Below are positions 1 to 64,000 of a stretch of DNA of 64,000 nucleotides, piece after piece; within the stretch, counting starts at the first letter, position 1, and each line of letters starts with the position of its first letter. The stretch comes from Bacillota bacterium. GTDB taxonomy: Bacteria; Bacillota; Desulfotomaculia; Desulfotomaculales; JBFMEU01. The notes beneath the pieces are model-generated. The model saw only the letters and a list, made by a program, of their open reading frames with translations, did not search any database and had not been told where the DNA came from. Both the position numbers and the translations under genes were made by a program. The stretch covers positions 5,633 through 69,632 of the forward strand of contig JBFMEU010000002.1 of the NCBI GenBank assembly GCA_040753155.1, written 5' to 3'.

Positions 1-441
1 GTGGGCATGCATTGCGGCCTGATCACGGTCATTGCCAACGCCGGGGAGCAGGACGCGCTGCGGCGGATTATCGCCGGGGAGCAGCTGGGTACTGCCTTCT
101 GGCCGTCGGTGAAAATGCAGCATAAAAAGAGCTGGATTGCCTACAGCTCGGCGGTACACGGAAAAATCCACGTGGATGAGGGCGCCGCCCGGGCGTTGTT
201 AAAAAACGGCAAAAGCCTGTTGCCCTCCGGCATCGTGGGGGTTGAGGGCAACTTCGACATAGGCAATACCGTTGCCATTTTCGGCCCCGACAACAGGGAA
301 ATCGGCCGGGGCATTGTCAACTACTCGGCTGACGAGGTGGCGCGAATCAAGGGCGTGCAGACCAAAGACATCGAGCGGGTGCTGGGCTACAAGGACTATG
401 ACGAGGTAATTCACCGCAACAACCTGGCCCTGGAGCTGTAA
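1..441 (+). CDS. proB: Glutamate 5-kinase, C-terminal PUA-domain part (5' end outside window)
   Basis: ORF is open at the left edge. The tail GKIHVDEGAARALLKNGKSLLPSGIVGVEGNFDIGNTVAIFGPDNREIGRGIVNYSADEV is the typical ProB PUA domain. Confidence 0.85.
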   Translation: MGMHCGLITVIANAGEQDALRRIIAGEQLGTAFWPSVKMQHKKSWIAYSSAVHGKIHVDEGAARALLKNGKSLLPSGIVGVEGNFDIGNTVAIFGPDNREIGRGIVNYSADEVARIKGVQTKDIERVLGYKDYDEVIHRNNLALEL

Positions 442-890
442 CAGGTATTCAGAATTCATAATTCAGGAGTCAGGAGTCAGGAGTCAGGAGAAAGAGTGTG
501 GAGTGTGGAGTGTGGAGTGTGGAGTGTGGAGTGTGGAGTGTGGAGTGTGGAGTGTGGAGTGTGGAGTGTGGAGTGTGGAGTGTGGAGTGTGGAGTGTGGA
601 GTGTGGAGTCGATCAGAATTAAGCGCTATAAGTTTCTGACGGAAACAAAGAAAGAGTTTGCTTTGTCAAAGCAGTTGCTGCGAAGCGGAACAAGCATTGG
701 ATCAAATCTTGCTGAAGCAGAATGCAGCATCAGTCGAGAGAATTTTTTGGCAAAGGTATATATTGCATTGAAAGAATCTGCTGAGAGCTTGTATTGGCTT
801 GAACTGTTGCACGAAACAGAATATATGAGTGATACGGAATTTCACACTCCCCACTCCACACTCCCCACTCCACACTCCACACTCCACAAA
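442..890 (+). repeat. H element copy H1: GGAGTCA-heptamer terminus, then inverted GTGTGGA/TCCACAC heptamer arrays enclosing a four-helix-bundle gene fragment
   Basis: caggtattcagaattc...(aggagtc)x4 at 442-490. (GTGTGGA)x~16 at 496-608. Imperfect inverse array (tccacac/tccccac) at 844-887. Confidence 0.8.
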
Positions 891-920
891 AATGTTGCTT
901 TTTCCCCTATCCCCAAGTAA
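498..920 (+). CDS. Four-helix-bundle protein (23S rRNA intervening-sequence protein family), lacking helix 1; N- and C-termini encoded by heptamer arrays
   Basis: The core FALSKQLLRSGTSIGSNLAEAECSISRENFLAKVYIALKESAESLYWLELL matches the helix 2-4 pattern of this family. The N-terminus is (ECGVWSV)n translated from the repeat. It may be a decayed copy. Confidence 0.5.
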   Translation: MECGVWSVECGVWSVECGVWSVECGVWSVECGVWSVESIRIKRYKFLTETKKEFALSKQLLRSGTSIGSNLAEAECSISRENFLAKVYIALKESAESLYWLELLHETEYMSDTEFHTPHSTLPTPHSTLHKNVAFSPIPK

Positions 921-943
921 AATTAGGGTGAGGTCAAGTACTA

Positions 944-1576
944 ATGATAAATATTGGCAGTAAGGCGCAAAATGGCGATAAAGTGGGGATTATGGGCGGC
1001 ACGTTTGATCCCATTCATTTCGGTCATCTGGTGACGGCTGAAGCAGCCCGTCACCAATTTCAGTTGCAGCAGGTAATTTTTATTCCCGCCGCCAGGCCAC
1101 CACATAAAACCAACCGGCGGATCAGTCCGCCGGAGCGCCGCCTGGCCATGACCAGGCTGGCCGTGCAGAGCAACCCCCATTTTCAGGTCTCGGACCTGGA
1201 GATTGCCAGGCCGGGGCCATCCTACACCATTGACACAGTGGCCGAAGTGCGGCGTAAGTATCCCGGTGCAGATGTCTATTTTATCACCGGGGCTGACGCA
1301 GTGCTGGAAATCCTGACCTGGTACCGGGTGGAAGAGCTTCTGACTACGTGCAAATTTATCGCTGCCACCCGCCCGGGCTACAGACTAAAGGATCTTACCA
1401 CGGTAGCGGGACTGCCTGTAAAATATCGTCAAAATATATGTGTTATAGAAGTACCGGCGCTGGCCATCTCTTCCACCGATATCCGGCTCCGGGTCGGGGA
1501 ATCCCGGCCAATCAAGTATTTGCTGCCGGAGCCGGTGGAGGATTATATCTGCCGGGAAAAATTATATCTTACTTGA
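944..1576 (+). CDS. nadD: Nicotinate-nucleotide adenylyltransferase
   Basis: GIMGGTFDPIHFGHL (HxGH motif) and ISSTDIR motif; typical size. The true start may be slightly downstream. Confidence 0.9.
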   Translation: MINIGSKAQNGDKVGIMGGTFDPIHFGHLVTAEAARHQFQLQQVIFIPAARPPHKTNRRISPPERRLAMTRLAVQSNPHFQVSDLEIARPGPSYTIDTVAEVRRKYPGADVYFITGADAVLEILTWYRVEELLTTCKFIAATRPGYRLKDLTTVAGLPVKYRQNICVIEVPALAISSTDIRLRVGESRPIKYLLPEPVEDYICREKLYLT

Positions 1577-1591
1577 ATGGAAAAATATTGG

Positions 1592-1796
1592 GTTACTATT
1601 CAGGTATTCAGAATTCAGGAGTCAGGAGTCAGAATGCCCTGAGAATATGCTTCCAGCAATTAGAGAAGTTTTGTTTCGTAAATATCACCGTATCCAAGAT
1701 CCTTCGTAAGTATCAAGTAATATCAGCATTCTTCAACAGAACCTTGGTTTTCTCATTCTGACTCCTGACTTTGGCTCCTGACTCCTGAGTAGTTAC
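1592..1796 (-). repeat. H element copy H2 (internally deleted; keeps start codon region and 3' end of the four-helix-bundle gene)
   Basis: gttactattcaggtattcagaattcaggagtcaggagtcagaatg ... ttttctcattctgactcctgac...ctgactcctgagtagttac. Nearly identical to H11 in reverse orientation. Confidence 0.85.
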
Positions 1797-1887
1797 AAAT
1801 ATTGTTACTTATTAATTGCATCAGGTATTTTCCTTGTGCAAATAATACAACTACACCAAGACTAGCAGCTGGAAAGAGGTGATTTGG

Positions 1888-2145
1888 ATGGTGCGTACAT
1901 TGTATGTTGGTAATCTGCCCTGGGCCACTAAAGCTGAAGATTTGACAGAGACCTTCTCGCAATACGGGGAAGTAATCAGCAGCCGCGTAATAACCGACCG
2001 GGAAACCGGGCGATCCCGCGGTTTTGGTTTTGTAGAGGTTAGTGATGAGGATGCGGAGAACATTATAGCCGCCCTTAACGGCAAAGAGCTGGACGGGCGC
2101 GTCATTACCGTAAACGAGGCGCGAACCCGGGATGACCGCGAATAA
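1888..2145 (+). CDS. RRM-type RNA-binding protein
   Basis: MVRTLYVGNLPWATKAEDL...RGFGFVEV shows the RNP2/RNP1 motifs. SD gaaagaggtg precedes ATG 1888; the ORF track begins at 1879. Confidence 0.85.
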   Translation: MVRTLYVGNLPWATKAEDLTETFSQYGEVISSRVITDRETGRSRGFGFVEVSDEDAENIIAALNGKELDGRVITVNEARTRDDRE

Positions 2146-2244
2146 TAATCAAAAAGCCTCCATTTTCCTAAGGGAGAAGGAGGTTTTCTTTTGTTTGCCC
2201 CGGCAGGAACTTTTGCCCTGTGGGGCGAAATATAATAGAATTAC

Positions 2245-2300
2245 TTGGAAGTATATTCTCGGGGCATTCTGACTCCTGACTCCTGAATTCTGAATACCTA
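2245..2300 (+). repeat. H element fragment H3 (3' terminus only)
   Basis: ttggaagtatattctcggggcattctgactcctgactcctgaattctgaatacc equals the 3' end of the H consensus. Confidence 0.8.
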
Positions 2301-2323
2301 CAATTTTTAAGGAGGAGTGCTGA

Positions 2324-2680
2324 TTGAGTTTGCATCCCCAGGCGCTGCTGAAGATTGCCGTGGATGTTGCCGGGGAGAAAAAGGCCCTGGATATAACTGT
2401 GCTGGATATCAGAAAGTTAACTGTGGTGGCGGACTACTTTGTGATTTGCACCGGGCGGTCGTCCATTCACACCAGAGCCATTGCCGACGAAATTGAGCAA
2501 AGGCTGACCGGGGAAGGGCAGCCGGCGCCAAGAAAGGAAGGTTTCCGGGAAGGCAACTGGATACTAATGGATTGCGGTGATGTTGTCATTCATATTTTCC
2601 AGGAAGAAGAACGTATCTTTTATAACCTGGAACGCCTGTGGGGGGATGCTCCGGTGGTTGCTGTACCGGCGACTGTCTAA
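2324..2680 (+). CDS. rsfS: Ribosome silencing factor RsfS
   Basis: LDITVLDIRKLTVVADYFVICTGRSSIHTRAIADEI...DVVIHIFQEEERIFYNLERLW; SD aaggagg before the TTG start. Confidence 0.9.
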   Translation: MSLHPQALLKIAVDVAGEKKALDITVLDIRKLTVVADYFVICTGRSSIHTRAIADEIEQRLTGEGQPAPRKEGFREGNWILMDCGDVVIHIFQEEERIFYNLERLWGDAPVVAVPATV

Positions 2681-2718
2681 GTTTACCATAATCCGGAGTT
2701 GTTGGCCTGTTGAGGTTA

Positions 2719-2852
2719 TTGAACGAGACTTAATTCAGAGGGGGATTCAACCCCCTCTGAATGTTAGCCGAGTCCATACTGGACTTAACCGCCCTTTGAA
2801 ACCCGCCGCCTACAGAGGCGGGGGTCTTAGGGCGGTTAAGTCCAGTGATAAA
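2719..2852 (-). mobile_element. A element copy A1 (two-hairpin ~135-nt element)
   Basis: ttgaacgagactt-ATTCAGAGGGGGattcaaCCCCCTCTGAAT-...-GGACTTAACCGCCC...GGGCGGTTAAGTCC-agtGATAAA. Confidence 0.8.
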
Positions 2853-2870
2853 GCACCGTGTTTGTCAACT

Positions 2871-2949
2871 GGGGTGGCGCCGCTGAAAATTAACCCTCAG
2901 TCCCTAACCGGGAGGGAGGTCTGCCGGCCCGTAACCACCCCTTTTTTTA
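2871..2949 (+). terminator. Stem (GGGGTGG...CCACCCC) followed by T7; probable rsfS terminator
   Basis: ggggtgg at 2871 pairs with ccacccc at 2935, followed by ttttttt. Confidence 0.45.
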
Positions 2950-3146
2950 GATCCGGGCTAAAGTAGCCGGCGCCGGTTCTTCCGGCGCCTTCTCCTTGTG
3001 CTTTTAGTAAAGTAACCGGCCATATGGCCCGGACCGAGGAAAAAAGTATTAAGCCGCGCGCGGTTTTTTGGCCTGCAGTTGTAGAAACAGGGTAATTATG
3101 ATAAAATTTTAAGGTTTTAAAGGTTATTTACTGGGAGGCTTTAAAA

Positions 3147-5630
3147 GTGAAAGACCGTTACGATTTTAAAGATCTTGAGGTCAAGTGGCAGCGCCGCTGG
3201 CATGAAGACAAGCTCTACGAGGCGCCTGATTTTTCCGGCCGGCCCAAGTACTACTGCCTGGAGATGTTTCCTTACCCCTCGGGCAAGCTGCACATGGGTC
3301 ATGTCCGGAATTACTCCATCGGGGATGTGGTGGCCCGGTTTAAAACCATGCAGGGGTTTCACGTGCTGCACCCCATGGGCTGGGACGCCTTCGGGCTGCC
3401 CGCTGAAAACGCCGCCATCAAGCACGGAAACATGCACCCGGCCCAGTGGACCATAGACAATATCAACACCATGCGCGATCAGCTCAAGCAGCTGGGGATT
3501 AGCTATGACTGGAGCCGGGAGGTGGCCACCTGCCACCCGGGCTACTACAAGTGGACCCAGTGGCTGTTCCTGCAGCTGTACCGCCGCGGCCTGGCCTATA
3601 AAAAGAAGGCGGCCGTGAACTGGTGCCCCTCCTGCGCCACGGTGCTGGCCAACGAGCAGGTAAAGGAGGGTATTTGCGAGCGCTGTAAGACTGATGTGGA
3701 GAAGAAAGAGCTGGAGCAGTGGTTCTTTAAGATCACCGACTACGCCGGGCGTCTGCTGGAGGATTTGGAAACCCTGCCGGGCTGGCCGGAAAAGGTCAAG
3801 ATCATGCAGGAACACTGGATTGGCCGCAGCGAGGGGGCGGAAATCAAATTCACCATTGACGGCCATGACGATGAGTTCATGGTCTTCACCACCCGGCCGG
3901 ACACGGTGTTCGGGGTCACCTATATGGTGCTGGCCCCAGAGCACCCCCTGGTGGAAAAGCTCATTGCGGGCAAGGAGCAGGCCGGTCAGGTGCGGGACTT
4001 TGTAAATAGAGTGCGCAACCTGAGCGAGATTGCCCGGACCTCCGTTGATGCGGAAAAGGAGGGCATCCTCACCGGCGCTTACTGTATTAACCCCCTGAAC
4101 GGCGAAAAAATTCCCATCCTGGTGGCCAACTACGTGCTGCTGGAGTACGGCACCGGCATGGTCATGGGCGTGCCGGCCCACGACCAGAGGGACTTTGAAT
4201 TTGCCCGGAAGTACAAGCTGCCCGTCCGGGTGGTCATCCAGCCCGAGGGTGTGGAACTGGACCCGGAAACCATGACCGGGGCCTGCGACGGCGAGGGGGT
4301 TATGGTTAATTCCGGCCAGTTTAATGGCGTCCCCAGCCAGGAGGGGATCCGCAAGGTTACGGAATACCTGGAGCAAAACAATCTGGGCCGGGGCCTGATC
4401 AACTACCGCCTGCGGGACTGGCTGATTTCCCGGCAGCGTTACTGGGGCGCCCCCATTCCCATTATTTACTGTGATCAGTGCGGCGCCGTACCGGTTCCCG
4501 ATGCCGACCTGCCGGTAATGCTGCCCCTGGAGGTGGCCTTTGAGCCCACCGGCCGCTCGCCCCTGAATGACAGCCCGGAATTTGTCAGCGCCGCCTGCCC
4601 CGGCTGCGGCGGGCCCGGCAGGCGGGAAACCGACACCATGGACACCTTCATGTGCTCCTCCTGGTACTACTACCGCTACACCAGCCCCCGGAACGAGGAG
4701 GCTGCCTGGGGCGGGGAGCAGGTAAAATACTGGCTGCCCGTGGACCAGTACATCGGCGGGGTGGAGCACGCCATCCTGCACCTGCTGTACAGCCGCTTCT
4801 TTACTAAGTTTCTTTATGACGCGGGCCTGATAGACAACCAGGAGCCCTTTACCAACCTGCTCACCCAGGGCATGGTGCTCAAAGACGGGGCCAAGATGAG
4901 CAAGTCCAAGGGCAATGTGGTCAGTCCCGAAGACATCGTGGGCCGCTACGGGGCCGACACCGCCCGGCTGTTCATCCTGTTCGCCGCCCCGCCGGAGCGG
5001 GACCTGGAGTGGAGCGATCAGGGCGTGGAGGGGTGCTACCGTTTCCTGAACCGGGTCTGGCGCCTGGTCCAGCCCCTGGCGGCAACCCTGCAGAGTAGCA
5101 GCGGCAAACCCAACGCCAACCTGGTGGGGGTAAACCGGGAAATGCGCCGGCTGACCCACCTGACCATCAAGAAAGTCACCGGGGACATTGGCAACCGGTT
5201 TAACTTCAACACCGCCGTCAGCGCCATCATGGAGCTGGTCAACGGCCTGTACCAGTACCGGGAGGTGCCGGAAACCGACCGGGACCCGGCGGTTCTCAAG
5301 GAGGCGGTGGAGTCCATGCTGCTCCTGCTGGCCCCCTTCGCCCCCCACGTGACCGAGGAACTGTGGGAGGTCACCGGCGGCGCCGGCAGCATTCACCTCC
5401 GGCCCTGGCCCGGGTTTGACCCGGCGGCCATGGCGGAGGACGAGGTGACCATAGTGGTGCAGATTAACGGCCGGGTCCGGGACCGGGTGCTGGCGCCCGC
5501 CGGCATACCGGCCGAAGAGATGAAGGAGCAGGTCATGGCCCAGCCCAGGGTTCAGGAACTGATTGCCGGCAAGCAGCTGGTCAAGGTCATCCCGGTGCCC
5601 GGGAAGCTGGTTAATATAGTGATTAAGTAA
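3147..5630 (+). CDS. leuS: Leucine--tRNA ligase
   Basis: 827 aa; HMGH ([10 protein letters not shown]) and KMSKS motifs; SD gggagg before GTG. Confidence 0.97.
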
Positions 5631-5819
5631 GAGGAGGCCCCTGCGCATGACGCAGGGGCCTCTAAGGGTATACAGCCGTATGAATGAGCTTTAACTCATG
5701 TTGACAAAACAATTATCTGAATACGGTTTTAAGTTCAACACCCAGCCTGCCTGCCAAATCACTGATTTCCTTGAAGTCGCCGGCAGGCACAAAGATTAGC
5801 GGGCAGGAGTCCTGGATTT

Positions 5820-6041
5820 TTATTTCTGCAGCAGCAGCAGGATATCCTCGCCCTGCTCAGTAACCTCGATCCGCCAGCCCTTGTTTTCGGCCAGCCGGGA
5901 CACGTTTTCCCTGGCCGCCGTGTGGCTGACCAGCACCTTGATGGCGCCGCTGTCCATGGTGTCCATAACCCGCTTGGTCAACAGTACAGGCTCCGGGCAT
6001 AACAGGCCCCGGGCGTCAACTTCCCTTGCCAATGCTCGCAC
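5820..6041 (-). CDS. yedF: TusA/SirA-like sulfurtransferase (short YedF-like partner of YedE)
   Basis: VDARGLLCPEPVLLTK carries the CPxP motif. It overlaps the end of yedE by 26 nt. Confidence 0.7.
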   Translation of the reverse strand: MRALAREVDARGLLCPEPVLLTKRVMDTMDSGAIKVLVSHTAARENVSRLAENKGWRIEVTEQGEDILLLLQK

Positions 6042-7095
6042 CCCCCGTCACGGCCGCCGGCCTGTTCAAGATGCCGATTACGGCCACAGCAAGCATGCCC
6101 AGGATAACCGCCACCTGGCCGGCCACCGGCACACCGGCGGGGCTGGCCGCCAGGCCGAAGTTGTGGGCCACGGCGGCCCCGGCCATGATGCCCATAATGG
6201 TCACGGCGCAGTCGGTGTTCCCCTCCCCGGCGGCCACCAGCTGCCGCAGCGGGCACCCGCCCAGGAGCACAGCGGCCCAGCCGGCCAGGGTCATGCCCAA
6301 AAAGTTCCACAGGCCGTCGGTGTGGGCCACCGGCTGCCCCTCAAACCCGATTTTAAAGGCGCCCACCGCCAGGTTGCCGATCAGGGCCACAATGAAGATG
6401 GCCACAAAGCCGTATAACAGGTGGCCGTCCCGGAAAAAGATGTAGTCCCTGATGCCGCCCACCATGCACAGCCGGGAGCGCTGGGCCATTATACCCACAA
6501 TCAGGCCAGCCCCCAGGGCGATCCAGATGGGCGCCGCCATGGAGCCGGGGCCCTGCTCACTGAAGAAGATGAAGGCCGGCTGGGCCAGCAGCAGAATTAA
6601 CAGGACCACCATCAGGCCGGTAAAAAGGTAGCCGTTGCCCCGCTGCTGGGGTACGGCCCGGCCCAGGGTGAACCCGTTTTTGAGAAACTGTACGCCGATG
6701 AGTACCCCTGCCACCAGGCCGATCAGGCCGACCCCGGCGTTAAGGTCGCCCCCCGCCAGGCGCAGGACGGCCCGCACCGGGCAGCCCAGGAAAACCAGCA
6801 TGCCGATCATGGCAATGAAGCCCAGGATGAACCGGGTGAAGGCGCTGGAGCCCCCCACGGACCTGAATTCTTTGGTGGCCAGGGAGGTAAAAAAGGCCCC
6901 CAGCACCAGTCCGATAATCTCGGGTCTTATGTACTGCACCGGGACCGCCCGTTGGAAGCCCAGGCCGCCGGTAATGTCCCGCAAAAAACAGGCTATGCAG
7001 TAGCCCATGTTGGCGGGGTTGCCCAGCAGCACCAGGATGACCGCCATCAGTCCCAGGGTCCCCCCGGCAGCAAGAATCAATAACCGCTTACTCAA
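6016..7095 (-). CDS. yedE: YeeE/YedE family membrane protein (selenium/thiosulfate-related transporter)
   Basis: GNPANMGYCIACFLRDITGGLGF and a second LCMVGGIRD half-repeat; polytopic. I place the start at TTG 7095 (SD gaggggg). The ORF track extends to 7176, across the tRNA. Confidence 0.8.
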   Translation of the reverse strand: MSKRLLILAAGGTLGLMAVILVLLGNPANMGYCIACFLRDITGGLGFQRAVPVQYIRPEIIGLVLGAFFTSLATKEFRSVGGSSAFTRFILGFIAMIGMLVFLGCPVRAVLRLAGGDLNAGVGLIGLVAGVLIGVQFLKNGFTLGRAVPQQRGNGYLFTGLMVVLLILLLAQPAFIFFSEQGPGSMAAPIWIALGAGLIVGIMAQRSRLCMVGGIRDYIFFRDGHLLYGFVAIFIVALIGNLAVGAFKIGFEGQPVAHTDGLWNFLGMTLAGWAAVLLGGCPLRQLVAAGEGNTDCAVTIMGIMAGAAVAHNFGLAASPAGVPVAGQVAVILGMLAVAVIGILNRPAAVTGGASIGKGS

Positions 7096-7120
7096 AAAAT
7101 AATACCCCCTCGAAATGATA

Positions 7121-7217
7121 TGGAGGGGAGAAGTCGGAGTCGAACCGGACTCCCGCCTGGATCGCAGACAGGCCAACGGGTTTGCAGCCCGCGGGGGCCA
7201 CCGGACCCTTTCTCCCC
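7121..7217 (-). tRNA. tRNASec-like tRNA with cysteine identity (anticodon GCA, discriminator U73, 8-bp acceptor stem, long extra arm)
   Basis: Minus-strand sequence: GGGGAGAAAGGGTCCGGTGGCCCCCGCGGGCTGCAAACCCGTTGGCCTGTCTGCGATCCAGGCGGGAGTCCGGTTCGACTCCGACTTCTCCCCTCCA. Acceptor GGGGAGAA/TTCTCCCC. Anticodon loop CTGCAAA. Extra arm GCCTG/CAGGC. T loop GGTTCGACTCC. CCA is encoded. Confidence 0.8.
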
Positions 7218-7361
7218 GCTATATCTATTCGCGGGGTAAAATAAATATCCTTTATGAAAATGATTTGATTTATTTATGCCGAAGGGTAAAGCTAGAAGAG
7301 TTTTTAATAAGCCCATAATTAGTTAATTCGAGGGAGCAAATTTAATGGTTGAACTCCCAAC

Positions 7362-8276
7362 TTAACGGTAGTGTCTGGACAGTTCGGAGGCGTAAGTGGC
7401 TCCAAGGCTGTCCTTGTTACTTTTCAGCCAACTACTCAGGCGGGTTTGGCCTGTGGGCTCAGCACCAGAAACCAGCAAGTTGGCCATTAACCCTTCCACT
7501 TCATCACGGGTCAGTACCACGTCATTGACCAACAGTCCAACTAGACTGGACATGTATAGGGCCAGGTCAGGATTTAGATGAACAATTCCAGCCCGGCTGC
7601 GAACCACTTCCCTGATTAGCCGGACCAGTTCATTAAAAGTGAAAACTTCCGGACCGACTGCGTCAATAGCTATGTTTTCCGCTTCCCCGGCCGTCCTAAC
7701 GGCCAAATCAGCCATGTCTTCCACAAAAACCGGCTGCAGCCGGTAATCCCCCTTGCCGGGAACGGCAAACAGGGGAAACCTTCGTAAGAGCCAGGCAATA
7801 TTGTTAATCAAGATGTCTTCAGGACCAAAGATTACCGTGGGCCGGAGGATGGCATAGGATAGTGAGGACCTGGCAATTGCCTCTTCCAGCAGGCCCTTCC
7901 CTTTAAAATAGGGCAGTGGTGAGGCAGGGGAGGCATTTGCTATGCTGATGTGCACGATTCTTTGCAGGCCGGCCTCTTCCGCCGCCCTGATTAGAGCCAG
8001 AGTGTTTTTTACCGCCTGGTCATAGTTGGTTTGAGCATAGGGAAAGCGAACCCAATAGGTGTTGAAAAGGGTTGTTGCTCCCTGCATGCTTTTTGCCAGC
8101 TCTCCGGGACGATCAAACTTATAAGGAACTGCAGTTACCCGCTGGCCGAAGGGGTTGGGCTTACCCGGGCGTCCGGTAAGGGTGAGAACATCCTTCCCCC
8201 TGGCCAGCAGGTGGCGTGTAATGTATTTACCGGTATAACCAAAGGCTCCGGTAACAACATTTAATTCACCTGGCAT
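7362..8276 (-). CDS. NAD(P)H-binding SDR-family (NmrA/NDUFA9-like) protein
   Basis: N-terminal Rossmann motif VVTGAFGYTGKYITRHLL; 304 aa. Confidence 0.7.
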   Translation of the reverse strand: MPGELNVVTGAFGYTGKYITRHLLARGKDVLTLTGRPGKPNPFGQRVTAVPYKFDRPGELAKSMQGATTLFNTYWVRFPYAQTNYDQAVKNTLALIRAAEEAGLQRIVHISIANASPASPLPYFKGKGLLEEAIARSSLSYAILRPTVIFGPEDILINNIAWLLRRFPLFAVPGKGDYRLQPVFVEDMADLAVRTAGEAENIAIDAVGPEVFTFNELVRLIREVVRSRAGIVHLNPDLALYMSSLVGLLVNDVVLTRDEVEGLMANLLVSGAEPTGQTRLSSWLKSNKDSLGATYASELSRHYR

Positions 8277-8306
8277 AGTTCACACCTCGTCTTGGATAAT
8301 ACAAAA

Positions 8307-8843
8307 TCACAATTTATGGTCAGGTACTAATAATTTAATTGCCTCAGTCATCTTTTTCATCCCGCCGGGACCAAGGGAAAGGGCAGTTTCCACCATACTG
8401 TCCAGGAGTCGGTAGAAATCCTGCAGCTCTTTTAAACGCGCCATTATGGTATCCCTCTCCGGTGTTGGTTCCGCCCGGCTGGCAAGCCCTATGCTTTCCT
8501 CCACCAAATCAAAGGATTCTTGGAATTCCGGTTTGTGCCGCAAGGCCAGTACCGAGTGAGCTATTTTCCAGAAATCAGTCTCCGGCTCGAAATAAACCCG
8601 GCGGTCACCAATTTTATGCAGGCGCCTGACCATGCCAAGTTGCTCCAACTGGCGTATTGCCACACTAATATTTCCCTTGGTCACCTTTATCCTTTTGGCT
8701 ACCTCTTCCAGGGACAAAGGCTCTGCGCCCAGGTATAGTACGGCATACATTTCCCCTGCGGTTTTACCCAGCCCCCAGAAGGCGCTTTGCCTTCCCAGGG
8801 CCTGGACCAGAATGTCCCGGGAGCTGGACAGCTGGTTATCCAT
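8307..8843 (-). CDS. GbsR/MarR-family winged-helix transcriptional regulator
   Basis: VAKRIKVTKGNISVAIRQLEQLGMVRRLHKIGDRRVYFEPETDFWKI. Start taken at ATG 8843 (MDNQL); the ORF track starts at 8915. Confidence 0.7.
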   Translation of the reverse strand: MDNQLSSSRDILVQALGRQSAFWGLGKTAGEMYAVLYLGAEPLSLEEVAKRIKVTKGNISVAIRQLEQLGMVRRLHKIGDRRVYFEPETDFWKIAHSVLALRHKPEFQESFDLVEESIGLASRAEPTPERDTIMARLKELQDFYRLLDSMVETALSLGPGGMKKMTEAIKLLVPDHKL

Positions 8844-9058
8844 GTTTAACACTCCTGAATCAAATCGTTTAGAACGTTCTAAACGAAGTATAATATATGT
8901 GCTCCTTAATGTCAATTTACCATAGCAATCTTGTAAAAGAAAAAGCCCCTTAGGGGCCAGTTGTATTAAAAACTCTTGGTAAGTGTAAAATAAACTTTAC
9001 ATTAGGGGTGCGAACAATTATAATGTAAAGTAAGCTTTACATGGGAGGTGGTGCTTCA

Positions 9059-9277
9059 TTGAATAATCACGTCAAAGACCTCAGGGGCAAGTTCAGCTTA
9101 ACCCAGGAGCAGCTGGCCGCCAGGTTGGGGGTGTCGCGCCAGACGATCATTTCGATAGAGTCGGGGAAATACAACCCGTCACTAATCCTGGCGTATAAGC
9201 TGGCCAGAATCTTTCAATGCACAATCGAAGATGTATTTGATTTTTCCGGTATAGAGGAGGATTTTGCAGATGAATAA
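9059..9277 (+). CDS. XRE-family HTH transcriptional regulator (YozG-like)
   Basis: FSLTQEQLAARLGVSRQTIISIESGKYNPSL. SD gggaggtgg precedes TTG 9059; ATG 9041 is an alternative. Upstream inverted repeats ctttacat/atgtaaag are a possible operator. Confidence 0.8.
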   Translation: MNNHVKDLRGKFSLTQEQLAARLGVSRQTIISIESGKYNPSLILAYKLARIFQCTIEDVFDFSGIEEDFADE

Positions 9278-9659
9278 AACCTTTCTTAAAGAAATGATTT
9301 GGACCAACTATCTGGTTATCGGTGGCTTTGCTGCCATGCTGGTGGCCGCCAATTTGTATTATGGCTCCTCTCCGGAGACCTGGCTGCGAACCATGCCCAT
9401 AGCATTGATTCTAATCCCGGCCTTGATAATCAAGTTATGGCGCATTAAGAAAAGAAGCAAGGACCTGGATGAGCGGATTGAGTATATTACCCGCCGCGCC
9501 TTATCCGTGGGATTTTACTTCTTACTGGCGGTGATACTCTGGTACTACACCAAGGAAATGGCACTATACGGTGAAATATCCACCCGAACTTATGTCGAGC
9601 TATTTGCCGGTTTAATTGGGTATGTAGGGAGTCTGTTTATTTTTCGCAGAATTTATTGA
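9264..9659 (+). CDS. Small membrane protein, overlapping partner of the HTH regulator
   Basis: 131 aa, about 4 TM segments, 14-nt overlap with the upstream gene. Confidence 0.6.
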   Translation: MQMNKTFLKEMIWTNYLVIGGFAAMLVAANLYYGSSPETWLRTMPIALILIPALIIKLWRIKKRSKDLDERIEYITRRALSVGFYFLLAVILWYYTKEMALYGEISTRTYVELFAGLIGYVGSLFIFRRIY

Positions 9660-9692
9660 GCCTGAACTGGTAGTATTTAGTCCTGACAGGCC

Positions 9693-10250
9693 TTAACCCC
9701 CCGGATACTGTTCGTCCGGTTCGTCGTGCAGGTAAAAGCTGGCCTCCAGACTTCTTTGGTCCAGGTTGTAAATGTTATGTATGATGGTTCACCATGGCAG
9801 GGGAATGGGCAGGGGTTCTGTGAAAGAGCCGGCGTCCAAAAAGACCCGGGTGTTGGTTTCCCTGATGAACCGTGAAGTAAAACTTCTCTGGTTATGATTA
9901 ATTAAATCACTCAGGGTCCGGTACCGGTTATAAAAGCAGCCCTTGTCCGCACTGACCCGGGGGATGTCAGCACTGCACTGATAGCGGTGCAGTAAGAAGT
10001 TGGTTACCACCAGTGGTGAATCATTACCTTCAATGATATACTCCCTGTTGTGGGCGTGGGAATACTCCCAGACAAAGGAGTACCCGTGGCGGTCGGCCAC
10101 CAGCAGGTGCACCGGGGCCAGGGCATAGAAGTGTTTGTGTCCATTCCATAGGCAGCGGCAATCCCCTGCATACGCTGGTGGCAAATGGGGTAGTTTCTTT
10201 CCAGTTCAGGAATTGCCTTTGTTTAAGCAAAGGAACTTTTCTATTGTTTA
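9693..10250 (-). pseudogene. Decayed Ntn-hydrolase gene (C45 / linear amide C-N hydrolase-like)
   Basis: APVHLLVADRHGYSFVWEYS... is a C-terminal-half motif only. The upstream part is frameshifted (RMQGIAAAYGMD in another frame). An in-frame TGA at 9789-9791 is followed by 31 more in-frame codons. Confidence 0.45.
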
Positions 10251-10277
10251 CATGGCCTGCCCCGGGGACATACTACG

Positions 10278-10814
10278 TTGGAAAAAAGCGAGGGAGGTTG
10301 TGCCGTGGGGCACGGAGATAAACAGCTTCAGGACCGGGTGCAGTCGCTTTTGGATAATAATCAGGAGCTCAAGGTTTACGGCATCAAGGCCAGGGTTAAC
10401 AACGGCCATGTTGATTTGAGCGGTGTGGTGGACACCCTTTCTGAAAAGCAGCGGCTGCGGGAGCTGGTTAAAGGTGTATCCGGGGTAAAGGAAGTGGATG
10501 TGGGGGTAGCCATCAGCACCGATGGCGCCATCGACGATGAAGACGTTAGCTTTGAGGTGGCCGAGGAGTTCAATGCCGACCCGAGGATCAACCTGCGGCA
10601 TGTGGGGGCCAGGTCCGTGGACGGGGTGGTTATTCTGCAGGGCACGGTGGAGGACCCAGCCGAAGATGAGGCGGCCATCAGGGCGGCGGCCCGGGCCAGA
10701 GGGGTTAAGGACGTGGTGTCCAGGATCCAGGTTAAAAGAAAGGACCTGGCCGACGCCGGCCTGGACACCATATTCCACAGCCAGGTAAGAAATGACGGCG
10801 AGGCTGATTATTAG
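10278..10814 (+). CDS. BON-domain protein (two BON repeats)
   Basis: GIKARVNNGHVDLSGVVDTLSEKQRLRELVKGVSGVKEV plus a second repeat VDGVVILQGTVEDPAEDEAAIRAAARARGVKDV. The more likely start is GTG 10305 after SD gagggagg. Confidence 0.8.
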   Translation: MEKSEGGCAVGHGDKQLQDRVQSLLDNNQELKVYGIKARVNNGHVDLSGVVDTLSEKQRLRELVKGVSGVKEVDVGVAISTDGAIDDEDVSFEVAEEFNADPRINLRHVGARSVDGVVILQGTVEDPAEDEAAIRAAARARGVKDVVSRIQVKRKDLADAGLDTIFHSQVRNDGEADY

Positions 10815-10849
10815 ACAAAGCATTAAAAATTCCGGATTGCTGTCCGGGT

Positions 10850-10911
10850 GAGTCAATGGGGACGGTTCCGGGTGACTCACGAGAGTCACCCGGAACCGTC
10901 CCCATTGACTC
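10850..10911. repeat. D palindrome D1
   Basis: gagtcaatggggacggttccgggtgactc-acgag-agtcacccggaaccgtccccattgactc. Confidence 0.9.
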
Positions 10912-10925
10912 AAAGGCTTACGTTT

Positions 10926-11169
10926 TCAATTTTGATACTTGCTCCAAAACCTCGGCCCAGGTATTGGGCTCCACCATGCGCAGGCGCCTGTCCCTGATCC
11001 GGTAATCCACCCCCGGAATAGCTTTTTTATACAGTACGCCGGGGCCGTTACCTTTACCAGACGGTACAGCCCCAGGACATTGCGGGGCCCCAGATTGCTG
11101 TCCACCTCGGAGGAATAAATCCAGATCAGCCGGGGCAGTTTGACGACGGTGGAGGGGGTGAGCAAGTTA
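10926..11169 (-). pseudogene. Truncated, frameshifted duplicate of the 3' end of the LCP-like gene at 13106-13879
   Basis: Roughly 85-90% nucleotide identity, by eye, to 13106-13345. The similarity stops exactly at the A2 junction (gagcaagtt|agccc). Confidence 0.8.
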
Positions 11170-11285
11170 GCCCTTTGAAACCCGCATCTGTAGGCGGCGG
11201 GTTTCAAAGGGCGGTTAAGTCCAGTATGGACTCGGCTAACATTCAGAGGGGGTTGAATCCCTCTCTGAATGAAGTCTCGTTCAAC
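11170..11285 (+). mobile_element. A element copy A2 (5'-truncated)
   Basis: ...gggcggttaagtccagtatggactcggctaacattcagagggggttgaatccctctctgaatgaagtctcgttcaac, directly followed by H-element sequence catggcgtttccgaag. Confidence 0.8.
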
Positions 11286-11345
11286 CATGGCGTTTCCGAA
11301 GTATGAGATATACGGTCCATTCTGACTCCTGACTCCTGAGTACCT
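11286..11345 (+). repeat. H element fragment H4
   Basis: catggcgtttccgaagtatgagatatacggtccattctgactcctgactcctgagtacc. Confidence 0.8.
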
Positions 11346-11443
11346 TCTGCGCGGAGTACTGGAGTGAGCGGTGATAACGCAGTGCCATAACACCGGTTTC
11401 ACTGAATGTATACTAAATATAAATATTGTGAAGGAATCTGAAG

Positions 11444-11938
11444 ATGTTATTTGAACAAATAACTCAATTTATAGATAAGTACAATTTGCCCTGGTTACTG
11501 CTGGCAATCATTTCCTGGATGGTCATTGTGTCAGTATTTTCCAAAAGGCATTTTTGGCATGCGCTTCCTGTGGGATTTTGGACAATGACAATCGGTACGA
11601 TGCTTGAGCTATTTTTTATAGAGCACAGATTTTGGACTGATAAGTATGTAATGGTGCACATTGGTGAAATAGATCTGTTTGTTATTATCGGGCCGTTCTT
11701 TGTGATAGGTTTGCTTTTAGTAAGGTTCTTACCTGCGAATGGAATTGGCAAATTGCTTGCTGTCTTAGCCTGGTCAGGATTTGCCACAGGAATGGAGTAC
11801 ATTGCCATAAAGATGGGGTTCTTAGATTATCAACCTGGTAAATGGCAGGCTTTATACTCATTATTGGCATATTTTATTTCATTAATGAGCGCTTTGGGCT
11901 TCTATTATGCTTATTATAACAAATCGCCCAGATTATAG
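11444..11938 (+). CDS. AT-rich polytopic membrane protein (possibly CBO0543-like), function unknown
   Basis: 164 aa, 4-5 TM segments. GC content is much lower than its surroundings. Confidence 0.5.
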   Translation: MLFEQITQFIDKYNLPWLLLAIISWMVIVSVFSKRHFWHALPVGFWTMTIGTMLELFFIEHRFWTDKYVMVHIGEIDLFVIIGPFFVIGLLLVRFLPANGIGKLLAVLAWSGFATGMEYIAIKMGFLDYQPGKWQALYSLLAYFISLMSALGFYYAYYNKSPRL

Positions 11939-12006
11939 GTGATGCATAATGGTGGGCCATGGCAGTGATATACCCCTGCGCAAATATTCCTGGTTGCCAT
12001 CCTGCT

Positions 12007-12111
12007 GTTTACATGGACAGTCCCGCATACTACGTTGGAAAAAAGTGAGGAAGGTTGTGCCGTGGGGCACGGGATAAGGAATTGCAGGGCATGGTGGAGG
12101 ACCCTGCCGAA
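12007..12111 (+). pseudogene. Remnant of a second copy of the BON gene 5' region (internally deleted)
   Basis: gtttacatgg...tactacgttggaaaaaag.gagg.aggttgtgccgtggggcacgg matches 10247-10315. gcagggca.ggtggaggaccc.gccgaa matches 10638-10665. Confidence 0.7.
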
Positions 12112-12207
12112 TCTGAAAATAGAATTTCGCACCTGATTATATTGACTTAATTGAACATAATTCATATACTATAAGTGAACATACCACAAACGACAGGAGT
12201 GAACGAT

Positions 12208-12441
12208 ATGCGTGTTTCAGCCACCGAACTTAAGATGAACATGGGCAAGTACATAGAACGCGCCGCCATCGAAGATATCATTATCACCAAAAATGGAAGG
12301 GACGTCGCGCTCCTCACCAATGTCGAAAGCAAAAAGAAAGACGCGCTTAAATCCCTGCGCGGCATCATAAAGGGCGCTGATATCACCCGCGATGAAATCC
12401 GTGAAGTTAGGCTGGGTAGGTACAATGAAAATCCTAATTGA
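12208..12441 (+). CDS. Type II antitoxin (Phd/YefM-like or VapB-like)
   Basis: MRVSATELKMNMGKYIERAAIEDIIITKNGRDVALL; SD acaggag. It overlaps the PIN gene by 17 nt. Confidence 0.75.
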   Translation: MRVSATELKMNMGKYIERAAIEDIIITKNGRDVALLTNVESKKKDALKSLRGIIKGADITRDEIREVRLGRYNENPN

Positions 12442-12835
12442 CACTAATGTAATCATTGATTACCTTGCCGACCGGACGCCCTTCGCGGACCATTCTGAAC
12501 GGGTGTTGGCGCTCTGCGAGAACGGCAAGGTCACCGGTTTGGTAACCGCCAACGCTATAACCGATATCTACTATGTGCTGCGCAAAGTGGTCGGAAGAGA
12601 GAAAGCGCTGGAGGCGATTCGCACGCTTTGTTCCATCCTGGATATCACGGATGTGGTGAAAGCTGATATCCTAAACGCGAGGGAACTAGATATGCACGAC
12701 TATGAGGATGCACTGGCCGCACAGTGCGCAAAGCGGATCAAGGCTGAATATATTGTGACGCGCAACAGCTCCGACTATGCTAACTCCCCGGTTCCCGCAA
12801 TAGAACCATTCGCCTTTCTCACGCAGTTCCAATGA
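12425..12835 (+). CDS. vapC: PIN-domain toxin VapC
   Basis: MKILIDTNVIIDYL...; the acidic residues have PIN-like spacing. Followed by hairpin acgccgcc-gtaa-ggcggt-tttc. Confidence 0.85.
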   Translation: MKILIDTNVIIDYLADRTPFADHSERVLALCENGKVTGLVTANAITDIYYVLRKVVGREKALEAIRTLCSILDITDVVKADILNARELDMHDYEDALAAQCAKRIKAEYIVTRNSSDYANSPVPAIEPFAFLTQFQ

Positions 12836-12862
12836 TCGAAACGCCGCCGTAAGGCGGTTTTC

Positions 12863-12997
12863 TTTATCACTGAACTAATCCGCCCTAAGACCCCCGCCTC
12901 TGTAGGCGGCGGGTTTCAAAGGGCGGTTAAGTCCAGTATGGACTCGGCTAACATTCAGAGGGGGTTGAATCCCCCTCTGAATGAAGTCTCGTTCAAC
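12863..12997 (+). mobile_element. A element copy A3 (full length)
   Basis: TTTATC-actgaactaatccgccctaagaccc...ggcggttaagtccagtatggactcggctaacATTCAGAGGGGGttgaatCCCCCTCTGAATgaagtctcGTTCAAC. Confidence 0.85.
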
Positions 12998-13105
12998 CCC
13001 AGCGCCCGTCTTCACGCGCGGTAATCTCGGAATGACAAGAAGTACACAAAGCCCTGAGATTGTCGTCATCGTTCGTGCCGCCTGGCGTCTTCCTTTTAAT
13101 ATATA

Positions 13106-13879
13106 TTACGTTTTAAAATCTGACACCTGCTCCAAAACCTTGGTCCAGGTATGGGGCTCCACCACCCGCAGGCGTCTGTCCCTGATCTGGTAGTCCACCC
13201 CCGGGATGGCCTTTTTATACAGTACGCCGGGACCGTTTACCTTTACCAGGCGGTATAGCCCCAGGACATGGCGGGGCCCCAGGTTGCTGTCCACCTCGGT
13301 GGAGTAGATCCAGATCAGCTGGGGCAGTTTGACCACGGTGGAGGGGGTGAGCAAGTTGGCCGCCAGACCCCGGATCTCTGCCTGCAGGCTGTTGGGGCGG
13401 TCGTCGTAATTGCCCTCAAACACGTCCAGCAGGGTGGTCTCATTCTCGCCTATGTCAATGGCCCCCACCACTTCACTCATGTGGCTGAGGGTAGACTGGT
13501 CAATTATCACGTAATACTGGATGGGCTGCCGGAACATCTGCTCCAGCCTGGAGGTCAGCTCTGTTCGCCCCTGCCTGTAATAGGTATCGGCCACGGTAAC
13601 CTCAGCCTGCGGTGTGTCCAGGCAGATAAACAGGGGGATGGACACGATGCCCACCGGCCGGTCCCGGGAGAAGCTCAGCAGGGTTACTGCCTTCAGGTCT
13701 TGCTCATCCGTCCAGAACAGCAGCAGGTTGCCCGCAGTTGATACGGCCGGCGCCGGCAGTTGGTATTCAGGATAAACCGGGCCTGCGGCCCGGGCCGGGT
13801 GAGGGCTAACCAGAAGGAGGACCAGGCAGCAGGTAAGTACTGAGATTGCCGGTCTCACGACGCCACATCCTTTCCACAT
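13106..13879 (-). CDS. Secreted LytR-CpsA-Psr (LCP)-like protein, divergent
   Basis: N-terminal signal/TM segment. LLLFWTDEQD..AVTLLSFSRDRPVGIVSIPLFICLD...QYYVIIDQSTLSHMSEVVGAIDI parallels the LCP core layout. Confidence 0.5.
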   Translation of the reverse strand: MWKGCGVVRPAISVLTCCLVLLLVSPHPARAAGPVYPEYQLPAPAVSTAGNLLLFWTDEQDLKAVTLLSFSRDRPVGIVSIPLFICLDTPQAEVTVADTYYRQGRTELTSRLEQMFRQPIQYYVIIDQSTLSHMSEVVGAIDIGENETTLLDVFEGNYDDRPNSLQAEIRGLAANLLTPSTVVKLPQLIWIYSTEVDSNLGPRHVLGLYRLVKVNGPGVLYKKAIPGVDYQIRDRRLRVVEPHTWTKVLEQVSDFKT

Positions 13880-14083
13880 TACCGAAATTTAGGATACTTC
13901 TCTGGCATAAGTTTTATACATGGGCCAGGGCCAGCATCCCTGCTCATCGCTGGAAGAGGTTAAGAGTCAGACCGGCTGGGACCTTGAGATAAGCGTAAAT
14001 ACCCCCTTCACGGACCCGCCCGCCAAAGAGGAGTTGGGCGCCCTCAAAGAAATAGACCCCAAAGGGGTCTGAGTCATAGAATT

Positions 14084-14293
14084 TTAGTAATAGAACTCTG
14101 TTGGCGGATTCTGACAGTAGGACTTGACGCAGTTGCCCCGGGAGGCCCTGAACAAATCCTTGAACAGACGGTTGAACTCCTCGGTGGGCAGGCAATTGTA
14201 GCCGTTGGCATTGCTAATCCCGCCGTTAACCAGAAGGTTAAAGAAGATGTGATGGCGGGTTTGTTTGACGATCACCAGCTGGTATTTATTCAT
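14084..14293 (-). CDS. Hypothetical small protein (69 aa)
   Basis: ATG 14293 is preceded by SD ggaggg. No recognisable family. Adjacent protein-like ORF 13944-14195 is in another frame, so a frameshifted longer gene is possible. Confidence 0.3.
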   Translation of the reverse strand: MNKYQLVIVKQTRHHIFFNLLVNGGISNANGYNCLPTEEFNRLFKDLFRASRGNCVKSYCQNPPTEFYY

Positions 14294-14384
14294 TGACCTA
14301 CCCTCCGTATTTTTCAATATACAACGAGCAGTTGTTGTCTTGCAAGACCGGTTAAAGTACTTTTTTGTGCTTTCAAAAAACATC

Positions 14385-14414
14385 TTGACAGCAAGAGTGG
14401 CCCGACGCTATACT
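14385..14414 (+). promoter_or_regulatory. Sigma-A type promoter upstream of hisG
   Basis: TTGACA (14385-14390), 18-nt spacer, TATACT (14409-14414). Confidence 0.5.
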
Positions 14415-14477
14415 TGAACAGGAAGTACTTTAATATGCTAAATAGATAACGGAATAAAGTATCGGGGGTAAAAGGAT

Positions 14478-15347
14478 ATGAAGTTGCGTTTGGGACTGCC
14501 CAAGGGAAGCCTTCAGGAGGCCACTTTTCAACTGTTCAAGCGGGCCGGATTCAACATCTCCGTGCGCAGCCGCTCCTACTTTCCGTCAGTTGACGATCCG
14601 GGTCTGGAAATCGTGCTGATGCGGGCCCAGGAGATTCCCCGCTATGTTAATGAAGGAGTTTTGGATGCGGGGATCAGCGGGCTGGACTGGATTCTGGAAA
14701 ATGATGCTGATGTGGTGGAAGTGGCAGATCTGGCCTATTCCAAGCAGACCACCAACCCGATACGCCTGGTGATCGCCGTGGCCAATGACAGTGAGATTAA
14801 AAATGTCGGGGACCTGCAGGGGAAGCGGATTGCCACCGAGCTGGTCAAGGTCACTCAGAAATACCTGGAGCGGCACGGGGTAAAGGCCAATGTCGAGTAC
14901 TCCTACGGGGCGACCGAAGTCAAGGTGCCGCACCTGGTGGATGCCATCGCCGACCTTACCGAAACCGGAAGCTCACTGCGGGCCAACAAGCTAAGGGTTA
15001 TTGCCACCATTTTGGAGTCCACCACCAGGCTGCACGCCAACCACCAGTCCTGGGAAGATCTCTGGAAGCGGGAAAAGCTGCAAAACCTGGCCGTTTTACT
15101 GCAGGGGGCACTGCGGGCCGACTCCAAGGCGGGCCTTAAAATGAACGTTCCCGGCGACCGGCTGGACGAGGTGCTGGCCATTTTGCCGGCTATGAAACAC
15201 CCTACGGTGTCCAAGCTGATTAACAGTGACTGGGTGGCGGTGGAGGCCGTCCTGGATGAAAAGCAGGCCCGGGAACTGATTCCGGTCTTGCTGCGCACCG
15301 GCGCCCAGGACATCATCGAGTACCCGTTGAACAAAGTAATACCGTAA
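14478..15347 (+). CDS. hisG: ATP phosphoribosyltransferase (long form)
   Basis: MKLRLGLPKGSLQEATFQLFKRAGF...; 289 aa with the C-terminal regulatory domain. Confidence 0.92.
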   Translation: MKLRLGLPKGSLQEATFQLFKRAGFNISVRSRSYFPSVDDPGLEIVLMRAQEIPRYVNEGVLDAGISGLDWILENDADVVEVADLAYSKQTTNPIRLVIAVANDSEIKNVGDLQGKRIATELVKVTQKYLERHGVKANVEYSYGATEVKVPHLVDAIADLTETGSSLRANKLRVIATILESTTRLHANHQSWEDLWKREKLQNLAVLLQGALRADSKAGLKMNVPGDRLDEVLAILPAMKHPTVSKLINSDWVAVEAVLDEKQARELIPVLLRTGAQDIIEYPLNKVIP

Positions 15348-15525
15348 ACCTTTACTAAGCCTTCGACCTTTCCGGTGAAGGTTTATTTTTTTTCTGTTTG
15401 CCGGCAAAGGGGTGTCAGTGGGGTTTGTTCACTGGCAGGCCCCCTGGCAAAAGTTGGCTGGCCGGAGGGGACACGGTTTTTCATAAAAAACAACGGGTGA
15501 GCAAGAATACAATTATGGTGGCAAG

Positions 15526-16239
15526 ATGGATCAAACAGAGGGGGAGCTTGGATTAATGATACCCTTGCGTGATAGTGTCCGCTCCGGGCGGCGGCCCTAT
15601 GTGAACATCAGTTTGGTTCTGATCAATATTTTTGTTTTTATTCAGCAGCTGGCCATTGAGCCGTACCAGTTAAATCAGATTTACTATACCTACGGGGTGA
15701 TCCCCGCCGAGGCGCTCAATGTTTTTTTTGCCGGCGGCCCAAGTTTACCCTTGGCAATTTCTTTCATAACCGCGACTTTCATCCACGGGGGTTGGTTTCA
15801 TTTGATTGGCAACATGCTGTTCCTGTGGATCTTTGGTGACAATATTGAGGACCGCCTGGGCAGGGCCAGGTATTTGCTGTTCTATCTGACGGTGGGGGTG
15901 GCCGGCGGGGTGGCCCACGTGCTGACCAATCCCGCCTCGACCATTCCGGTGATCGGGGCCAGCGGCGCTGTGGCCGGAGTTCTGGGGGCCTACCTGATCA
16001 CTTTTCCCCGCTCCCGCATCCTGGCCCTGGTGCCGGTGTTGTTTTTCATTACGGTCGTAGAGGTGCCGGCGGTAATCTTTATCGCAGTGTGGTTTGCCAT
16101 CCAGATCTTCAACGGTGTTGCCTTCCTGGGCGGCACCGCCAACGCCGTGGCCTGGTGGGCGCACATCGGGGGGTTTCTGGCCGGCCTGGCGCTGATCAAG
16201 CTGATGGCCCGGCGGGGCGCAGTATTCGCGCGCCCGTAG
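15526..16239 (+). CDS. Rhomboid-family intramembrane serine protease
   Basis: GASGAVAGVLGAYL (catalytic Ser) and WAHIGGFLAG (catalytic His); 6 TM segments. The start may be ATG 15556 (MIPLRD). Confidence 0.85.
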   Translation: MDQTEGELGLMIPLRDSVRSGRRPYVNISLVLINIFVFIQQLAIEPYQLNQIYYTYGVIPAEALNVFFAGGPSLPLAISFITATFIHGGWFHLIGNMLFLWIFGDNIEDRLGRARYLLFYLTVGVAGGVAHVLTNPASTIPVIGASGAVAGVLGAYLITFPRSRILALVPVLFFITVVEVPAVIFIAVWFAIQIFNGVAFLGGTANAVAWWAHIGGFLAGLALIKLMARRGAVFARP

Positions 16240-16394
16240 CGTCCCCGGCCAGAATGTCGTTGCTGAAATCTTTATCTGAAAGGCCTTAAAACCAGGCGCC
16301 GGGTAAGGTATAATATCTATGAGGCGTTTTTTTGGGAGGCATTTTTTTGGCGCCCGGTGTAATAACATTATTTATAAAAAGGGGATGTGGGAGA

Positions 16395-16595
16395 TGGCCC
16401 GTCAAGTCAGGCGGCTTACCCGTTCCAGCTACAACAGAATGATTGCCGGAGTTTGCGGCGGGCTGGGCGAGTATTTTGGTTTGGACCCCACGGTGGTGCG
16501 GGTGGGCTATATAGTGTTTTCCGTACTTTCAGCGGCCTTTCCGGGCATTTTTGTTTACCTGCTGGCCTGGCTGATTGTACCCAGGGATGATTTCT

Positions 16596-16597
<2 letters not shown>
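16395..16597 (+). CDS. PspC-domain membrane protein
   Basis: RLTRSSYNRMIAGVCGGLGEYFGLDPTVVRVGYIVF. ATG 16395 follows gtgggag; the ORF track starts at 16319. Confidence 0.8.
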
Positions 16598-16832
<235 letters not shown>

Positions 16833-16843
16833 TAAAAAAAGGG

Positions 16844-16890
16844 AGAGGCTGCTATTCCCGCTTTGCGGAAAAGTTGCCTCTCCCTTTTTT
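16844..16890. terminator. E-family bidirectional terminator hairpin (E1)
   Basis: aaaaaaagggagaggctgctattcccgctttgcggaaaagttgcctctccctttttt. Confidence 0.75.
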
Positions 16891-16896
16891 AGTTGC

Positions 16897-17238
16897 TTAT
16901 GTTCCTGGTGAAAAGGTTGGGTTCTTAGCTTGGGCTTCCTTATCTTTTACGTGCAGCAGGGTTTCACATTGGGGGCACTGGTAGGTGCCAATGTGTCTGA
17001 CCACCCTGTTTTCATTGCCGCAGGCGGGGCAGCGCAGGTTGGTAACTTCGAAAACGGAGCCCTGAACCAGCAGGAAAAATCCAAAAATACCAGCAATAAG
17101 TCCAATGATCGGCGGCGGTACATTAAGTAGAGCGCCTACTCCCACCGTAAGCAGAATAGCTCCGGTGATAATTAGGATCCGGAATGCCTCCAGCATGATT
17201 TCCAAGCCCTTTGATTTGACCTCACCGGGACGTGCCAA
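16897..17238 (-). CDS. Membrane protein with C-terminal zinc-ribbon (CPAC...CPQC)
   Basis: Two TM segments, then RCPACGNENRVVRHIGTYQCPQCETLL. Confidence 0.55.
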   Translation of the reverse strand: MARPGEVKSKGLEIMLEAFRILIITGAILLTVGVGALLNVPPPIIGLIAGIFGFFLLVQGSVFEVTNLRCPACGNENRVVRHIGTYQCPQCETLLHVKDKEAQAKNPTFSPGT

Positions 17239-17358
17239 CAGTCCTTCCCCCTAACTTTTTTTGTTGATCTATTCGTTTGATTAGGGTGTAATTCCTGCCG
17301 GAATACAAACTGAGGGTAAAATTTCTCATTATTCCGCACCGCGGATTAAATAAGAGTT

Positions 17359-17751
17359 TCAGAGAAAGCCCCTTTTTTTGCGCCAGTAGTGTATATACTC
17401 CTCATAAAGGAGGCCTCCCGGCTTCCAGTCCCGCTCAGTTTGCGCCTCGGTTTTATAGGTTTCCGTCCACAAGCCGAACTCCGCTTGCACGGCCTCCCGT
17501 ACCTGCTGATCCTGCTCCTGGTTGGTATAAACACACAGCACCGAAAGTTTCCGGTACGGGCACGGGTCAACCCCGGGATCTTTGTTGACGAACTTGGCCA
17601 TGGGGAATTTACCTGCATCGGCCAGCTCTTTCAGCCTGTCCTGGATGGCTCTGAATGTTTGGGCCTCACCCTCGTAAATCCACTTGCCGGCGACATTCCG
17701 GTTGTAGTTTTGGCCGTAAATGTAAGTCCATATTTGTCCCCGCTTAATCAT
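17359..17751 (-). CDS. Hypothetical protein, possibly Bles03/DUF1917-like
   Basis: GKWIYEGE...LSVLCVYTNQEQDQQVREAV...TYKTEAQT resembles the GKW / vicVYT / YKxDxxT pattern of that family. This is from memory only. Confidence 0.4.
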   Translation of the reverse strand: MIKRGQIWTYIYGQNYNRNVAGKWIYEGEAQTFRAIQDRLKELADAGKFPMAKFVNKDPGVDPCPYRKLSVLCVYTNQEQDQQVREAVQAEFGLWTETYKTEAQTERDWKPGGLLYEEYIHYWRKKRGFL

Positions 17752-17869
17752 GCAAAAAAATCTCCCCCGGGGGTATTTTATCAGGTTATATGATAACTAT
17801 ATATTCATTCGACATAAAATCTGTTAACTCCTGCCGCAGATTTTAATGTATCCAGTAGGCCCCGGGAAA

Positions 17870-18169
17870 CTAGGTCAGCCGCAATAGCAGCAGGCCGCAG
17901 GCTGCGGTAAGCAGTATGTTCCAGGCCAGCAAGACCAAAATCCTGCTTTGTAATCCGGCCCGGTAGTTTTTTTCTTGCTGCAGGCTGCCGGTCAGCCGGC
18001 TTATTTCATCCCTTGCCCCGGCCAGGGCTGTTGACAGCCGCTGATCCAGCTGGCCGACTTTAGCGTCCAGGTCCTGCAGCCTGGCCTCGGCGGGATGCAC
18101 CAGTTTGCGGCGGATGGAATCGGCCAGGGATTTTATAACCTCGCTGTTTTGTTGTTCCGCCGGAACCAT
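17870..18169 (-). CDS. Coiled-coil protein with C-terminal TM anchor (paralog 3 of 3)
   Basis: SIRRKLVHPAEARLQDLDAKVGQLDQRL...; C-terminal ILVLLAWNILLTAACGLLLLRL. 2-nt gap to the upstream gene. Confidence 0.6.
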   Translation of the reverse strand: MVPAEQQNSEVIKSLADSIRRKLVHPAEARLQDLDAKVGQLDQRLSTALAGARDEISRLTGSLQQEKNYRAGLQSRILVLLAWNILLTAACGLLLLRLT

Positions 18170-18171
18170 AT

Positions 18172-18471
18172 TTACCTGTCCCCCCCGCTGCCGGTTTGGT
18201 TAATGGCATCCCGGATGGCTGCCAGCACCAGCATTGGAGTTTGCTCAACCTTTTGCTCCAGCTCGGCCACCCGGTTTTTTAGTGTTTCCATTTCCAGGGC
18301 CTGCTGTTCCTTTAATTCCCGCAGGGAGCGGTCCAGCTTGCGGTTTTCCTCCAGGATGGGGTGTACAAACTTTTGTTTCAGCCCGGTTAAAATGTCCCGC
18401 ATTAAAATCTGGGCCGCATCTTTCCTGTCATCGTTGGTTGCAGGGGATGATTGTCTGAGTTCCATAAACAT
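18172..18471 (-). CDS. Coiled-coil protein (paralog 2 of 3)
   Basis: GLKQKFVHPILEENRKLDRSLRELKEQQALEMETLKNRVAELEQKVEQ; SD aaggaggg. Confidence 0.6.
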   Translation of the reverse strand: MFMELRQSSPATNDDRKDAAQILMRDILTGLKQKFVHPILEENRKLDRSLRELKEQQALEMETLKNRVAELEQKVEQTPMLVLAAIRDAINQTGSGGDR

Positions 18472-18480
18472 GTCCCTCCT

Positions 18481-18675
18481 TTATAATTTATCCAGAGCCT
18501 GCTTGATTGTTGTTAACGTGCGCAGGGTGTTTTGCTGGTTTTGTTCCCACGCCAGCTGCTGCCAGCGCGCCTCCAGGTCTTTCAGCAGGTCAGCCTTTAT
18601 TTCACCGCCGGTGTGGCGGCTGATCTCTTTGATAATCCGGCGCAGTCTTTCCTCCAGCAGGCGTGCGTTTTCCAT
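18481..18675 (-). CDS. Small coiled-coil protein (paralog 1 of 3)
   Basis: 64 aa. SD aaggaggt overlaps the stop of the GTPase gene, suggesting translational coupling. Confidence 0.55.
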   Translation of the reverse strand: MENARLLEERLRRIIKEISRHTGGEIKADLLKDLEARWQQLAWEQNQQNTLRTLTTIKQALDKL

Positions 18676-18684
18676 GGCTCATCT

Positions 18685-21030
18685 TTACCTCCTTGGTGTG
18701 CCGGGTGTAGTTTTCACCTCTCCCAGGCGCCTTTCCAGGCGCCCCAATTCAGCCAGGCAGGCAGTTGTTTTTTGGCCGGCCGGCCTTTGTTCCAGCGCCT
18801 CCCGGAGATCTTTAAGCACTCCGGCCAGGGGCGCGGCCAGTTGTGAACCGGCTGCAAGCCGGATTGCCTCAATCAGGTGACGGAAGTCCTTGTCCCGGGG
18901 ATTTACGGATGCCCGGCGGGCCGAGAGGAAGAATAACCGCTCGTCGGCGCGGAGTGTGGTCGGGGATAGGCTCTCCCGGATGTAGTTCCTGACTTTTTCC
19001 CTTTCCCGGGGGCTCAGGGTGTCAGCAAAATTGATCACCAGCATGAGCCGGGCCGGGCCCTGCTGCAGGCTGCCGCCGCCCGGCCCCTGCCGGATTAGCC
19101 GGCTCAGGGCCGGCAGTTGGTCCCGGTCGGCGGTGTTCAGCACGTGCCTGGCGTTTAAGAAAAACAATACTGACTGGTCCCCCTTGTTGAACGAGATTTC
19201 ATTCAGAGGGGGATTCAATCCCCTCTGAATGTTAGCCGGGTCCATACTGGACTTAACCGCCCTTTGAAACCAGCTGCCTGCAGAGGCCGGGGTCTTAGGG
19301 CGGATTAGTTCAGTGATAAAACTTGAGGTTGTTTCCCGGTGCCTGCGGTGAACCGAGTCCAGGCCCGGTGTGTCAATCAGGACCAGGCCGCTCAGCAGTT
19401 CCGAGGGATGGGTGATTTCAACCCGGCTCAGCCGGAAGCTGTCCGGCCAGGCCAGGTGGCGTACGAGGGCCAGTTTGCCGGCGGCGGTATCCAGGCTCAG
19501 GGTTAAGGTATTTTCCTCCCGGAAGGTAACCTGGACGGCAACCGGCAAATCGGCGGTTATTCTTGTGGCCGGAACCGCCTGAAACAGGGTGGGCGCCGTG
19601 TTTAGCCCCGGCTGCCCGGCCAGGCCGGCGGCAAAGAGCCGGGCGGCGCTGTGGAGTTGATTCAGCAGTTGGTATTTACTTACCTTCTTGCGGCCGGCCT
19701 GGCTAATCAGCTCCAGACGGCCCAGCTCAGGCCCGGACTCCGGCTTCCCCAGCCAGCCGGTAAGAGCCTTGACTTCCTCCCGGCAGTACAGGGCCGCTTC
19801 TCCGTCCAGATGGATAACCGGCACGTCAATCTGCAGCGGATAGTGGAGGGTGGCCTGTTTAACCTGACCCTGCCTGACCCGGGTCAGGCAGGAGGTGGTG
19901 GGGCCGTCTCCGGTGGGCAGGATTTCCTCACCCAGCATGACGTTGATAAAAGTTGTCTTGCCGGAGGAAAAGCCCCCGGCTATAGTCACTGGAAATGCCC
20001 CTTGCTCCAGCCGGCGCCTCAGGGCGTCAGCTTGCCCGGTGGCCGGCAGGCCGGTCATTGAAGGGTCGGCGCAGAACCGGTCCAGCAGCTCCAGCAGGGA
20101 CCGCCTTACCTGGATCAGGCCCTTATTGGCCTGGTCCGGGTGGGCCGGCGGCTGATATTTCAGCCGGCCCTCCCGGGCCGGGCCGCTCAGGTTGCGGCGG
20201 GCGGCAATTCTGGCCCCGGCCCGGGACTGCAGGAGTTCCCCGGCCTGTAAAATTGAGGCCGCCCTTTGCTTGAGGTCCCATAAATCAGCCAGGAACTCCA
20301 GGTCGCCGGGCCGGGCCAGGGTGGTCTTCAGGGCTTTGGGGATAGCCTCGTCCATAGTCCGCAAATTCCGGTTGAGTTCCTCAATCCGGCGGGCGGCTGC
20401 CTCCACTTCCAGCAGGGTGCGCAGGGAGTTTACAGCTGCAGGGTTGGTAATGTCAATGGCCAAGGGCTGCAAGCCGGCTTTGAAAATTTGCCGCAGGCAG
20501 GCTGCGGTAACCCCCGGGGCAGAGTCGTCCGGATGGCCGGTGTTATGATTCAAGATGAAAATAATGTCCCGGGGATTAATTTGGCGCCGCCGGGCCAGTT
20601 CCTCCAGAAACTGCTTGCCGGCATTATCAAGGCCCCGCTGGTGCAAAAGGAAGAGCGCCAAATCGGCGCCGGCCGCCGCCTCCATGGCGGCCGCCCGGTG
20701 CTCCGGGCTGGTGTCGAAGCCAGGTGTGTCCAAGAGCAGGCACTTTTGCAGCAGCCTGCAGGGCAGAGCCACCTCCCGTACCCTCCGGGCGCGGGCCGGG
20801 CCGGAGACGGCGGGGCCATAAACATACTTGACAGTCACCATGGTGGTGGGAACCACATCCACTGGTGCGACATAATTTTCCAGCAGGGCGTTAATTAAAG
20901 TGGATTTGCCGGCGTTATAGGGGCCGGCAACAGCCACCGTCGGCAGGCGGACTCCGGCAGGCCAGTTCTCCAGCAGCATGTCCGCCTGGCGAATAAAGTT
21001 TTCTGCCGCCGTCATGGTATATACCTCCAA
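18685..21030 (-). CDS. Tandem-GTPase dynamin-like protein (BDLP/DynA-like), carrying an in-frame A-element insertion
   Basis: Module 1: G1 GPYNAGKST and G3 DTPGFD. Module 2: G1 GGFSSGKTT, G2 region PTGDGPTTSCLT, G3 DTPGLDS and NFAD. 781 aa. Confidence 0.75.
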   Translation of the reverse strand: MEVYTMTAAENFIRQADMLLENWPAGVRLPTVAVAGPYNAGKSTLINALLENYVAPVDVVPTTMVTVKYVYGPAVSGPARARRVREVALPCRLLQKCLLLDTPGFDTSPEHRAAAMEAAAGADLALFLLHQRGLDNAGKQFLEELARRRQINPRDIIFILNHNTGHPDDSAPGVTAACLRQIFKAGLQPLAIDITNPAAVNSLRTLLEVEAAARRIEELNRNLRTMDEAIPKALKTTLARPGDLEFLADLWDLKQRAASILQAGELLQSRAGARIAARRNLSGPAREGRLKYQPPAHPDQANKGLIQVRRSLLELLDRFCADPSMTGLPATGQADALRRRLEQGAFPVTIAGGFSSGKTTFINVMLGEEILPTGDGPTTSCLTRVRQGQVKQATLHYPLQIDVPVIHLDGEAALYCREEVKALTGWLGKPESGPELGRLELISQAGRKKVSKYQLLNQLHSAARLFAAGLAGQPGLNTAPTLFQAVPATRITADLPVAVQVTFREENTLTLSLDTAAGKLALVRHLAWPDSFRLSRVEITHPSELLSGLVLIDTPGLDSVHRRHRETTSSFITELIRPKTPASAGSWFQRAVKSSMDPANIQRGLNPPLNEISFNKGDQSVLFFLNARHVLNTADRDQLPALSRLIRQGPGGGSLQQGPARLMLVINFADTLSPREREKVRNYIRESLSPTTLRADERLFFLSARRASVNPRDKDFRHLIEAIRLAAGSQLAAPLAGVLKDLREALEQRPAGQKTTACLAELGRLERRLGEVKTTPGTPRR
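19186..19320 (-). mobile_element. A element copy A4, inserted in frame (135 nt = 45 codons) in the dynamin-like gene
   Basis: gttgaacgagatttcATTCAGAGGGGGattcaatCCCCTCTGAAT...ggcggattagttcagtGATAAA. It is translated as ...LIRPKTPASAGSWFQRAVKSSMDPANIQRGLNPPLNEISF... Confidence 0.85.
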
Positions 21031-21096
21031 TTGGTTATACTGTTATATATTTACTGTGATCAGGCTGTAAATATACCGAAAATAGTTACCCGCTTG

Positions 21097-21241
21097 GTAA
21101 CTATTCAGGAGTCGGGAGTCAGGAGTCGGGAGTCAGGAGTCGGGAGTCAGAAGTCAGGAGTCAGAAGTCAGGAGTCAGGAGTCAGAATGAGAAAACCGGC
21201 GAAAACATTACTTCTGAATTCTGAATACCTGAATAAGTAAC
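21097..21241 (+). repeat. H element copy H6 (minimal: 11 heptamers, 8 codons, 3' arm)
   Basis: gtaactattc-(aggagtc/gggagtc/agaagtc)x11-agaatgagaaaaccggcgaaaacatt-acttctgaattctgaatacctgaataagtaac. Confidence 0.9.
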
Positions 21242-21335
21242 TGGTTTTTTGTGTGTCAGCACCGGGAATAGGCCGGTGCTATTGCTCCTGCAATTTCCTT
21301 ATGCTATAATAACTAAGTGTGTAAAACCATAGCCT

Positions 21336-21474
21336 ATAAAGAAGACTTGGTTCAGGTGGAGTTTTAACCCATACGTTGGGGACATTCCTGTCCTCAGAGA
21401 AATACCCAAGCTTCAGCAGGTGTGTCCCCTTTCCTTATGCGAGGGCGGGGTCTTACAGGCTGTGCGAAGATAAA
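21336..21474 (+). repeat. C element copy C1
   Basis: ataaaGAAGACTTGGTTCAGgtggagttttaacccatacgttGGGGACAttcctgtcctcagagaaatacccaagcttcagcaggtgTGTCCCCtttccttatgcgagggcggggtCTTACAGGCTGTGCGAAGATAAAg. Confidence 0.85.
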
Positions 21475-21536
21475 GCTTTACGGCGCTGTGCCGGAAAGCT
21501 CTTGCCCAGGAAAGACTGCGAAAGAAGGTGAGTCCA

Positions 21537-21740
21537 TTGAAGGAAAAGATTCATCCCCGGTATACCGAAGCCAAGGTCAGCTGTGTTTGCGGGGAAACCT
21601 TTACCACCGGTTCCACCCGCAAGGAGCTGAAGGTTGAAATTTGTTCCAAGTGCCACCCCTTTTACACCGGGTCCCAGCGCACTGTGGAAACCAGGGGCCG
21701 GGCCGAGCAGTTCCGCCGAAAATACGGTCTCGGCAAATAG
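21537..21740 (+). CDS. rpmE: 50S ribosomal protein L31
   Basis: (M)[47 protein letters not shown] 21537 follows gaaggtgag. Confidence 0.92.
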
Positions 21741-21801
21741 ACTTCTAGCAGGGCGCCCGCTCTGCTATTTGTTTCTTCGGAAGAGGGAAGAGGTGAGCCA
21801 T

Positions 21802-22869
21802 ATGTTGGAGAAACTTGACAGCCTTGAAAATAAATATGAGGAATTGGGCAGCCTGATTGCCGACCCGGAAATTATTGCCGATCACCAGCGCTGGCAGCAA
21901 TATGTGAAAGCCCACTCCGACCTCAGCGAACTGGTAAACACCTACCGGTTCTACAAAAAGGTCCGGCGGGAGGCGGGGGACGCCGGGGAAATGCTGAAGG
22001 AGAGCCAGGAGCCCGAGTTCCGGGAAATGGTTGAGCTGGAGCTGGAAGAATTGCTGGAGCAGAAGGAAGCCCTGGAAAGGAAATTAAAAGTACTGCTGCT
22101 GCCCAAGGACCCCAATGACGATAAGAACGTTATTGTTGAAATCCGGGCCGGGACCGGCGGCGAGGAGGCCGCCCTTTTCGGCGCCGACCTTTTGCGCATG
22201 TACACCCGGTACGCCGAGCAGCGGGGCTGGCGCACAGAGATTATGAGTTCCAACTTCACTGATATTGGCGGGGTTAAAGAAGTGATCTTTCTGGTGGAGG
22301 GCCGGGGCGCCTACAGCCGGCTCAAGTATGAGAGCGGGGTGCACCGGGTGCAGCGGGTGCCCACCACCGAGTCAGGCGGGCGGATTCACACCTCGGCGGC
22401 CACGGTGGCGGTATTGCCCGAGGCCGAGGATGTGGACATTGAGGTAAATCCCAACGACCTGCGGATCGATGTTTTCTGCTCCACCGGTCCCGGCGGGCAG
22501 TCGGTCAACACCACCCAGTCGGCGGTAAGGATCACCCATCTGCCCAGCGGGATTGTGGTTTCCTGCCAGGACGAAAAGTCCCAGCACAAGAACAAGGACA
22601 AGGCGATGCGCGTTCTAAGAGCCAGGCTGCTGGACAAAGCCCAGCAGGAGCAGCGGGAACAAATGGCCAGTGCCCGTAAGTCCCAGGTGGGGTCCGGCGA
22701 CCGCAGTGAGCGCATTCGCACCTATAACTTCCCCCAAAACCGGATTACCGACCACCGCATCGGGCTGACCATTCACCGCCTGCCCGAAGTGCTGCAGGGT
22801 CATATTGACGAAATTGTGGATTCCCTGACCACCACGGACCAGGCTGAGCAGTTACAGCAGGCGGAATAA
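21802..22869 (+). CDS. prfA: Peptide chain release factor 1
   Basis: [15 protein letters not shown]...[16 protein letters not shown]...[10 protein letters not shown] (GGQ motif). Confidence 0.95.
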
Positions 22870-22870
22870 G

Positions 22871-23767
22871 ATGGCCAGCCAAGATAGTAGGCGTAGTGTT
22901 GGCGGTCTTTTGGCCGCAGCCCGGGCTTACCTGAGGGAATGTGGCTCGGAGAGCCCCGGCCTTGATGCCGAGGTGCTTCTGGCCCACTGCCTGGGGGCCG
23001 GCCGGCTGGATCTGTACCGGGCGCCGGACCGGATCCCGGACAGCGGCCAGGCTTCCGGGTACCTGGATTTGATTGCCAGGCGCGGCCGGGGGGAACCGGT
23101 GGCCTATCTGACCGGACATAAGGAGTTTATGGGGCTCGACCTGGCGGTCGGGCCTCCTGTGCTGATTCCCCGCCCGGAAACCGAGCTGCTGGTGGAGCAG
23201 GCCCTGGAACTGCTGGGCTTATCCCTGGCGGAAAGACCGGGCGGCCGGCTGGCGGTGGATGTGGGCGCCGGCAGCGGGGCCATTGCTGTCAGCCTGGCGG
23301 TTTTTATGCCCCGGGTGCGGGTGCTGGCCACCGATATATCCGGGGAGGCCCTGGCCGTGGCCCGCCGCAATGCGGCCCGCCACGGGGTGGCAAGGCAGGT
23401 TTCCTTTTTTCAGGGAGACTTGCTGACCCCTCTGACTATACCCGCCCTGCAGGGGCAGGTGGACCTGGTGGCCGCCAACCTGCCCTACATCCCGGCCGGT
23501 GACCTGGAGGCTTTGCCCCGGGATGTCCGGGCCTACGAGCCCCGGCTGGCCCTGAACGGCGGTCCTGACGGCCTGTCCCTCTACCGCCGGCTGGTGCCCG
23601 ATGCCGGCAGGCTGCTGCGGCCCGGCGGCTTTTTGCTGATGGAGATTGGCCCCGGCCAGGGGCGGGCCTGCCTGGGCCTGGTACCGGCCCCCGTCTGGGA
23701 GAGTGTGCTGCTGCCCGACCTGGCCGGGCGGGAGCGTCTGGTGGTGGCAGTTAAAATGAGTCAATAG
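22871..23767 (+). CDS. prmC: Release-factor glutamine N5-methyltransferase
   Basis: VDVGAGSGAIAV SAM motif and the NPPY-type motif (here ANLPYIP). Immediately follows prfA. Confidence 0.88.
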   Translation: MASQDSRRSVGGLLAAARAYLRECGSESPGLDAEVLLAHCLGAGRLDLYRAPDRIPDSGQASGYLDLIARRGRGEPVAYLTGHKEFMGLDLAVGPPVLIPRPETELLVEQALELLGLSLAERPGGRLAVDVGAGSGAIAVSLAVFMPRVRVLATDISGEALAVARRNAARHGVARQVSFFQGDLLTPLTIPALQGQVDLVAANLPYIPAGDLEALPRDVRAYEPRLALNGGPDGLSLYRRLVPDAGRLLRPGGFLLMEIGPGQGRACLGLVPAPVWESVLLPDLAGRERLVVAVKMSQ

Positions 23768-23818
23768 GGACGGTTCCTGGTGACTCGCGCGAGTCACCCG
23801 AAACCGTCCCTATTGACT
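23759..23818. repeat. D palindrome D2, overlapping both convergent stop codons
   Basis: agtcaatagggacggttcctggtgactcgcgcgagtcacccgaaaccgtccctattgact. Confidence 0.9.
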
Positions 23819-24492
23819 TACAGCAAATTGGTTCCCGCGTGCCAGGCGGTGGCGGCGCCGATAAACATGACCGCCAGCCCGGTGACTGCCGCCAGGCGGG
23901 TCCAGGCGCGGCGGCTGATAAAATCCCCGGCCAGGTGGGAAACCTTGAGGAAAACCAGTCCCACACCAATCATGGCCAGGGCGGCCCCGGCACCAAAGGC
24001 CAGCACCACGCCCAGGCCCGCGGCCAGCGTTCCGGCACTGATGGATAAAAGCAGCGCCGCCAGGGCCCCGGGGCAGGGCATCAGCCCGTTCATGAAACCC
24101 AGCAGGACCAGGGTTGAAAGGTCCAGGGGGCGGTCTTGCTTGCTCAGGGAGAAATGATGGTGGTTGCAGCAGGGCTTGCGCCTGGGCAGCAGCCGGTAGC
24201 CCACCGCCACAATCAGCAGGCCGGATAAAAGCTGCAGCCACAGCCTGATCCGGTCCGGGGTCAATTCGGTGCCGGTGGCCACCAGGGCTGCCGCCGAGTG
24301 GGCCGTCACCGCCAGCAACACCACCACCAGGGTGTGGGTGGCGGCGGAGATAAGCCCCAGCAGAACAGCATGTATTGCCCGGCCCCGGGAAAGGACCAGG
24401 TAGGCCCCCATCACCCCCTTGCCGTGGCCGGGTTCCAGAGCGTGCAAAGCTCCCAGGCCAAAGGCGGAAAAAAGATAAAGCAGGTAGCTCAT
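23818..24492 (-). CDS. NicO/UreH-like metal (Ni/Co/Zn) transporter family membrane protein
   Basis: LHALEPGHGKG motif, His/Cys-rich loop KPCCNHHH, and GFMNGLMPCPGAL. Next to zur-znuACB. Confidence 0.55.
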   Translation of the reverse strand: MSYLLYLFSAFGLGALHALEPGHGKGVMGAYLVLSRGRAIHAVLLGLISAATHTLVVVLLAVTAHSAAALVATGTELTPDRIRLWLQLLSGLLIVAVGYRLLPRRKPCCNHHHFSLSKQDRPLDLSTLVLLGFMNGLMPCPGALAALLLSISAGTLAAGLGVVLAFGAGAALAMIGVGLVFLKVSHLAGDFISRRAWTRLAAVTGLAVMFIGAATAWHAGTNLL

Positions 24493-24527
24493 CGGGCGGA
24501 ATCCTCCTCGTAATGGCAGTGATAAAC

Positions 24528-24756
24528 GATAAAGAAGACTTGGTTCAGGTGGGGTTTTAACCCATACGTTGGGGACATTCCTCCGAAGGAGGTGTGTCCC
24601 CTACCCGCTAAACCTTAGTCGCACTTATTTCGAGCTTACAGCCTGTTAATCCCATTAGTTGGGGACATTCCTGTCCTCAGAGAAATACCCAAGCTTCAGC
24701 AGGTGTGTCCCCTTTCCTTATGCGGTGGCGGGGTCTTACAGGCTGTGCGAAGATAA
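24528..24756 (+). repeat. C element copy C2 (double-module version)
   Basis: Module 1 contains GGGGACAttcctccgaaggaggtgTGTCCCC. An internal cttacagcctgt then leads to module 2, GGGGACAttcctgtcctcag...caggtgTGTCCCC. Ends cttacaggctgtgcgaaGATAAA. Confidence 0.85.
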
Positions 24757-24757
24757 A

Positions 24758-24866
24758 CCGCAAGTACGAACAGGTTCGTCTTCTGCCATACCAGTAATCC
24801 TCAAACGTTTTCGCTGGTTTTCTCATTCTGACTCCTGATTCCTGACTTCTGACTCCTGAGTAGTTA
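24758..24866 (-). repeat. H element copy H7 (5' half only, truncated at the TTTATC site by C2)
   Basis: The reverse complement reads gtaataactactc(aggagtc..)agaatgagaaaaccagcgaaaacgtttgaggattactggtatggcagaagacgaacctgttcgtacttgcgg|tttatc. Confidence 0.85.
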
Positions 24867-24927
24867 TTACGTTTAAACATATTCAGAGCTCGTACACCTT
24901 TATGACGGCGCCCCTGGATTATTTTTC

Positions 24928-24984
24928 TTGACATATTGTTCAATAGTTGATAAATAAGTAATTAGTGCAGGTAGGAATAATTAC
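24928..24984 (+). promoter_or_regulatory. Promoter plus inverted-repeat operator (candidate Zur box) upstream of zur
   Basis: TTGACA 24928-24933, 17-nt spacer, TAAATA 24951-24956, then GTAATTA-N13-TAATTAC at 24958-24984. Confidence 0.45.
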
Positions 24985-24998
24985 GACCCGGGAGGCGT

Positions 24999-25424
24999 AT
25001 GCATATGACTATGGGGGAAGTTCTGGAATGGCTTCGCTCCAAAGGAATCAAGATAACACCCCAGCGCCAGGAGGTGATCAGGGTGCTGGCGGAGAGTAAA
25101 GGGAGCCATAGCGCCGAGGAAATTCTAAAAAAGGTGCAGGATCGCTACAGCAACATGAGTTTGGACACCATATACCGCACCCTGAGCTTATTTCGGGAGC
25201 AAGGTTTGGTCAACGAAGTGCATTTTCCCGGCGCCTGCCGGCGCTTCGAGCTGAACAGCGAGGAGAATCACCGCCACCACCTGATTTGTTTGCTGTGCGG
25301 GAAGACGGAGGAATTCCCCTGCTGCCCCGAGGACTGTCTGGCCAGGGTTAGTGAATGCAGCCCCGGGTTTAAAGTTTCCGGGCATACGTTTAAAATATAC
25401 GGATATTGCCAAAGATGCCAGTAA
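24999..25424 (+). CDS. zur: Fur-family metalloregulator (probable Zur)
   Basis: ITPQRQEVIRVL...HHHLICLLCGKTEEF...CQRC. Context is znuACB. Confidence 0.8.
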   Translation: MHMTMGEVLEWLRSKGIKITPQRQEVIRVLAESKGSHSAEEILKKVQDRYSNMSLDTIYRTLSLFREQGLVNEVHFPGACRRFELNSEENHRHHLICLLCGKTEEFPCCPEDCLARVSECSPGFKVSGHTFKIYGYCQRCQ

Positions 25425-25544
25425 TATTACTCTGTAGGAAAGTTTGCGGGGAGGCTGGTTCAACTGCAAAGATTAAAGAGCCTTTGTAAAACTCCAGCAA
25501 AGCGGTATTTAAGACTTGGCCTGGGTATTTTATTAACTGTTCTT

Positions 25545-26495
25545 ATGGCTGCCGGACTGGCCGGCTGCGGGCGCGATTCCACACCTGCCGCCGTTACCGG
25601 CGGGAATGAGCAAATAAAGGTAGTTGCCACCTTTTACCCCTTGTATGAATTTACCGCCCGGGTGGGCGGGGACGGGGTGGCTGTGGAAAGCTTTACCCCG
25701 ACCGGGGTAGAGCCTCATGAATGGGAGCCAACCCCCAGGGACATGGCCCGCCTTACCGAAGCAGACCTGATCGTGTATAACGGCGCCGGCTTCGAGCCCT
25801 GGCTGGATAAACAGATTCCGGATCTGGCCGCCGGGGGCGTCAAGGTACTGGAGGCCACGGGCGGTATGGACTTGATCAAAGAAAAGCCCGGCTACCTGGG
25901 CGCGGGAAACCCTGAACACCATCATGACAGCGGCCATGAGCACAGTCACGACCATGCTTTCATTGACGGTGACCCCCATTTCTGGCTGGACCCCATTCTG
26001 GTTATGGCCGTGGTGGACGCCATACGTGACGCGCTGACTGACCTGGACCCCGCCGGGGCCGCTGCATATAGCGCCAATGCCGCTTCCTTCCGCGCCGAGC
26101 TGGAAGCCCTGGACGCCGAGTACAGGGCGGCCGCAGGGACCTGGCAGCGCCGGGAAATAGTAACCTCCCATGACGCCTTTGCCTACCTGGCCAGGCGCTA
26201 CAACCTGAGGCAGGCGCCGGTGCTGGGACTTTCCCCCGAGGCCGAGCCCAGCCCGGCCCGGATGAAAGAGATTGTGGACTTCGCCAGGGAACATGATGTC
26301 AAATACATTTTCTTTGAAACCCTGGTCAGCCCACGGCTGGCTGAGGCCGTGGCCCGGGAGGCGGGGGCGGGCGTCCTGGTGCTGCACACCCTGGAAAACC
26401 TTACCGCCGAAGAACTGGCTGCCGGTGAAAACTACCTGACCATCATGAGGTCAAACCTGGCCAACCTGGAAAAGGCTCTGGGGGAAGCTAAATGA
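25545..26495 (+). CDS. znuA: Zinc ABC transporter substrate-binding lipoprotein
   Basis: ZnuA/TroA fold motifs and the His-rich loop NPEHHHDSGHEHSHDH. The lipobox LAGC lies only 7 codons after the first ATG, so the true start is probably upstream (see finding). Confidence 0.88.
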   Translation: MAAGLAGCGRDSTPAAVTGGNEQIKVVATFYPLYEFTARVGGDGVAVESFTPTGVEPHEWEPTPRDMARLTEADLIVYNGAGFEPWLDKQIPDLAAGGVKVLEATGGMDLIKEKPGYLGAGNPEHHHDSGHEHSHDHAFIDGDPHFWLDPILVMAVVDAIRDALTDLDPAGAAAYSANAASFRAELEALDAEYRAAAGTWQRREIVTSHDAFAYLARRYNLRQAPVLGLSPEAEPSPARMKEIVDFAREHDVKYIFFETLVSPRLAEAVAREAGAGVLVLHTLENLTAEELAAGENYLTIMRSNLANLEKALGEAK

Positions 26496-27238
26496 GCGGG
26501 CCGGTGGCTGAAATAAAGGAGGTCTCCTTTAGCTTCGGAACCCGGCCGGTGCTGGAAAACGTCAGCCTGAAGATCGAGGCGGGGGACTTCTTGCTGCTCA
26601 TCGGACCCAACGGATCCGGCAAAACCACCCTGCTAAAAATAATGCTGGGCCTGATAAAGCCCTGGCAGGGGCGGGTGTGCCTGTTTGGCCGGGAGCTGGG
26701 TTCATTCCGGGACTGGTACCGGGTGGGCTATGTTTCCCAAAAGGCCACTGGGTTTGACGCCCGTTTTCCCGCCACGGCGGAAGAAGTGGTTCTGGCGGGG
26801 CGCATTGCCAGGTCCGGCCTGGGCCGCCGCCTGGGGGCCGGGGACCGGGAGGCCGCCCTGGAGGCCCTGCGGGTGGTGGGTATGGAAGACTGCCGAAACG
26901 CCCTGATTGGAAATCTGTCCGGCGGGCAGCAGCAACGGGTGTTCATTGCCCGGGCATTGGCCGGGAACCCCGAACTGCTGGTGCTGGATGAGCCTTCCGC
27001 CGGCCTGGACAGCCGGGCCATGGATTCTTTTTATGCCATGCTGGGCAAACTTAACCAGGCAGGTATTACCGTGGTTACCGTCTCCCACGATATTGGCGCG
27101 GTACCCGGCGAGGTTAACCGGGTGGCCTGCGTAAACCGCCGCCTGGTCTGCCACGGCTCTCCGGCCAGAGTTTTAACGCCGGAGAATCTGGCCAGCCTTT
27201 ACGGCATGCCGGTAAGTGTTATCTCACACCGCCATTAG
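26492..27238 (+). CDS. znuC: Zinc ABC transporter ATP-binding protein
   Basis: Walker A GPNGSGKTT, signature LSGGQQQR, Walker B LLVLDEP. Confidence 0.9.
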   Translation: MSGPVAEIKEVSFSFGTRPVLENVSLKIEAGDFLLLIGPNGSGKTTLLKIMLGLIKPWQGRVCLFGRELGSFRDWYRVGYVSQKATGFDARFPATAEEVVLAGRIARSGLGRRLGAGDREAALEALRVVGMEDCRNALIGNLSGGQQQRVFIARALAGNPELLVLDEPSAGLDSRAMDSFYAMLGKLNQAGITVVTVSHDIGAVPGEVNRVACVNRRLVCHGSPARVLTPENLASLYGMPVSVISHRH

Positions 27239-27252
27239 GCGTGTAAAGCCAG

Positions 27253-28131
27253 GTGGATTACATGTTTGAGTACGAGTTTATGGTCCGGGCCATGCTTGCC
27301 GGCCTGGTGGCCGGCATAATTTGCCCCGCGGTAGGGGTTTTCGTGGTTATGCGGCGCTATTCCTTTATGGCCGATACCCTGGCCCATGTTTCCCTGGCCG
27401 GGGTGGCGGCGGGCGCCCTGCTGGGCGTATATCCCGCCGTTACCACCCTTGGCTTTGCCATGGCCGCCGCCACAGTCATTGAGAAGCTGCGCTCCGGGCC
27501 AAGGCTGTACGGCGAGGCCGTGCTGGCGCTGATGATGAGCGGCGGTCTGGCCCTGGCCGTGGTGCTGATCAGCCTGTCCCGGGGCATGAGCATTGACATC
27601 TTCGGCTATCTTTTTGGCAGCGTCCTTACCGTCGGCCCGGGTGACCTGTGGCTGATCGCCGGCCTGGGCTGCGCTGTTCTGGCCGTGATAATATTATTCT
27701 ACAAGGAGCTCTACTACATATCCTTTGATGAAGAGGCAGCCCGGGTGGCCGGCCTGCCGGTGGATCGTTTGAATTTTATCTTTGTGCTGCTGGTGGCGGT
27801 TACCGTGGCGGTCTCCATGCGCATTGTGGGGACCCTGCTGGTCAGCGCCCTGATGGTGATTCCCGTGCTCACCGCCCTGCTGGTGGCCGGCAGCTTCCGC
27901 AGCGCCTTCATAACCGCCGTATTCCTGGGAGTGGTATCAGTTGCCCTGGGGCTTACCGGCTCATACTACCTGGGCATTGCCGCCGGCGGCGCCGTAGTCC
28001 TTACCGCCCTGGTCTTTTTCGTCCTTACCCTGAGCGGCAAACAGCTGCGCCAGGCCTGGCAGCGCCGCCTGTTGGCCCCGGGCGCCCCGAAAAAGGTGAA
28101 AGAGGAACTGGTAACAGGGGATGGCTCTTGA
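27253..28131 (+). CDS. znuB: Zinc ABC transporter permease
   Basis: 292 aa, polytopic, ABC-3 family pattern (FDEEAARVAGLPV). Confidence 0.88.
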   Translation: MDYMFEYEFMVRAMLAGLVAGIICPAVGVFVVMRRYSFMADTLAHVSLAGVAAGALLGVYPAVTTLGFAMAAATVIEKLRSGPRLYGEAVLALMMSGGLALAVVLISLSRGMSIDIFGYLFGSVLTVGPGDLWLIAGLGCAVLAVIILFYKELYYISFDEEAARVAGLPVDRLNFIFVLLVAVTVAVSMRIVGTLLVSALMVIPVLTALLVAGSFRSAFITAVFLGVVSVALGLTGSYYLGIAAGGAVVLTALVFFVLTLSGKQLRQAWQRRLLAPGAPKKVKEELVTGDGS

Positions 28132-28191
28132 GTCAAGGGGGACGGTTCCTGGCGACTCACGTGAGTCGCCAGGAACCGTCCCCCTTGACTC
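28130..28191. repeat. D palindrome D3 (perfect 31+31 nt), overlapping the znuB stop codon
   Basis: gagtcaagggggacggttcctggcgactcac|gtgagtcgccaggaaccgtcccccttgactc. Confidence 0.95.
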
Positions 28192-28206
28192 AAAACGGAG
28201 GTGGAC

Positions 28207-29280
28207 ATGCTGAAAACCGAGTGCTGGAAAGTGGACCCGGCCAGGCCGGACCCCGGGGTAATTGAGCGGGCCGGCCTTATTTTGCGCCGGGGGGGCCTGG
28301 TGGCCTTTCCCACAGAAACAGTTTACGGTCTGGGGGCCAGCGCCCTGGATGCCCGGGCGGTCCGGGCCATCTACGAGGCCAAGGGCCGCCCGGCGGATAA
28401 TCCGCTGATTGTACACGTAGCCCGGGCGGCTGACCTGGATAAACTGGTGGATAAAGTGCCTGAAACTGCCCGGGCGCTGGCGCGGGAGTTCTGGCCGGGG
28501 CCGCTGACCCTGGTGCTGGCCGGCGGGCGCGGCCTGCCCGGGGAAATTTCCGCCGGCCTGGGTACTGTGGCGGTGCGCGTGCCCGCCCACCCGGTGGCCC
28601 TGGCCCTGATTGCTGCGGCCCGGGCGCCGGTGGCCGCTCCGAGCGCCAACCTTTCGGGACGCCCCAGCCCCACCACCGCCGGGCATGTTTTAACCGACCT
28701 GGGCGGGCGCATCCCCCTGGTCCTGGATGGCGGGCCGGCGGGAATGGGCCTGGAGTCCACAGTGCTGGACCTTTCGGGGCCGCATCCGGTGGTGCTCAGG
28801 CCCGGCGGGGTTACACCGGCCCGGCTGGAGCGGGTTATCGGGCCGGTGCTGGTGGACCCGGGGGCACTGGGGCTGCCAGAGGAGGGCGCCGGCGATCGGG
28901 AGAGTGAACCGCCCCGCTCCCCGGGCATGAAATACACCCACTATGCCCCCGCCGCACCCCTGGTGCTGGTGGAGGGGGAACAGGCGGCAGTGGCCGGGCG
29001 CATTCGGCAACTGGCCGGGGAATACCTTGAGCGCGGCCTGCGGGTGGGCATCCTGGCCTGCGCCGAGACCGCCGGCGTTTACGAAACCGGCCCGGTGCTG
29101 GTGGCCGGCAGCCGCCGTGACCCGGCAGCCGTGGCGTCCGCCCTTTACCGCCTGCTGCGGGAATTCGACGGCCTGTCCGTTGACGTTATCCTGGCCGAGG
29201 GCATTGAGCCCGGCGGCCTGGGCCTGGCGGTAATGAACAGGCTGCGCCGGGCCGCCGGCGGCCGCGTGATCAGGGTCTAG
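28207..29280 (+). CDS. tsaC: L-threonylcarbamoyladenylate synthase (Sua5/YwlC type, with C-terminal Sua5 domain)
   Basis: GGLVAFPTETVYGLGA...SANLSGRPSPTT. SD ggagg precedes ATG 28207; the ORF track starts at GTG 28201. Confidence 0.9.
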   Translation: MLKTECWKVDPARPDPGVIERAGLILRRGGLVAFPTETVYGLGASALDARAVRAIYEAKGRPADNPLIVHVARAADLDKLVDKVPETARALAREFWPGPLTLVLAGGRGLPGEISAGLGTVAVRVPAHPVALALIAAARAPVAAPSANLSGRPSPTTAGHVLTDLGGRIPLVLDGGPAGMGLESTVLDLSGPHPVVLRPGGVTPARLERVIGPVLVDPGALGLPEEGAGDRESEPPRSPGMKYTHYAPAAPLVLVEGEQAAVAGRIRQLAGEYLERGLRVGILACAETAGVYETGPVLVAGSRRDPAAVASALYRLLREFDGLSVDVILAEGIEPGGLGLAVMNRLRRAAGGRVIRV

Positions 29281-29388
29281 GCAGACAAGGGGGTGGTAGC
29301 GGCCACGACGCAGATATTACGAGCAGCGACTACGCACGGGTACCCGAAGAAGCCGTGGGGATTCATCCCCGGCGGAATGTCACGTTCT

Positions 29389-29736
29389 TTAGACTACTTC
29401 CTTTTTGAGCATAAATATTTCCATTTCTTGCTTTCCAATCTTCCCTATGAAAAACTCTGCCTGAGAATCAATCTTACTTTCAACCCTGGCTTGACCGGCT
29501 TCAAGTCTTGTAACACTGCCTTTAAGCTGGTCAACATCTTCACTAAGTTTAACAACCATACTCCGTGGTACTTTTGTGTGTTCCTCCAGGCCGCTGAATA
29601 GCAGATATAATCCTTTTTGCCCTGCTTCCAAGCCTTTTTGCCCATTTTCCAGGCCTTTTTGCCCGGCTTCTAGATTTTCAATACGTCTATTCAATTGTTG
29701 AAGCTCAGACAGTATTTGTTTTAGTATTTCGTCCAT
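29389..29736 (-). CDS. Coiled-coil protein with GQKGLE repeats, low-GC cassette
   Basis: LEAGQKGLENGQKGLEAGQKGL; 115 aa. Opposite strand to its neighbours. Confidence 0.5.
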   Translation of the reverse strand: MDEILKQILSELQQLNRRIENLEAGQKGLENGQKGLEAGQKGLYLLFSGLEEHTKVPRSMVVKLSEDVDQLKGSVTRLEAGQARVESKIDSQAEFFIGKIGKQEMEIFMLKKEVV

Positions 29737-29827
29737 ATGGTTCCCCTCCTGGAAAATATTTTATTACGCCATCTCGTAATTGTCGAGGGACCAGACAAGG
29801 GGGCAGAAAACCTGCCCTGCATGTATT

Positions 29828-29856
29828 TCATTTAATGGTTCAAGTTGTGGTATAAT
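29828..29856 (+). promoter_or_regulatory. Extended -10 promoter upstream of mntP
   Basis: TGgTATAAT at 29848-29856; weak -35. Confidence 0.4.
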
Positions 29857-29979
29857 ACCAGCAACTATTCATGATTAAGTCTTACTTCCCCCGAATGGGA
29901 ATAAAATGGTAAAAGGATGGGTCCGGGCGACCCGTCCGAATCGCAACTGCGATCTTGCGCAGGGTGTGGGGGCTTTGGC

Positions 29980-30522
29980 GTGACCCTGGGAACTCTTATG
30001 GCATTGGCGGTGGCGCTGGGTACCGATGCCTTTTCCATGTGCCTCGGCATTGGCATGACCAGTGTTGTGCGCCGGCAAATAATTATTATCAGCCTCACCG
30101 TGCTGGCTTTTCACATAGCGATGCCCCTGATTGGCTGGTACATCGGAGAGTTGGTGGGCAGTCTGCTGGGGCGGGCCGCCGCTATTGCCGGTGCGCTGTT
30201 GTTGATTTACCTGGGCATCCGCATGATCAGATCCTACTGGCGCCCCGACGACCATGACCAATTCAAGATTTTGCTTTTGAACTCCTGGGGCCTGCTGGTT
30301 CTGGGGGCCAGCGTAAGCATGGACGCCCTCAGTGTGGGCTTTACCCTGGGGACCAGGCAGGCGGACCTGTTGATGACGGCCCTGGTGATTGGCGTGGTGG
30401 CCGGGCTGATGACTCTGGCCGGACTATTACTGGGACGTTACGTGGGCCGCCGCACCGGGGAAAAGGCTGTGCTGCTGGGGGGCGTAATCCTGGCGGTTAT
30501 CGGCATTAGATTGTTTTTTTGA
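29980..30522 (+). CDS. mntP: Manganese efflux pump MntP
   Basis: LGTDAFSMCLGIGM and SMDALSVGFTLG repeats. GTG 29980 gives a typical ~180 aa protein; the ORF is open from 29917. Confidence 0.85.
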   Translation: MTLGTLMALAVALGTDAFSMCLGIGMTSVVRRQIIIISLTVLAFHIAMPLIGWYIGELVGSLLGRAAAIAGALLLIYLGIRMIRSYWRPDDHDQFKILLLNSWGLLVLGASVSMDALSVGFTLGTRQADLLMTALVIGVVAGLMTLAGLLLGRYVGRRTGEKAVLLGGVILAVIGIRLFF

Positions 30523-30544
30523 GTAAATCGGAGGAGGTTTTGGC

Positions 30545-31033
30545 TTGGAGCCCGATATTCTTTTTGTCTGCACCGGCAACACCTGCCGCAGCCCCATGGC
30601 CGAGGCCATGGCCCGGAGCATTTTTTCCGGGCGGGGAGCAGCTGTTAAGGTGATGTCGGCCGGGACGGACGCGCGGCCGCCTGGGGAGCCGGCCGCGCCC
30701 CAGGCCGTAAAGGTTATGGGGGACTTGAGTTTGGACCTGTCAGGCCACCGGGCCCGGCAACTGGATCCGGCGCTGGCCATAGGCGCCGGCCTGATTTTGA
30801 CCATGACCCGCCGGCAGCGGGATAATCTGCGCTCAGATGTCCCTGCGGCGCGCGCCAAGGTGTTTTCCCTGGCGGAATACAGCGGCTGTGGCGCCGATGT
30901 GTCCGACCCCTTCGGCGGCTCTGAAGAATTATACCGGCGTTGCGCCGGGGAGTTGAAATTTATGGTGACCAGGGCCCTGGAGCGGTATCTGGGCAACCCC
31001 GAAGGACTGGAAAAACAAGAAAATTTGTATTAA
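30545..31033 (+). CDS. ywlE: Low-molecular-weight protein phosphatase (YwlE-like arginine/tyrosine phosphatase)
   Basis: ILFVCTGNTCRSPMAEA (CX5R P-loop) and a DP motif. Confidence 0.85.
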   Translation: MEPDILFVCTGNTCRSPMAEAMARSIFSGRGAAVKVMSAGTDARPPGEPAAPQAVKVMGDLSLDLSGHRARQLDPALAIGAGLILTMTRRQRDNLRSDVPAARAKVFSLAEYSGCGADVSDPFGGSEELYRRCAGELKFMVTRALERYLGNPEGLEKQENLY

Positions 31034-31099
31034 CTGGAGGAAACCCGCGGTTTGTGTAGAACTGAATTCCGTAGGGATTTGGAACAACAACTCCGGCGT

Positions 31100-31246
31100 C
31101 TTACAGGCTGTACGAAGATAAAGAAGACTTGGTTCAGGGGGGGGTTTAACCCATACGTTGGGGACATTCCTCCGAAGGAGGTGTGTCTCCTATCCGCTAA
31201 ACCTTAGTCGCACTTATTTCGAGTTTACAGCTTGTACGAAGATAAA
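31100..31246 (+). repeat. C element copy C3 (module 1 bounded by two copies of the 23-nt end sequence)
   Basis: cttacaggctgtacgaagataaa-gaagacttggttcag...GGGGACAttcctccgaaggaggtgTGTCTCC...tcgcacttatttcgag-tttacagcttgtacgaagataaa. Confidence 0.85.
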
Positions 31247-31275
31247 ATCATGACAGCAGAAGGAAGGGTTCAGGC

Positions 31276-31722
31276 TTGCGCGTGGCTGTGGGCAGTGATC
31301 ACGGTGGTTTCCAGCTGAAAAAAGAAATCATCGACTATTTAAAAGAAAAAGGTTTTGCTTACCAGGACTTTGGCACGTTTTCCGAAGAGTCGGTAGACTA
31401 CCCGGATTTTGCCCGGGCGGTGGCCCTGGCGGTAAAAAGCGGCGAATGCCGGCTGGGGGTTCTGTGCTGCGGCACCGGGATCGGGGTGGCCATCGCCGCC
31501 AATAAGATTCCGGGTATCCGGGCGGCCCAGTGCCACGACACATTTTCAGCCCGGATGGCCCGGGAGCATAACCATGCCAATATAATGACCATGGGCCAGA
31601 GGGTGATCGGCCCGGGGCTGGCCAGGGACATTCTGGAGTCCTGGCTGGCCGCCAAAGAAGCAGACGGCAGACATGCCCGCCGGGTGGACAAGATCTCCGC
31701 CCTGGAGGCGCGCACCTGTTAG
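31276..31722 (+). CDS. rpiB: Ribose-5-phosphate isomerase B
   Basis: VAVGSDHGGFQLKKEI...GVLCCGTGIGVAIAANK. Confidence 0.92.
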   Translation: MRVAVGSDHGGFQLKKEIIDYLKEKGFAYQDFGTFSEESVDYPDFARAVALAVKSGECRLGVLCCGTGIGVAIAANKIPGIRAAQCHDTFSARMAREHNHANIMTMGQRVIGPGLARDILESWLAAKEADGRHARRVDKISALEARTC

Positions 31723-31781
31723 AATAAAAGATTAACGCAGCAATGCCAAGGGGCCGCGCCCCGGGAGGGAGAGAAGTACAC

Positions 31782-33026
31782 ATGAATCAAATGCAAAAGC
31801 TGGCCGACACAGATCCGGACATCTATGCCGCCATTGAACAGGAACTGGGGCGCCAGCGCAACACCCTAGAACTCATTGCCTCGGAAAATATTGTCAGCCG
31901 GGCGGTTATGGAAGCTCAGGGCTCCCTTCTGACCAACAAATATGCCGAGGGCTACCCCGGAAAGCGGTATTACGGCGGCTGTGAACATATGGACGTGGTG
32001 GAGAGGCTGGCCATTGAGCGGGCTAAAAAGCTGTTTGACGCCGGTTATGTAAACGTCCAGGCCCACTCCGGCGCCCAGGCCAACCTGTCGGTATACTTTA
32101 CCCTGCTTGATCCCGGCGACACCATTCTAGGCATGAATTTGGCCCACGGCGGTCACTTGACCCACGGCAGTCCCCTGAACATCTCCGGCAAATGGTTCAA
32201 GGTTGCCTTTTACGGGGTGGAGGAGGAAACCGGCCGCATCAATTATGAAAAACTTTTCCAGGCGGCCTATGAGGCCAGGCCCAAAATCATTGTGGGGGGC
32301 GCCAGCGCCTACCCCAGGGAAATCGACTTTTACAAAATGAAAGAAATAGCCGATGAAGTGGGGGCTTACCTGTTCATCGACATGGCCCACATTGCCGGCC
32401 TGGTGGCGGCGGGCCTGCATAACAGTCCGGTACCCCATGCCGATATGGTGACCACCACCACCCATAAAACCTTGCGGGGCCCCCGGGGGGGCATGATTAT
32501 ATGCAAGGAGAAATACGGGCCGGCCCTGGATAAGGCAGTCTTCCCCGGCATTCAGGGGGGGCCGCTGATGCACGTTATAGCCGCCAAGGCCGTGGCCTTT
32601 GGGGAGGCCCTGCGGCCGGACTTCAAGGAGTACCAGCGGCAGGTGGTGAATAATGCCAAAGCCCTGGCCGCCGCCTTGCAGGAATACGGCTTCAACCTTG
32701 TTTCCGGCGGCACCGACAACCACCTGATTTTGGTGGACCTGCGCAATAAGAACGTCACCGGGCGGGAGGCTGAAAACATTCTGGAAGAGGTGGGTGCCAC
32801 CGTCAACAAAAACGCCATCCCCTATGACCCCCGGCCGCCCCTGGTTTCCAGCGGCATCCGCATCGGCGCCTCGGCGGTGACCACCCGGGGCCTGGCGGAG
32901 GAAGACATGCGGCAGGTGGCCACCATTATCCATTACGCCCTGAGTTTCAACGGTGACGAAAACTACCGCCGCCGGGCCAAGGGCCTGGCCGCAGAGCTGT
33001 GCAAAAAATATCCGCTCTACGAATAA
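31782..33026 (+). CDS. glyA: Serine hydroxymethyltransferase
   Basis: [20 protein letters not shown]...[14 protein letters not shown] (PLP lysine). ATG 31782; the ORF track starts at 31743. Confidence 0.95.
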
Positions 33027-33073
33027 ACTTTTGCCCCGACCAAACTGCTGACAGTCTCTGGATCGGGGCTATT

Positions 33074-33721
33074 TTACGTGAAGTGTTGAAAAAGTGCTTT
33101 GTCATATTTCTGGGTTGTACTCAAAATGTAGATGTCATAATAATTTCTTGGGCGTGTGCTGAATATGCTACGGTTTAGAATCGTCTCGACTTTCTCTGCC
33201 ATAACTGTTTCAATATTGTAGCCCCAGAGACGGATACGGACAGATTCGTCAAAAATACCGCTGAATTCATAGGGAACAGCGGACGGCGTCATCACATCCC
33301 CGGCAGAAATATCAATGGAAAGCGGCGTTACGATAGTGTCATACACGGCATTCATTCTCACACGAAATCCGCCGTAGCGGTCATCCTTACGGATGGGGAT
33401 GACGGAGACGACATTAAATTTCACATCATCATTTAAGTTAATACTGCAGATGCTTTGAACCGCTTGTGTTATCTGCCCTTCCGTCAGGGGCAGATCGCGC
33501 AGCGTAGCGTCCAGATCCATGGTCGAGCGGGTATCCAAACCCACGATGGCCGCAACAAGCATTCCGCCCTTAATTATGAATTTTTCCTGATATTCTGATT
33601 TGGACAGACGCTCCAAAAAGCGTTCGAACATGTAGTTCTGCAAAACTACCTGAGCCGCAATGTTATTCTATTTTGCATAGCGGTTGATGCGACCTTTCAG
33701 GCTTATGGCCTTGGAACTCAT
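33074..33721 (-). pseudogene. AbiEii/AbiGii-family nucleotidyltransferase toxin, with premature in-frame TAG and probably C-terminally short; no AbiEi partner
   Basis: MSSKAISLKGRINRYAK*NNIAAQVVLQNYMFERFLERLSKSEYQEKFIIKGGML... The TAG is at 33668-33670. An A element abuts the start codon. Confidence 0.7.
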
Positions 33722-33732
33722 AGTAGTACATC

Positions 33733-33850
33733 TCCGCCCTAAGACCCCCGCCTCTGTAGGCGGCGGGTTTCAAAGGGCGGTTAAGTCCAGTATGAACTCG
33801 GCTAACATTCAAAGGGGGTTGAATCCCCCTCTGAATGAAGTCTCGTTCAA
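33733..33850 (+). mobile_element. A element copy A5 (5'-truncated); contains the stop codon of the MCP gene
   Basis: ccgccctaagacccccgcctctgtaggcggcgggtttcaaagggcggttaagtccagtatgaactcggctaacattcaaagggggttgaatccccctctgaatgaagtctcgttcaa. Confidence 0.8.
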
Positions 33851-35457
33851 GAACTTACACGAAACCTGTCTATCTGGCTTTTAATGCTGCCGGCCAGATT
33901 GTCAAGCTCTCCGGCCAGTGAAGATAACATATCCACCGAGCAAACGTAGTCCGGTACGGTCTTCGCTCCCCCGGTCCCCGTAAGAGTCTCTACGGTCGCC
34001 GCCACTTCTTTTATGCCTTTTTTGATATGCCCGGAGGCATCGGCTATTTCATTTATTCTTTCGCCGGTGTCCTTTATTCCGCCGTATATTTCCTTGATCA
34101 AAAACCTTGCCTCGTCCGCCGCCCCCGACCCTTCCCGGGCTACCTCGTAACCTCTTTCCAGTATTATTTTAACATTTTCACTTTCTTTTAAGACTAGCTG
34201 TGCTATTCCGGCGATCTCCCCGCTGGCTGCGGACGACTGGCCGGCCAGTTTCCTCACCTCTTCGGCCACCACAGTGAATCCCAGTCCGTTTTCTCCGGCC
34301 CTTGCCGCCTCTATGGACGCGTTTAACGCCAGAAGGTTGGTCTGGCTGGCTATGGTTTTCACCTGTTCCACTATTTCGAAAACCGTTCTGATGAGGCTGT
34401 GCAGATTATTAATAGATCTGACGCCCTCAATGGTCAGATCGTGACTTTCGTTCATCTTGTTCATAAGCTTCTCCAGTCGAATCCTGCTTTTTTCGGATAT
34501 ATCCATCAGATTTTGACTGGATGCATCTGTCTCTTCTATGCTGTCTGATATTTTTCCGATGGATTCTTCCATCTTTTTCACTGCCCAGCCGGTATCCCTC
34601 ATAAGATAAGTCTGTCTCTCGGCCACCTGGCCAAGCTGCCGGCTGGTGTCGGTCAGCGTGCTGACCGTTGTCTGGGATCCCTTAATAAGGGTTTCCAGTC
34701 CGGAAAGCATTTTATTTAGGCTTCCGCCGATCTTTTCCATCTCGTTGCCGGCGTTTTTATCCTCCACCCTTGTTGAAAGGTCACCCCCACCGGCCCTGTT
34801 CATAACGGCAATCAGGTTTTCCAGAGGCCCGGCCATCCTCCTGGCGCCCAGGCAGCAAATCATAAATGCCGCAAGCACGGAACTTATGCCGACAAGAAAA
34901 GAAATGTGCCTCAGCCGGTAAACCGGATCAAGGTAATCATCCTCCGCCAAGCCTACAACGTAAAGCCAGTTTTTAGCCGGAATGACTTCATAAGCTATGG
35001 TGTTTTTACCGTCGCCGGTGTCTTTGCTGAAAAGGCCGTCTTTATTATTAAATAGATCCCTTATTTCCTCTTTGGTCAGTTGGATTTCCATACCTTCGGA
35101 CAGCATGACACTGCCATCCATGTCGTAAACTTGAATGCCGGCCCGTATGTTTTTATCCCGGAAACCATTGTTTTCATTATTGATATATACCTGCGCGTAA
35201 TTCAATAGCTGTCTGCTGTCGTAGGTATTTGCCATCATGGCAATATTTTCTCCGGCATGCTTGGCCGAGACCGCTATTCTTTCCTCCATTAACTCTTTCA
35301 GGTTTTGCTTGCCCGTGTTGTAAACCGCGAATCCCAGGCTGCCAACCGCTGTCACTATCACGAGAGTGAAAAGCGCAAGCAGTTTATACTGTATTCCCAG
35401 TTTATGCCATGATAGAAAAAGAGAAACTTTCCGGCCGAATGTTTTAATTCTTTGCAC
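33847..35457 (-). CDS. Methyl-accepting chemotaxis protein (N-terminal TM, extracellular sensor, HAMP, signalling domain)
   Basis: ASQTNLLALNASIEAARAGENGLGFTVVAEEVRKLA is the highly conserved MCP hairpin tip. 536 aa. Confidence 0.9.
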   Translation of the reverse strand: MQRIKTFGRKVSLFLSWHKLGIQYKLLALFTLVIVTAVGSLGFAVYNTGKQNLKELMEERIAVSAKHAGENIAMMANTYDSRQLLNYAQVYINNENNGFRDKNIRAGIQVYDMDGSVMLSEGMEIQLTKEEIRDLFNNKDGLFSKDTGDGKNTIAYEVIPAKNWLYVVGLAEDDYLDPVYRLRHISFLVGISSVLAAFMICCLGARRMAGPLENLIAVMNRAGGGDLSTRVEDKNAGNEMEKIGGSLNKMLSGLETLIKGSQTTVSTLTDTSRQLGQVAERQTYLMRDTGWAVKKMEESIGKISDSIEETDASSQNLMDISEKSRIRLEKLMNKMNESHDLTIEGVRSINNLHSLIRTVFEIVEQVKTIASQTNLLALNASIEAARAGENGLGFTVVAEEVRKLAGQSSAASGEIAGIAQLVLKESENVKIILERGYEVAREGSGAADEARFLIKEIYGGIKDTGERINEIADASGHIKKGIKEVAATVETLTGTGGAKTVPDYVCSVDMLSSLAGELDNLAGSIKSQIDRFRVSS

Positions 35458-35682
35458 CTATTACCACCCCGCTGACTCCTGAGTAGTTGCGTTTTTTCTA
35501 AGTTGTTATTAAAAAAACCGGCTGTTGCCGGAATTAAAAGGGAGAAGGGATATCTTGCGCGAGTTCTCATTAAATAAAGCCTTTGTATCGAAGACTTTAT
35601 TTAATCACTGCTATAATAACGAATTGTTTTTAAGCTGCAATTAAGGTTTATCATAATATTGGTTAAGGAAGTGTAAAATTTT

Positions 35683-36043
35683 TCAGAAGTCAGAAGTCAG
35701 AAGTCAGAAGTCAGGAGTCAGGAGTCAGGAGTCAGAATGAGAAAACCAGCGAAAACATCTGAAGATTTACTGGTATGGCGGAAGTCTTAATAGGCGCCTG
35801 TTTGCACTTGCGGTTCAACGTTTATCACTGAACTAATCCGCCCTAAGACCCCCGCCTCTGTAGGCGGCGGGTTTCAAAGGGCGGTTAAGTCCAGTATGGA
35901 CTCGGCTAACATTCAGAGGGGGTTGAATCCCCCTCTGAATGAAGTCTCGTTCAACCATTGCAAGAGGTTAGTAAATTGCTGGAAGCATATTCTCGGGGCA
36001 TTCTGAATCCTGACTTCTGAATTCTGAATACCTGAATAGTAAC
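35683..36043 (+). repeat. H element copy H8, interrupted by A element A6
   Basis: (agaagtc/aggagtc) array, then agaatgagaaaaccagcgaaaacatctgaagat...cttgcggttcaacgTTTATC[A6]cattgcaagagg...ggaagcatattctcggggcattctgaatcctgacttctgaattctgaatacctgaatagtaac. Confidence 0.9.
35821..35955 (+). mobile_element. A element copy A6 (full length, nested in H8)
   Basis: tttatcactgaactaatccgccctaagaccc...ctctgaatgaagtctcgttcaac. Same sequence as A3. Confidence 0.9.
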
Positions 36044-36074
36044 AAATTATTAAAGCAAATTTGTCCGTAAGACT

Positions 36075-36130
36075 AAAAAAAGGACGGGCTGCTATTTCGC
36101 TTTGTGAAAAAGTTGCCTGTCTCCTTTTTG
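36075..36130. terminator. E-family terminator hairpin (E2)
   Basis: aaaaaaaggacgggctgctatttcgctttgtgaaaaagttgcctgtctcctttttg. Confidence 0.65.
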
Positions 36131-36190
36131 TTTTGTGCGGCAGGGATTTTGGAGTAAAGGGAGTATAGTTGTAACAGATTGCTGTTATTA

Positions 36191-36284
36191 ATAAAGAAGA
36201 CTTGGTTCAGGCGGGGTTTTAACCCATACGTTGGGGACATTCCTTATGCGAGGGCGGGGTCTTACAGGCTGTGCGAAGATGAAA
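36191..36284 (+). repeat. C element copy C4 (short recombinant form)
   Basis: ataaagaagacttggttcaggcggggttttaacccatacgttggggacattcct|tatgcgagggcggggtcttacaggctgtgcgaagatgaaa. Confidence 0.8.
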
Positions 36285-36298
36285 CAGGGGTTGATACT

Positions 36299-36748
36299 TT
36301 GAAAAGGCCTACCTGGGACGAGTATTTCATGGCCATAACCACGGTGGTGGCCAGGCGATCCACCTGCCTGAGACGGCAGGTGGGGTCAGTGATTGTGCGG
36401 GAAAACAGGATCCTGGCCACGGGCTACAACGGAGCCCCGGCCGGACTCCGCCACTGCCTGGAGGTGGGCTGTCTGCGGCAGCGCCGGGGCGTGCCCCCGG
36501 GGGAGCGGCACGAACTGTGCCGGGGCCTGCACGCCGAGCAGAACGCCCTGATCCAGGCTGCTTCGTACGGCATTGCCATCCAGGGGGCCGGCTTCTACGT
36601 TACCCACCAGCCCTGCGCGCTGTGCGCCAAAATGATGGCCAACGCCGGCATTGAGAAGGTAGTGTTTGCCGGGGACTATCCCGATCAACTGGCCCAGGAA
36701 ATTTGCCGGGAGGCCGGCATCATCATGGTCCGTTTCCCCGCAGTATAG
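36299..36748 (+). CDS. comEB: dCMP deaminase (ComEB-type)
   Basis: (M)KRPTWDEYFM...HAEQNALIQA...PCALCAKMMANAGI (zinc motifs HAE / PCxxC). TTG 36299; the ORF track starts at 36179, inside the C element. Confidence 0.88.
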   Translation: MKRPTWDEYFMAITTVVARRSTCLRRQVGSVIVRENRILATGYNGAPAGLRHCLEVGCLRQRRGVPPGERHELCRGLHAEQNALIQAASYGIAIQGAGFYVTHQPCALCAKMMANAGIEKVVFAGDYPDQLAQEICREAGIIMVRFPAV

Positions 36749-36759
36749 GAGGTGCGCCG

Positions 36760-37392
36760 ATGTCCCGGTGCCGGATTTGCCTGCCCAGGCTTAACAACCT
36801 GTCTCCAACCCTTGAATCCACGGTGCTAAAACTAATGGAAGAAGCCGGGGAGCTGGCCCGGGCGGTGCTCAAGCACATGGCCGGGGACGGGCGGACGGAT
36901 CTGTTGACCGATGTGGCCCGGGAGCTGTTGGACGTGGCCCAGACCTGCATCTCCATGGTGTTTGTCCTGGAGGAAAGCCACCAGATCATGGTGGAGACTT
37001 TGACCGGGGAGCACCTGGCCAAGCTGGCGGCCAAGGGCTACCGCTATCCCCCGGGTCCTGCTTACGGCCTGCACACCGCTCCGGGGGGCGGCAAGTGCCT
37101 CAACCTGCCCCGGCTGCAGCTGGAGGACGTGGACCTTTTAAAAACCGTGTGCAAAATTCAGGAAGAAATTGGCGAGCTGACCGAGTACCTGGGCAAGGGC
37201 GCCGCCCTGAGCGGCGAGCGGAAAAGTCTCGACCGGGCCGGGGTAATGAGGGGCTGCGCCCTGGAGCTGCTGGACATAGCCCAGTGCTGCTTCACCATGA
37301 TGTATATACTAACTGATCGCCACGGGGTGGACATGCAGGATATGCTGCGCCAGCACAACGCCAAGCTGAAAGCGAGAGGCTACTGCAAATAG
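36760..37392 (+). CDS. Tandem MazG-like nucleotide pyrophosphohydrolase-domain protein
   Basis: Two repeats of the EExGEL...LLDxAQ pattern (LMEEAGELARAV...LLDVAQTC and IQEEIGELTEYL...LLDIAQCC). SD taggaggtg precedes ATG 36760. Confidence 0.5.
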   Translation: MSRCRICLPRLNNLSPTLESTVLKLMEEAGELARAVLKHMAGDGRTDLLTDVARELLDVAQTCISMVFVLEESHQIMVETLTGEHLAKLAAKGYRYPPGPAYGLHTAPGGGKCLNLPRLQLEDVDLLKTVCKIQEEIGELTEYLGKGAALSGERKSLDRAGVMRGCALELLDIAQCCFTMMYILTDRHGVDMQDMLRQHNAKLKARGYCK

Positions 37393-37673
37393 CGGAGGTT
37401 GGAAGTTAGAGGTTGGAAGTTGGAAAAGAGTAAAAGGCTCATAATTGGAGCTTTGTTGCAGAAAACCGCTCTAATTCTAATTGTTGGCGTATTAAGCCTG
37501 AAAATGACGTTTTTAAGTGTATACCTACTTTGATATAATTAAGAGCAAACTTGGAGGTTATTATTTTAAAAAAAACATATACTATAGGTATGATGCAGTA
37601 TGGCCAGCCTGCGGGAGTGGGCAGAGGTGCGGGGTAAGTCCATAGGGCGCCTGTGACACAACGGTCATACTGA

Positions 37674-38237
37674 TTATATTTTTATAACTTCTTTTTGAAG
37701 TAAATGTTCTACAATCTCAAAAAATGAATACTCATCTCTCCTTACAAAATGCCTGCATACAGTACCTGCTAGAGCATCTGTGACTTGAATGCCTTTTTCT
37801 TGCTCTGAGTTTAGCCATGTAATATTAAGATCTGGCATTGCCAAATCTTTTTTTATTTTTCTAATATGCTTGTCCATGTGTTTTGGGCATTGTACTTGGT
37901 CAACTGCTATAATAATATCTTTTTCTGAAATGTCACAGTGTTGTAGTAGTTTTACTAAACTCCTCACGTAATTATTTTTATGACTTACATAATTTGTATT
38001 TATAATAGCCCAAAAATATATTTTTTTATTGGCAATTTCGTTTAGTATTTTTTTCCTTTCCCTTTTACTAGCGTTACTATCCTTGTATTCATTTGCCTTA
38101 AAACCTTTGATTAAGCGTTTCATATAATTACGCCATTTTTTTACTATTAATTCAGCGTCTTTGTAGTCGTCTATTCTAATAATTGCAAAAACCCACTGGT
38201 TAGCATGCCCTGACTCATCAACATAATAATATGCCAA
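37674..38237 (-). CDS. DUF3800-family protein on an AT-rich islet
   Basis: MAYYYVDESGHAN... is the DUF3800 N-terminal (I/V)DESG motif. 187 aa; GC is far below the flanks. Confidence 0.6.
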   Translation of the reverse strand: MAYYYVDESGHANQWVFAIIRIDDYKDAELIVKKWRNYMKRLIKGFKANEYKDSNASKRERKKILNEIANKKIYFWAIINTNYVSHKNNYVRSLVKLLQHCDISEKDIIIAVDQVQCPKHMDKHIRKIKKDLAMPDLNITWLNSEQEKGIQVTDALAGTVCRHFVRRDEYSFFEIVEHLLQKEVIKI

Positions 38238-38477
38238 TCTAAATCCCTACCCGCTTCTTGTTTAATTATTGTTTTATTATACTAAATAATTTGTTACATA
38301 AAAGTATTAAAAGTCATTTTTATAGTAGCATCCCAGAATTTATATATATGTGTGATTTATATGCCTTTCCAAGCAACTGAACGAAGTACATACCCAGGGT
38401 GATAGTAGGAAGTTAGTGGTTGGTAAAATATAAGGTGTGACGAGGAGAGCGTTCTTTTGGTCGCGTTGGGAGGTAAT

Positions 38478-39623
38478 ATGCTTAAAATAGTTGCGGTATT
38501 TGGCACCAGGCCGGAGGCGATCAAGATGGCGCCCCTGGTCAAGCTTCTGGAAAAAGACGAGGCCATCGACTGCCGGGTGGTGGTGACGGCCCAGCACCGG
38601 GAGATGCTGGACCAGGTGCTGGGCCTGTTCGACATCAGGCCGGCCCACGACCTGGACATCATGCGGCCGGGCCAGAGCTTGTTCGATATCACCGGTCGGG
38701 CCCTGGGGGGGCTGGGGCCGGTGCTGGAAAAGGAGCGTCCGGATCTGGTGCTGGTCCACGGGGACACCACCACCACCTTTGTGGCGGCCCTGGCCTCCTA
38801 TTACCTGCGGCTGCCGGTGGGCCACGTGGAGGCGGGCCTGCGCACCGGCGACCGCTATTCGCCCTTTCCCGAAGAAATGAACCGCCACCTGACCGGCGCC
38901 CTGGCGGAACTGCACTTCGCCCCCACCCCGGCGTCCCGGAACAACCTGCTGCGGGAGGGGGTGGCCCGGGATAAGATTTTCGTTACCGGCAATACCGTTA
39001 TCGACGCCCTGCTGGCCACGATAAGGCCGGACTACAGCTTTGAGGGGCGGGAACAGGCCCTGGCCGGGATAGATTTTGACAGCCGGCGGGTTTTGCTGGT
39101 GACAACCCACCGGCGGGAAAACCTGGGGGAGCCGATGCGGGAGATCTACCTGGCCCTGGCGGAAATCGTCCGGGACTACCCCGGTGTCGAGGTTATTTTT
39201 CCGGTACACCGGAACCCCGCGGTGCGCGGGGTGGCGGAAGAAGCGCTGGGGGGACTGGACCGGGTGCATTTGATTGAGCCCATGGATTATGAGCCCTTCG
39301 TCAACCTGATGGCCCGAAGCCACCTGGTGCTTACCGACTCCGGCGGGATGCAGGAGGAGGCCCCGTCCCTGGGCAAGCCGGTGCTGGTGCTGCGCAACAC
39401 CACCGAGCGGCCCGAGGCGGCGGAAGCGGGGACTGTAAAGCTGGTGGGTGCCAGCCGGGCGGCCGTACTTAAAGAAACGCGCCGGCTGCTGGACGATCCC
39501 GGGGCCTACCGGGCCATGTCCAACGCCGTAAACCCATACGGCGACGGCAAGGCGTCGGGCAGGATAGTGGCCTCGATTAAATACCGCTATGGTCTGGTCA
39601 ACTCCCCGCCGGAGGAGTTTTGA
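38478..39623 (+). CDS. wecB: UDP-N-acetylglucosamine 2-epimerase (non-hydrolysing)
   Basis: MLKIVAVFGTRPEAIKMAPL...VLVHGDTTTT...TDSGGMQEEAPSLGKPVLVLR. Confidence 0.93.
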   Translation: MLKIVAVFGTRPEAIKMAPLVKLLEKDEAIDCRVVVTAQHREMLDQVLGLFDIRPAHDLDIMRPGQSLFDITGRALGGLGPVLEKERPDLVLVHGDTTTTFVAALASYYLRLPVGHVEAGLRTGDRYSPFPEEMNRHLTGALAELHFAPTPASRNNLLREGVARDKIFVTGNTVIDALLATIRPDYSFEGREQALAGIDFDSRRVLLVTTHRRENLGEPMREIYLALAEIVRDYPGVEVIFPVHRNPAVRGVAEEALGGLDRVHLIEPMDYEPFVNLMARSHLVLTDSGGMQEEAPSLGKPVLVLRNTTERPEAAEAGTVKLVGASRAAVLKETRRLLDDPGAYRAMSNAVNPYGDGKASGRIVASIKYRYGLVNSPPEEF

Positions 39624-39919
39624 CTCAGTGAGACAAGGGGGGCGGACAGGGGGGCGGTTCTTGTGTCTGCGCAAGCCAATAATTCCTCCCGGGTTCCGGG
39701 AGGAATAACGCGCCCGGGAGAGAATTAAAACTCCAGGTAAAAAAATTTTACCTCAGCTTAAAAAAAGTAAAGTGGCGTGGAGGAATAGCTCTGTTTTTGT
39801 AGAATACTAAAGCTCATAAAATGTAATCCAGCCGACAACCAAATGTAAAAATATGACTGTAATTGGAGCCGGGCGCTACAAATAAACACACATAAAAGGT
39901 GTGGTGCAACTATAAAATT

Positions 39920-40153
39920 ATGGAAGAAAAAAAGCGTAGGCCCAACGAAATAGTGCGGGCTATGGCCATCTCCACGGCTTTGGGCACGGAAATGGCTATT
40001 TGTGTGGTAGCGGGGTTTTACGGGGGCAGGTACATCGACGGCCTTCTGGGCACCGGTCCCTGGATTATGATTGTGGGCATTCTCCTGGGTGTGGCTGCGG
40101 GCACGTTTGGAATAATGAAAATTCTGGAGCGGTACATGAAAAACTTGGGGTGA
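39920..40153 (+). CDS. atpZ: AtpZ/AtpI-family small membrane protein
   Basis: 77 aa, 2 TM segments, first gene of the atp cluster. Confidence 0.7.
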   Translation: MEEKKRRPNEIVRAMAISTALGTEMAICVVAGFYGGRYIDGLLGTGPWIMIVGILLGVAAGTFGIMKILERYMKNLG

Positions 40154-40157
40154 ACTT

Positions 40158-40574
40158 ATGTACAAACCAAGCCCGATAAGAGATATAGACGAACAATTCC
40201 GGCGTACGGCGGTAATCACCGGGATGATCCTGGCGGCTGCCGGTACGCTGTTGATTTGGGATCCCCAAAACCCACTGGTCCGGGGCTTTCTGCTTGGTGG
40301 TTTGTGCGGCCTGTTCAACGCCAAAACTCTGGTCAGGCGGATGCACGCGATGGCCGGCCTTGACGCCAGGCGGGCCAACAACCTCATGAAGCAGGGCAGT
40401 TTTATGCGTATGGCTTTGGTAATCGCCCTGGCCCTCCTGGCCAGCCGAACCGAAGCTATCAGCTTGTTTGGAGTAGGCGCGGGTCTTTTAACCGTTACCC
40501 TGATTACGGCAACGGATGCGCTGTTCAGCCTGGGCAGGTATTTTGCGGCGCGCGGCGCCGTGGATAGAATATAA
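40158..40574 (+). CDS. atpI: ATP synthase protein I
   Basis: 138 aa membrane protein between atpZ and atpB. Confidence 0.7.
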   Translation: MYKPSPIRDIDEQFRRTAVITGMILAAAGTLLIWDPQNPLVRGFLLGGLCGLFNAKTLVRRMHAMAGLDARRANNLMKQGSFMRMALVIALALLASRTEAISLFGVGAGLLTVTLITATDALFSLGRYFAARGAVDRI

Positions 40575-40729
40575 AGAAGACTTGGTTCAGTCGTACTTAT
40601 TTCGAGTTTACAGCCTGTTAATCCCATTAGTTGGGGACATTCCTGTCCCCAGAGAAATACCCAAGCTTCAGCAGGTGTGGCCCCTTTCCTTATGCGAGGG
40701 CGGGATCTTACAGGCTGTGCGAAGATAAA
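40571..40729 (+). repeat. C element copy C5 (inside the atp operon, between atpI and atpB)
   Basis: ataaagaagacttggttcag|tcgtacttatttcgagtttacagcctgt-taatcccattagttGGGGACAttcctgtcc...caggtgTGGCCCC...cttacaggctgtgcgaagataaa. The atpI stop lies in the left junction. Confidence 0.85.
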
Positions 40730-40763
40730 TAAAAATCTCAGATGAAAGGGGTGAGAATAGAGG

Positions 40764-41492
40764 GTGAAAACTTATCAAGAGATAGAATATGAAGTTAACG
40801 TATGGGGCTTTCCCAAGGAACCCATCGAGACCTTCATAGGACAGATCAACGCCATGACCATTGTGCACACGTGGATTGTCATGTTTCTAGTAGCTGTGCT
40901 CCTGATCGCGGCAACCAGAAGCATGAGCCTGGAAAGACCGGGTAAGCTGCAGTTGATCATCGAGGAAATCTTCCAGTTTCTGCGGGGCGTAACCAGAGAC
41001 AGTCTGGACGCCAAAAAGGCTTCCTTGATGATGTGTTTTGTATTTAGTCTTTTTATGTTCATTTTAATTTCCAACCTGTGGGGCCTGATTCCCACCATGT
41101 ATTCCCCGACGGCGGATTTAAACACCACCATGGGGCTGGCGCTAATGGTATATGGGTTGACTGTAGTCCTGGGGATCTATTACAAGGGATTAAAGTACTT
41201 TAAACATTTTATCCAGCCATTCCCGTTCTTCCTTCCTCTGGTCATCGTTGAAGAACTGGCCAAGCCGCTAACCATGGCCTTCCGTCTTTACGGGAACGTA
41301 TACGCCGGCAAGGTGTTGGTTTACGTCCTGCTGGGCTTGATTCCCCTAACGGCGACTCTGATGGGCGGTTTTATTGCCTCGGTGATTTGGCTGGCCTTTA
41401 AGATCTTTATCAGCTGTGTCCAGGCCTATATTTTCTTCGTACTGACCGTTACCTATACATCCCAGGCCATCATGGAAGCGGATCATCATTAA
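40764..41492 (+). CDS. atpB: F0F1 ATP synthase subunit a
   Basis: [17 protein letters not shown] (conserved Arg region). 242 aa. Confidence 0.92.
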
Positions 41493-41592
41493 CCTGAAGT
41501 ATTTAATTAACCAGCTAATAACACATACATTTAGACAGGTGGTTGTTTTACAGTGCATTAGAATTACAATATTGGAAGGGAGGGGAAAAAAA

Positions 41593-41826
41593 ATGGAGGT
41601 AGGCGCAGCTTCTGCTATTGGTATGGGATTAGCCGCTGGTCTGGCTGCTGTCGGCGCAGGTGTTGGTGTTGGTTACTTGACGGGTAATACTGTTACTTCA
41701 ATCGCCCGCCAGCCGGAACTGAGAGGCAGCCTGATGGGCACCATGTTCATCGGCCTGGGTCTGGTCGAGGCCATGCCGATTATCGCGATCGTTATTGCAT
41801 TCATTCTGATGGGTAATATCGGCTAA
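41593..41826 (+). CDS. atpE: F0F1 ATP synthase subunit c
   Basis: [25 protein letters not shown]...[15 protein letters not shown]. Confidence 0.92.
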
Positions 41827-41936
41827 GGTTCCGGGTCAGAATTGGTCAATGGGAGGTATAGCAGGTTTTGAGAGGCATAATAGTTTCAAAACCTGCTATG
41901 ACCTTTGTCCGCTGACGTTTGGAAGGAGGGAAATCA

Positions 41937-42443
41937 TTGGAAACCTTAACAACGGCCCTCAAGCTTAATTCTACGCTGATAGCGATGATCTTTCACTTCC
42001 TGGTATTATTGCTGTTTCTTCGTCTGGTAGTGTATAAGCCCCTGGTTAACATGATTGAAAAGCGCCAGGAGTTCATTGCTAATAACGTGGCTGCGGCCGA
42101 AGAGGAAAGAAAACAGGCCGAGGCATTGCGCCAGCAATACCTTGCCGATATGGAACAGGCCAGAGCCCAGGCCCAGGAGATGATCCAGAAGGCCACCCGG
42201 GCAGGGGAGGAGCAGGCCAGGGAGATTATTGAGGAGGCCAAGTTGGAAGCCTCCAAGATCAAAGATAACGCGCTGCTTGATATCCAACGGGAGAAGGAGA
42301 AAGCGGTTGCTGAATTGCGCGGGCATGTTGCCACGCTGGCCGTCCTGGTTGCCGGCAAGGTTGTTAATGAAAAGATGACCGCCGACATCCAGAGCAATCT
42401 GGTTGACGAATTTATTAAAGAGGCAGGGGATCTGCCATGCTAA
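41937..42443 (+). CDS. atpF: F0F1 ATP synthase subunit b
   Basis: N-terminal TM then a long charged helix. SD ggaaggaggg precedes TTG 41937. Confidence 0.88.
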   Translation: METLTTALKLNSTLIAMIFHFLVLLLFLRLVVYKPLVNMIEKRQEFIANNVAAAEEERKQAEALRQQYLADMEQARAQAQEMIQKATRAGEEQAREIIEEAKLEASKIKDNALLDIQREKEKAVAELRGHVATLAVLVAGKVVNEKMTADIQSNLVDEFIKEAGDLPC

Positions 42444-42979
42444 AAGGGGCCGTGGCCGGGCGTTATGCCGAGGCCCTTTATGAAATTGCGGTCCGGGAAA
42501 ATATTGTCGACACCCTGGAAAATGAGCTGAAGGCTATTGTCGCAGCTATTGAAGCCAGCCCGGAGCTTAAAAAGGTTCTCTACCATCCCCGGATCACTGC
42601 GGGTGACAAAAAGGAAGTCGTCAAGAGGCTGTTTGCCGAAAATCTGTCCCAGGTGACAGTTAACTTTCTGTCCATGGTCATTGACCGGCAGCGGGAGACT
42701 TTCCTGGGGGATATGGTAGCAGTATTTGTTGAGCTGGCCAACAAGGCCCGCAACATTACCGATATTCATGTAACTTCTGCAGCGGAACTCACCGCCCGGC
42801 AAAAACAAATGATGAGCGATAACCTGTGCAAGGTTACCGGTCGCAAGGTGCAAATCACATATTCCGTGAACCCGTCCCTGATGGGCGGGGTAATAGCCCG
42901 GGTAGGCGACAAGGTTATCGACGGCAGCATCAAAACGCGGCTGGCTTCCCTCAGAGAACACCTCAGGCAAATAAGTTAA
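42437..42979 (+). CDS. atpH: F0F1 ATP synthase subunit delta
   Basis: VAGRYAEALYEIA... is OSCP-like. 180 aa. Confidence 0.9.
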   Translation: MLKGAVAGRYAEALYEIAVRENIVDTLENELKAIVAAIEASPELKKVLYHPRITAGDKKEVVKRLFAENLSQVTVNFLSMVIDRQRETFLGDMVAVFVELANKARNITDIHVTSAAELTARQKQMMSDNLCKVTGRKVQITYSVNPSLMGGVIARVGDKVIDGSIKTRLASLREHLRQIS

Positions 42980-43001
42980 GGGAATAGGGGTGAACCAGTA
43001 G

Positions 43002-44525
<1,524 letters not shown>

Positions 44526-44586
44526 TAGACTGAGGAACGCAGGCCGTTGCGACCAATGACCACACTTGAAGGTGGTGAAGAAATAA

Positions 44587-45453
44587 ATGCCAAGTTTGCG
44601 AGATCTCCGGCGCCGCATCAAGAGTATCAAAAGTACCCAGCAGATTACCAAGGCCATGAAGGCTGTTTCCGCGGCCAAAATGCGCAAGGCTCAAGATGCA
44701 GTGCTGGCGGCGCGCCCTTACTCCAAGCGGATCAAGGGTGTGCTGGGACGGGTCGCCAAGGCCTCCAGCGGCGTGAAGAACCCGCTATTGGCCGTGCGCG
44801 AGCCGAATAAAGTAGCCTATATAGTTATTACGGCTGACCGGGGTCTGTGCGGCGGCTTCAACAGCAACGTACTCCGCCGGGCGGCCCTGGAATTCAAAGG
44901 TCTTTCCGCCGAATTAAACCTGATTACCGTCGGGCGCAAGAGCCGCGACTTTTTCCGCCGCCGCAAATTTGATATCGCCCAGCAGTATATCGGCCTGGGT
45001 GATGATATCCATGGAGGAATTCCCAGGGATATCGCCAACTTCGTGACAGACAAGTATGCGGCAGCGGAATATGATGCGGTTTACTTGATTTACAGCCAGT
45101 ATATCAATGCCCTGGTGCAGAAGCCGGTTCTGGTCAAACTGCTCCCAGCCGAGCCTCCCGAGGAAGATGAGCAGACCAAGGAAGCTTCCAAGTATGTGGA
45201 CTACCTCTTCGAGCCGGAAGCCGGCGATGTGCTGGCCGTGCTGCTGCCCAGGTATATTGAGAACGCCATCTACCAGGGACTTCTGGAGTCCAAGGCCGGC
45301 GAGCACAGTGCCCGCATGGCGGCCATGGATAATGCCACCAAGAATGCTTCGGAAATGATCAACAAACTGACCCTGTCCATGAACAGGGCCCGCCAGGCCC
45401 AGATCACCAAGGAAATTTCCGAAATCGTCGGCGGCGCGGCTGCCCTGGAGTAA
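44587..45453 (+). CDS. atpG: F0F1 ATP synthase subunit gamma
   Basis: MPSLRDLRRRIKSIKSTQQITKAMKAVSAAKMRKAQ. Confidence 0.95.
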   Translation: MPSLRDLRRRIKSIKSTQQITKAMKAVSAAKMRKAQDAVLAARPYSKRIKGVLGRVAKASSGVKNPLLAVREPNKVAYIVITADRGLCGGFNSNVLRRAALEFKGLSAELNLITVGRKSRDFFRRRKFDIAQQYIGLGDDIHGGIPRDIANFVTDKYAAAEYDAVYLIYSQYINALVQKPVLVKLLPAEPPEEDEQTKEASKYVDYLFEPEAGDVLAVLLPRYIENAIYQGLLESKAGEHSARMAAMDNATKNASEMINKLTLSMNRARQAQITKEISEIVGGAAALE

Positions 45454-45558
45454 AAGAAACACCTGCTTTTTGCAACTCCTTTCGGTCGTTGCTTAAAGTT
45501 TCACCCTGTAGATTAACGGGGACAGTCTTGTCCCCGAACCTTAGCACGAAGGAGGTAA

Positions 45559-46980
<1,422 letters not shown>

Positions 46981-46998
46981 TAGAGGGGAGTGCGAAAT

Positions 46999-47400
46999 AT
47001 GTCGGAAAAAACCCAGCGACTGGAAATCGTTACCCCTCAGAAGAAGGTTTTCAGCGAGGATGTCAGATTCGTGGTGGCGCCTGGTGTTGAAGGCGAACTG
47101 GGTATCCTGCCGGATCACGCTCCGTTGATTTCGGCGCTCGCCATTGGCGTCTTGAGGATTCAGCAGGAAGGCAAAAACTTCAAGGTTTTTGTCAACGGCG
47201 GGTTTATGGAGGTCATCAACAGCAGGGTCACTGTTATCGCCAACTCTGCTGAGCGGGCCGAGGATATTGATATGAACCGGGCCGAGGCCGCCAGGCAGCG
47301 CGCCGAGCAGCGCCTGGCCGCAAAAACCCCCGAAATTGACCTGGCGCGGGCCGAGTTGGCGCTAAAGCGCGCCCTGACCCGGCTCAAAGCGGCAAAGTAA
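46999..47400 (+). CDS. atpC: F0F1 ATP synthase subunit epsilon
   Basis: LEIVTPQKKVFSEDVRFVVAPGVEGELGILPDHAPLI. Confidence 0.92.
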   Translation: MSEKTQRLEIVTPQKKVFSEDVRFVVAPGVEGELGILPDHAPLISALAIGVLRIQQEGKNFKVFVNGGFMEVINSRVTVIANSAERAEDIDMNRAEAARQRAEQRLAAKTPEIDLARAELALKRALTRLKAAK

Positions 47401-47410
47401 AAGAAAAAGT

Positions 47411-47466
47411 AAAAAGGACAGGCTGCTTTTTCGCAATGCGAAAAAAGTTGCCTGTCCTTTTTTTTC
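47411..47466. terminator. E-family terminator hairpin (E3) ending the atp operon
   Basis: aaaaaggacaggctgctttttcgcaatgcgaaaaaagttgcctgtcctttttttt. Confidence 0.8.
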
Positions 47467-47556
47467 ACCGGAAAGATGATCTTCCCGGTGTTTTTATTTT
47501 GGCACAAATGGAAATAATAGGATAGTAAGACGGTATTTTTAGAGGGGCTGGTCGGT

Positions 47557-48807
47557 TTGGAGAGGTTATGCATAGAAGGCGGGACACCCCTAAAGGGGCG
47601 GGTGCGGGTCAGCGGTGCCAAAAACGCCGCGCTGCCCATGATTGCAGCCTGTCTGCTGGCTGATTCACCCTGCAGGCTGGAAGAAGCGCCCGACCTGGCT
47701 GACGTGCGTACCATTTGCACAGTTATAGAAAGCCTGGGCGCCCGGGTTGAACGGGATAAAGACGCCTTGATCGTAACACCCTCCGAGACACTGGCCACCG
47801 AAGCGCCTTACGAATTTGTGCGCCGGATGCGGGCCTCCTTTCTGGTGATGGGGCCAATGCTGGCCCGGAGGGGCCGGGCTACGGTATCGGTGCCCGGGGG
47901 CTGCAACATCGGCGCCCGGCCCGTTGATTTGCACCTGAAGGGCTTCCAGCTGATGGGTTCCGCCATCCGCCACGGCTACGGCTGCATTACAGCGGTGACC
48001 GAGCAATTGGTGGGCGCCCGGATTTACCTGGACTTTCCCAGCGTCGGGGCCACGGAAAACATCATGATGGCGGCCACCCTGGCCAAAGGCATAACGGTAA
48101 TTGAAAACGCGGCCGAGGAGCCCGAAGTGGTTGACCTGGCCAACTTCCTCAACGCCATGGGCGCCAAGGTCAAAGGGGCCGGCACCAAAGTAATCCGGAT
48201 TCAGGGTGTGGACCGCCTGGAGGGAACCACCTACGCCATCATCCCCGACCGGATTGAGGCGGGCACCTACCTGACCGCCGCGGCCATCACCGGCGGCGAT
48301 GTGCTGGTGGAAAACGTGATTTGTGACCACGTCAAATCGGTAGTGGCCAAGCTCAAAGAGGCCGGGGCAAAAATTCACAGTGAGGGTGACGGGCTAAGAA
48401 TAAGCTGTGTCAACGGAATCAAGCCCGTTGACCTCAAGACCATGCCGTACCCCGGCTTTCCCACCGATATGCAGCCCCAGCAGATGGCTCTGCTTACCCT
48501 GGCCGGGGGCGCCAGCATGATCACGGAAACAGTGTTTGAAAACCGCTATCTGCATATTAATGAACTCAAGCGGATGGGGGCGAAAATCAAGGTGGTGGGC
48601 CGCAGCGCCATTGTCCAGGGCGTGCCGGAACTCTACGGCACGCCGGTAAAGGCCACGGACCTGCGGGCCGGGGCCGCCCTGGTGCTGGCCGGCCTGGCCG
48701 CCCGGGGCGAGACGGAAGTGGGCCAGTTGGAGCACATTGACCGGGGCTATTACCGGCTGGAGGAGAAACTGCAGGCCCTGGGGGCCAAAATCACACGGGT
48801 AAAGTAA
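47557..48807 (+). CDS. murA: UDP-N-acetylglucosamine 1-carboxyvinyltransferase
   Basis: [22 protein letters not shown]...; 416 aa. Confidence 0.95.
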
Positions 48808-48852
48808 CCAAGTATTTCCGACGTCCGGCGACTGACGTCCGGCGTCCACGGA

Positions 48853-49803
48853 GTGATCTTAATGCGCAAGCTGTTAGTTGGATTGACCCTGCTAATCATA
48901 GCAATCTATTTTAGCCACCCCTACCTGGTCAACTGGCTGGGCGGGCAATTTGTCCGCCAGGCCGGGCCGGAAATTAAACTGTACCTGCACGAGGAAGACA
49001 GAATAATTGAACTGCCCCTGGAAGAATACCTGGTGGGGGTGGTGGCGGCGGAAATGCCGGCCGGGTTTCCCGCCGAGGCGCTGAAGGCCCAGGCCGTGGC
49101 GGCCAGGACCTACGTCATGAAGCGGGTTAACGGCGGCGGGGTGAGCAATTCCCTGCACTCCGGAGCCCATGTGTGTGACGACCACCGGCATACCCAGGCC
49201 TGGATTTCCCGGGAAGAAATGCGCGAGCGCTGGGGGATGCTGCGCTATTACGACTACTACTACAAGATCCGCCGGGCGGTGGACGAAACCGCCGGCGAGG
49301 TGATTGTTTACCAGGGGGACCTGATCGACCCGGTTTACCACTCCTCCTGCGGCGGGCACACCGAAAACTCGGAGGATGTCTGGAAGTTTGCCATTCCCTA
49401 TTTGCGGAGTGTTGCCTGCCCTTACAACGCCGACCCCAATCCGGAGCGCACCGCCGGCTTTAGCCCGGCCCAGCTGGATCAAGCCCTGGGCACAAGCCTG
49501 GTTGCGGTGCCGGCGCTCAGTAAGGCCTTGGAGGTAACCGAGCGCACCTCCACCGGCCGGCCCAAAACCGTGCGCCTGGGTGATCAGACAATGCCGGCCA
49601 CTGTTGTCCGGGAGCGGCTGGGCCTGCGGTCCACCAACTTCACCTGGGACCTGGACGGCGACAACATAACCTTTGCCACCACCGGCTACGGCCACGGGGT
49701 GGGGCTGTGCCAGTACGGCGCCAAGGGCCTGGCCCAAAAAGGCGGCGACTACCGTGAAATCCTGACCCACTACTACACCGGCGTAAGCATCGTCAAGCAG
49801 TAA
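48853..49803 (+). CDS. spoIID: Stage II sporulation protein D
   Basis: LEEYLVGVVAAEMPAGFPAEALKAQAVAARTY...YHSSCGGHTE. Confidence 0.9.
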   Translation: MILMRKLLVGLTLLIIAIYFSHPYLVNWLGGQFVRQAGPEIKLYLHEEDRIIELPLEEYLVGVVAAEMPAGFPAEALKAQAVAARTYVMKRVNGGGVSNSLHSGAHVCDDHRHTQAWISREEMRERWGMLRYYDYYYKIRRAVDETAGEVIVYQGDLIDPVYHSSCGGHTENSEDVWKFAIPYLRSVACPYNADPNPERTAGFSPAQLDQALGTSLVAVPALSKALEVTERTSTGRPKTVRLGDQTMPATVVRERLGLRSTNFTWDLDGDNITFATTGYGHGVGLCQYGAKGLAQKGGDYREILTHYYTGVSIVKQ

Positions 49804-49913
49804 AAAAGCAGCCTGACCACTTTCTGCAATTATGCCATTAAAAGTTCAACACGGCATAAATAGTCAGGTAAATGGCCACAATATACCTATATGCAAAAAT
49901 GGAGGTGTAAAAA

Positions 49914-50750
49914 ATGTGGCCGTTTAACGATAATCTGCGCAATCAAGACGGCGGGAGCAAATACCGGGAATGGCTCCGGCGCTGGCTGCTGAGTGGCTGG
50001 TTCCGCTATGTGGCAGTGGGAACCCTGGCGCTGATATTGGTAACCAGCCTGATCTGGGCCGCGGTGATGACCTGGGGGCCGGCCGGAGTGATCAAAACTA
50101 TCCCGGAACTGCCGGTGGTGGAAGATTTTGATCCGCAGGTACCGGCGGACTCCATCCTGGACCGGTTGGATGACGCCCTGGACAACACAGGCGCAGAGGA
50201 GCAGCCGCCCAACAGTACGGCAGTGGATGTGCCGCCCGAACTCCCGGCCCCGGCCCCGGACCCCGCGGACAACCCCGGGTTGAAGGGCCCCGCGGACAGA
50301 TCCGTGCCTGAGCCGGGTGCTCCGCCTGCGGAGGATACGACGGCAGCCGGCATTCGGGCGGGATCCATGGAGAAGCCGCTGGCCGGGGAGCAGTCGGCCG
50401 GCTACGGCCTGGTATTTTCCGAGAACTTTGGTGATTACCGGTTCAACCCCGGCCTGGACCTGGTGGCTGAGGCCGGTACCGCCGTCAAGGCCGCCCTGGA
50501 GGGACGGGTCAAATCCGTCACCAGGCAGCCCTACCAGGGCTACACGGTGATCCTGGACCACGGCGCCGGCTGGACCACCACCTACGCCGGCCTGGAAACC
50601 GTAAAGGTGGAAGAAAACCAGGCAGTGCAGACCGGCGCCCTGCTGGGTATGCTCCAGGCCCATGACCATGACGGTCTGCAGGGCAGACTGCAATTTGTTA
50701 TGGCCCGCAACGGCGAACCCGTAGACCCGGAGCCTTATTTACTGGATTAG
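49914..50750 (+). CDS. spoIIQ: SpoIIQ-like membrane protein with degenerate LytM/M23 domain
   Basis: N-terminal TM, Pro-rich linker. In the M23 core, the HxxxD His is replaced (NPGLDL). Position between spoIID and spoIIID. Confidence 0.6.
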   Translation: MWPFNDNLRNQDGGSKYREWLRRWLLSGWFRYVAVGTLALILVTSLIWAAVMTWGPAGVIKTIPELPVVEDFDPQVPADSILDRLDDALDNTGAEEQPPNSTAVDVPPELPAPAPDPADNPGLKGPADRSVPEPGAPPAEDTTAAGIRAGSMEKPLAGEQSAGYGLVFSENFGDYRFNPGLDLVAEAGTAVKAALEGRVKSVTRQPYQGYTVILDHGAGWTTTYAGLETVKVEENQAVQTGALLGMLQAHDHDGLQGRLQFVMARNGEPVDPEPYLLD

Positions 50751-50887
50751 ACACATAAAAGACACGCGAAAGACAAAGAGAAAAGTATGCCCTTTTTGTG
50801 GTATTGTTAATTCGCTAAAACAACCATACCAGATAAGGAGCATACTTTTTTTATGATTATAGCATACGAACCGTTCCCGTGTCTTTA

Positions 50888-52237
50888 TTACAATTGTTTC
50901 AAAGAAATTCCGATCAGTTTATCTGCATAATCCGTCATAAACAGCGGAATATTCAGCAGATCATCATCCAGGCGCAGGTTGTTCAGCGAAAAACGGACAC
51001 GAAGCTTGACCTTATCACCGTATTTCTCTTTAAACTTCTTTATACTCTTGCTTTCTACATTGCTCTCCGATTTTACCTCAATAGGCAGAATATCATTTTC
51101 CCGCTGTATTAGAAAATCCACTTCATAACGAGGATTATCCATCGTCCAATAACGCGGCATGGCCTCAAACTGGTTTCTCAGTGCTTGCAGTACATAATTC
51201 TCACTAAGTGACCCTTTAAACTCTACAAACAGACGATTGCCTTCGCTGAAGGCAGATGGCGCCAAAAGGGACAAACGGCGCAAAAGTCCCACGTCTACCA
51301 GGTAAAGCTTGAAGGCAGACAGATCGTCATAGGCTGAAATTGGCAGCCCCGGAGCAGTGCTGCGGTAGATTTTATAAGTCAGGTTTGCATCACACAGCCA
51401 TTGCAATGCATTCTCATATTCTCTAGCCCTGGCACCTTCCTTGACTACTTTATAGATAAACTTCTTATTCTCTCTCGCCAGCTGAGAAGGTATGGACTTC
51501 CATATTAGCGAAATCTTTGGGAAATCTTTAGGATCCGGACGCTTGGCAAAGTCCCGTTCATATGCCCCTAATATATTAGAAAGTACCTGCTGCATAAGCT
51601 CCACATCCCGGTCTTCCGTCCAGGAACTGACGGATTCCGGCATCCCACCGGTGACAAAATACATCTTCAATTTTTCATATAGGGGATTGAAAAAAGCCTC
51701 TGGAATGTTTTCAATGCTATCCATGCTGTTCATGTAGTTAACAAGATTATCGTCACCATTGGCCCTTAAAAACTCGGTAAAGGTCATGGGCCCAATTTCT
51801 AAAAAATCGACCTTGCCGACAGGGAAGGAGGCAGGCTTTGACAGGGCAATGCCTAAAAGCGAACCAGCACAGGCCACGTGATACTCCGGTGTATTCTCGC
51901 AGAAATATTTGAGTGTATTTAGAGCATTGGGACATTCCTGAATCTCGTCAAAAACAATAAGTGTTTCCTCAGCCTTAACTGTTTGACCGCTTGCCATCAT
52001 CAGGTTTTGCAGAATGCGATCGACATCCTTCGTCTTTTCAAAAAACTGCTTGTATTCCTCATGCTCATCAAAGTTAAAATAAGCAATACTTTTATAATAA
52101 CGCCGGGCAAATTCCTTGAGCACCCACGTCTTGCCCACCTGACGCACTCCTTTTAAAAGGAGGGGTTTGCGGTGTTTAGATTTTTTCCATTGCAGCAAAT
52201 CCTGCAAAATCAGTCTTTCCACAGCGACACCTCCCAT
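50888..52237 (-). CDS. AAA-family ATPase with C-terminal DUF4143-type domain (low-GC cassette)
   Basis: Walker A GVRQVGKTW, Walker B LIVFDEIQ. 449 aa, typical AAA_14 + DUF4143 layout. Confidence 0.75.
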   Translation of the reverse strand: MGGVAVERLILQDLLQWKKSKHRKPLLLKGVRQVGKTWVLKEFARRYYKSIAYFNFDEHEEYKQFFEKTKDVDRILQNLMMASGQTVKAEETLIVFDEIQECPNALNTLKYFCENTPEYHVACAGSLLGIALSKPASFPVGKVDFLEIGPMTFTEFLRANGDDNLVNYMNSMDSIENIPEAFFNPLYEKLKMYFVTGGMPESVSSWTEDRDVELMQQVLSNILGAYERDFAKRPDPKDFPKISLIWKSIPSQLARENKKFIYKVVKEGARAREYENALQWLCDANLTYKIYRSTAPGLPISAYDDLSAFKLYLVDVGLLRRLSLLAPSAFSEGNRLFVEFKGSLSENYVLQALRNQFEAMPRYWTMDNPRYEVDFLIQRENDILPIEVKSESNVESKSIKKFKEKYGDKVKLRVRFSLNNLRLDDDLLNIPLFMTDYADKLIGISLKQL

Positions 52238-52580
52238 GTTATCACATAATTATACATATTTCACGTTAATAAATCACATTTTTATATATATAGTATACCC
52301 AACTGACTATCAAAAAGTCAATACATCACAAAAAAGACCTGGGAACGGTTCTTAAAGGGTTCAATTAGAAGTTTTGCGTAAAATAAGGCTCAAATACCAG
52401 GTAACCCCTGGCATTTGAGCAACAGCCTCATACATGGTAATTATCGGATTCAGTTAAAACAGTCTTTACGATTCTTGTAAGAGGATATAATATCGGCGAT
52501 CACATTTATGTAAATTTTTTGCTCTAGACGAACCACTATAACAAGCCCACTGTTCAAGTAAACAGTGGGCTGGAAAATAA

Positions 52581-52602
52581 GGGGACGGTTTAACCGTCCC
52601 CC
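52581..52602 (-). terminator. Short D-type hairpin acting as terminator of the DUF4127 gene
   Basis: ggggacggtttaaccgtcccc. On the minus strand it is followed by ttatttt. Confidence 0.55.
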
Positions 52603-52608
52603 TGTCTT

Positions 52609-54228
52609 TTATTCAAACTCTATCTCGAACAGCCTCAGCCAGGGAAAGGCAACACCATCAACCGGAACCTTACTGCCAAAGGAGGGCTCCAGGTTTTGGG
52701 CCGCAAACTCCTGGAGCAATAGTTCCGCTTCCCGGGCCAGTTGGCGCTCCAGGGCCGGGTCAAGGAGGCTGGTGGTGGTGAGGTCATGCTTCTCCATTAG
52801 CACAGGCCTTACCACGGCCTGGTAGCCCCAGTCGTCAATATAGCGGGTCAAAAGGCAGCGTTGGTGAAGCTGTTGCCGCGCTTCGTCCAGTTGGCCCAGT
52901 TCCAGCAGCCCGGCGTAAATGCTGCCCAGGGCCAGGGCGGCGCCGATGCTGTTGCCGGCGGTGTTCCACCCGGCGTAGCCGGCCAGATCCGCCAGCAGGC
53001 CATTAGCGGCCAGGGCCTCCATCAGGGCGGGCTCGGCCCCGTTGGCCCGGGCCACGTCAGCCACCGCCACCGGCAGCCCCCGGGCCAGCAGTTCCGCTGC
53101 CAGCCCGGCGGTAGCGGCAGGTACTGTCTTTCCCGGAAACTCTTCCTGCCACGCCTTTTCCACCGCTTCGTCCCGGGGGGCGTTCACAGCCAGTGCCAGG
53201 TCAGCCTCCTCCGGCGCAGCTGCAACCCGGCCGCCCAGGGAATTGATGTGAGCCTCAATATTCTCCCCCAGGGGCACATCCTCATACCGGGGCGTCACTT
53301 CTTCCGCCCCCGGAAACCCGTAGCCTGTATATACCCGGGGCGTCAGATTATGCAGGTCGTTGAAGGCCCGGGCCAGCAGCATAAACCCCAGTTCGTCCGC
53401 CCCGGGATAGGTGGCCGCTGCTTCCTCCAGTCCTTGCTCCGCAATTAATCTTTCCACCTCCCTGGCTTCCCGGGATGAATAGCCATAGGGGTAGCAGTCG
53501 TCCCGGCCGATTACCAGGTAGTCCAGAACCTTTGCCCCGGCCAGTTGCGTAAACTCATGGCGCACAATTTCATTATTCTCCCGCCTGGTAAGATAGTCCG
53601 CCAGATATTCCCCGGGAATTTCCCCCTGCAGCCGGGCCAAATCCCTCAATTCCTCCTCAGAGGCCAGCCCTAGATCCGCCCGGTGCTCAAGCACCCCCAG
53701 CTTAAAAATTTTTTCTCCGTACAGCCGGTAATAGTCCGCCTCCTCCGCTGCCCGGGATGATGCCGCCGAGCGCAGTACCGTGGCAAAGGCATATACCGGT
53801 CCGTCTATGCTTTCAGCTAAATCCTGCGCCATGCCCACCCGCCTGGCCAGCACATCCGGGGCCAGGCTGTGGGTGCGGGAGGCCGCCAATCCGCCGTATA
53901 CCAGCATGTCCAGGGACAGGATAGCCCCGTCCACACCGTCGCTGTTCTTCTCCACCCACGGCCAGAGTTTTTCCACCGGCGCCCGGCGACCTTCACCGCT
54001 CAATAATTCCCGGGGCGGCGCAACCAGGCGGATGCCGGCCAGCCGGGCCATTTCCGCTGCCTGCAGGCGGTTGACCGGCCGGTCGTCCAGGGGCACATAA
54101 AGGAAAACCGGGCCGCCATACTCCGGGGCGCTCCGGGGCAAGCACCCTAAAACCAGGGCCGGCAGCAGTAAGAGGGCCGGCAGTAGCGTTAACAGTTTAA
54201 ATCTCCGGCTTTTGTTCAAGAAAGCCAC
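52609..54228 (-). CDS. DUF4127-family protein with lipoprotein-type signal peptide
   Basis: LLLPALVLGC lipobox and YVPLDDRPVN, the DUF4127 N-terminal motif. 539 aa. Confidence 0.6.
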   Translation of the reverse strand: MAFLNKSRRFKLLTLLPALLLLPALVLGCLPRSAPEYGGPVFLYVPLDDRPVNRLQAAEMARLAGIRLVAPPRELLSGEGRRAPVEKLWPWVEKNSDGVDGAILSLDMLVYGGLAASRTHSLAPDVLARRVGMAQDLAESIDGPVYAFATVLRSAASSRAAEEADYYRLYGEKIFKLGVLEHRADLGLASEEELRDLARLQGEIPGEYLADYLTRRENNEIVRHEFTQLAGAKVLDYLVIGRDDCYPYGYSSREAREVERLIAEQGLEEAAATYPGADELGFMLLARAFNDLHNLTPRVYTGYGFPGAEEVTPRYEDVPLGENIEAHINSLGGRVAAAPEEADLALAVNAPRDEAVEKAWQEEFPGKTVPAATAGLAAELLARGLPVAVADVARANGAEPALMEALAANGLLADLAGYAGWNTAGNSIGAALALGSIYAGLLELGQLDEARQQLHQRCLLTRYIDDWGYQAVVRPVLMEKHDLTTTSLLDPALERQLAREAELLLQEFAAQNLEPSFGSKVPVDGVAFPWLRLFEIEFE

Positions 54229-54247
54229 TCCCTGAAAAAGATATTTG

Positions 54248-54448
54248 GTTATTATTCAGGTATTCAGAATTCAGGAGTCAGGATTCAGAATGGACCGTAT
54301 AGCTCATACTTCGGAAACGCCATGGTTGAACGATAAACGGCAAGTACGAACAGGCGCGCCTTCTGCCATGCCAGTAAATCTTCAAATGTTTTCGCTGGTT
54401 TTCTCATTCTGACTCCTGACTTCTGACTCCTGACTCCTGAGTAGTTAC
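54248..54448 (-). repeat. H element copy H9 (40-codon ORF remnant with the apparently ancestral VYRST codons)
   Basis: The reverse complement encodes MRKPAKTFEDLLAWQKARLFVLAVYRSTMAFPKYELYGPF*. Arms are ctcaggagtcaggagtcagaagtcaggagtcagaatg and cattctgaatcctgactcctgaattctgaatacctgaataataac. Confidence 0.9.
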
Positions 54449-54616
54449 GATACTTGTCATATTTCGCGCCGGGCGCCCTGGATACCTGCCGGGAAAAGCA
54501 GCCTGTCCCCCTTATTTCCAATTGATGTTTACCAGTTCAGCGAATTAATTGCGGCCTGGCGCATATACATTTATTAGCTTAAATCCAAGCCCCAATAGAT
54601 TCGGGGAGGTAAGGCG

Positions 54617-54871
54617 ATGCAGGAGTACATCCAGAAGCGGGTGCTGGAGATCTGCGCCTATATCCTGGAAACCCAGGCCACGGTACGGCAGGCCGCCCAT
54701 GTATTTCAGGTGAGCAAAAGCACCGTACATAAGGATATGACAGAAAGATTGCCCTCCTTGAACAAAGAAATGGGCCGGGAAGTGAAGTTTGTTCTGGACC
54801 GCAACAAGGCGGAGCGGCACCTGCGCGGCGGTGAGGCAACCCGCAAGAAGTACAGGGAGACCACGGGGTAA
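54617..54871 (+). CDS. spoIIID: Sporulation transcriptional regulator SpoIIID
   Basis: IQKRVLEICAYILETQATVRQAAHVFQVSKSTVHKDMTERL. Confidence 0.92.
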   Translation: MQEYIQKRVLEICAYILETQATVRQAAHVFQVSKSTVHKDMTERLPSLNKEMGREVKFVLDRNKAERHLRGGEATRKKYRETTG

Positions 54872-55021
54872 AAAAATTGCGCTTGCTGGAGGAATTTGTC
54901 CCCAAAGGTAGAATATTACCAACGTCCGGTCCGTTAGACGGACCGGAGTGCCGGCAGTCTTTGCCGGGCACTCCCGCCGTGCTGCGGGACAGGCCGTAAG
55001 GCCCGAGGAAAGGGGATAATT

Positions 55022-56071
55022 ATGCTCCAGTTTAGTTCTGATATAGGGATAGATCTGGGGACAGCGAATGTAATCGTGTATGTGCGGGGCCGGGGCATTG
55101 TGCTGCGGGAGCCCTCGGTGGTGGCCCTGGACAAGCGGAGCGGAAAAATTATTGCGGTGGGCGATGAGGCCCGGCGCATGCTGGGGCGCACCCCGGGCAA
55201 TATCGTTGCCACCCGCCCCCTGCGGGACGGTGTGATAGCTGATTATGACGTAACAGAAAAAATGCTGCGCTATTTTTTGGCCAAGGCCGGATGCAAAAAG
55301 CTGTTTTTCAGGCCCCGGGTCATGGTTTGCATCCCCTCGGGGGTCACCGGGGTCGAGGAGCGGGCCGTCAAGCAGGCCGCCGTCCAGGCCGGGGCCAGCA
55401 AGGCTTACGTGATCGAGGAGCCCGTGGCCGCGGCCCTGGGGGCCGGGCTGGACATAGCCCGGGCCGCCGGCAGCATGGTGGTGGACATTGGCGGCGGCAC
55501 CACCGACGTGGCGGTTTTAGCCCTGGGGGGCATGGTTGCCACCAGGTCCATCCGGGTGGGGGGCGACAAGTTCGATGAGGCCATTGTGAAATATATCCGC
55601 AAGGAATTTAGTCTGGCCATCGGCGAGCGGACGGGTGAGGACATCAAGATGGAAATAGGCACGGCCGTCCCCGGGGAAAACGGCAGCCGCACCTATGAGG
55701 TCCGGGGCCGGGACCTGGTGACGGGGCTGCCCAAGGCCGTTACCATATCCAGCGCCCAGTGCTACGAGGCGATCAAGGAAAACCTGGAGGCCGTGGTCGG
55801 GGTGGTTAAGGAAGTCCTGGAGCACACGCCGCCGGAGCTGTCTGCGGATATTGTCGACCAGGGCATTGTCATGACCGGGGGCGGCGCCCTGTTGTACGGG
55901 ATAGACAGGCTAATAAGCAGTGAGACCGGGCTGCCGGTGTATGTTGCCGATGACGCCCTTTCCTGTGTGGCGGTGGGGACGGGCAGGGCCTTGTCCATGC
56001 TGGGAGTGCTGAATAACAAGCAAGCTGCAACCAGAAGACGCAGGCCGATTTTCCGTTATAACGCCAACTGA
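55022..56071 (+). CDS. mreB: Rod-shape-determining protein MreB/Mbl
   Basis: DIGIDLGTANVIVYVRGRGIVLREPSVVA...VVDIGGGTTDVAV. Confidence 0.93.
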   Translation: MLQFSSDIGIDLGTANVIVYVRGRGIVLREPSVVALDKRSGKIIAVGDEARRMLGRTPGNIVATRPLRDGVIADYDVTEKMLRYFLAKAGCKKLFFRPRVMVCIPSGVTGVEERAVKQAAVQAGASKAYVIEEPVAAALGAGLDIARAAGSMVVDIGGGTTDVAVLALGGMVATRSIRVGGDKFDEAIVKYIRKEFSLAIGERTGEDIKMEIGTAVPGENGSRTYEVRGRDLVTGLPKAVTISSAQCYEAIKENLEAVVGVVKEVLEHTPPELSADIVDQGIVMTGGGALLYGIDRLISSETGLPVYVADDALSCVAVGTGRALSMLGVLNNKQAATRRRRPIFRYNAN

Positions 56072-56082
56072 GTTGCGGGCAC

Positions 56083-56137
56083 GGACAAGGGGACGGTTTT
56101 GTCTCACCTTTGGTGAGACAAAACCGTCCCCTTGTCC
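56083..56137. repeat. D palindrome D6
   Basis: ggacaaggggacggttttgtctcaccttt​ggtgagacaaaaccgtccccttgtcc. Confidence 0.9.
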
Positions 56138-56312
56138 GCCTTCTAGTGAGCAGTGGGCAGTATTTCCCGCTATTTTTTTATTGTATTGTTCTTGCTCATA
56201 ACTTACAATGTTTGTGGTTGGAAAGGTTGCGATGATTTAATTGTATATATTCAGTGAAACCGGTGTTAAGGCACTGCGGTATCACCGCTCGCTCCAGTGC
56301 TCCGCGCAGAAG

Positions 56313-56425
<113 letters not shown>

Positions 56426-56667
56426 GGGTGCTGTTACCGGCTATGCTGCGTCGTTCGCTAACGATAACGCCGTGCCTCCACCTGGTTTGCTGAATGCTTA
56501 CATTTAATTACAGTGCTAAAGCGGCTTCACCCCCGCGGGGCAATTTGAGGGCACTGGAGCTGTAAGTTGAATTTTTAAGGGGGATTCGTAAGTATCAAGT
56601 AGCAGTTACGAGGAAATTGCTTCCTGGCGGGAACGAAACAGGCGCCTTAATCGTCTATACAATAGGA

Positions 56668-56880
56668 GTAACTACTCAGGAGTCAGAAGTCAGAAGTCAG
56701 AAGTCAGGAGTCAGAATGAGAAAACCAAGGTTCTGTTGAAGAATGCCGATATTACTTGATGCTTACGAAGGATCTTGGATACGGTGATATTTACGAAACA
56801 AAACTTCTCTAATTGCTGGAAGCATATTCTCGGGTCATTCTGAATACTGACTCCTGAATTCTGAATACCTGAATAGTAAC
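56668..56880 (+). repeat. H element copy H11 (internally deleted, same deletion type as H2)
   Basis: gtaactactc(aggagtc/agaagtc)x4agaatgagaaaaccaaggttctgttgaagaatgccgat...ggaagcatattctcgggtcattctgaatactgactcctgaattctgaatacctgaatagtaac. Confidence 0.9.
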
Positions 56881-56913
56881 CAATAGGATGCTATTGTATT
56901 CAAGAACAAAGGG

Positions 56914-59900
56914 GTGAAAGGCTTGACTTTACGCAAGCCGGGTATTGTTATAGCTGCGGCGCTGCTGGCAGTTCTGGTTTTCCTCTGGGCCGGGCAAACA
57001 AATTCTTCCGATAAAAATCCGGCCGGCGGGCAGCCCCGGGGCTCTGAAGCCTTGGGCCCCGCCTCCCCCGCCGGCGCCAGGCTGTATACGGTTACCCTGA
57101 AGCGCCAGCCGGCCGGGAAAGAGCTAAATGATTTAGCGGCCAGGGGCAGCTGGCTGGGCACCCTGGCCGAGGACCGGGTTCTGGTTCAGGGGGACGAAGC
57201 CTTCCGCAGCTACTTGACCGGCCGGCCCTTCGTGCAGGAAGTGGCGGAGTATACGGCGGAGCAGAAGCTGCAGGACATCAGTCCGGAAAAAGATTCCCCG
57301 GCCCGGGCCGGCCAACCGCCGGTAAAGGTAATTCTGACCGTGGTTTCACCCGGGGACCGGGGCCGGGTGGCGGAAGAAGTGCTGCGCCTGGGGGGCAAGG
57401 TTATTGACGGCGCCGGGGGTGAAGGCAACGCCCTGCTGGCGGAAGTGCCCCGGGGGCGGCTGACCGAACTGGCGGAATCACCCTGGATCATTTACCTGGA
57501 AGAACACATTCAGCCGTTGCTGCTGAACGACCGGGTCAGAGATCTCACCGGTTCCAGGCCCCTGGCCGTGCCCGGCTTTGTTACATCCGCCGGGCTCACC
57601 GGCAAAGGCCAGAGCATCGGCCTGGCCGACAGCGGCCTGGACCGGGGTACCCTGGACAACATCCACCCGGACCTGCGGGACAACCCCGGCGGCAGCCCGA
57701 AGGTGATCATGCTCAAATCCTGGGTGGGGGCGGACACCCCCGCCGACACCGTGGGCCACGGCACCCACATGGCGGCCACCCTGGTGGGCAGCGGGGCCGC
57801 CTCCGGCGGCAAGTTCGCCGGCCTGGCGCCGGACGCCTCCCTTTTCTTTCAGGGCATCGTGGACCAGCGGGGGCAGGTGCTGCCCCCGGTTAACATAGCC
57901 GACCTGTTCCGCCCCGCCCACGCCATCGGCGCCCGGATCCACGTCAACGGCTGGGGCCGGCCCGGCAACCGCTACGGCACCGTGTCCGCCCAGGTGGACG
58001 GCTTTATCAGGGACAACCCCGGGTTTGTGGCCATCTTCGGGGCCGGCAACGACGGTCCCCAAAGCGGCAGCCTGACCCTGGAGGCCAACAGTAAAAACGC
58101 CCTGGTGGCGGGGTCCTCCCCCGTCCCCGGGCCGGCTTTTAACGGCGGCGCCCCGGATCTCGCAGCCCCGGTGGAGTTCTCCAGCCGGGGGCCGGCGGGG
58201 GACGGCCGGATCAAGCCCGACCTCCTTGCCCCGGGTGATGCTGTGATCTCAGCCGCCTCCGGCCTGCTGGAGGGGAACCTGCCGGATCTGCCGCAATACA
58301 CCATGCTGCAGGGCACCAGCATGTCCTCGGCGGTGCTGGGGGGGGCGGCGGCCCAGCTGCGCCAGTACCTGGCGGAAAGTAAAAGCCTGGCCGCTCCGTC
58401 GGCGGCCCTGGTCAAGGCGCTGCTGATTAACGGCGCCCGCGCCGGCAGCGAAGGACCGGGCCGGGACGGTTTCGGGGTTCTTGACCTGGGCGGTACGGTG
58501 CTGTCCCTGGAAGGGCGGTCAATGACCTTTGAGGACCATAAAAGCGGGCTCCAGACAGGCCGGGCGGCAACCTGGAAGTATGAAGTTGGATCATCAGATG
58601 AGCCTCTCAAGGCAACCCTGGCCTGGACCGATCCCGCCGCCCTGCCCGGGGCCGGCAAGGCCCTGGTAAACGACCTGGACCTTAAAGTAACCGCTCCGGA
58701 CGGGAGTATCTATTTCGGCAATCACTTCCTGAACGGCGGCGGCCCGGACACGGTGAACAACGTGGAGCAGGTATTTATTGCCCATCCCGCCCCGGGCGAA
58801 TATACCATAACAGTTACCGCCAAAACAGTGACCCGGAACGCGTCCGCCGCCGGCGGCCCGGCCCAGGACTTTGCCCTGGCCTTCGGCCAGCCCGTGAGCG
58901 GCGTGGCGGCGGCGGGCAAGGACACCTCCCGGAACACCGTGCAGCTTGAGGACGGCAGGGAAATCAGCCTGGCCGGCCGGCCGGTTAAAACAGTTATCGA
59001 CAACCGGGCCGGCCGGCCGGGCCTGGCGGACATCCATCCCGGTTCCCGGGTCTACCTGACCTCCCAAGGCAGCGCCTACTTTGTAAGCCGGCAGTGGCAG
59101 GCCCGGGGCGTCAAGGCCAGGCAAACCACCGGCGGCCTGCTGTTCACCGGGGCCGGGGCGGCCGGCGCCGGGGGCGGCCACCTGGCGGCGCCCGGTGCCG
59201 GGCGGAATATCAGGATCAATGGAGTTCCCTATCCCGAGGCGGGTCCGTTCCCCCCGGGGGGTGAAATAGCCGCCTGGGTGGACCCCCTGACCCAAAATAT
59301 CTGGCAGGCCAGTGTAAGTTATGAAGTTGCAGAGGGCTTTGTGGCGGAATATAAAGACCAGGCCGTCAAACTGATTAACGATAGCAAGTGGCGGGAACTG
59401 GCCCCGGACGCGGCCATCATCTTTGAAGATACCCCGGTCCACACCGACCCCGCGGACGCGGCCTTTGCCCCGGGTATCCCGGGCGAGTTCAATTCGCTGG
59501 TCCCCGGGGTTGAGGTTAAACTGGTTGCCGGCCCCGGTTCAGGGCCGGTCCAGGCCATCATCCTGGCGCGGGAAGTTGTTTTTAACCAGGTGGAAAGGGT
59601 GGAAGGCAGCCGGATTTTTGTTTCCGGCGGCAAAGAACTCCGGCTTTTCCCCGGAGCAGCTATAAAAAAAGACTTCCAGGAAGCAGCATGGGCTGATATT
59701 TTGCCCGGCGACCACATAGCCGGAATCCTGCTGCCGGACACCGGCTCCATCATCGCCCTCTGGGCTTACACGGATATTGTCTATGGGAACATAAGCTACT
59801 ATAGCGCCGGGGACGACCATCTTTACCTGAACACCCCCGGCGGCGCGCCCCGCATAATCAAGTTGGGCCCGGAAACAAAAATCCGCCGCTGGGGCGCGGA

Positions 59901-61032
59901 GGCGGATAAAAAGGCCCTTTCCGCCGGGGTCTGGGCGCGCGTGGTCATGGCCGCGGGAGAGGAATTCCCCAGGCAGGTGGACCTTGCCGAAACCCTGACC
60001 GGGGAAAGGGAAACTCTGGCCGGGTACGACCCCGGGGCCAAAACAATCATCACCGCCGGCGGCGGGGAATACTCTGTGGGCAAGCTGGCTGTCATCACCA
60101 GGGCCGGCTATCCCATCTTGCCGGAAGATTTGCTGCCGGGGGAGGCGGTGAGTATCTCCAGCATCCTGGGGCCGCAGCCCGCCAGCCGGGCGGTTACCGG
60201 GCTGACGGCCCGGGAAAACGGCGGGCCCCGGCCGGCCCTGACCGTTTCCGCGCTCTGGCAGGAAAACAGCTGCTGGATTACCGGGCATACCACGGGGGCC
60301 AGGCTCTACCTGTGGGAGGGCAGCCGCCTGGCTAAAAAAGTGAGCCTGGCCCCCGACGGCCGCTTCGCCCTGGAATACCGGCCGGACGGCAGCGGAGCTC
60401 CCGTTGCCCTGGTGGCGGCGGGCGACAGCGGCTCCGTGGCCGGGGTTAACCTGGAACTCAGGGGCATGACCAGCGGCCCTGAACTAAGGGACATAGGCGC
60501 CCACTGGGCCGGGCCGGACTTGCGGGCCATGGCCCAAGAAGGCCTGGTGGCAGGCTTTCCCGGCGGCGTCTTCCGGCCCGGACAGCCGGTGACCAGGGCC
60601 GAGTTCACGGTTTTCCTGGCCCGGGCCTTTGGCTGGTACGGGGCGGCTGCAGACGAACCAAAGTTTAAGGATGAAGGGCAAATCCCTGCCTGGGCCGGGC
60701 AATCCATAGCCGGGGCCTCGGCCAGGGGCATCGTGGCCGGCTACCCCGACGGCAGTTTCAGGCCGGGGGCGCCCCTAACCAGGGAGGAACAGTGCGTCAT
60801 CCTGGACAGGGTGAGCCGGGAGTTCAACCTGGACACCGGAGAACAGGGGCCGGCGCCCTTTGCCGACCGGGCCGCCATCGCCCCCTGGGCACTGGCCGGG
60901 GCGGACAGCGCCTATCACCTGGGGATTATGGTGGGCAAGGACGGGAACCTGTTCAGGCCGGACAGCCGGTCAACCAGGGCTGAAACTGCTGTGGCCGTCT
61001 ACCGCCTCCTCAACCTGGTCCGCCGGCAGTGA
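56914..61032 (+). CDS. Large secreted S8 (subtilisin-family) peptidase with C-terminal SLH cell-wall anchoring repeats
   Basis: Catalytic-triad contexts GLADSGLD, HGTHMAATLVG and GTSMSSAVLGG. The C-terminus has 3 SLH-like repeats (HWAGPDLRAMAQEGLVAGFPGGVFRPGQPVTRAEF ...). 1372 aa. Confidence 0.85.
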   Translation: MKGLTLRKPGIVIAAALLAVLVFLWAGQTNSSDKNPAGGQPRGSEALGPASPAGARLYTVTLKRQPAGKELNDLAARGSWLGTLAEDRVLVQGDEAFRSYLTGRPFVQEVAEYTAEQKLQDISPEKDSPARAGQPPVKVILTVVSPGDRGRVAEEVLRLGGKVIDGAGGEGNALLAEVPRGRLTELAESPWIIYLEEHIQPLLLNDRVRDLTGSRPLAVPGFVTSAGLTGKGQSIGLADSGLDRGTLDNIHPDLRDNPGGSPKVIMLKSWVGADTPADTVGHGTHMAATLVGSGAASGGKFAGLAPDASLFFQGIVDQRGQVLPPVNIADLFRPAHAIGARIHVNGWGRPGNRYGTVSAQVDGFIRDNPGFVAIFGAGNDGPQSGSLTLEANSKNALVAGSSPVPGPAFNGGAPDLAAPVEFSSRGPAGDGRIKPDLLAPGDAVISAASGLLEGNLPDLPQYTMLQGTSMSSAVLGGAAAQLRQYLAESKSLAAPSAALVKALLINGARAGSEGPGRDGFGVLDLGGTVLSLEGRSMTFEDHKSGLQTGRAATWKYEVGSSDEPLKATLAWTDPAALPGAGKALVNDLDLKVTAPDGSIYFGNHFLNGGGPDTVNNVEQVFIAHPAPGEYTITVTAKTVTRNASAAGGPAQDFALAFGQPVSGVAAAGKDTSRNTVQLEDGREISLAGRPVKTVIDNRAGRPGLADIHPGSRVYLTSQGSAYFVSRQWQARGVKARQTTGGLLFTGAGAAGAGGGHLAAPGAGRNIRINGVPYPEAGPFPPGGEIAAWVDPLTQNIWQASVSYEVAEGFVAEYKDQAVKLINDSKWRELAPDAAIIFEDTPVHTDPADAAFAPGIPGEFNSLVPGVEVKLVAGPGSGPVQAIILAREVVFNQVERVEGSRIFVSGGKELRLFPGAAIKKDFQEAAWADILPGDHIAGILLPDTGSIIALWAYTDIVYGNISYYSAGDDHLYLNTPGGAPRIIKLGPETKIRRWGAEADKKALSAGVWARVVMAAGEEFPRQVDLAETLTGERETLAGYDPGAKTIITAGGGEYSVGKLAVITRAGYPILPEDLLPGEAVSISSILGPQPASRAVTGLTARENGGPRPALTVSALWQENSCWITGHTTGARLYLWEGSRLAKKVSLAPDGRFALEYRPDGSGAPVALVAAGDSGSVAGVNLELRGMTSGPELRDIGAHWAGPDLRAMAQEGLVAGFPGGVFRPGQPVTRAEFTVFLARAFGWYGAAADEPKFKDEGQIPAWAGQSIAGASARGIVAGYPDGSFRPGAPLTREEQCVILDRVSREFNLDTGEQGPAPFADRAAIAPWALAGADSAYHLGIMVGKDGNLFRPDSRSTRAETAVAVYRLLNLVRRQ

Positions 61033-61094
61033 GTCAGTGGGGACGGTTCTTGCTGACTCTCTGAGTCAGCAAGAACCGTCCCCACTGACTCACC
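61030..61094. repeat. D palindrome D7, overlapping the protease stop codon
   Basis: gtgagtcagtggggacggttcttgctgactc-tct-gagtcagcaagaaccgtccccactgactcac. Confidence 0.9.
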
Positions 61095-61203
61095 CAAAAG
61101 GAGCGGCAATTGCCGCTCCTTGCTACTATTTTCGCCTTGTGAAAAAGGTGCCTGTCCCACTGTAATGCGGAAATCAGACAGTATGATTTATCTCAAGTTA
61201 TTT

Positions 61204-62097
61204 TTAATTTAGTTCCGCCTTTAGCGTACGAATGGTCTCTTGGTCCAAGCCGGTGATTTCAGCAACCAGTTCTTCCGGCAAGCCCTTTTTCAGGGCCGCC
61301 CTGGCGGTATCCAGCCGTCCTTCTTTAATGCCTTCTTTAATGCCTTCTTTAATGCCTTCCTTAATACCTTCTTTAATGCCTTCCTTAATACCTTCTTTAA
61401 TGCCTTCTTCCCTGATCCACTGTTCGATCTGGGTCATTCTCAACACCTCCAGGAGCCTTTTTTTGTAGTTTTCGGACATGAAACGGTCGGTCACGGCCAC
61501 CAGCGCGCCGATGACGAATGTTTTAAATTCCCCTTCCATGTTCTTTGCCAGTTCGGCCGCCTGGATCGCCATCTCTTCTTCGGTAAAACTGCTTTTCATC
61601 AGGGGCAGGAAGATCAGCTTTAATATTTCTTCTTCGTTAAGCGGCTCTTTCTTTTCGATCTTTTCGTGCAGTTTGCGGTATTCTTCGTCTCCGTTATATT
61701 CTTTCATGTAGACGTTGGTTACTTTGTAGGAGATGGAGCCTCTTGCCAGGCTGTCCGGAGCTTTTTCGATCCTTCCGGAGTAAACCACGGCGGTGTTCAC
61801 ATCCCGGTAGTCTTTGTTGATCAGCCTGGCGTCGTAAAGGGCAAAGCGCTTTAACGCTTCTCCGGCAACCTTGGTCATAAACTCCAGGTGCAAAAGGGTG
61901 TTGTCTTCAAGCAGGAAGATATAGTCGGTCCGGTTTTCTTTTATTTCCACAACGGGCAGGACAGTGGGGATCACTGCCGTTATCCTGGGGGTGTTCAGGC
62001 CGAATATCTTCAGTGTTCTGTCCTTGAATATTTCGACCACTGCTTTCATGATAACGTCGTTTGCCTGCCTGGTTACCTCCGCTTCCAATACCAGCAC
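61204..62097 (-). CDS. Rpn-family recombination-promoting nuclease / putative transposase (PD-(D/E)xK, YhgA-like)
   Basis: DVIMKAVVEIFKDRTLKIFGL...EIKENRTDYIFLLEDNTLLHLEFM fits the Rpn/YhgA core pattern. The C-terminal part has the (EGIK)n repeat. Confidence 0.65.
   Translation of the reverse strand: MLVLEAEVTRQANDVIMKAVVEIFKDRTLKIFGLNTPRITAVIPTVLPVVEIKENRTDYIFLLEDNTLLHLEFMTKVAGEALKRFALYDARLINKDYRDVNTAVVYSGRIEKAPDSLARGSISYKVTNVYMKEYNGDEEYRKLHEKIEKKEPLNEEEILKLIFLPLMKSSFTEEEMAIQAAELAKNMEGEFKTFVIGALVAVTDRFMSENYKKRLLEVLRMTQIEQWIREEGIKEGIKEGIKEGIKEGIKEGIKEGIKEGRLDTARAALKKGLPEELVAEITGLDQETIRTLKAELN
61321..61408. repeat. 12-nt tandem repeat (ttctttaatgcc/ttccttaatacc, ~7 units) encoding (EGIK)n in the Rpn gene
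   Basis: The repeat is read directly from the sequence. The translation is REEGIKEGIKEGIKEGIKEGIKEGIKEGIKEGR. Confidence 0.9.
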
Positions 62098-62249
62098 CTT
62101 CTTTTGGGACTATTATACAGCATTCGTCAGTGTGTGTGAAGGGGTGACCAATTATTCGACCGAGTTCGGATTCAAGAAATAAGTACAATGAGATCTCTGC
62201 GCGCCATTCCCTGGTTGTACCAATTTTTAAGAGCAATTAATAGCAAGCA

Positions 62250-62278
62250 TTGACATTATATATGACATTGAATACAAT
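62250..62278 (+). promoter_or_regulatory. Promoter with TGACAT repeats upstream of hicB
   Basis: TTGACA 62250-62255, 17-nt spacer, TACAAT 62273-62278. tgacatt occurs twice in direct orientation and once inverted (aatgtca). Confidence 0.5.
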
Positions 62279-62384
62279 GTCAGTGTGGGGGTGTTCAGGT
62301 TATGTCTTGCAAAAGTAAAATAATATAATTTCCTGATAAATACTTAGAATAACTTTCTTAATAGTGATACAGGAGGGATTTGCA

Positions 62385-62741
62385 TTGAATAAAGATCTTA
62401 ATTATTATTTAAAACTTAATTATCCGTTCAATGTTCGGCATGATACTGATGATGGTGGGTTCATTGTTGAGTTTCCTGATCTTCGTTATTGTGTAGGAAC
62501 GGGAGATACAATTGAGGAAGCTATAAAAGATGGCATGATTGCCAAGAACGAATGGATTAAAGCCGCTTATGAAGCTGGGATAAACATTCAGGAACCCGGT
62601 AAAAATGAAGATTATAATGGCCGCCTTACCTTGAGAATTCCTAAGAGCTTGCATAGAATGGTTGCTGAGGCAGCGAAAAAGGAAGGGGTTAGTGCAAATC
62701 AGTATTTATCCCACTTGATTAGTATGGGGATCAGGAAATAA
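62385..62741 (+). CDS. hicB: HicB-family antitoxin (RNase H-like fold N-terminus plus RHH C-terminus), no adjacent HicA
   Basis: YPFNVRHDTDDGGFIVEFPDLRYCVGTGDTIEEAIKDG...RLTLRIPKSLHRMVAEAAKKEGVSANQYLSHLI. SD caggaggg precedes TTG 62385. Confidence 0.8.
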   Translation: MNKDLNYYLKLNYPFNVRHDTDDGGFIVEFPDLRYCVGTGDTIEEAIKDGMIAKNEWIKAAYEAGINIQEPGKNEDYNGRLTLRIPKSLHRMVAEAAKKEGVSANQYLSHLISMGIRK

Positions 62742-62822
62742 TATATGATTCCACTGCAAAAATACTGTCAAGTTATAAAGACGTAAGATAAAACCATCTG
62801 AAACCAAAGGAGTATAAGAGCC

Positions 62823-62960
62823 ATGCCGGAGAAAACATACACAATAGAAGAAATCAGAGCTATTGTGACACCCATTGCGCAGAAATATGGAGTTGAGCGT
62901 GTCTATCTGTTGAAAAAAATAACAAAAACCGTTTACTCAAACACCTGTTCTATTGTATAA
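62823..62960 (+). pseudogene. N-terminal fragment of a nucleotidyltransferase (MNT-type antitoxin) gene
   Basis: MPEKTYTIEEIRAIVTPIAQKYGVERVYL matches the MNT N-terminus up to the point where the GS/GSxxRG motif should follow. The sequence then diverges and stops after 45 codons. Confidence 0.5.
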
Positions 62961-63019
62961 TAGTAACAGGAGGTGGTGGCGGCTCATGAAAACTAAGTAA
63001 ATAAGAAGAAAGGAAAAAG

Positions 63020-63235
63020 GTTTCTTGGCAGTCACATCCGATGATGCGTCGCAAAGACACGTTGTGAAAGTCGGGCGCGGAGGTTAGAACAACCAGGCGG
63101 TGGGTAACACCCCCTTCCGGGCAGCACTGTAAAACCAGGCGGTATTTCTGCCACCCGGAACACAGGCGAAAGCCTGTGGCTGAGCAGTTGAATCCTGTGA
63201 CACTGCCTCCCGTTAGTCGGCGGGAGAGAAAACTA
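63020..63235 (+). ncRNA. Candidate structured RNA (weak cobalamin-riboswitch-like strings); orphan
   Basis: GNRA hairpin cacaggc-gaaa-gcctgtg. ctcccg...cgggag hairpin. Strings ggttagaac, ggtgggtaacacc, gcagcactgtaaa, gccacccgg and cctgtgacactgcc. No credible downstream ORF. Confidence 0.25.
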
Positions 63236-63321
63236 AATATATCTGGATTATCCTGTATAAATCAGATTTGTTTAGTTTTTAGAAGCCAGGAAGTGCTTCT
63301 TTATGCACAATCAGCAAAACA

Positions 63322-63346
63322 AAAGGAGCGGCAATTGCCGCTCCTT
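63322..63346. terminator. Hairpin ggagcggcaattgccgctcc (also present at 61097-61121)
   Basis: Perfect 8-bp stem flanked by A-run and T-rich sequence. It directly follows the stop of the minus-strand gene at 63346. Confidence 0.6.
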
Positions 63347-64000
63347 TATTCTTCCAGCCATAAAACTATGGTGTAATTATCCGCTTCCCCGGTCCAATTA
63401 TTCAACTGCTCACGGGCCGCCGCAATCTGGCCGTCCAGGTCTGTCGCCCCCGACTCCTTAAGGCTAAGCAACTCATTATGCCTGTCGGCCAACTCCCTGT
63501 ACTGGGCCGTCTTATTCTGCCGCTCGTGCTGCCGGTCCAGCTCCGTCCCCAGCCCCGCCAGTCCCGCCAGCAGTCCCGGGGCATTGCTCTTGGGCACAGT
63601 TATGTGGACAATGTGCACCACCTTATCGTTATGGTTCTGGCTGCCCAGCGGCTGGGCATTCCCGCCGTAGCTCCCGGCCAGGCTCAGCGCCCTCTGGCGG
63701 GCCTCATCCGCCGAGTTTACCGCTACCTTGAGGATTGAACTCTCAATGACAATTTCACCAGTGTTGTGATTCAGCAGTACCGCCGGTTCCCCGTCGGCCC
63801 CCGTTGCCGCGCCGGCCCCGCTGGCAGCGGCGGCCGTGCCGGTATTGCCGGCTGCCGGCTTACTGTCCCCGTTTGCCGGCGCCGCCGGAGACCCCGCCGG
63901 GGCGTTGTCATTTGTTTCCGGCTCCGGTGGAGCTTCAGCAGGGGCTGCTTTCTCCGGGCCGGTGCCACCCCCGTTATTTACAACAACCTCATAGCGCTGC
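63346..64000 (-). CDS. Hypothetical protein, 3' part (5' end outside window); Ala/Pro/Gly-rich linker then a conserved-looking C-terminal domain
   Basis: My own translation of the minus strand is open from 63999 to the stop at 63346: QRYEVVVNNGGGTGPEKAAPAEAPPEPE...VLLNHNTGEIVIESSILKVAVNSADEARQRAL...DKVVHIVHITVPKSN...TIVLWLEE*. The ORF track shows only 63346-63621. Confidence 0.5.
   Translation of the reverse strand, partial: QRYEVVVNNGGGTGPEKAAPAEAPPEPETNDNAPAGSPAAPANGDSKPAAGNTGTAAAASGAGAATGADGEPAVLLNHNTGEIVIESSILKVAVNSADEARQRALSLAGSYGGNAQPLGSQNHNDKVVHIVHITVPKSNAPGLLAGLAGLGTELDRQHERQNKTAQYRELADRHNELLSLKESGATDLDGQIAAAREQLNNWTGEADNYTIVLWLEE

Follow-up and report, generated by a model that had tools for sequence, protein, structure and literature searches.

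The window, by which we mean the whole analysed stretch of 64,000 nt, carries on its minus strand four tightly packed genes, encoding a large GTPase and three small proteins called here s64, s99a, and s99b (Table 1). When the ORFs are read from the window, the gaps between the genes are 9, 9, and 2 nt, as described in an earlier note on this DNA. The sequence AAGGAGGT overlies the stop codon of the GTPase gene and AAGGAGGG is situated after that of s64. The GTPase ORF can be opened at a TTG, from which its residues are numbered below (position 21030), but translation almost certainly begins at the ATG at 21015, because GGAGG lies 8 nt before it and two relatives, P0001 (98%) and P0002 (67%), begin there, with the N-terminus MTAAEN at the equivalent Met. 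The start of s99a is probably the second ATG of its ORF (18465), giving 97 aa, as suggested by the identical database protein P0056.

Table 1 Positions of the operon features in the window; amino acid positions of the GTPase are counted from the TTG at 21030
Feature	Positions	Strand	Description
Promoter-like region	21045..21076	-	Aligned with the family promoter of 53-60 orthologous loci
Shine-Dalgarno GGAGG	21024..21028	-	For ATG 21015; sequence reading
GTPase ORF	18685-21030	-	781 aa if started at TTG 21030
GTPase from ATG 21015	18685..21015	-	776 aa; almost certain start
G domain 1	20455..20940	-	aa 31-192; G1 GPYNAGKST, G2 T63, G3 DTPG, family motif HQRG
G domain 2	18904..19995	-	aa 346-709; G1 GGFSSGKTT, G2 T378-T379, G3 DTPGLD, G4 NFAD
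In-frame copy of dispersed two-hairpin repeat	19186..19320	-	129-135 nt, inside G domain 2
s64	18481..18675	-	64-aa soluble protein
s99a	18172..18471	-	Soluble long-helix protein, 99 aa as annotated ORF
s99b	17870..18169	-	Paralogue of s99a with C-terminal transmembrane helix (tail anchor)
s99b transmembrane segment	17876..17947	-	aa ~75-98, SRILVLLAWNILLTAACGLLLLRL

A two-headed dynamin-like GTPase

The large protein is an internally duplicated dynamin-like protein (DLP). It matches Pfam Dynamin_N (PF00350) with 109.6 bits (cutoff 27, E 2.2e-31) in four stretches across both halves, and these halves are mutually homologous (hhalign probability 99%, E 7e-18). Head 1 also matches MMR_HSR1 (5.5e-16). 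The tandem dynamin-like GTPase of the earlier note was thus recovered, together with all the motifs quoted there: GPYNAGKST, DTPGFD, GGFSSGKTT, PTGDGPTT, DTPGLDS, and NFAD. At least 27 full-length homologues exist. A Foldseek search with the AF2 model (pLDDT 77.6) retrieved DLP1/2, the SynDLP MGD, BDLP, and mini-mitofusin at 1e-12 to 1e-10, with EHD and IniA also among the matches, and the top matches are all membrane-remodelling DLPs.

The motifs G1 to G3 of both heads and the NFAD of head 2 are kept in 57-65 of 65 orthologues, and the motif positions of G domain 1 in 60-65 of them. The G4 region of head 1 is non-canonical: NKxD is absent and a conserved N161-x-N163-x-G-x-x-D168 is found there. 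The NFAD of head 2 we take to be the same kind of G4 motif as that of mitofusin; the best PDB sequence match of this domain is BDLP (2j68), and it carries a beta-rich insertion at aa 392-541. In the AF2 model, head 1 is followed by helices at 197-343 and head 2 by helices at 714-774, predicted neck/BSE bundles of only ~150 and ~70 residues. We found no trunk, paddle, or hydrophobic segment in the GTPase: a 19-residue Kyte-Doolittle window of at least 1.6 occurs in 0 of 65 orthologues.

Judging from its model, the GTPase resembles a fusion of two minimal GTPase domains of mitofusin/BDLP type. Its best structural and sequence neighbours are the MGDs of mitofusin (5gns/5gom), BDLP (2j68/2j69), and SynDLP (9em9), which also combine a G domain with an adjoining helical bundle. 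However, the mitofusin/BDLP chain additionally holds a second helical bundle or heptad repeats and a TM segment or paddle, whereas the GTPase lacks these and the long-helix and TM elements are encoded by separate genes. B. subtilis DynA is, like the GTPase, a single Bacillota chain that carries a pair of homologous dynamin-type G domains and belongs to Pfam Dynamin_N. It is longer, with ~1190 aa against 776 aa, and each of its halves has a complete neck, trunk, and membrane-binding paddle, against short helical necks only; it also has no dedicated small partner genes, against three here. For DynA, membrane repair and phage defence are reported, not sporulation (PMC12998192). The NCBIfam DynA equivalog (NF052648) was rejected, as its score of 56.6 bits falls short of the cutoff of 1600 and the match is limited to aa 339-388.

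Bacterial DLPs are known to work as pairs, and LeoABC and DLP1/DLP2 are operon-level precedents for their paired, fused, or split forms (PMC4159319). The Campylobacter DLP1/DLP2 (5oxf/5owv) are the top Foldseek matches of the GTPase. Yet LeoC/LeoB are split inside a canonical full-length DLP and DLP1/2 are two full-length proteins, and neither system has the 60-100-aa helical partners found in our operon. Assignment to Eleos/LeoABC was discarded: the PADLOC LeoA match (7.4e-24) spans only positions 57-171 of the 559 in the profile, and there is no second DLP gene in the locus.

Three small proteins and a repeat copy in the second G domain

The earlier note took the three small proteins to be heptad-rich paralogues. 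This stands for s99a and s99b as far as paralogy goes, since their families align with a probability of 97.3% in hhalign (E 2.3e-11), while s64 is, by sequence comparison, unrelated to both. In a crude test of a/d positions against shuffled sequences, the s64 family gives no signal of heptad periodicity (median z 0.0), the s99a family a median z of 2.0 (window copy, aa 48-75: z 2.8, p 0.007), and the s99b family 1.95 (window copy: z 1.7, p 0.06). The s64 proteins, all of 54-87 aa, fall into 187 clusters when grouped at 90% identity and into 22 at 50%, and share the invariant N-terminus MENARxLDERLRRII. Those of s99a have a conserved DILxGLKxKxVxP block and a C-terminal PLxxLAAIRDAINQ; AF2 models the protein as a single 82-residue helix at 13-94 (pLDDT 86). 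The transmembrane helix with which the last protein had been said to end is present in 64 of 65 s99b members, with a 19-residue Kyte-Doolittle mean of at least 1.6 beginning 18-28 residues before the C-terminus. A TM-like segment is thus found in 0/65 GTPases and 64/65 s99b proteins, and s99b would provide the membrane element in trans. The three small proteins match no Pfam, NCBIfam, PADLOC (Leo proteins included), or PHROG family and have no annotation beyond hypothetical, in agreement with the view that the arrangement is undescribed.

Within G domain 2, between switch II/alpha2 and beta4, the window GTPase has about 43 additional residues (574-616; positions 19183-19311) that are missing from all 26 other aligned homologues, an insertion not mentioned in the earlier note. 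They are encoded by an in-frame copy of a 135-nt repeat that is present in six copies in the 64 kb of the window and consists of two hairpins (folding energy -74.6 kcal/mol, z -8.6). The copy in the GTPase is 92-95% identical to the five others in the window. The repeat is short, non-coding, multi-copy, and strongly structured, as are MITEs and palindromic elements; it matches no Rfam family, and the flanks of the six aligned copies have no clear terminal inverted repeats or target-site duplication. Rickettsia palindromic elements are short repeats that sit in frame within protein-coding genes. Like these and other in-frame MITEs, the repeat is a short multi-copy hairpin that adds a peptide loop and leaves the frame intact, but it has no sequence relationship to them. 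It is species-specific, being found only in the window and in its 98% relative L078, whose GTPase also carries the insertion, with a 15-nt in-frame deletion. The added residues are predicted to be disordered (AF2 pLDDT <50 over aa 577-617). Between these two genomes, the GTPase dN/dS is ~1, from only 11 substitutions, and s64, s99a, and s99b have none.

Conservation of the operon and its promoter

The gene order GTPase-s64-s99a-s99b is retained in 65 of 66 species-level genomes, all of Desulfotomaculia-type Bacillota, which bears out the conserved neighbourhood that the earlier note had proposed to look for. Each small gene was found in 65/66 loci, s64 directly downstream of the GTPase gene and s99b after profile iteration. 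Because the same order recurs in so many related loci, the arrangement is far above chance. The cluster is limited to one class and its subfamilies track host taxonomy. Purifying selection acts on each of the four (dN/dS 0.08-0.31). Relative to the 67% relative, the dN/dS is 0.28 for the GTPase, 0.17 for s64, 0.31 for s99a, and 0.30 for s99b; relative to a 46% relative, it is 0.25, 0.08, and 0.20 for the first three. No further neighbour gene is conserved in more than 27 of the 66 genomes. In 19 loci, all of one subclade, the neighbouring gene that converges on the operon encodes a Coat_F spore-coat protein. The window has pspC and a rhomboid gene near the operon, and pspC adjoins it in just one other locus. 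Among the neighbours in the orthologous loci we found no mobile or defence genes, the one exception being SIR2_2, which occurs in a single subclade.

Upstream of the GTPase gene, at 20-150 nt, the orthologous loci share the consensus [G/T]CATA[A/T][A/T]-N14-AATATAT. With its ATA-containing -35, ~14-nt spacer, and (C/A)ATAxAxT -10, it reads as a sigma-E-type promoter, an assignment that combines comparative conservation with PWMs from a distant Clostridium, trained on the mapped promoters of C. difficile (PMC7438776 Tables S5 and S6). The sigma-E PWM outscores the other models in 60/67 loci; its median is 17.9 bits, compared with 16.4 in the training set. A site of at least 16 bits precedes 53/66 GTPase genes (80% of the orthologues) and only 10/481 other genes. 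As controls, the same PWM recovered the promoters of spoIIID in the window (14.6 bits) and of a Coat_F gene (17.4 bits). The first -10 position is an invariant A in the family, not C; in C. difficile, A stands there in a minority of promoters (35%).

The window itself departs from this pattern. Its -10-like AAATATAT (21052-21045) is kept, but the -35-like block, which can be read as GTATATT (21076-21070) or TTTACA (21071-21066), is displaced 4 nt upstream relative to the family promoter. The scores are 10.4 bits for sigma-E, 10.4 for sigma-K, and 12.1 for sigma-F/G, none of them significant and all near background. The displacement is shared by the whole window lineage (the window, L078, L079, and L002), where sporulation-sigma scores range from 9.6 to 14.9 bits, none significant. 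Given this rearranged promoter and the repeat-derived loop, the expression and activity of the window copy are less certain. We found no transcriptome mentioning the operon genes in the literature.

Proposed function and its alternatives

Our best reading is that the operon encodes a mother-cell sporulation complex for membrane remodelling or scaffolding, anchored in trans by s99b. More precisely, it may be a membrane-anchored dynamin-like machine that the mother cell uses at an early stage of sporulation, on the engulfing membrane or the outer membrane of the forespore, a tentative proposal to which we give a probability of about 0.45. The GTPase would be a compact two-headed NTPase, each G domain being followed by a short helical neck. 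The tail anchor of s99b would attach the complex to the membrane, and s99a, a long single helix, could pair with s99b in a coiled coil of about 12 nm. The invariant arginine-rich N-terminus of s64 may bind the G domains, making it an adaptor or regulator, and their nucleotide-dependent dimerisation would tether or remodel the membrane. The mother-cell compartment and the early timing would follow from the near-consensus sigma-E-type promoter that appears to drive the operon in most family members.

SpoIVA is an NTPase of TRAFAC origin that depends on sigma-E, and a small protein, SpoVM, tethers it to the outer membrane of the forespore. By analogy, the GTPase could polymerise on the forespore surface as a morphogenetic scaffold, anchored by s99b/s99a, and organise the coat or cortex. 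The promoter of most orthologues and the small membrane-anchoring partners encoded in cis are in line with this, as are the adjacent Coat_F gene and head 1, which scores as an Era/MMR_HSR1-type P-loop without the canonical guanine-specificity motif. We nevertheless consider such a scaffold unlikely, as the fold and sequence class is dynamin-like and not SpoIVA-like (Pfam SpoIVA_ATPase reaches the P-loop with an E of only 0.031), the top structural matches are membrane-remodelling proteins, and the Coat_F adjacency is restricted to its subclade. An Era/Der-like tandem GTPase for ribosome assembly, suggested by the MMR_HSR1 match, by partial Era/Der matches in NCBIfam, and by the JGI automatic name 'GTPase Era involved in 16S rRNA processing', is very improbable: Era scores 38.7 against a cutoff of 237 and EngA/Der 32.7 against 306.7, Pfam reveals no KH domain, Der ranks only 42nd in Foldseek behind DLPs, and the gene is always coupled to that of a tail-anchored membrane protein.

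The sporulation-type promoter in most relatives makes a developmental membrane role fit better than phage defence. All we found for the membrane-surveillance or defence module of the earlier note was the partial match of the LeoA HMM to the G domain. Put as a vegetative dynamin for membrane-stress repair or against phages, such as DynA, mycobacterial IniA/C, or LeoABC/Eleos, that proposal can also draw on a PADLOC LeoBC match (5e-08), the partial NCBIfam DynA match, the nearby pspC and rhomboid genes, and the window-lineage promoter, readable as a weak sigma-A one (TTTACA-N16-TATATA). We find it improbable, given that the PADLOC and NCBIfam matches cover the G domain only, a LeoBC-like partner is absent, pspC is seldom adjacent, and mobile or defence neighbours are confined to the SIR2_2 subclade. 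The restriction of the cluster to one class, its taxonomy-tracking subfamilies, and the sigma-E-type promoter at 53-60 of 66-67 orthologous loci point instead to a developmental role. Finally, the family may be functional as a whole while the GTPase of this genome is in decay, the repeat insertion and the rearranged promoter having disabled it. The insertion with its predicted disorder, the dN/dS of ~1 next to unchanged small genes, and the sigma-E score of the window would be expected in that case. However, the frame is open over 776 codons, the insertion is placed in a surface loop (alpha2-beta4), and the independent 15-nt indel within it is likewise in frame. The substitution density of the GTPase (11 per 2331 nt) is not above that of the rhomboid gene (4 per 714 nt), and L079 and L002, which are free of the repeat, share the promoter rearrangement while their genes are under purifying selection. 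The residues invariant across the 27 aligned sequences are present in the window copy too, by definition, as the window is among them. Decay is thus quite unlikely.

The predicted sporulation complex would share with SpoIVA-SpoVM and FisB its mother-cell, sigma-E-type expression and its place at the forespore membrane. We detected no sequence or fold relationship between the operon proteins and either system, SpoIVA not being dynamin-like and FisB not being an NTPase. FisB, a sigma-E-controlled membrane fission factor, is reported to be the sole dedicated fission protein known from bacteria (PMC8274934). The near-consensus sigma-E-type promoter found at 53/66 orthologous operons is new, as is the in-frame copy of a species-specific hairpin repeat within the second G domain of the window GTPase. 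With s64, s99a, and s99b, uncharacterised helical proteins are seen to accompany a compact dynamin-like GTPase across a class of spore-forming anaerobes.

A conserved four-gene module

All four minus-strand ORFs described in the earlier note were found in the window, together with every GTPase motif it had quoted. They encode the GTPase and three small proteins named by their length (s64, s99a, and s99b). The listed TTG start of the GTPase, from which residues are numbered here, overlaps the ribosome-binding site. Translation almost certainly begins at the ATG at 21015, which lies 8 nt past GGAGG and also serves as the start of the 98% and 67% identical relatives P0001 and P0002. The s99a gene probably starts at its second ATG, at 18465, which matches the identical database protein P0056. 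The intergenic gaps are of 9, 9, and 2 nt, with AAGGAGGT straddling the stop codon of the GTPase and AAGGAGGG past that of s64.

A protein search returned about 27 full-length relatives of the GTPase (28-98% identity), among which the best name was 'dynamin family protein'. When one genome per species was scanned, the GTPase was found in 66 species-level genomes, all of them Desulfotomaculia-type Bacillota (Pelotomaculum, Desulfofundulus, Desulfovirgula, Desulfoscipio, Desulfallas, Desulfotruncus, Sporotomaculum, Syntrophopropionicum, and MAGs). Orthologues of s64, s99a, and s99b follow it with order and strand kept in 65 of the 66 loci, and the sole exception stops at a contig edge. Any further neighbour is common to at most 27 loci, and the module therefore consists of these four genes. 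Purifying selection acts on all of them: relative to the 67% relative (locus L079), dN/dS is 0.28 for the GTPase, 0.17 for s64, 0.31 for s99a, and 0.30 for s99b, and the first three have values of 0.25, 0.08, and 0.20 relative to the 46% relative (L002). The earlier note had considered that the neighbourhood might lack conservation and the small ORFs a coding signal; the order kept across loci and the dN/dS of 0.08-0.31 answer both doubts.

Positions of the features discussed, in nucleotides of the window or in residues (aa) of the GTPase
Feature	Position	Strand	Remark
GTPase ORF	18685-21030	-	listed start TTG
s64	18481-18675	-	
s99a	18172-18471	-	
s99b	17870-18169	-	
G domain 1 (head 1)	aa 31-192		AlphaFold2 model
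Four helices	aa 197-343		AlphaFold2 model
G domain 2 (head 2)	aa 346-709		AlphaFold2 model; beta-rich insertion aa 392-541
Terminal helical hairpin	aa 714-774		AlphaFold2 model
135-nt repeat copies	11167-11285, 12863-12997, 33726-33850, 35821-35955	+	
135-nt repeat copies	2719-2852, 19186-19320	-	
130-aa ORF	17359-17751	-	directly downstream of the operon; no Pfam match
Sigma-K-like site before the 130-aa ORF	17797-17827	-	TTAACA-N16-GAATATATA; 14.2 bits, alone not significant
113-aa ORF	16897-17238	-	between the operon and pspC
Sporulation gene cluster	48853-56071		
spoIID	48853-49803		Pfam SpoIID
SpoIIQ-like M23 gene	49914-50750		behind sigma-F-type promoter GCATA-N15-GGCCACAATA
spoIIID promoter	54542-54569		sigma-E type, GAATTAA-N13-CATATACA
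spoIIID	ATG at 54618		
mreB/mbl	55022-56071		
Tandem hexanucleotide repeats	498-920, 16673-16795, 21031-21240, 24677-24943, 54420-54445		GGAGTCA / CTGACTCC type
Second repeated intergenic element	21376-21531, 24659-24838, ~36200		translation is a 31-letter peptide
tRNA-Sec gene	7125-7217	-	Rfam RF01852, 51.1 bits; adjoins the Sulf_transp ORF
Sulf_transp-family membrane protein ORF	6016-7176		
835-aa ORF	3141-5648	-	no Pfam match; odd His/Leu/Gly-rich composition, high-GC stretch; may be the antisense shadow of an opposite-strand gene

Two ORFs past s99b were considered as fifth and sixth members and rejected as core parts, because the 130-aa ORF occurs in just five other loci and the 113-aa zinc-ribbon/TM ORF in just one. 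In L004, L009, L015, L020, and L021, a conserved counterpart of the former (E 1e-48 or better) lies a few kb past the cluster. The latter, conserved in the closest relatives only (L002 and the 98% relative, L078), encodes N-terminal TM helices and a C-terminal CxxC...CxxC zinc ribbon with a weak Zn_ribbon_Com match. Downstream of the cluster, 20 loci (e.g., L040 10323-11702, L004 11365-12711) have a DUF815 AAA ATPase gene, whose copies in L014 and L040 show sigma-E-like sites of 15.5-16.5 bits.

Two fused dynamin heads and three small proteins

The GTPase matches Pfam Dynamin_N (109.6 bits in four stretches), and MMR_HSR1 on head 1. Among solved structures, Nostoc BDLP is its top sequence match, with mitofusins next. 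From a 27-sequence alignment, AlphaFold2 produced a model (pLDDT 77.6, pTM 0.65) that gave Foldseek matches, with E from 1e-12 to 1e-8, to Campylobacter DLP1/DLP2, the SynDLP minimal GTPase domain, BDLP, mini-mitofusin, EHD, and IniA. The two halves are homologous in profile-profile comparison (probability 99%, E 7e-18), so a dynamin-like unit has been duplicated within the protein. Of the 65 orthologues, 57-65 retain the G1, G2, and G3 motifs in each head and NFAD in head 2; across this set, head 1 has a non-canonical yet conserved N-x-N-x-G-x-x-D and a family-specific HQRG motif. A hydrophobic segment able to form a paddle or a TM helix was found in none of the 65 orthologues, and the helical parts are too short for a trunk. 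With its G domain and predicted neck, the GTPase is a member of the dynamin superfamily, but unlike canonical DLPs it lacks a stalk plus membrane element in cis: it is in effect two fused 'minimal GTPase domains'. It is not a DynA orthologue, scoring 56.6 bits against a cutoff of 1600 for the NCBIfam DynA equivalog.

In the subclade of Desulfoscipio, Desulfallas, Desulfotruncus, and Sporotomaculum, the GTPase reaches about 920-945 aa, roughly 150 of them in a C-terminal extension that carries a CPSC motif (P0008, P0020, P0027; L004, L007, L009, L014-L016, L019-L021, L040, L049), and the s64 orthologue has 60 aa.

The three small proteins are separate orthologous families, new and unannotated. 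Searches of Pfam, NCBIfam, PADLOC, and PHROGs with them and with the 130-aa downstream ORF gave nothing above noise, and CdvA, Med4, RacA, and ZorA were discarded as weak coiled-coil look-alikes. The paralogy that the earlier note had proposed for all three holds for s99a and s99b, whose separately built families match with an hhalign probability of 97.3% (E 2.3e-11), and fails for s64 (1-3% against either). Iterated profiles of s99a or s99b gather exactly two ORFs per locus and nothing besides, and the shared block spotted earlier, L..(G/S)(L/I)K.K.V.P, is present in both. The predicted TM helix at the end of s99b occurs in 64 of 65 family members and starts 18-28 residues before the C-terminus, making s99b a tail anchor; the aligned segment of s99a is a strongly conserved PLxxLAAIRDAINQ. 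Heptads, which the earlier note saw throughout, found support by a crude test in s99a (z 2.8 over about four heptads), less so in s99b (z 1.7), and gave no signal in s64. AlphaFold2 models s99a as one 82-residue helix (aa 13-94, pLDDT >90 across most), which would be about 12 nm long and typical of a chain needing a coiled-coil partner. A single-sequence search with s99a gave five matches only, one of which bears the automatic JGI name 'phasin', not reproduced by Pfam.

The N-terminus of s64 is near-invariant (MENARxLDERLRRII...TGxEIK). The family is tiny: among 1.84 billion representatives it makes up 22 clusters at 50% identity (187 at 90%), all of 54-87 aa. An exhaustive profile search of these representatives returned neither fusions nor distant relatives, and hence no 'Rosetta stone' clue. 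Against the PDB, the s64 profile matched only designed helical proteins.

The promoter and the window copy

The aligned upstream regions of the GTPase genes have an invariant TAATATAT with G(T/G)CATA(A/T)(A/T) at a constant spacing before it, and a PWM of this block run over 2 Mb of sequence matches almost solely at GTPase promoters. In the window, a hand-written sigma-E regular expression matched nothing; in the loci, it matched almost only the GTPase promoters. It was replaced by two-block PWMs trained on experimentally mapped C. difficile promoters (PMC7438776, Tables S5 and S6). The resulting C. difficile consensus is tnATAta-N14-cATATAnT for sigma-E, with C (56%) or A (35%) as first -10 base and the spoIVA promoter reading GAATATT-N14-AATATAAT, gTAACA-N16-cATAtaaTA for sigma-K, and GtATA-N14/15-GnaAAaAATA for sigma-F/G. 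Sigma-E was the best of the three models in 60 of 67 loci, each time at the same site and with a 14-nt spacer. Its median score was 17.9 bits; the training promoters had a median of 16.4 bits. Sites of at least 16 bits within 200 nt upstream precede 53 of 66 GTPase genes versus 10 of 481 other genes in the same loci.

As positive controls, the sigma-E PWM recovers the window's spoIIID promoter (14.6 bits) and that of a Coat_F spore-coat gene (17.4 bits), which supports the transfer of the C. difficile-trained model to this clade. In 19 loci (e.g., L031 9364-9930(-), L024 8547-9113(-)) the Coat_F gene lies next to the cluster in convergent orientation; that of L031 has a strong mother-cell-type promoter. 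The upstream region of spoIID in the window has no recognisable promoter and was thus unusable for calibration. The sporulation cluster of the window indicates that the organism is an endospore former with canonical sporulation promoters; spoIID and the SpoIIQ-like gene with its sigma-F-type promoter show that this promoter logic applies. On the strength of these motif matches, the conserved promoter would be of the sigma-E type.

The window and its three closest relatives (L078, L079, and L002) retain a -10-like box, AAATATAT, but their G(C/T)ATA(T/A)T block sits 4 nt further upstream than in the other loci, and none of their promoters is significant under the sporulation-sigma models. The best score is that of L079 (sigma-K-like TTAACA-N16-TATATAACA, 14.9 bits), and this site reaches 10.4 bits in the window. 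The window promoter may also be read as a weak sigma-A promoter, TTTACA-N16-TATATA. This rearrangement is old, since it is common to relatives across 46% protein identity, and does not conflict with the purifying selection seen on the genes.

The window GTPase also carries residues 574-616, missing from every other aligned family member. Their DNA is a copy of a 135-nt dispersed repeat with five more copies in the window (92-95% identity), two long hairpins (-74.6 kcal/mol, z -8.6), and no family in an Rfam search of the whole window. The repeat was seen in one species only (window and L078), and its other copies give spurious ORFs with '...IQRGIQPPLNVSRVHTGL...'. The insertion keeps the reading frame, falls between switch II/alpha2 and beta4 of G domain 2, and is disordered according to the AlphaFold2 prediction; L078 retains it, minus a further 15 nt, in frame. 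Window and L078 differ by 11 substitutions in the GTPase (dN/dS about 1) and none in s64, s99a, and s99b. A raised substitution rate as a sign of lineage-specific decay of this copy is unproven, because the rhomboid gene nearby is at least as densely substituted. All family-invariant residues are intact, and we consider decay quite improbable. As a natural example of an enzyme core tolerating a mobile repeat, the insertion is a clean one.

Other repeats are scattered between genes. Tandem hexanucleotide repeats lie immediately upstream of the operon promoter, among other places, and upstream of the GTPase in L051, L056, and L058. They adjoin whole or fragmentary genes resembling a four-helix-bundle family, whose equivalent in L078 matches Pfam 23S_rRNA_IVP. 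The second repeated element is often beside them.

Possible roles of the module

Bacterial dynamin-like proteins are widespread and their physiological roles are mostly unclear. We found no literature on a tandem mini-dynamin operon or on dynamins in Desulfotomaculia sporulation, nor any description of the four-gene arrangement. The module is confined to a non-model clade, and what we say of its function we infer. The most economical model would be a GTPase anchored by s99b/s99a, with s64 as adaptor or regulator, acting in membrane tethering or remodelling during sporulation. We favour it because a soluble two-headed dynamin-like NTPase without a membrane-binding part is consistently encoded with the tail-anchored s99b, its soluble paralogue s99a, and s64 with its invariant basic N-terminus, under co-transcription signals and, in most lineages, a mother-cell-type promoter. 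In such a model, s99b would anchor an s99a/s99b coiled-coil stalk in the mother-cell membrane, the stalk would recruit the GTPase, s64 would adapt or regulate it, and nucleotide-driven dimerisation of the G domains would tether or remodel the membrane, during engulfment or at the outer forespore membrane. Bacterial DLPs are typically encoded in pairs, in fused (DynA) or split (LeoB/LeoC) forms (PMC4159319), and are described as functioning as heterotypic tethers (PMC6104087). The sole known dedicated fission factor of B. subtilis is the sigma-E-controlled FisB (PMC8274934).

A bolder form of this model, to which we give a probability of roughly 20%, is a sporulation-specific fusion/fission machine in Desulfotomaculia, in which a stalk-less two-headed dynamin and trans-encoded coiled coils of SNARE-like topology (tail-anchored s99b, soluble s99a), regulated by s64, would execute or assist an engulfment or forespore-release event. 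The module might instead be a morphogenetic scaffold resembling SpoIVA/SpoVM, which we regard as unlikely. A stress or defence role like that of DynA/Leo, the idea of the earlier note, is doubtful; what backs it amounts to partial G-domain HMM matches. An Era/Der-like role was rejected.

FisB, the one dedicated fission factor known for endospore engulfment and forespore release, is not an NTPase. A fusion/fission machine, if true, would give endospore formation its first NTP-driven membrane-remodelling system; it would also be the first case of a dynamin with stalk and membrane anchor as separate gene products. The operon steadily pairs a stripped-down dynamin with a tail-anchored long-helix protein, its soluble paralogue, and a third orphan; it is a natural 'split' system in which one could tell the parts of a dynamin required for membrane attachment from those required for nucleotide-driven work. 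Conserved, compact, and experimentally approachable, the module with its sigma-E-type promoter offers a concrete and testable link between dynamins and sporulation.

Follow-up and report, generated by a model that had tools for sequence, protein, structure and literature searches.

Classical MITEs carry terminal inverted repeats and are accompanied by target-site duplications. For the Rickettsia palindromic elements (RPEs), insertion into open reading frames (ORFs) is the rule, with 44 cases in R. conorii. PATEs are transposase-less miniature elements of the IS200/IS605 type; by the published criteria for PATEs and IS200/IS605 (PMC3119063 and PMC7290912) they lack terminal inverted repeats (PMC3119063) and target-site duplications, insert 3' of a specific tetra- or pentanucleotide that stays at the left flank, and have subterminal imperfect palindromes at both ends. 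They are further characterized by strand-specific transposition of single-stranded DNA, biased to the lagging-strand template, by precise excision, and by mobilization in trans through a Y1 (HUH) TnpA whose own element has related ends. The sequences described for IS608 are TTAC/TCAA (PMC5934647), and that for ISDra2 is TTGAT (PMC2806898). Herein, we analyzed a 64-kb stretch of DNA (the window) from a Bacillota metagenome-assembled genome (MAG) and the repeat family, A, that it contains. We favor, with moderate confidence, the reading that A is such a PATE, that one copy has inserted in frame into a GTPase gene, and that this gene is probably still translated and either impaired or less constrained than before.

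The interrupted gene occupies 18685..21015 on the minus strand and encodes a 776-aa bacterial dynamin-like protein (DLP) with two GTPase domains. Translation most likely begins with the ATG at 21015, located 8 nt after a GGAGG ribosome-binding site (21024-21028). The open frame covers 18685..21030 of the minus strand (781 codons), with a listed TTG start at 21030 that overlaps the Shine-Dalgarno (SD) sequence, and it remains open across the repeat copy, as the first-pass annotation had reported. The protein matched the Pfam families Dynamin_N (109.6 bits, cut-off 27) and MMR_HSR1 (59 bits), and its top PDB profile and Foldseek matches were Cj-DLP1/2, BDLP, SynDLP, and mitofusins, the identity to solved structures being low (12-16%). 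In GTPase domain 2, the G1/P-loop GGFSSGKT (19954..19977), the G3 motif DTPG (19363..19374; residues 548-551 of the 776-aa form), and the G4-like motif NFAD (19021..19032; F and D columns), all on the minus strand, were invariant across 28 homologues. Two dynamin-type GTPase domains are present, the first of them N-terminal, as in the fused DynA-type proteins, the paired Cj-DLP1/2, BDLP, and SynDLP, and long helical stalk segments follow each of them, as in two-module bacterial DLPs; the protein thus has both modules of G1-G4 GTPase domain and stalk. Unlike all other DLP members examined, it has an extra segment at the alpha2-beta4 turn.

Five other sites in the window match the region containing this segment, 19186-19320, with identities of 89-95% (E values of 1e-39 to 1e-58), and the region therefore belongs to a real repeat family rather than being a chance resemblance. 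The segment was missing from 26 of 26 homologues (P0002-P0027; 28-72% identity), the ~70%-identical orthologue included, and was common only to a ~99%-identical strain (protein P0001, 98% identical). In the orthologue's contig (L001), the empty site is contiguous, and none of the A-free homologues holds a homologous segment in its place. The earlier proposal of a mobile repeat inserted in frame is therefore upheld by the orthologue comparison, with a correction in size: the DNA gained is 129 nt or 43 codons (19187..19315, minus strand) and not 135 nt or 45 codons, since 19186 (G) and 19316-19320 (ATAAA) are host or target sequence already present at the orthologue's empty site. On the gene strand, the mobile unit reads 5'-CACTGAAC...CTCGTTCAA-3' and encodes (I)TELIRPKTPASAGSWFQRAVKSSMDPANIQRGLNPPLNEISF(N), and the extra peptide quoted in the first-pass annotation agrees exactly with the translation. 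The ATAAA corresponds to TTTAT on the gene strand (19316..19320, minus strand; TTCAT at the orthologue's empty site), a pre-existing host pentanucleotide within the codons for Phe-Ile, and the mobile unit lies immediately 3' of it. This comparison shows that the Phe-Ile codons struck by the copy, which inserted 3' of TT(C/T)AT, are those that end the helix after G3/switch II of GTPase domain 2, and that the insertion arose in a recent ancestor shared by two strains, ~99% identical, of an uncultured, Desulfotomaculia-like Bacillota. The ORF stays open because 129 equals 3 x 43 and the top-strand frame that was struck is free of stops. The match between the filled site, TTTAT, and the orthologue's empty site, TTCAT, is drawn across a synonymous difference, with a species dS of 0.63. 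The predicted junction peptides of the insert-bearing protein include ...ETTSSFITELIR and ...NEISFNK.

It is scarcely credible that the segment is ancestral and was lost elsewhere, or that an error in the MAG assembly placed a repeat in the gene. Nothing specific speaks for this beyond the MAG source and the fact that repeats break assemblies, with metagenome contigs ending inside the element; against it stand the 26 homologues without the segment, its 95% DNA identity to intergenic repeats, and the copies in unrelated genera. Moreover, the two independent assemblies compared, the NCBI MAG-like window and a JGI contig, have the same insertion site and differ in private changes, which makes an assembly artefact unlikely. 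In the JGI contig of the sister strain (L002), the copy has undergone a further deletion of 15 nt, again in frame, which removed a small palindrome, (G/A)GTCCA-TAC-TGGACT (19239..19253). The in-gene copy departs from the consensus by about four changes, which the two strains share.

The window holds six A copies, and at least 30 more occur in the same MAG. Five of the six are intergenic or at gene ends. With strands given for the top strand, 5'-TTNAT/CACTG...TCAA-3' (the slash marks the junction), full-length intergenic copies lie at 2718..2852 (-), at 12863..12997 (+), which equals the consensus, and at 35821..35955 (+), upstream of an MCP gene. The copy at 33733..33853 (+) is without the left-end tip, and its TTGAAC gives the TGA stop of the MCP gene at 33847..35457 (-). 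The remaining one, at 11170..11285 (+), is truncated to 116 nt and adjoins a duplicate of a gene's 3' end (gene at 13106-13361). Copies of the window lineage are 97-100% identical to the consensus, and the repeat clusters are strain-polymorphic. When the window was compared with metagenome contigs L010-L033 for presence/absence alleles, no overlap in unique sequence was found. Many metagenome contigs end inside an A element. The plasmids, phages, and viral contigs searched were free of A.

A parent element of A would be expected to read TTNAT/CACTGAACTAATCCGCCC at its left flank and ...CATTCAGAGGGGGTTGAATCCCCCTCTGAATGAAGTCTCGTTCAA at its right end. Read in the opposite sense to this top strand, 36 of 36 A copies start at TTGAACGAG and 27 of 27 end at CAGTG followed by ATNAA; ATNAA was found in all 27 right contexts, its first base being A in 26. 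On the top strand, all 27 copies are accordingly preceded by TTNAT, with one variant at the last position allowed. The third base of this pentanucleotide (T21/G5/C1) is the most variable position among the near-identical copies. A pyrimidine follows TCAA in 26 of the 36 copies, and the opposite-side flank has no motif shared among the 36. Empty and filled sites were compared for two independent insertions, that in the dynamin-like gene and another in a Lutispora HelD helicase gene, and both pairs displayed a gain of 129 nt exactly 3' of a pre-existing TTYAT (TTTAT at the HelD empty site and TTCAT at the dynamin-like one) and no target duplication (window versus L001; L007/L004 versus L034/L035).

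These characters are those of PATEs. A has no terminal inverted repeats, the one match between TTGAACGAG... and ...CAGTG being an offset 5-bp TGAAC/GTTCA; it makes no target-site duplication; at 129 nt it is clearly too short to encode a transposase; and it inserts exactly 3' of a short oligonucleotide that is kept at the left flank, TTNAT here and TTGAT in ISDra2. Its right end finishes in TCAA, and a pyrimidine is preferred after the cleavage point, both as in IS608. Imperfect palindromes are located near both ends, so that the top strand consists of 5'-CACTGAAC..., a long left-end hairpin, a 13-bp right-end hairpin, and ...CTCGTTCAA-3'. Like the Haloquadratum PATEs, A is homogeneous and high in copy number, has strain-specific insertions, and forms conglomerates with other repeats. 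A Y1/HUH TnpA supplied in trans would integrate A as single-stranded DNA, exactly 3' of the TTNAT pentanucleotide and without target duplication. A differs from PATEs in three respects. No TnpA/TnpB element with matching ends was found, the search for a cognate tnpA/tnpB covering the 10 large window ORFs (Pfam) and two related-assembly contigs (L036 and L037); A is 91-95% identical between the 55%-GC, Desulfotomaculia-like MAG and Lutispora and Clostridiaceae genomes of 37-43% GC; and three A copies are read through inside ORFs. A limited literature search returned no report of in-frame translated PATE insertions.

The missing transposase, in the window ORFs screened and in L036 and L037, would also fit an origin outside IS200/IS605, in which A is a REP/REPIN-like repeat moved by a RAYT, an IS91/rolling-circle element, or a repeat that recombination or gene conversion has dispersed, with TTNAT as part of the repeat. 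ATAAA is nearly constant and could mark the terminus of the element itself, CTTG or TTTG stands at the end of several left flanks in the manner of IS91, and the repeats occur in mosaic clusters like BIMEs. We consider such an origin unlikely. TTYAT is already there at both empty sites, which have gained 129 nt rather than 135; among near-identical copies, the pentanucleotide varies most at its third base; and most left flanks lack CTTG/GTTC. Furthermore, REP/REPIN units are 20-40 nt palindromes with a conserved head, typically arranged as inverted doublets of the same unit, unlike the two hairpins of A, which are unrelated in sequence and length.

Hairpin 1 (19200..19231) is the right-end subterminal palindrome, with a 13-bp stem located 13 nt from the TCAA end. 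Hairpin 2 (19246..19314) is a long imperfect palindrome that extends from the left end, and four clustered substitutions weaken its apical stem in the in-gene copy. Folding of A yielded minimum free energies of -56 to -64 kcal/mol, with z-scores of -4.1 and -5.6. The hairpin pairs are kept in 14 copies without covariation (compensatory changes in 0 of 45 pairs); the family is too uniform for the covariation test to be informative, and the proposed role of the hairpins thus draws on thermodynamics and analogy. CTAA precedes both hairpins, but no convincing scheme for IS608-style pairing of guide and cleavage sites could be derived.

Such a strongly structured insert RNA (-56 kcal/mol, z = -4) might invite an explanation akin to the RNA-level removal or bypass listed as an alternative in the first-pass annotation, in which a self-splicing intron, an intein, or translational bypassing leaves the mature protein without the insert. 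This is very improbable. A Rfam scan of the whole window at the gathering score matched tRNA-Sec only, so that intron and ribozyme matches are absent, and the best matches of the consensus copy, sbcD RNA (20.9 bits versus 40) and an HDV-like ribozyme (18.7 versus 50), are below threshold and were dismissed as chance. The 43 residues are far below intein size, and the junctions FI/TE...FN/K lack the Cys/Ser/Thr and His-Asn signatures of inteins. An open frame makes bypass unnecessary, and the in-frame indels in the three in-ORF copies indicate a translated insert.

The insert lies between the G3 motif and the following strand (SVLFFLNA), as had been reported. As a correction to the earlier placement, the site is not in the core of the sheet; it is the tight turn from the post-switch-II helix to strand beta4. 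In the AlphaFold model of the insert-free orthologue, helix 575-586 is followed by a 3-residue turn and strand 590-596. In that of the insert-bearing protein, residues 572-612 have pLDDT values of 25-37 and lie between helix 557-571 and strand 615-621, so the same flanking helix and strand are predicted with and without the insert. The protein is therefore predicted by the models to gain a 43-residue disordered loop at a 3-residue helix-to-strand turn and, from GTPase topology, this turn is predicted to be on the face away from the nucleotide pocket. The expectation that an insert of about 45 residues would be disruptive finds no structural support, since the predicted flanks are unchanged. 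The alternative of a tolerated surface loop is supported both by the models and by the precedent of the HelD gene, which is under purifying selection.

Since the insertion, the dynamin-like gene has acquired 9 nonsynonymous and 3 synonymous changes, compared with 4 and 8 in eleven neighboring genes, which amounts to a nonsynonymous rate of about 5x that of the neighbors at equal pS. The nonsynonymous share gave p = 0.002 in a binomial test and p = 0.05 in a one-sided Fisher test; against the long-term omega of 0.28, p was 0.03. Between the two element-bearing strains, omega is ~1.1, and all 6 changes in the C-terminal half are nonsynonymous. This signal, which comprises only 12 substitutions, mostly at variable columns, suggests relaxed constraint on the gene, and it could also arise from compensatory or adaptive change. 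Given that omega has been close to 1 since the insertion, the insertion probably impaired the gene or lowered the constraint on it.

The nonsynonymous excess lends some support to the earlier suggestion of a young pseudogene. According to this explanation, domain 2 or even the entire protein is no longer functional with the 43-residue loop in place, and what is seen as an ORF is a pseudogene that has yet to acquire a stop or frameshift. The change L377P in L002, which affects a mostly hydrophobic column two residues past the G2 Thr region, is in its favor, and the absence of stops is weak evidence because the strains have diverged by only 0.5%. We regard it as possible but doubtful, because the length of the sister strain's additional deletion is divisible by 3, so the frame was kept even there, 7 of the 9 nonsynonymous changes lie either within the insert or at variable columns, and AlphaFold leaves the domain fold unchanged. 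In addition, the roughly four shared changes from the consensus imply that time has elapsed since the insertion with no disruption. The same element is tolerated in HelD, where omega is 0.14 overall and 0.16 downstream of the insert and where -1/+1 indels within the A copy compensate for each other. The dynamin-like gene has an intact promoter-like site, SD sequence, and frame, along with all its G motifs, and, judged from these sequence features, it is probably still translated. The two insertions into P-loop NTPases, with HelD constrained versus a dynamin-like gene that is apparently relaxed, constitute a natural experiment, and their contrasting outcomes bear on the tolerance of insertions at helix-strand turns.

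The resemblance to RPEs that the first-pass annotation had pointed out applies to behavior and not to anatomy, which is IS200/IS605- and PATE-like. Like RPEs, A is a repeat in the size range of ~100-150 nt with hairpin potential, is found in frame in unrelated protein-coding genes, and adds a peptide at fold-compatible positions, its hosts here being P-loop NTPases. Unlike RPEs, to which it is not known to be related in sequence, A occurs in a different phylum and has a defined one-sided target, and insertion into ORFs is the exception for it: 1 of ~36 or more distinct lineage copies, and three gene cases overall (the dynamin-like gene, HelD, and a TOBE-domain protein gene). A is thus not a family found mostly in frame within protein-coding genes, and chance accounts for its having one open frame and a length that is a multiple of 3. 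The notion that A is designed to be translated was also rejected, since 58% of shuffled sequences likewise have one open frame in six, which is therefore not evidence of adaptation. Membership in an RPE family of Rickettsia is implausible for an element of a Firmicute host without Rfam hits. A also resembles ERIC, Correia/NEMIS, pneumococcal BOX, Coxiella QMITE1, and the Anabaena MITEs, small non-autonomous repeats that sometimes cause in-frame fusion or ORF extension, in that it lengthens the TOBE-domain protein by ~45 aa and supplies the stop codon of an MCP gene. Unlike classical MITEs, it has neither the inverted repeats of a DDE transposon relative nor target-site duplications. As a PATE insertion, the event described here would be RPE-like with a concrete mechanism, IS200/IS605-type insertion 3' of TTNAT, unlike RPEs; insertion without duplication makes precise excision potentially available. 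It provides a clean, dated example in which a mobile element adds a 43-residue segment within a GTPase domain and leaves the gene unbroken.

The Lutispora and Clostridiaceae copies point to a recent, horizontal spread of the family between Firmicutes, as judged from identities above 90% between anaerobes whose genomes differ in GC content (55% versus 37-43%). A far-reaching and quite speculative extension is that A is a coding-compatible single-strand transposon derivative that spreads horizontally and acts as a reversible in-frame modifier or switch of P-loop NTPases (a dynamin-like GTPase and a HelD helicase) across Firmicutes classes. Excision by IS200/IS605-type elements is precise, and such insertions would therefore be fully reversible. 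If this were true, a stop-free unit of 129 = 3 x 43 nt could colonize genes that are essential or useful, where it would be translated into a disordered surface loop, and A would be the Firmicute counterpart of the Rickettsia RPEs, with a known mechanism.

A also affects genome annotation. A peptide search for in-gene copies retrieved little other than short ORFs called on intergenic copies. In the MAG, about 30 further copies are isolated ORF calls of 57-79 aa, so that ~30 of the 'hypothetical proteins' of one public MAG are spurious products of the open frame of A. Two real proteins are lengthened by 43 residues through this frame, and a third, the TOBE-domain protein, by ~45. The window copy at 33733..33853 is itself annotated in the MAG as a 59-aa protein (P0056).

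The A copy at 19186-19320 lies in an open reading frame on the minus strand (18685..21030), which runs for 781 codons without a stop; that it stays open across the copy was confirmed, and the extra peptide quoted in the first-pass annotation is the actual translation of the segment. Since the TTG start listed for this frame overlaps a GGAGG Shine-Dalgarno sequence (21024-21028), an ATG at 21015 comes 8 nt after GGAGG, and the gene start is preceded by a promoter-like TTTACA-N16-TATATA pair, the product is most likely a protein of 776 aa beginning at this ATG, a start identical to that of P0001, the database orthologue with the insert. The Pfam hits were MMR_HSR1 (residues 31-161) and Dynamin_N, the latter beginning at residue 348 (109.6 bits vs. 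a cut-off of 27). Against solved structures, the family profile matched Campylobacter DLP1/2, Nostoc BDLP, SynDLP, mitofusins, and IniA, and Foldseek with the AlphaFold model of the protein returned the same top list. The host protein is a bacterial dynamin-like protein with two GTPase modules; G1 (GGFSSGKT), G3 (DTPG, residues 548-551), and the G4-like motif (NFAD) of module 2 are invariant in 28 sequences.

Comparison of 19186-19320 with the rest of the window gave five further matches (89-95% identity, E 1e-39 to 1e-58), and the aligned A copies of the window have common, sharp boundaries. The protein database search recovered 27 full-length homologues of the dynamin-like protein. In the alignments, the inserted segment was present only in the window protein and P0001 (98% identical), and was missing in P0002 (~70% identical), P0003-5 (~50%), and all the ~30%-identical Pelotomaculum, Desulfofundulus, and Desulfotomaculaceae proteins aligned. 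With the segment so confined, an ancestral segment lost in all other lineages is excluded for practical purposes. The P0002 locus (contig L001) has a contiguous empty site, ...ACC CTT GAC TTC ATC/AAG GGG GAC CAG..., where the window reads ...ACC TCA AGT TTT ATC ACT GAA ... TCG TTC AAC/AAG GGG GAC CAG.... The alignment and this empty site bear out an in-frame insertion of the repeat. The A copy is read in frame as had been claimed, but the gain relative to L001 is 129 nt (43 codons) and not 135 nt (45 codons), the rest being target. The contig of P0001 (L002, a JGI metagenome) is ~99% identical to the window over 8.4 kb and carries the insertion at the same place, together with a private 15-nt deletion that removes a small palindrome within A, which excludes an assembly error for practical purposes. 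Because L002 has the same insertion and a deletion of its own, the insertion is real and common to two strains, and it postdates their separation from the L001 lineage (dS = 0.63 at this gene).

A second in-gene A copy was found inside a 790-aa HelD-family helicase, soon after the SFRCT motif, in Lutispora saccharofermentans (L007, gene at 4403-6775), a Clostridiaceae MAG (L004, 1298-3670), and a metagenome contig (L019); the nearest orthologues without A have 747 and 749 aa. The empty sites read ...AAA TTT ATT GAT... (L034) and ...AAG TTT ATG GAT... (L035), and the filled site reads ...AAA TTT ATC ACT GAA ... TCG TTC AAT GAT..., an addition of exactly 129 nt directly 3' of a pre-existing TTTAT, without duplication and independent of the dynamin site. 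Read likewise, the latter changed from TTCAT/C to TTTAT(C ACT...TTC AA)C. Taken together, the two sites indicate that the mobile unit is 5'-CACTGAAC...CTCGTTCAA-3' and that the 'GATAAA' end of the 135-nt repeat is conserved target, not cargo. Among copies that are nearly identical elsewhere, variation is greatest at the pentanucleotide's third base (T21/G5/C1 on the top strand), and the two flanks of A copies share no motif or repeat; both observations are consistent with a 129-nt unit and a pentanucleotide target. Palindrome-associated transposable elements (PATEs) and the IS200/IS605 family are defined by near-terminal palindromes without inverted terminal repeats, no target duplication, a one-sided tetra- or pentanucleotide target, and, for PATEs, a length too small for a transposase (PMC3119063, PMC7290912). 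ISDra2 inserts 3' of TTGAT (PMC2806898); for IS608 the corresponding sequence is TTAC, the element terminates in TCAA, and a pyrimidine is favoured at the position following cleavage (PMC5934647). Given that the features of A match the published definition, A can be classified as a putative PATE-like non-autonomous element of IS200/IS605 type. No cognate Y1 transposase was found among 10 large window ORFs searched by Pfam or on contigs L036 and L037.

The structure was predicted with and without the insert, as the first-pass annotation had proposed, and the flanking helix and strand were alike. In the AlphaFold model of the window protein (mean pLDDT 76), G3 is followed by a helix (557-571), a stretch at 572-612 nearly without secondary structure (pLDDT 25-37), and a strand (615-621); in the model of insert-free P0002, a turn of only 3 residues leads from the same helix (575-586) to the same strand (590-596). 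The models therefore suggest that A landed in the turn that links the post-switch-II helix to beta4; the segment does lie between G3 and the following strand, but not in the core of the sheet, where it had been placed. In Ras-like GTPases, the nucleotide-binding loops emerge from the C-terminal ends of strands, so, from what is established about this fold, a turn that leads into beta4 at its N-terminal end should be on the opposite face.

One of the six frames of the A consensus is stop-free, and it is the frame read in the dynamin-like gene. Since at least one open frame occurs in 58% of composition-matched shuffles of A, and the prior for a length divisible by three is one in three, the open frame looks like survivorship rather than design; about 1/6 of random intragenic hits would be non-disruptive. 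Upkeep of the frame after insertion does look, from the indels, to be under selection: in all three A copies within ORFs they preserve the frame, namely the -15 nt of L002, a compensating -1/+1 pair in HelD that switches the frame inside A and then restores it, and -3 nt in the copy that lengthens the ORF of a TOBE-domain gene by ~45 residues. This last gene (molybdate-binding type; L008 3511-3846, L014 330-665) grows from ~66 to 111 aa by read-through of a complete A copy close to its 3' end. Removal of the insert at the RNA or protein level is unsupported: the Rfam search gave no intron or ribozyme match, the insert junctions have no intein signatures, and the in-frame indels argue that the segment is translated, contrary to the suggested removal or bypass at the RNA level.

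The dynamin-like gene, with a long-term omega of 0.28 (window vs. L001), is intact and probably expressed. In this gene the two A-bearing strains differ by 9 nonsynonymous and 3 synonymous substitutions, 12 in all (omega ~1.1), with 6 and 0, respectively, in the C-terminal half outside A. Eleven neighbouring genes on the same contig have 4 nonsynonymous and 8 synonymous substitutions (omega 0.17), at a pS (0.005) equal to that of the dynamin-like gene. The nonsynonymous excess over the neighbours gave p = 0.002 (binomial on site share) and p = 0.05 (Fisher, one-sided), and testing the count against 0.28, the long-term omega of this gene, gave p = 0.03; an omega of 1 is fully compatible with the counts. 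With polarity set by P0002, both lineages contributed changes (L002: G299S, L377P, G612E, Q614R; window: S653G, A686T, A704V), most of them in variable columns, and L377P in a mostly hydrophobic column near G2. Our reading of these 12 substitutions is that constraint has relaxed since the insertion. The first-pass annotation had offered a recent pseudogene that has yet to acquire stops, which has some support from the nonsynonymous excess. It had also offered a tolerated surface loop, which is supported by the low-confidence stretch at the turn and has a precedent in HelD: the HelD gene with A has an omega of 0.14 over its length, or 0.16 in the part downstream of the insert (genomes at dS = 0.14), and is under purifying selection, so that in-frame A copies can, on these rates, reside in genes still under selection. 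On these 12 substitutions, the dynamin-like gene may be either a tolerated variant or a future pseudogene.

The window holds six A copies, four full length and two truncated. A search with the A-encoded peptide matched ~30 different 'hypothetical proteins' of 57-79 aa (P0029-P0063) in one NCBI MAG ('Bacillota bacterium', locus tags AB1815_); these are spurious gene calls in which the open frame of an intergenic A copy is joined to random flanking sequence. As P0056 is an exact match to window 33705-33881, flanks included, the window stems from this genome or one nearly identical to it, and the others are further copies at other places in it. An exact 27-mer scan also found A in L. saccharofermentans, a Lutispora MAG, a Clostridiaceae MAG, and many metagenome contigs (91-95% full-length identity to the consensus), in genomes of 37-43% GC vs. 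55% here. In a Lutispora subfamily (L006 3110-3286; L017 3959-4138; L003 5614-5790), the tip of hairpin 2, the long left-end one, has an additional hairpin of 45 nt (…TTGCCC-GATA-GGGGCAA…). Two strong hairpins are predicted for A (z = -4.1 and -5.6), and their pairs are retained in 14 diverse copies with no compensatory changes; the structure is thus supported by energy only. Repeat clusters present in L002 and missing from the window, and conversely, show recent mobility of A and other repeat families. The A family appears undescribed: it has no counterpart in Rfam, and plasmids, phages, and viral contigs gave no match. It merits attention for its high copy number in one MAG, its >90% identity in Firmicutes of very different composition, and three read-through insertions, two within P-loop NTPase genes. 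Such insertion behaviour is known for Rickettsia palindromic elements (RPEs), ERIC, BOX, QMITE1, and some cyanobacterial MITEs (review PMC10969869), which A resembles in behaviour, whereas by anatomy and probable mechanism it belongs with the PATEs of the IS200/IS605 family. The RPE-like behaviour noted earlier thus holds, but an RPE identity is implausible: the phylum differs, and ORF insertion is the exception for A and the rule for RPEs.

Two pairs of direct-orientation A copies (33733-35955; 11170-12997) bracket low-GC (38-54%) accessory DNA in a core of 57-66% GC, with a truncated copy (116-121 nt) as the downstream member of each; the pairs may reflect cargo capture or island boundaries. 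The first segment contains a methyl-accepting chemotaxis protein gene (33847-35457, minus strand), whose TGA stop is supplied by the first bases (TTGAAC) of the adjoining A copy (33847-33853); a Lutispora aminotransferase ORF (L017, 4138-5379) likewise stops at the very start of an adjoining copy. The second contains genes for a PIN-domain protein (12392-12835) and a membrane protein (11444-11938). A 255-nt duplicate (10918-11172, 87-92% identical) of the 3' end (13106-13361) of a 257-aa ORF (13106-13879) directly abuts the truncated A copy, a pattern similar to the replacement-3'-end signature that integrated segments carry.

Other repeats include 7-nt tandem arrays (GAGTCAG, GAGTGTG, and variants) at 480-633, 16595-16678, 21095-21192, 35656-35739, and 56290-56345, which are part of larger dispersed repeats of ~180-200 nt (e.g. 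16640-16836/54244-54440 and 1591-1771/56701-56881), one of them a strain-specific insertion in L002 at the equivalent of window 15346-15353. A dispersed repeat of 44-141 nt with the core ...GGGGTCTTACAGGCTGTGCGAAGATAAA / ATAAAGAAGACTTGGTTCAGG... (21334-21474, 24529-24757, 31079-31235, 36191-36283, 40589-40729) frequently lies beside A copies or heptamer arrays, forming mosaic clusters. A 66-nt near-perfect palindrome family (TGAGTCAATGGGGACGGTTCC...GGAACCGTCCCCATTGACTCA) is intergenic at 10849-10914, 23757-23822, 28129-28194, and 61029-61092. A selenocysteine tRNA gene lies at 7125-7217 on the minus strand (Rfam tRNA-Sec, 51 bits). Both strands of 3141-5648 (2.5 kb) hold ~830-codon open frames; the minus-strand ORF has no Pfam match, and the plus-strand ORF is probably the alpha-glucan phosphorylase, which in L001 lies next to the orthologous gene. 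Within a minus-strand ORF without a Pfam match (61204-62097), a 12-nt unit (CCTTCTTTAATG) occurs seven times in tandem at 61307-61419.

Follow-up and report, generated by a model that had tools for sequence, protein, structure and literature searches.

The five C-elements in the analysed window, a stretch of 64 kb, are most plausibly decayed copies of a non-autonomous, IS200/IS605-like (PATE-type) mobile element that is transposed as a single strand, a reading to which we assign a probability of about 0.6. That the C-element is a selfish mobile repeat is very probable; the odds on the specific IS200/IS605-type mechanism are about even. The repeat family formed by C and a homologous sister family, S, was previously undescribed and is of a conventional kind. 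A first-pass annotation of the window had presented the C-elements as a mosaic repeat family acting at the RNA level; the mosaic description holds, the copies being deletion and recombination derivatives, and the functional reading as an RNA signal does not.

All five copies lie on the + strand, at 21336-21474 (C1), 24528-24757 (C2), 31100-31246 (C3), 36191-36283 (C4) and 40571-40729 (C5), with the modular make-up originally claimed for them. The left end GAAGACTTGGTTCAG occurs exactly five times in the window and GTTGGGGACATTCCT six times without mismatch. The 23-nt right end has five matches at one mismatch or fewer, compared with none in 100 shuffles. Pfam assignments (L31, FUR family, RpiB, dCMP deaminase, AtpI and the ATP synthase A chain, subunit a) agree with the neighbouring genes as first named. 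C1, located between the divergent genes of a dynamin-family GTPase (-) and rpmE (+), is a deletion derivative that comprises the left end, the 5' arm of hairpin 1, a type-2 GGGGACA hairpin, the 3' arm of hairpin 2 and the right end. Its proposed recombinant origin is supported, as C1 equals C2 less the 90 nt separating two GTTGGGGACATTCCT repeats. C1 scores 33 bits with model R1, and its folding z values are -1.4 as RNA and -0.3 as single-stranded DNA (ssDNA). C2 is the most complete copy (RNA z -3.5) and, as had been stated, possesses both modules: both hairpins are present, and a GGGGACA hairpin is nested in each, of type 1 at 24571-24601 and of type 2 at 24661-24712. The copy occupies the centre of a heptamer-repeat palindromic element, and its start lies 36 nt from the start codon of the - strand gene at 23818-24492 and 242 nt from the FUR-family gene. 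C3, between a low-molecular-weight (LMW) phosphatase gene and rpiB (65.6 bits, RNA z -3.2), had been described as bounded by two copies of the 23-nt end. The additional right end is indeed present (31100-31122), and it belongs to a lost upstream tandem neighbour; the copy proper (31118-31246) carries a type-1 GGGGACA module in hairpin 1 and a collapsed hairpin 2. C4 is the shortest derivative (21 bits, RNA z -1.1), with the larger deletion at TTCCT that had been noted, extending from GGGGACATTCCT to TTCCTTATGCG, and it ends 15 nt upstream of the dCMP deaminase start codon. C5 lacks hairpin 1 and has a type-2 GGGGACA hairpin in hairpin 2 (RNA z -3.4); its insertion point in the atpI-atpB spacer is the atpI stop codon, the TAA inside the flanking ATAAA. 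Three metagenome contigs (L151, L213 and L231) match parts of the window with 98.5-99.8% identity. The orthologous C2 copies of related strains (L123, L197, L211 and L223) contain unequal numbers of GGGGACA modules at this one site, and therefore the mosaic changes in place.

A profile derived from alignment A1 revealed six copies of the sister family S in the window, two on the + strand and four on the - strand, which the first-pass annotation had overlooked and which bring the related copies to 11 in 64 kb. The order of an S copy is TTGAACGAGACTT, CATTCAGAGGGGG / CCCCCTCTGAATG, TTAGCCGAG, a mini-hairpin, hairpin 2 and CAGTGATAAA; GG/CC of the C stem is changed to CA/TG, and the S ends show only a weak 6-nt TTGAAC/GTTCAG match as an inverted repeat. 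All six are matched over their full length, at about 50-68 bits, by a covariance model built from C-family copies only, and they outscore most of the window C copies on this model. The + strand copies lie at 2719-2852, between rsfS and a + strand gene and co-oriented with the flanking genes (67.6 bits), and at 19187-19320, inside and antisense to the gene of the dynamin-family GTPase (18685-21030, -). On the - strand, the copy at 11158-11284 is degenerate in its 3' part and anti-oriented (49.8 bits), and that at 12863-12996 is complete and located between convergent genes (68.2 bits; ssDNA folding z -8.7 and -8.4 on the two strands). The copy at 33727-33850 directly follows the stop codon of an MCP gene, is co-oriented and has a truncated right end (62.3 bits). 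The last, at 35821-35954, lies upstream of an MCP gene between divergent genes (68.2 bits), within a heptamer-repeat element that has the same ATAAAC/TTGAAC core as the C2 site.

Scanning metagenome contigs with a 19-mer from the left end yielded at least 120 loci. A 15-mer left-end scan of a genome collection returned mostly chance hits among the matches listed, the true copies among them being from Desulfotruncus arcticus DSM 17038, a Peptococcaceae MAG and a Clostridiales MAG. The metagenome contigs, D. arcticus and the two MAGs provide at least 128 true copies at no fewer than 121 sites. Three viral contigs contain the left-end 19-mer with the rest of the element absent, and these were dismissed as chance matches. 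The modal length among the copies listed is 121-122 nt. In alignment A1 the canonical unit of ~121 nt consists, in order, of ATAAAGAAGACTT, hairpin 1 (arms GGTTCAGGTGGGG / CCCCAnCTGAACC), the linker TTAGYCGCACTTATTTCGAG, hairpin 2 (ACAGCCTGT-TAAT-CCCCGACC ... GGGCGGGG-TCTT-ACAGGCTGT) and GCGAAGATAAA, with C-family ends CTTCGCACAG... / ...AAGTCTTCTTTAT. Some lineages have a different hairpin 2 but the same ends, hairpin 1 and linker. The intact unit has no coding capacity; it is composed of two long imperfect hairpins, one per end, and a conserved single-stranded linker. Terminal inverted repeats were not found, since the left end ATAAAGAAGACTTGG and the right end CTGTGCGAAGATAAA are not reverse complements. 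The foot of hairpin 1 was all that RNAalifold retrieved from a MAFFT alignment, and the structure was then specified by hand and tested by pair counts. The 33 specified pairs are 90% paired on A1, compared with 26-51% after a shift of the partners by one to three columns, and 14 of the 33 show compensatory changes. Folded as ssDNA, the consensus has z values relative to shuffles of -11.1 and -8.9 for the two strands. The window copies are thus derivatives with insertions and deletions, not the prototype.

The GGGGACA hairpin is a separate REP-like palindrome, an independent family nested into the loops of C-elements. No GGGGACA hairpin is present in 68 of the 111 end-defined copies among those listed, and the remainder contain one to three, either in the loop of hairpin 1 or in place of the tip of hairpin 2; in some copies these hairpins are themselves nested, symmetrically on both arms. 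The same palindromes, with the same flanks (...GTT-GGGGACA...TGTCCCC-TTTCC), occur outside any C-element, solitary and in tandem arrays (L013 ~5170-5260; L136 ~3730-3860; L228 ~7170-7300 and ~8020-8100; L232 ~3700-3790). The CCUCC...GGAGG pair in the type-1 loop, to which a Shine-Dalgarno (SD)/anti-SD-like character had been attributed, turns out to be the inner stem of the palindrome, which reads CCTC/GAGG or CCTG/CAGG and is found in either orientation elsewhere. Additional insertions of ~300 nt were observed inside hairpin 2 in L229 (~1300-1770, in the oriented copy from 6018, reverse strand), L187 (742-1160) and L218, one of them with CAGAAGT heptamer repeats of its own. Other small elements seem to land preferentially in hairpin loops.

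The REP-like nature of the nested palindromes, which are also solitary and in tandem arrays, together with the high copy number (11 members in 64 kb) and the conserved hairpins, would be compatible with a host-domesticated REP-like element that serves in protein binding, at transcript ends or in mRNA protection and is spread by a RAYT-type enzyme. Such a role is highly improbable: the copies decay freely through deletion, no RAYT-type gene was seen, scans gave no terminator- or promoter-like site in or beside the element, and its length and two-hairpin design with conserved ends are unlike REP/REPIN units. The candidates specifically scanned for were an internal promoter and, on the opposite strand, a terminator formed by hairpin 1 and the TTCTTTAT tract; neither was found. 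The likeness to REP/BIME of enterobacteria and BOX of Streptococcus pneumoniae lies in the mosaic of a few hairpin modules in variable number, and the GGGGACA hairpin resembles REP in being solitary, tandem or nested. In contrast, the C backbone is a two-hairpin unit with non-palindromic conserved ends and a defined target rather than a cluster of short palindromes.

Mobility of the C/S unit is documented by empty sites. The atpI-atpB spacer measures 32-37 nt in four relatives (64-81% AtpI identity), compared with 189 nt in the window, and excision of GAAGAC...GAAGATAAA, which ends in GATAAA, from the window spacer restores the ancestral ATATAAATAAAAATCTCA to within one base. Independently assembled contigs of the same organism (L237, L238, L249 and L250) stop at or just beside C5, which suggests that the repeat fragments metagenome assemblies. 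For C2, paralogous heptamer-repeat elements without the C insertion are present at 16660-16827 (-), with the empty site GGATAAACGTTGAACCGCAAG, and at 54253-54420 (+), with GGTTGAACGATAAACGGCAAG; a third paralogue without a C2-type insertion is found in L137. The S copy at 19187-19320 is inserted in frame in the dynamin-family gene, where it adds 44 residues after the DTPG motif and before the next strand. A 98%-identical protein (with a 5-residue deletion) shares this insertion, which a 67% orthologue and seven more distant homologues lack; among named organisms, Pelotomaculum, Desulfofundulus and Desulfotomaculaceae have the nearest homologues of the protein. With the gene strand as reference, the site is TTTAT[CACTGAAC...GTTCAA]CAAGGGG when filled and TTCATCAAGGGG when empty. 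Over a longer stretch, ...GACTTCATCAAGGGGGAC... in the orthologue corresponds to ...AGTTTTAT[CACTGAAC...CTCGTTCAA]CAAGGGGGAC... in the window. Thus, the S element was inserted directly 3' of TT(T/C)AT with a duplication of at most 2 nt. In-frame insertion into a protein gene, tolerated as extra residues, recalls the Rickettsia palindromic elements; C/S differs in that it is mainly intergenic, with one in-frame case here, and unrelated in sequence. Head-to-tail tandems with one common ATAAA occur in L143, L198, L204, L218 and L220.

A target motif is recognizable at these junctions. On the opposite strand, 49 of the 95 independent copies listed have TTTAT abutting the right end, and approximately 35 more have a pentamer that departs from it by one base (TCTAT, ATTAT, TTGAT, GTTAT, TTCAT, TTAAT or CTTAT). 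Base composition is random immediately past this pentamer, and the boundary is sharp. At the empty sites, TTTAT or TTCAT stands precisely at the junction. In the S family the pentamer is present at one end only, the other end being ...GTTCAA. A bcr1-like or classical MITE-like repeat, mobilized by a site-specific or cut-and-paste enzyme that duplicates a TTTAT/ATAAA target, would account for the ATAAA on both sides of C copies and for the single ATAAA at both C empty sites (C2 and C5). The right end of C itself terminates in ATAAA, and because this end equals the target motif, the absence of duplication and a 5-bp ATAAA duplication look the same at those two sites. Several findings make the MITE-like alternative unlikely. 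Terminal inverted repeats are absent, unlike in a classical MITE, the S insertion in the dynamin gene is without duplication, and ATAAA is confined to one end of S copies. The six D. arcticus copies listed all have [A/T]TAAA as the left pentamer, and in 5/6 the right one differs from it, a pattern not expected of target duplication.

The bcr1-3 repeats of the Bacillus cereus group are likewise tied to TTTAT, which their insertion is thought to duplicate (PMC6199540, PMC6542083), and bcr1 is reported in a bcr review to have plasmid copies. Like C/S, bcr1-bcr3 are intergenic Firmicute repeats (100-400 bp) with a predicted secondary structure, TTTAT-linked mobility and tens to more than 100 copies per genome. 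They differ in host (Bacillus cereus group versus Desulfotomaculia) and in target duplication, which was not seen for S with its motif-free end. A blastn comparison with the plasmid collection detected no similarity to the element, which would argue against sequence homology with bcr1. The phage collection likewise contained no similarity to the element.

According to the mechanism that we favour, the ~121-nt unit would move as a single strand with the help of a Y1/HUH transposase acting in trans, and would insert immediately 3' of a TTTAT-like pentamer without target duplication. The active strand would be opposite to the described orientation, such that the described right end would correspond to the transposon left end and the flanking ATAAA to the target motif read backwards. 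As the copies show, insertions are mostly intergenic and occasionally in genes in frame, and head-to-tail tandems form. Nested REP-like GGGGACA hairpins enter the loops, after which segments are lost by deletion between short repeats, which yielded the five different recombinants of the window. Effects on neighbouring genes would be a by-product of insertion and not the reason for the element's presence. No Y1 transposase or TnpB gene with matching ends was found in the 64-kb window, and a tblastn search with an approximate IS200 TnpA query gave no match in the window or in the fetched element-bearing loci. Folding with RNA parameters favours the described strand (83/104 copies) and not the proposed opposite active strand. 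With a proxy that combines local GC skew and gene majority and is confounded with gene strand (r = 0.89), 36 of the 56 loci listed fit insertion biased to the lagging-strand template and 20 do not, a bias that is no more than weakly visible; the five C copies of the window run against the expected bias, as GC skew is positive on the + strand. The left- and right-end hairpins of IS608 resemble each other, and those of C/S are mutually unlike in sequence. Pairing of guide and target by the rule that holds for IS608 was also considered: the linker has AAATA opposite the TTTAT end, but the match is inconsistent across the S and L130 families and amounts to no more than a lead.

The closest known parallel is provided by the gene-less PATE derivatives of the IS605-family element ISGst2 of Geobacillus stearothermophilus, for which TTTAT is the experimentally defined target/TAM (PMC10055086). 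Neither PATEs nor C/S have inverted terminal repeats, and in both a hairpin lies close to either end, insertion is 3' of a TTTAT pentamer and gene-less copies are numerous in a genome. Absence of target duplication, as observed for the sister family S, would be a further shared property. In contrast to PATEs, C/S has hairpins that are mutually unlike and no evident replication-strand bias, and no cognate tnpA/tnpB was found in the window or the fetched loci. C differs further by ending in its own target pentamer, which leads to tandem arrays, and by having no Rfam match, hence none to any transposon guide-RNA family that Rfam may include. A more far-reaching version would make C/S a new single-strand-transposed lineage with a guide-RNA-like scaffold for a TnpB/IscB-like nuclease, or would have the GGGGACA mini-element target hairpin loops; we regard either as quite unlikely. 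In the former case the linker and hairpins would encode a scaffold that ends at the transposon boundary and is read into the flank, the nuclease being supplied in trans. In the latter, loop targeting by GGGGACA would constitute a new insertion specificity.

The C-elements were originally interpreted as cis-acting RNA elements, namely processing, stability or translation signals in the 5' UTRs and operon spacers of housekeeping genes. Several observations speak for such a signal: each of the five window copies has the sense orientation relative to its downstream gene, the hairpins covary, and the described strand is the better folded one by RNA parameters in 83 of 104 copies (among the copies listed). 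Across whole elements the wobble pairs are also asymmetric (175 GU versus 50 A.C). This asymmetry shrinks in the canonical stems (GT 47 versus AC 37, mostly at two inherited positions), and it was therefore not used to choose between RNA and DNA. The strand difference in folding is largely inherited from common ancestry. Against an RNA signal, the element is missing from the atp operons of four relatives, the neighbouring genes are mutually unrelated, and structure is lost in C1 and C4, which fold no better as RNA than shuffled sequences, with C2, C3 and C5 reaching only about -3.2 to -3.5. The covariance model built from C copies also matches S copies, one of which is antisense within coding sequence. 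At the Rfam gathering score, Rfam 15 identified only tRNA-Sec in the window, and at E<=5 there was nothing meaningful for C2 or for a canonical copy. The selenocysteine tRNA gene lies at 7125-7217 (-; RF01852, 51 bits).

The claim that the elements are always co-oriented with the gene downstream is not borne out beyond the window. For C1, C2 and C4, which have divergent genes on either side, co-orientation follows automatically, and consequently only C3 and C5 are informative; the S copies of the window are on both strands in mixed gene contexts. An orientation census was carried out in three ways, with score thresholds, with a test for SD, start codon and ORF, and with symmetric masking of the element. 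Among the copies listed, sites with same-direction genes comprised 27 co-oriented and 26 anti-oriented cases with symmetric masking, and the gene-caller version gave 27:22. A masking variant that discarded genes with a stop codon in ATAAA put co-oriented cases at a disadvantage and was not retained. The subfamily bearing GGGGACA gave 10:5, the window included, among the copies listed. Among the 72 copies listed, a gene start with an SD and an open frame is found no more than 40 nt from the right end in 17 and from the left end in 16; that is, either end abuts gene starts equally often. At loci of at least 4 kb, the element is co-oriented with the coding majority in 21 of the 56 listed. Tight junctions do show a bias that would favour an RNA signal, with a co-orientation of 18:7 at residual spacers of <=150 nt versus 9:19 at wider ones among the copies listed (Fisher p = 0.006, the 150-nt threshold having been set after the data were seen). 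In element-free tight spacers, ATAAA occurs 78 times and TTTAT 51 times on the sense strand, an excess due largely to TAA stop codons with a following A; the upstream stop codon is inside ATAAA in 12 of the 120 copies listed. Target availability alone thus predicts ~60% co-orientation in tight spacers, and the strandedness of the target motif largely predicts the tight-junction bias. One of the two orientations may have a polar effect within operons. An RNA signal is, on this evidence, very unlikely.

Read in the preferred way, as decayed single-strand transposon derivatives, C/S represents no new kind of system and adds Desulfotomaculia to the hosts of gene-less transposon derivatives that have hairpin ends and target TTTAT. 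The repeat is widespread in Desulfotomaculum-like bacteria. The more than 100 copies, with their covarying hairpins, nesting, tandems and an in-frame insertion, offer material on recognition and decay. Because the element abuts start codons, it could be annotated erroneously as a leader or regulatory RNA. Neither the left-end 15-mer GAAGACTTGGTTCAG nor a paper combining Desulfotomaculum with miniature inverted repeats was found in the literature searched.

C/S accounts for a noticeable part of the intergenic DNA in the source genome, besides other repeat families. Tandem arrays of the heptamers GAGTCAG/CAGGAGT and the complement CTGACTC form inverted pairs around a core of ~170 nt and represent a third repeat family, palindromic in form, with arrays at 1581-1810, 16595-16900, 21078-21240, 24800-24876, 35656-36047, 54237-54460, 56290-56435 and 56811-56884. 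A near-perfect palindrome of 66 nt, TGAGTCAATGGGGACGGTTCC...GGAACCGTCCCCATTGACTCA, is present in four copies (10849-10914, 23757-23822, 28129-28194 and 61029-61092), mostly just 3' of gene ends, and this family is possibly terminator-associated. Positions 480-620 are occupied by a long pure array of approximately 18 GAGTGTG heptamers. A tandem repeat with a 12-nt period, CCTTCTTTAATG, at 61307-61419 falls within the ORF 61204-62097 (-), where it would encode a repeated tetrapeptide. Genes for a PIN-domain protein (12392-12835), an AbiEii toxin nucleotidyltransferase (33074-33643) and a DUF3800 protein (37674-38237) adjoin repeat copies and look like small accessory-gene islands among the housekeeping operons.

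Follow-up and report, generated by a model that had tools for sequence, protein, structure and literature searches.

A gene-less hairpin element of Bacillota inserts 3' of a TTNAW pentanucleotide and is probably of the IS200/IS605 type

In the window, a 64,000-nt stretch of a Bacillota contig (JBFMEU010000002.1), a repeated unit termed H consists of a decayed four-helix-bundle (PF05635) mini-ORF located between heptamer arrays. One copy of it, H8 (35683-36043), houses a second repeat, the A element. H8 reads cttgcg GTTCAAC GTTTATC ACTGAAC...GTCTC GTTCAAC cattgc, with the GTTCAAC heptamer starting at 35813. A occurs six times in the window, four times at full length and twice with a damaged left end (Table 1). 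The sequences that a preliminary description of this DNA had quoted for H8, H5, H9 and the junction between one A copy and H4 (11279-11292, GTTCAACCATGGCG) are all present at their positions. Here and below, a slash within a sequence marks a junction.

Table 1. Features of the H8 locus and positions of the other A and H copies in the window
Feature	Position	Strand	Remark
Left GAGTCAG-type heptamer array bounding H8	35683-35736	+	
H8 body: decayed N-terminal remnant of four-helix-bundle (PF05635) mini-ORF, ATG at 35737	35737-35812	+	Homologous mini-ORFs carry the name 'four helix bundle protein' and have PF05635 matches
GTTCAAC heptamer in place of native GTTTATC	35813-35819	+	Probable scar of an earlier A copy
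Target motif TTTAT, host sequence; A inserted directly 3'	35821-35825	+	Flank logo, empty sites
A element, 129 nt, CACTGAAC...GTCTCGTTCAA, without coding capacity of its own	35826-35954	+	
TAAGA, candidate DNA guide immediately 5' of left-end hairpin	35844-35848	+	Last base (35848, A) covaries with last target base (T)
Left-end imperfect hairpin CCCCCGCC-TCTGTA-GGCGGCGGG, one bulged C	35849-35871	+	Resembles left-end hairpin of an IS200-type element
Outer stem enclosing the left-end hairpin	35838-35844 / 35878-35884	+	
Right-end hairpin ATTCAGAGGGGG-TTGAAT-CCCCCTCTGAAT	35911-35940	+	One stem position mismatched in most family members
Element-encoded right-end motif TTCAA, final five bases of A, 9 nt past the hairpin	35950-35954	+	Can itself serve as target
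Right part of H8: C-terminal mini-ORF remnant and inverted CTGACTC-type heptamer array (family D6)	35955-36043	+	
H5: unoccupied paralogous site GTTCAACGTTTATC (GTTCAAC GTTTAT/C), then catggcg	16742-16755	+	Same first-heptamer scar as H8, nothing after second TTTAT
H9: reverse complement is GTTTATCGTTCAAC; first heptamer native GTTTATC, second GTTCAAC	54325-54338	-	
H copy with B-family element after first TTTAT and 5-nt A footprint (CACTG) after second	24515-24767	-	
Full A copy after TTTAT	2719-2847	-	
Full A copy, intergenic, after TTTAT	12868-12996	+	
Full A copy inside dynamin-family GTPase ORF, after TTTAT	19187-19315	-	In frame, 43 codons, no stop; absent from ortholog
A copy, left end rearranged, right side joined to H remnant (GTTCAA/CCATGGCG)	11170-11284	+	
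A copy without its first ~15 nt	33733-33850	+	

A folds far better than shuffled sequence (z = -8.6 as DNA, -9.5 as RNA), and its termini share just 5 nt of complementarity, TGAAC with GTTCA. No Rfam 15 family matches A at the gathering threshold, and the best sub-threshold matches (E<=10) fall far under the cut-offs. ARAGORN called no tRNA in any A copy. A blastn search of plasmid and phage collections found no match, and viral contigs scanned with the right-end pattern of A gave 0 matches. The 20 viral-contig matches of a 16-nt left-end pattern were rejected as unrelated sequences; several of these were tRNA D-arm regions in reverse complement.

Scanning species-representative genomes with a 22-nt right-end pattern recovered at least 53 loci, which among the matches listed lie in Lutispora saccharofermentans, two Lutispora MAGs, Paradesulfitobacterium ferrireducens, a Clostridiaceae MAG and a Thermoanaerobacterales MAG. 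The copy analyses below rest on 59 full copies from 8 genomes (at least 59, counted among the matches listed). Mean column identity across genera is 89% in a 27-sequence alignment. Both hairpins are conserved across genera, with 91% of alignment cells paired, some compensatory changes and one irregular position each. The family is modular. Forms of 127-129 nt are commonest, 55-57-nt forms at several loci keep the right hairpin alone, and longer forms carry additional small modules nested in the loops; short remnants that retain only the termini are common. At one orthologous site, a short form in one genome corresponds to a long form in another (L022 vs L032). A is a small gene-less mobile element that is widespread in Bacillota. 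The family appears to be unnamed in the resources searched, and the kind of element is already known.

Aligning the 59 full copies revealed a short specific target on the 5' side, as the preliminary description had inferred. The positions -6 to -1 before ACTGAAC are T55 T49 T42 A56 T38/A17 C58, that is, TTNAW followed by C. The sequence farther upstream and that after GTTCAA are random, and no duplication is seen. We considered whether TTTATC might simply be the conserved start of the element, accompanied by target-site duplications. This does not hold, since positions 3 and 5 vary and duplications are absent. These two positions differ even among otherwise identical copies within one genome, so they are target bases and do not belong to the element. 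TTTAT occurs at 0.15% of window positions per strand, and it precedes 4/4 intact copies in the window and 28/59 copies in the eight genomes, far beyond chance.

Two details of the motif described earlier need adjustment. TTTATC does stand before all four window copies with an intact left end, but it is really TTTAT plus the first base of the element, C. Likewise, all six window copies end in GTTCAA, whereas the C that was thought to follow is not conserved (A15 C18 G5 T21). The presence of C at -1 in 58/59 copies, together with the unconstrained base after GTTCAA, assigns the leading C to the element. An unambiguous pair in a Lutispora repeat family leads to the same boundary: the empty site reads GTATTT/TGTGAA, and the occupied site reads GTATTT(CACTGAAC...CGTTCAA)TGTGAA. 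The A element of H8 therefore begins at the C at 35826, directly after the TTTAT target. In a second repeat family, the empty site is CGTTTAT/CGTGG and the occupied one CGTTCAT(C...GTTCAA)CGTGG.

Empty sites were compared with occupied ones in three paralogous sets (H5 vs H8; L032/L014/L039 vs L036; L051/L048 vs L011) and in one orthologous pair. For the latter, we used a homolog of the window GTPase from another metagenome (L080), which is 72% identical and was taken to be its ortholog. Its site ...GACTTCAT/CAAGGGGGACC is uninterrupted at both the protein and the DNA level, and the window reads ...AGTTTTAT(129 nt)CAAGGGGGACC. All four comparisons are exact and without duplication. The earlier view of H5 as an unoccupied site is borne out by its comparison with H8 and is consistent with the other empty sites; the earlier observation that no window copy of A has an evident target duplication also stands. 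A duplication of GTTCAAC, which H8 alone would suggest, was rejected because other copies lack it. A MITE of a DDE transposon was likewise rejected, as neither terminal inverted repeats nor target-site duplications are present. Hence A extends from C plus ACTGAAC to CGTTCAA, and its insertion point lies immediately 3' of a TTNAW pentanucleotide, for which TTTAT is the commonest form.

Elements of the IS200/IS605 family recognise their target through base pairing with a short DNA guide that lies immediately 5' of the left hairpin foot; in IS608, the target and guide are TTAC and AAAG. The corresponding site in A is CTAAG(A/T)CCCCCGCC. Here TTAT facing AAGA (T-A, T-A, A-G, T-A) parallels the IS608 arrangement. 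We compared the last target base with the base 5' of the left hairpin foot and found T with A in 27 copies, A with T in 14, T with T in 0 and A with A in 2 (Fisher p = 1.5e-9), so that 41/43 of the A/T cases are Watson-Crick. The covariation is also seen within Lutispora saccharofermentans (14/0/1/2) and within a Lutispora MAG (7/0/0/2), and inside each of these two genomes both guide sub-types, A and T, coexist and follow the rule. Since the target lies outside the element, each insertion is an independent sample, and the specificity is encoded by the element. Only one guide position covaries, at the left end. A right-end guide, sought by analogy with IS608, showed no consistent register. Covariation of guide and TAM has been described for IS605-family elements (PMC10055086).

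The TTCAA at the right end of A agrees with the target consensus too. Metagenome contigs contain exact head-to-tail junctions, GTTCAA/CACTGAAC, each of which involves a guide-T element after the TTCAA of a remnant. A single-stranded circle with its right end joined to its left end is among the defining PATE features, and for A the only such joints seen are these assembled ones beside remnants. The related family B ends in TTTAT, and B copies stand in exact tandem, TTTAT/C, at 31094-31235 of the window.

The heptamers of H were examined against the native site, which reads cttgcg GTTTATC GTTTATC catggcg (L054; L055:8845) and therefore offers two adjacent TTTAT targets. Both motifs fall within the codons for the conserved Val-Tyr-Arg-Leu-Ser of the mini-gene. 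Most homologous mini-ORFs in related metagenomes read AVYRLSMAFP, including longer, more intact ones that reach the conserved core of the family. The native site is found with an A copy after the second TTTAT at L055:10057, and L055:13772 has the same B insertion after the first TTTAT as the H copy at 24515-24767, without the A footprint. The paired motifs are thus struck repeatedly by A and by the related family B.

The two 7-mers in H5 and H9 had been described as permuted. Compared with the native site, each copy instead shows a separate replacement of GTTTATC by GTTCAAC, in the first heptamer of H5 and H8 and in the second heptamer of H9. These 7-mers had been suggested as a possible footprint of insertion and excision cycles. 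In each copy the new heptamer equals the bases at the terminus of A. In canonical Y1 excision the target motif is always retained and ends up next to the right flank, so that TTCAA cannot be left behind, and a host deletion fits better. Most likely, the GTTCAAC heptamers in H5, H8 and H9 are deletion scars of a lost A copy. The (C/G)GTT of the left junction and the CGTT at the element end would be the two sites between which host slippage deletes A; a loss of this kind seems plausible for so strongly folding an insert. The homolog P0023 has three heptamers, indicating that slippage occurs at the H site. H8 may then derive from an H5-like copy that had lost one A at the first target, with the present A arriving later at the second.

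A competing explanation leaves A out altogether: the heptamer differences would stem from ordinary point mutations or from gene conversion between H paralogs. Two substitutions suffice for each change (TAT to CAA), a GTTCGAC variant exists, the repeated H copies may exchange sequence, and the reading frame is kept in both alleles. We nevertheless judge this unlikely, because 5/9 of the differences between H5 and H9 cluster within 15 nt at the heptamer site, both changed heptamers are exactly the terminal bases of A at places where A and B are seen inserted, and other A remnants keeping the termini alone are common. An H9-like allele is found at other loci as well (L081, and L082 as the GTTCGAC variant). 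Among four copies of the second host repeat family of Lutispora, no TTCAA scar was seen.

We then consider the enzyme. Searching by tblastn with approximate IS608 and ISDra2 transposase queries detected no Y1 transposase in the window, in agreement with the preliminary description, nor in the 53 loci around the copies (~424 kb). Clustering the ORFs around copies at the 53 loci, among the matches listed, gave no recurrent element-linked gene. An IS110-type ORF is present at two loci, and in L012 it lies well away from the A copy. In Desulfosporosinus, an IS200-type copy lies at one and the same locus in 10/10 of the matches listed, flanked by scpB and an integrase gene, and 24 contigs carry it.

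A complete IS200-type transposase gene (143 aa, PF01797) is located on contig L082, with a second full copy on L083. L082 comes from the same metagenome as L055, which has close H, A and B copies, and itself has two H copies. The left end of the L082 element is TTTAT, 16 nt, CTAAAA and the hairpin CCTTCGCC-TTTA-GGCGAAG. In A, TTTAT is followed by 17 nt, CTAAGA and CCCCCGCC-TCTGTA-GGCGGCGGG. Aligning the two left ends gives a score of 30, compared with 13.8 +/- 2.9 for shuffles, a value reached by 3/2000 shuffles. The IS200-type elements on L082, L083 and L087 are like A in their TTTAT target, in a right-end motif of the TTNAN type and in the layout of the left end (target, 16-17 nt, (C/T)TAA(A/G)A, C-rich hairpin arm). 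They differ from A in carrying the 143-aa transposase gene and in their right end, where a hairpin, 3 nt and TTTAG stand against the different hairpin of A, 9 nt and TTCAA (hairpin-GAAGTCTCGTTCAA). Because of this unlike right end, we regard the L082 element as a relative of the likely enzyme and not as a demonstrated partner of A. No transposase element sharing both ends of A was found in the window, the 53 loci or related contigs.

On the basis of these comparisons, A is probably a gene-less, non-autonomous IS200/IS605-type (Y1/HUH, 'peel and paste') element, that is, a PATE, and we put the probability of this reading at about 0.7. PATEs (palindrome-associated transposable elements) are gene-less derivatives of IS200/IS605 elements. 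The insertion is precise and follows a target rule without duplication, guide and target covary, the hairpins are conserved, and the left end is similar to that of a Y1 element. The PATE assignment in the preliminary description is therefore strengthened by the target logo, the four empty sites, the head-to-tail junctions, the guide covariation, the hairpins and the Y1-like left end, while we infer the enzyme, a Y1 transposase, and the single-stranded DNA processing. Four of seven defining PATE features were found (left-side target; absence of target duplication and terminal inverted repeats; hairpins; guide covariation) and none was contradicted. A T-rich 5' target, specificity on the left side only and the absence of duplication and inverted terminal repeats are IS200/IS605 traits (PMC4227781). 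Pentanucleotide targets TTTAT, TTCAT and TTGAT are known in IS605-family elements, and those of Geobacillus use TTTAT and TTCAT and have gene-less PATE-like copies too (PMC10055086).

We propose that the active strand of A would present a left end with the 5-nt guide TAAGA next to the imperfect hairpin, and a right-end hairpin followed by the terminal TTCAA. A trans-acting transposase would cleave single-stranded DNA at two places, 3' of the TTNAW target (in most cases TTTAT) and 3' of the TTCAA of A. The element would then be joined in without target duplication, the last target base being selected through pairing with the last guide base. In H8, A landed after the second of the two adjacent TTTAT motifs.

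IS200/IS605 elements are expected to favour the lagging-strand template. With the strand on which most neighbouring genes lie as a rough proxy on draft contigs, 36 A copies have the same orientation and 24 the opposite one, which is a weak bias for such a family. This bias, together with the unlike right end, the lack of a Y1 gene near the copies, the dissimilar hairpins and the one-hairpin form, holds the Y1 mechanism at the probability given above.

A could also move by a route other than Y1, such as the 'site-specific recombination-like' process proposed for bcr repeats, an IS607-type serine recombinase, an IS91-type rolling-circle enzyme or an IS110-type recombinase. Such a route would accommodate the failure to find a cognate transposase, the IS110-type ORF at two loci, the right end of A that the IS200-type element found does not match, and the bcr repeats, which are similar in size and TTTAT-bounded and whose mechanism is not known. 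It is quite improbable in our view, since specificity on the 5' side only, junctions without a common core and the lack of duplication speak against core exchange of the serine, tyrosine or IS110 type. Moreover, covariation of a single target base with the position next to a hairpin foot is the specific signature of Y1 guide recognition, and the left-end layout of A matches a real IS200 end. An integron attC-like reading, with recombination at a core site, was rejected as well: the junctions lack a common core and the copies do not lie in cassette arrays.

Could A instead be an immobile structured RNA gene, or a regulatory element, conserved at its sites? Its strong conserved secondary structure, its very high sequence conservation across genera and the position of most copies between genes, near gene ends, would agree with this. 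Yet presence and absence at orthologous and paralogous sites contradict it, and so do copies inside coding regions, both orientations relative to genes, nested and truncated copies, and the lack of an Rfam family at any threshold. We consider such a role extremely improbable, although A copies may be transcribed.

Several A copies are located inside protein-coding genes. Of the six phases in which A can be read, one is open. The window copy at 19187-19315 lies within a dynamin-family GTPase ORF (18685-21030, - strand), the one host ORF that was checked against Pfam. At least 5 A copies sit in long ORFs on the same strand, in the open phase and with a length divisible by three. Besides the window GTPase, the hosts are ORFs from other genomes, with lengths of 1035, 490, 616 and 258 aa, and the conserved peptide added by each copy is ...TELxRPKxPAS.GGG.QRAVKSSMDS.NIQRGLNPPLNEVSF. 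Such copies are what selection would leave behind, as insertions that fall in the single open phase survive. Rickettsia palindromic elements (RPE) are similar in being short palindromic repeats that lie in frame within genes that stay open. The resemblance is one of outcome alone, and most A copies are intergenic.

IS608 carries near-identical hairpins at its two ends. The two hairpins of A, in contrast, differ in sequence and polarity. PATEs such as the PATE-like ISGst copies of Geobacillus stearothermophilus (PMC10055086) share more with A: they are gene-less and need movement in trans, and they lie 3' of a T-rich pentanucleotide, TTTAT being also the motif of ISGst2. They also lack target duplications and terminal inverted repeats, have hairpins near their ends and show a target that covaries with the guide (PMC10055086). 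A is unlike them in several respects. No autonomous element matching A at both ends turned up in the window, the 53 loci or related contigs; the two hairpins are mutually different and the family is modular, with 55-nt, 129-nt and nested forms; identity is about 90% across genera; and there is no sign of A encoding a TnpB guide RNA.

A further likeness, drawn from descriptions and not from sequence, is to the bcr1-bcr3 repeats of the Bacillus cereus group. Like A, they belong to Bacillota, measure about 100-155 bp, vary in genomic distribution and have two stem-loops with compensatory changes and a TTTAT boundary. The window family B, which has the form TTTAT/...TTTAT, shows exactly the bcr boundary pattern, whereas A has TTTAT on the left alone and TTCAA at the right end. 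In the bcr literature, TTTAT is taken as a duplicated target, and the mechanism of mobility is called unknown or uninvestigated. We speculate that A and B might be the clostridial/peptococcal counterparts of the bcr repeats, within a broad Bacillota class of gene-less hairpin elements whose mobility would be maintained by single-copy IS200-type transposases of the host in a REPIN/RAYT-like partnership. In that class, the one-base guide would give sub-families with different targets (TTTAT vs TTTAA/TTCAA), and the open phase would let 43-residue inserts persist in genes. This broad picture is tentative, and we think it doubtful as a whole.

In practice, A copies give rise to spurious ORFs, lengthen real proteins such as the dynamin-like GTPase by 43 residues, and break assemblies. 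A leaves the existing knowledge of how such elements work unchanged. It shows, within single genomes, a clear natural case of single-base retargeting that is encoded by a gene-less element of the probable IS200/IS605 type, and it suggests a mechanism, open to testing, for small Bacillota repeats bounded by TTTAT, the bcr elements among them.

When copies of A, the 129-nt gene-less mobile element, lie in frame within long ORFs, the sole open phase of the element is used every time, and the host protein carries a conserved insert of approximately 43 residues. The ORF of this kind in the window encodes a dynamin-family GTPase, and the insert is absent from its ortholog. Other A copies contain further small nested modules. 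In Lutispora, we observed a unit of ~46 nt, GTACCCCAGGGCACCTTCTCTTGCCCCTGCGGGGCAATTCACCTTG, at several positions, and in Paradesulfitobacterium a unit of ~70 nt locates within the loop of the right hairpin.

Coordinates of the features in the window, with loci (L-numbers) of other genomes and metagenomes
Feature	Window	Other loci	Remark
In-frame A copies in long ORFs	18685-21030 (-)	L013, L023, L051, L007	
A copies with nested modules		L004, L009, L012, L014, L016, L018-L020, L030, L031, L043, L053; L026, L027, L038	
B copies	21336-21474, 24529-24757, 31094-31235, 36191-36283, 40563-40729		
H units	1590-1770, 16600-16830, 21100-21240, 24757-24870, 35683-36043, 54240-54450, 56300-56430, 56660-56880		
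66-nt near-perfect palindrome	10849-10914, 23757-23822, 28129-28194		three copies, intergenic
~255-nt direct repeat	10918-11172, 13106-13361		beside two A copies
tRNA gene	7125-7217 (-)		
Sulphur-transport-family ORF	6016-7176		adjoins the tRNA gene
GAGTGTG heptamer array	494-605		~16 units, perfect

The second repeat family, B, shares TAAGACCCCGCC between its start and the left end of A. In the window, B starts with CTTCGCACAGCCTGTAAGACCCCGCC after TTTAT or TTCAT and terminates with CCAAGTCTTCTTTAT; the copies are modular, range from 93 to 229 nt and include one exact tandem pair. All five are placed upstream of a + strand gene, at a distance below 300 nt; the genes concerned are prfA, fur, rpiB, a dCMP-deaminase-like gene and the ORF at 40764. 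Each copy is oriented opposite to its gene (5/5).

The H unit is a miniature remnant of a PF05635 four-helix-bundle gene, enclosed by inverted GAGTCAG heptamer arrays, and is found in many copies in the window and related metagenomes. We also notice that the GAGTGTG array is fused directly to a short GAGTCAG array.

Two further repeats were found in the window. The palindrome reads TGAGTCAATGGGGACGGTTCC...GGAACCGTCCCCATTGACTCA. The direct repeat, positioned to the left of the A copy at 11170 and to the right of that at 12868, overlaps the terminal part of a LytR_cpsA_psr-family ORF; it may represent a segmental duplication of local origin. The tRNA gene matches the Rfam selenocysteine tRNA model at 51 bits, exceeding the cut-off, and ARAGORN assigns it the anticodon GCA (Cys).

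The IS200-type transposase gene of Desulfosporosinus sp. Tol-M and metagenomes (L084-L093) occupies one identical locus in 10 of the 10 places listed, flanked by scpB and an integrase-like gene, and its protein is carried by 24 contigs from many samples. It looks like a fixed single-copy gene, not an active multi-copy insertion sequence.
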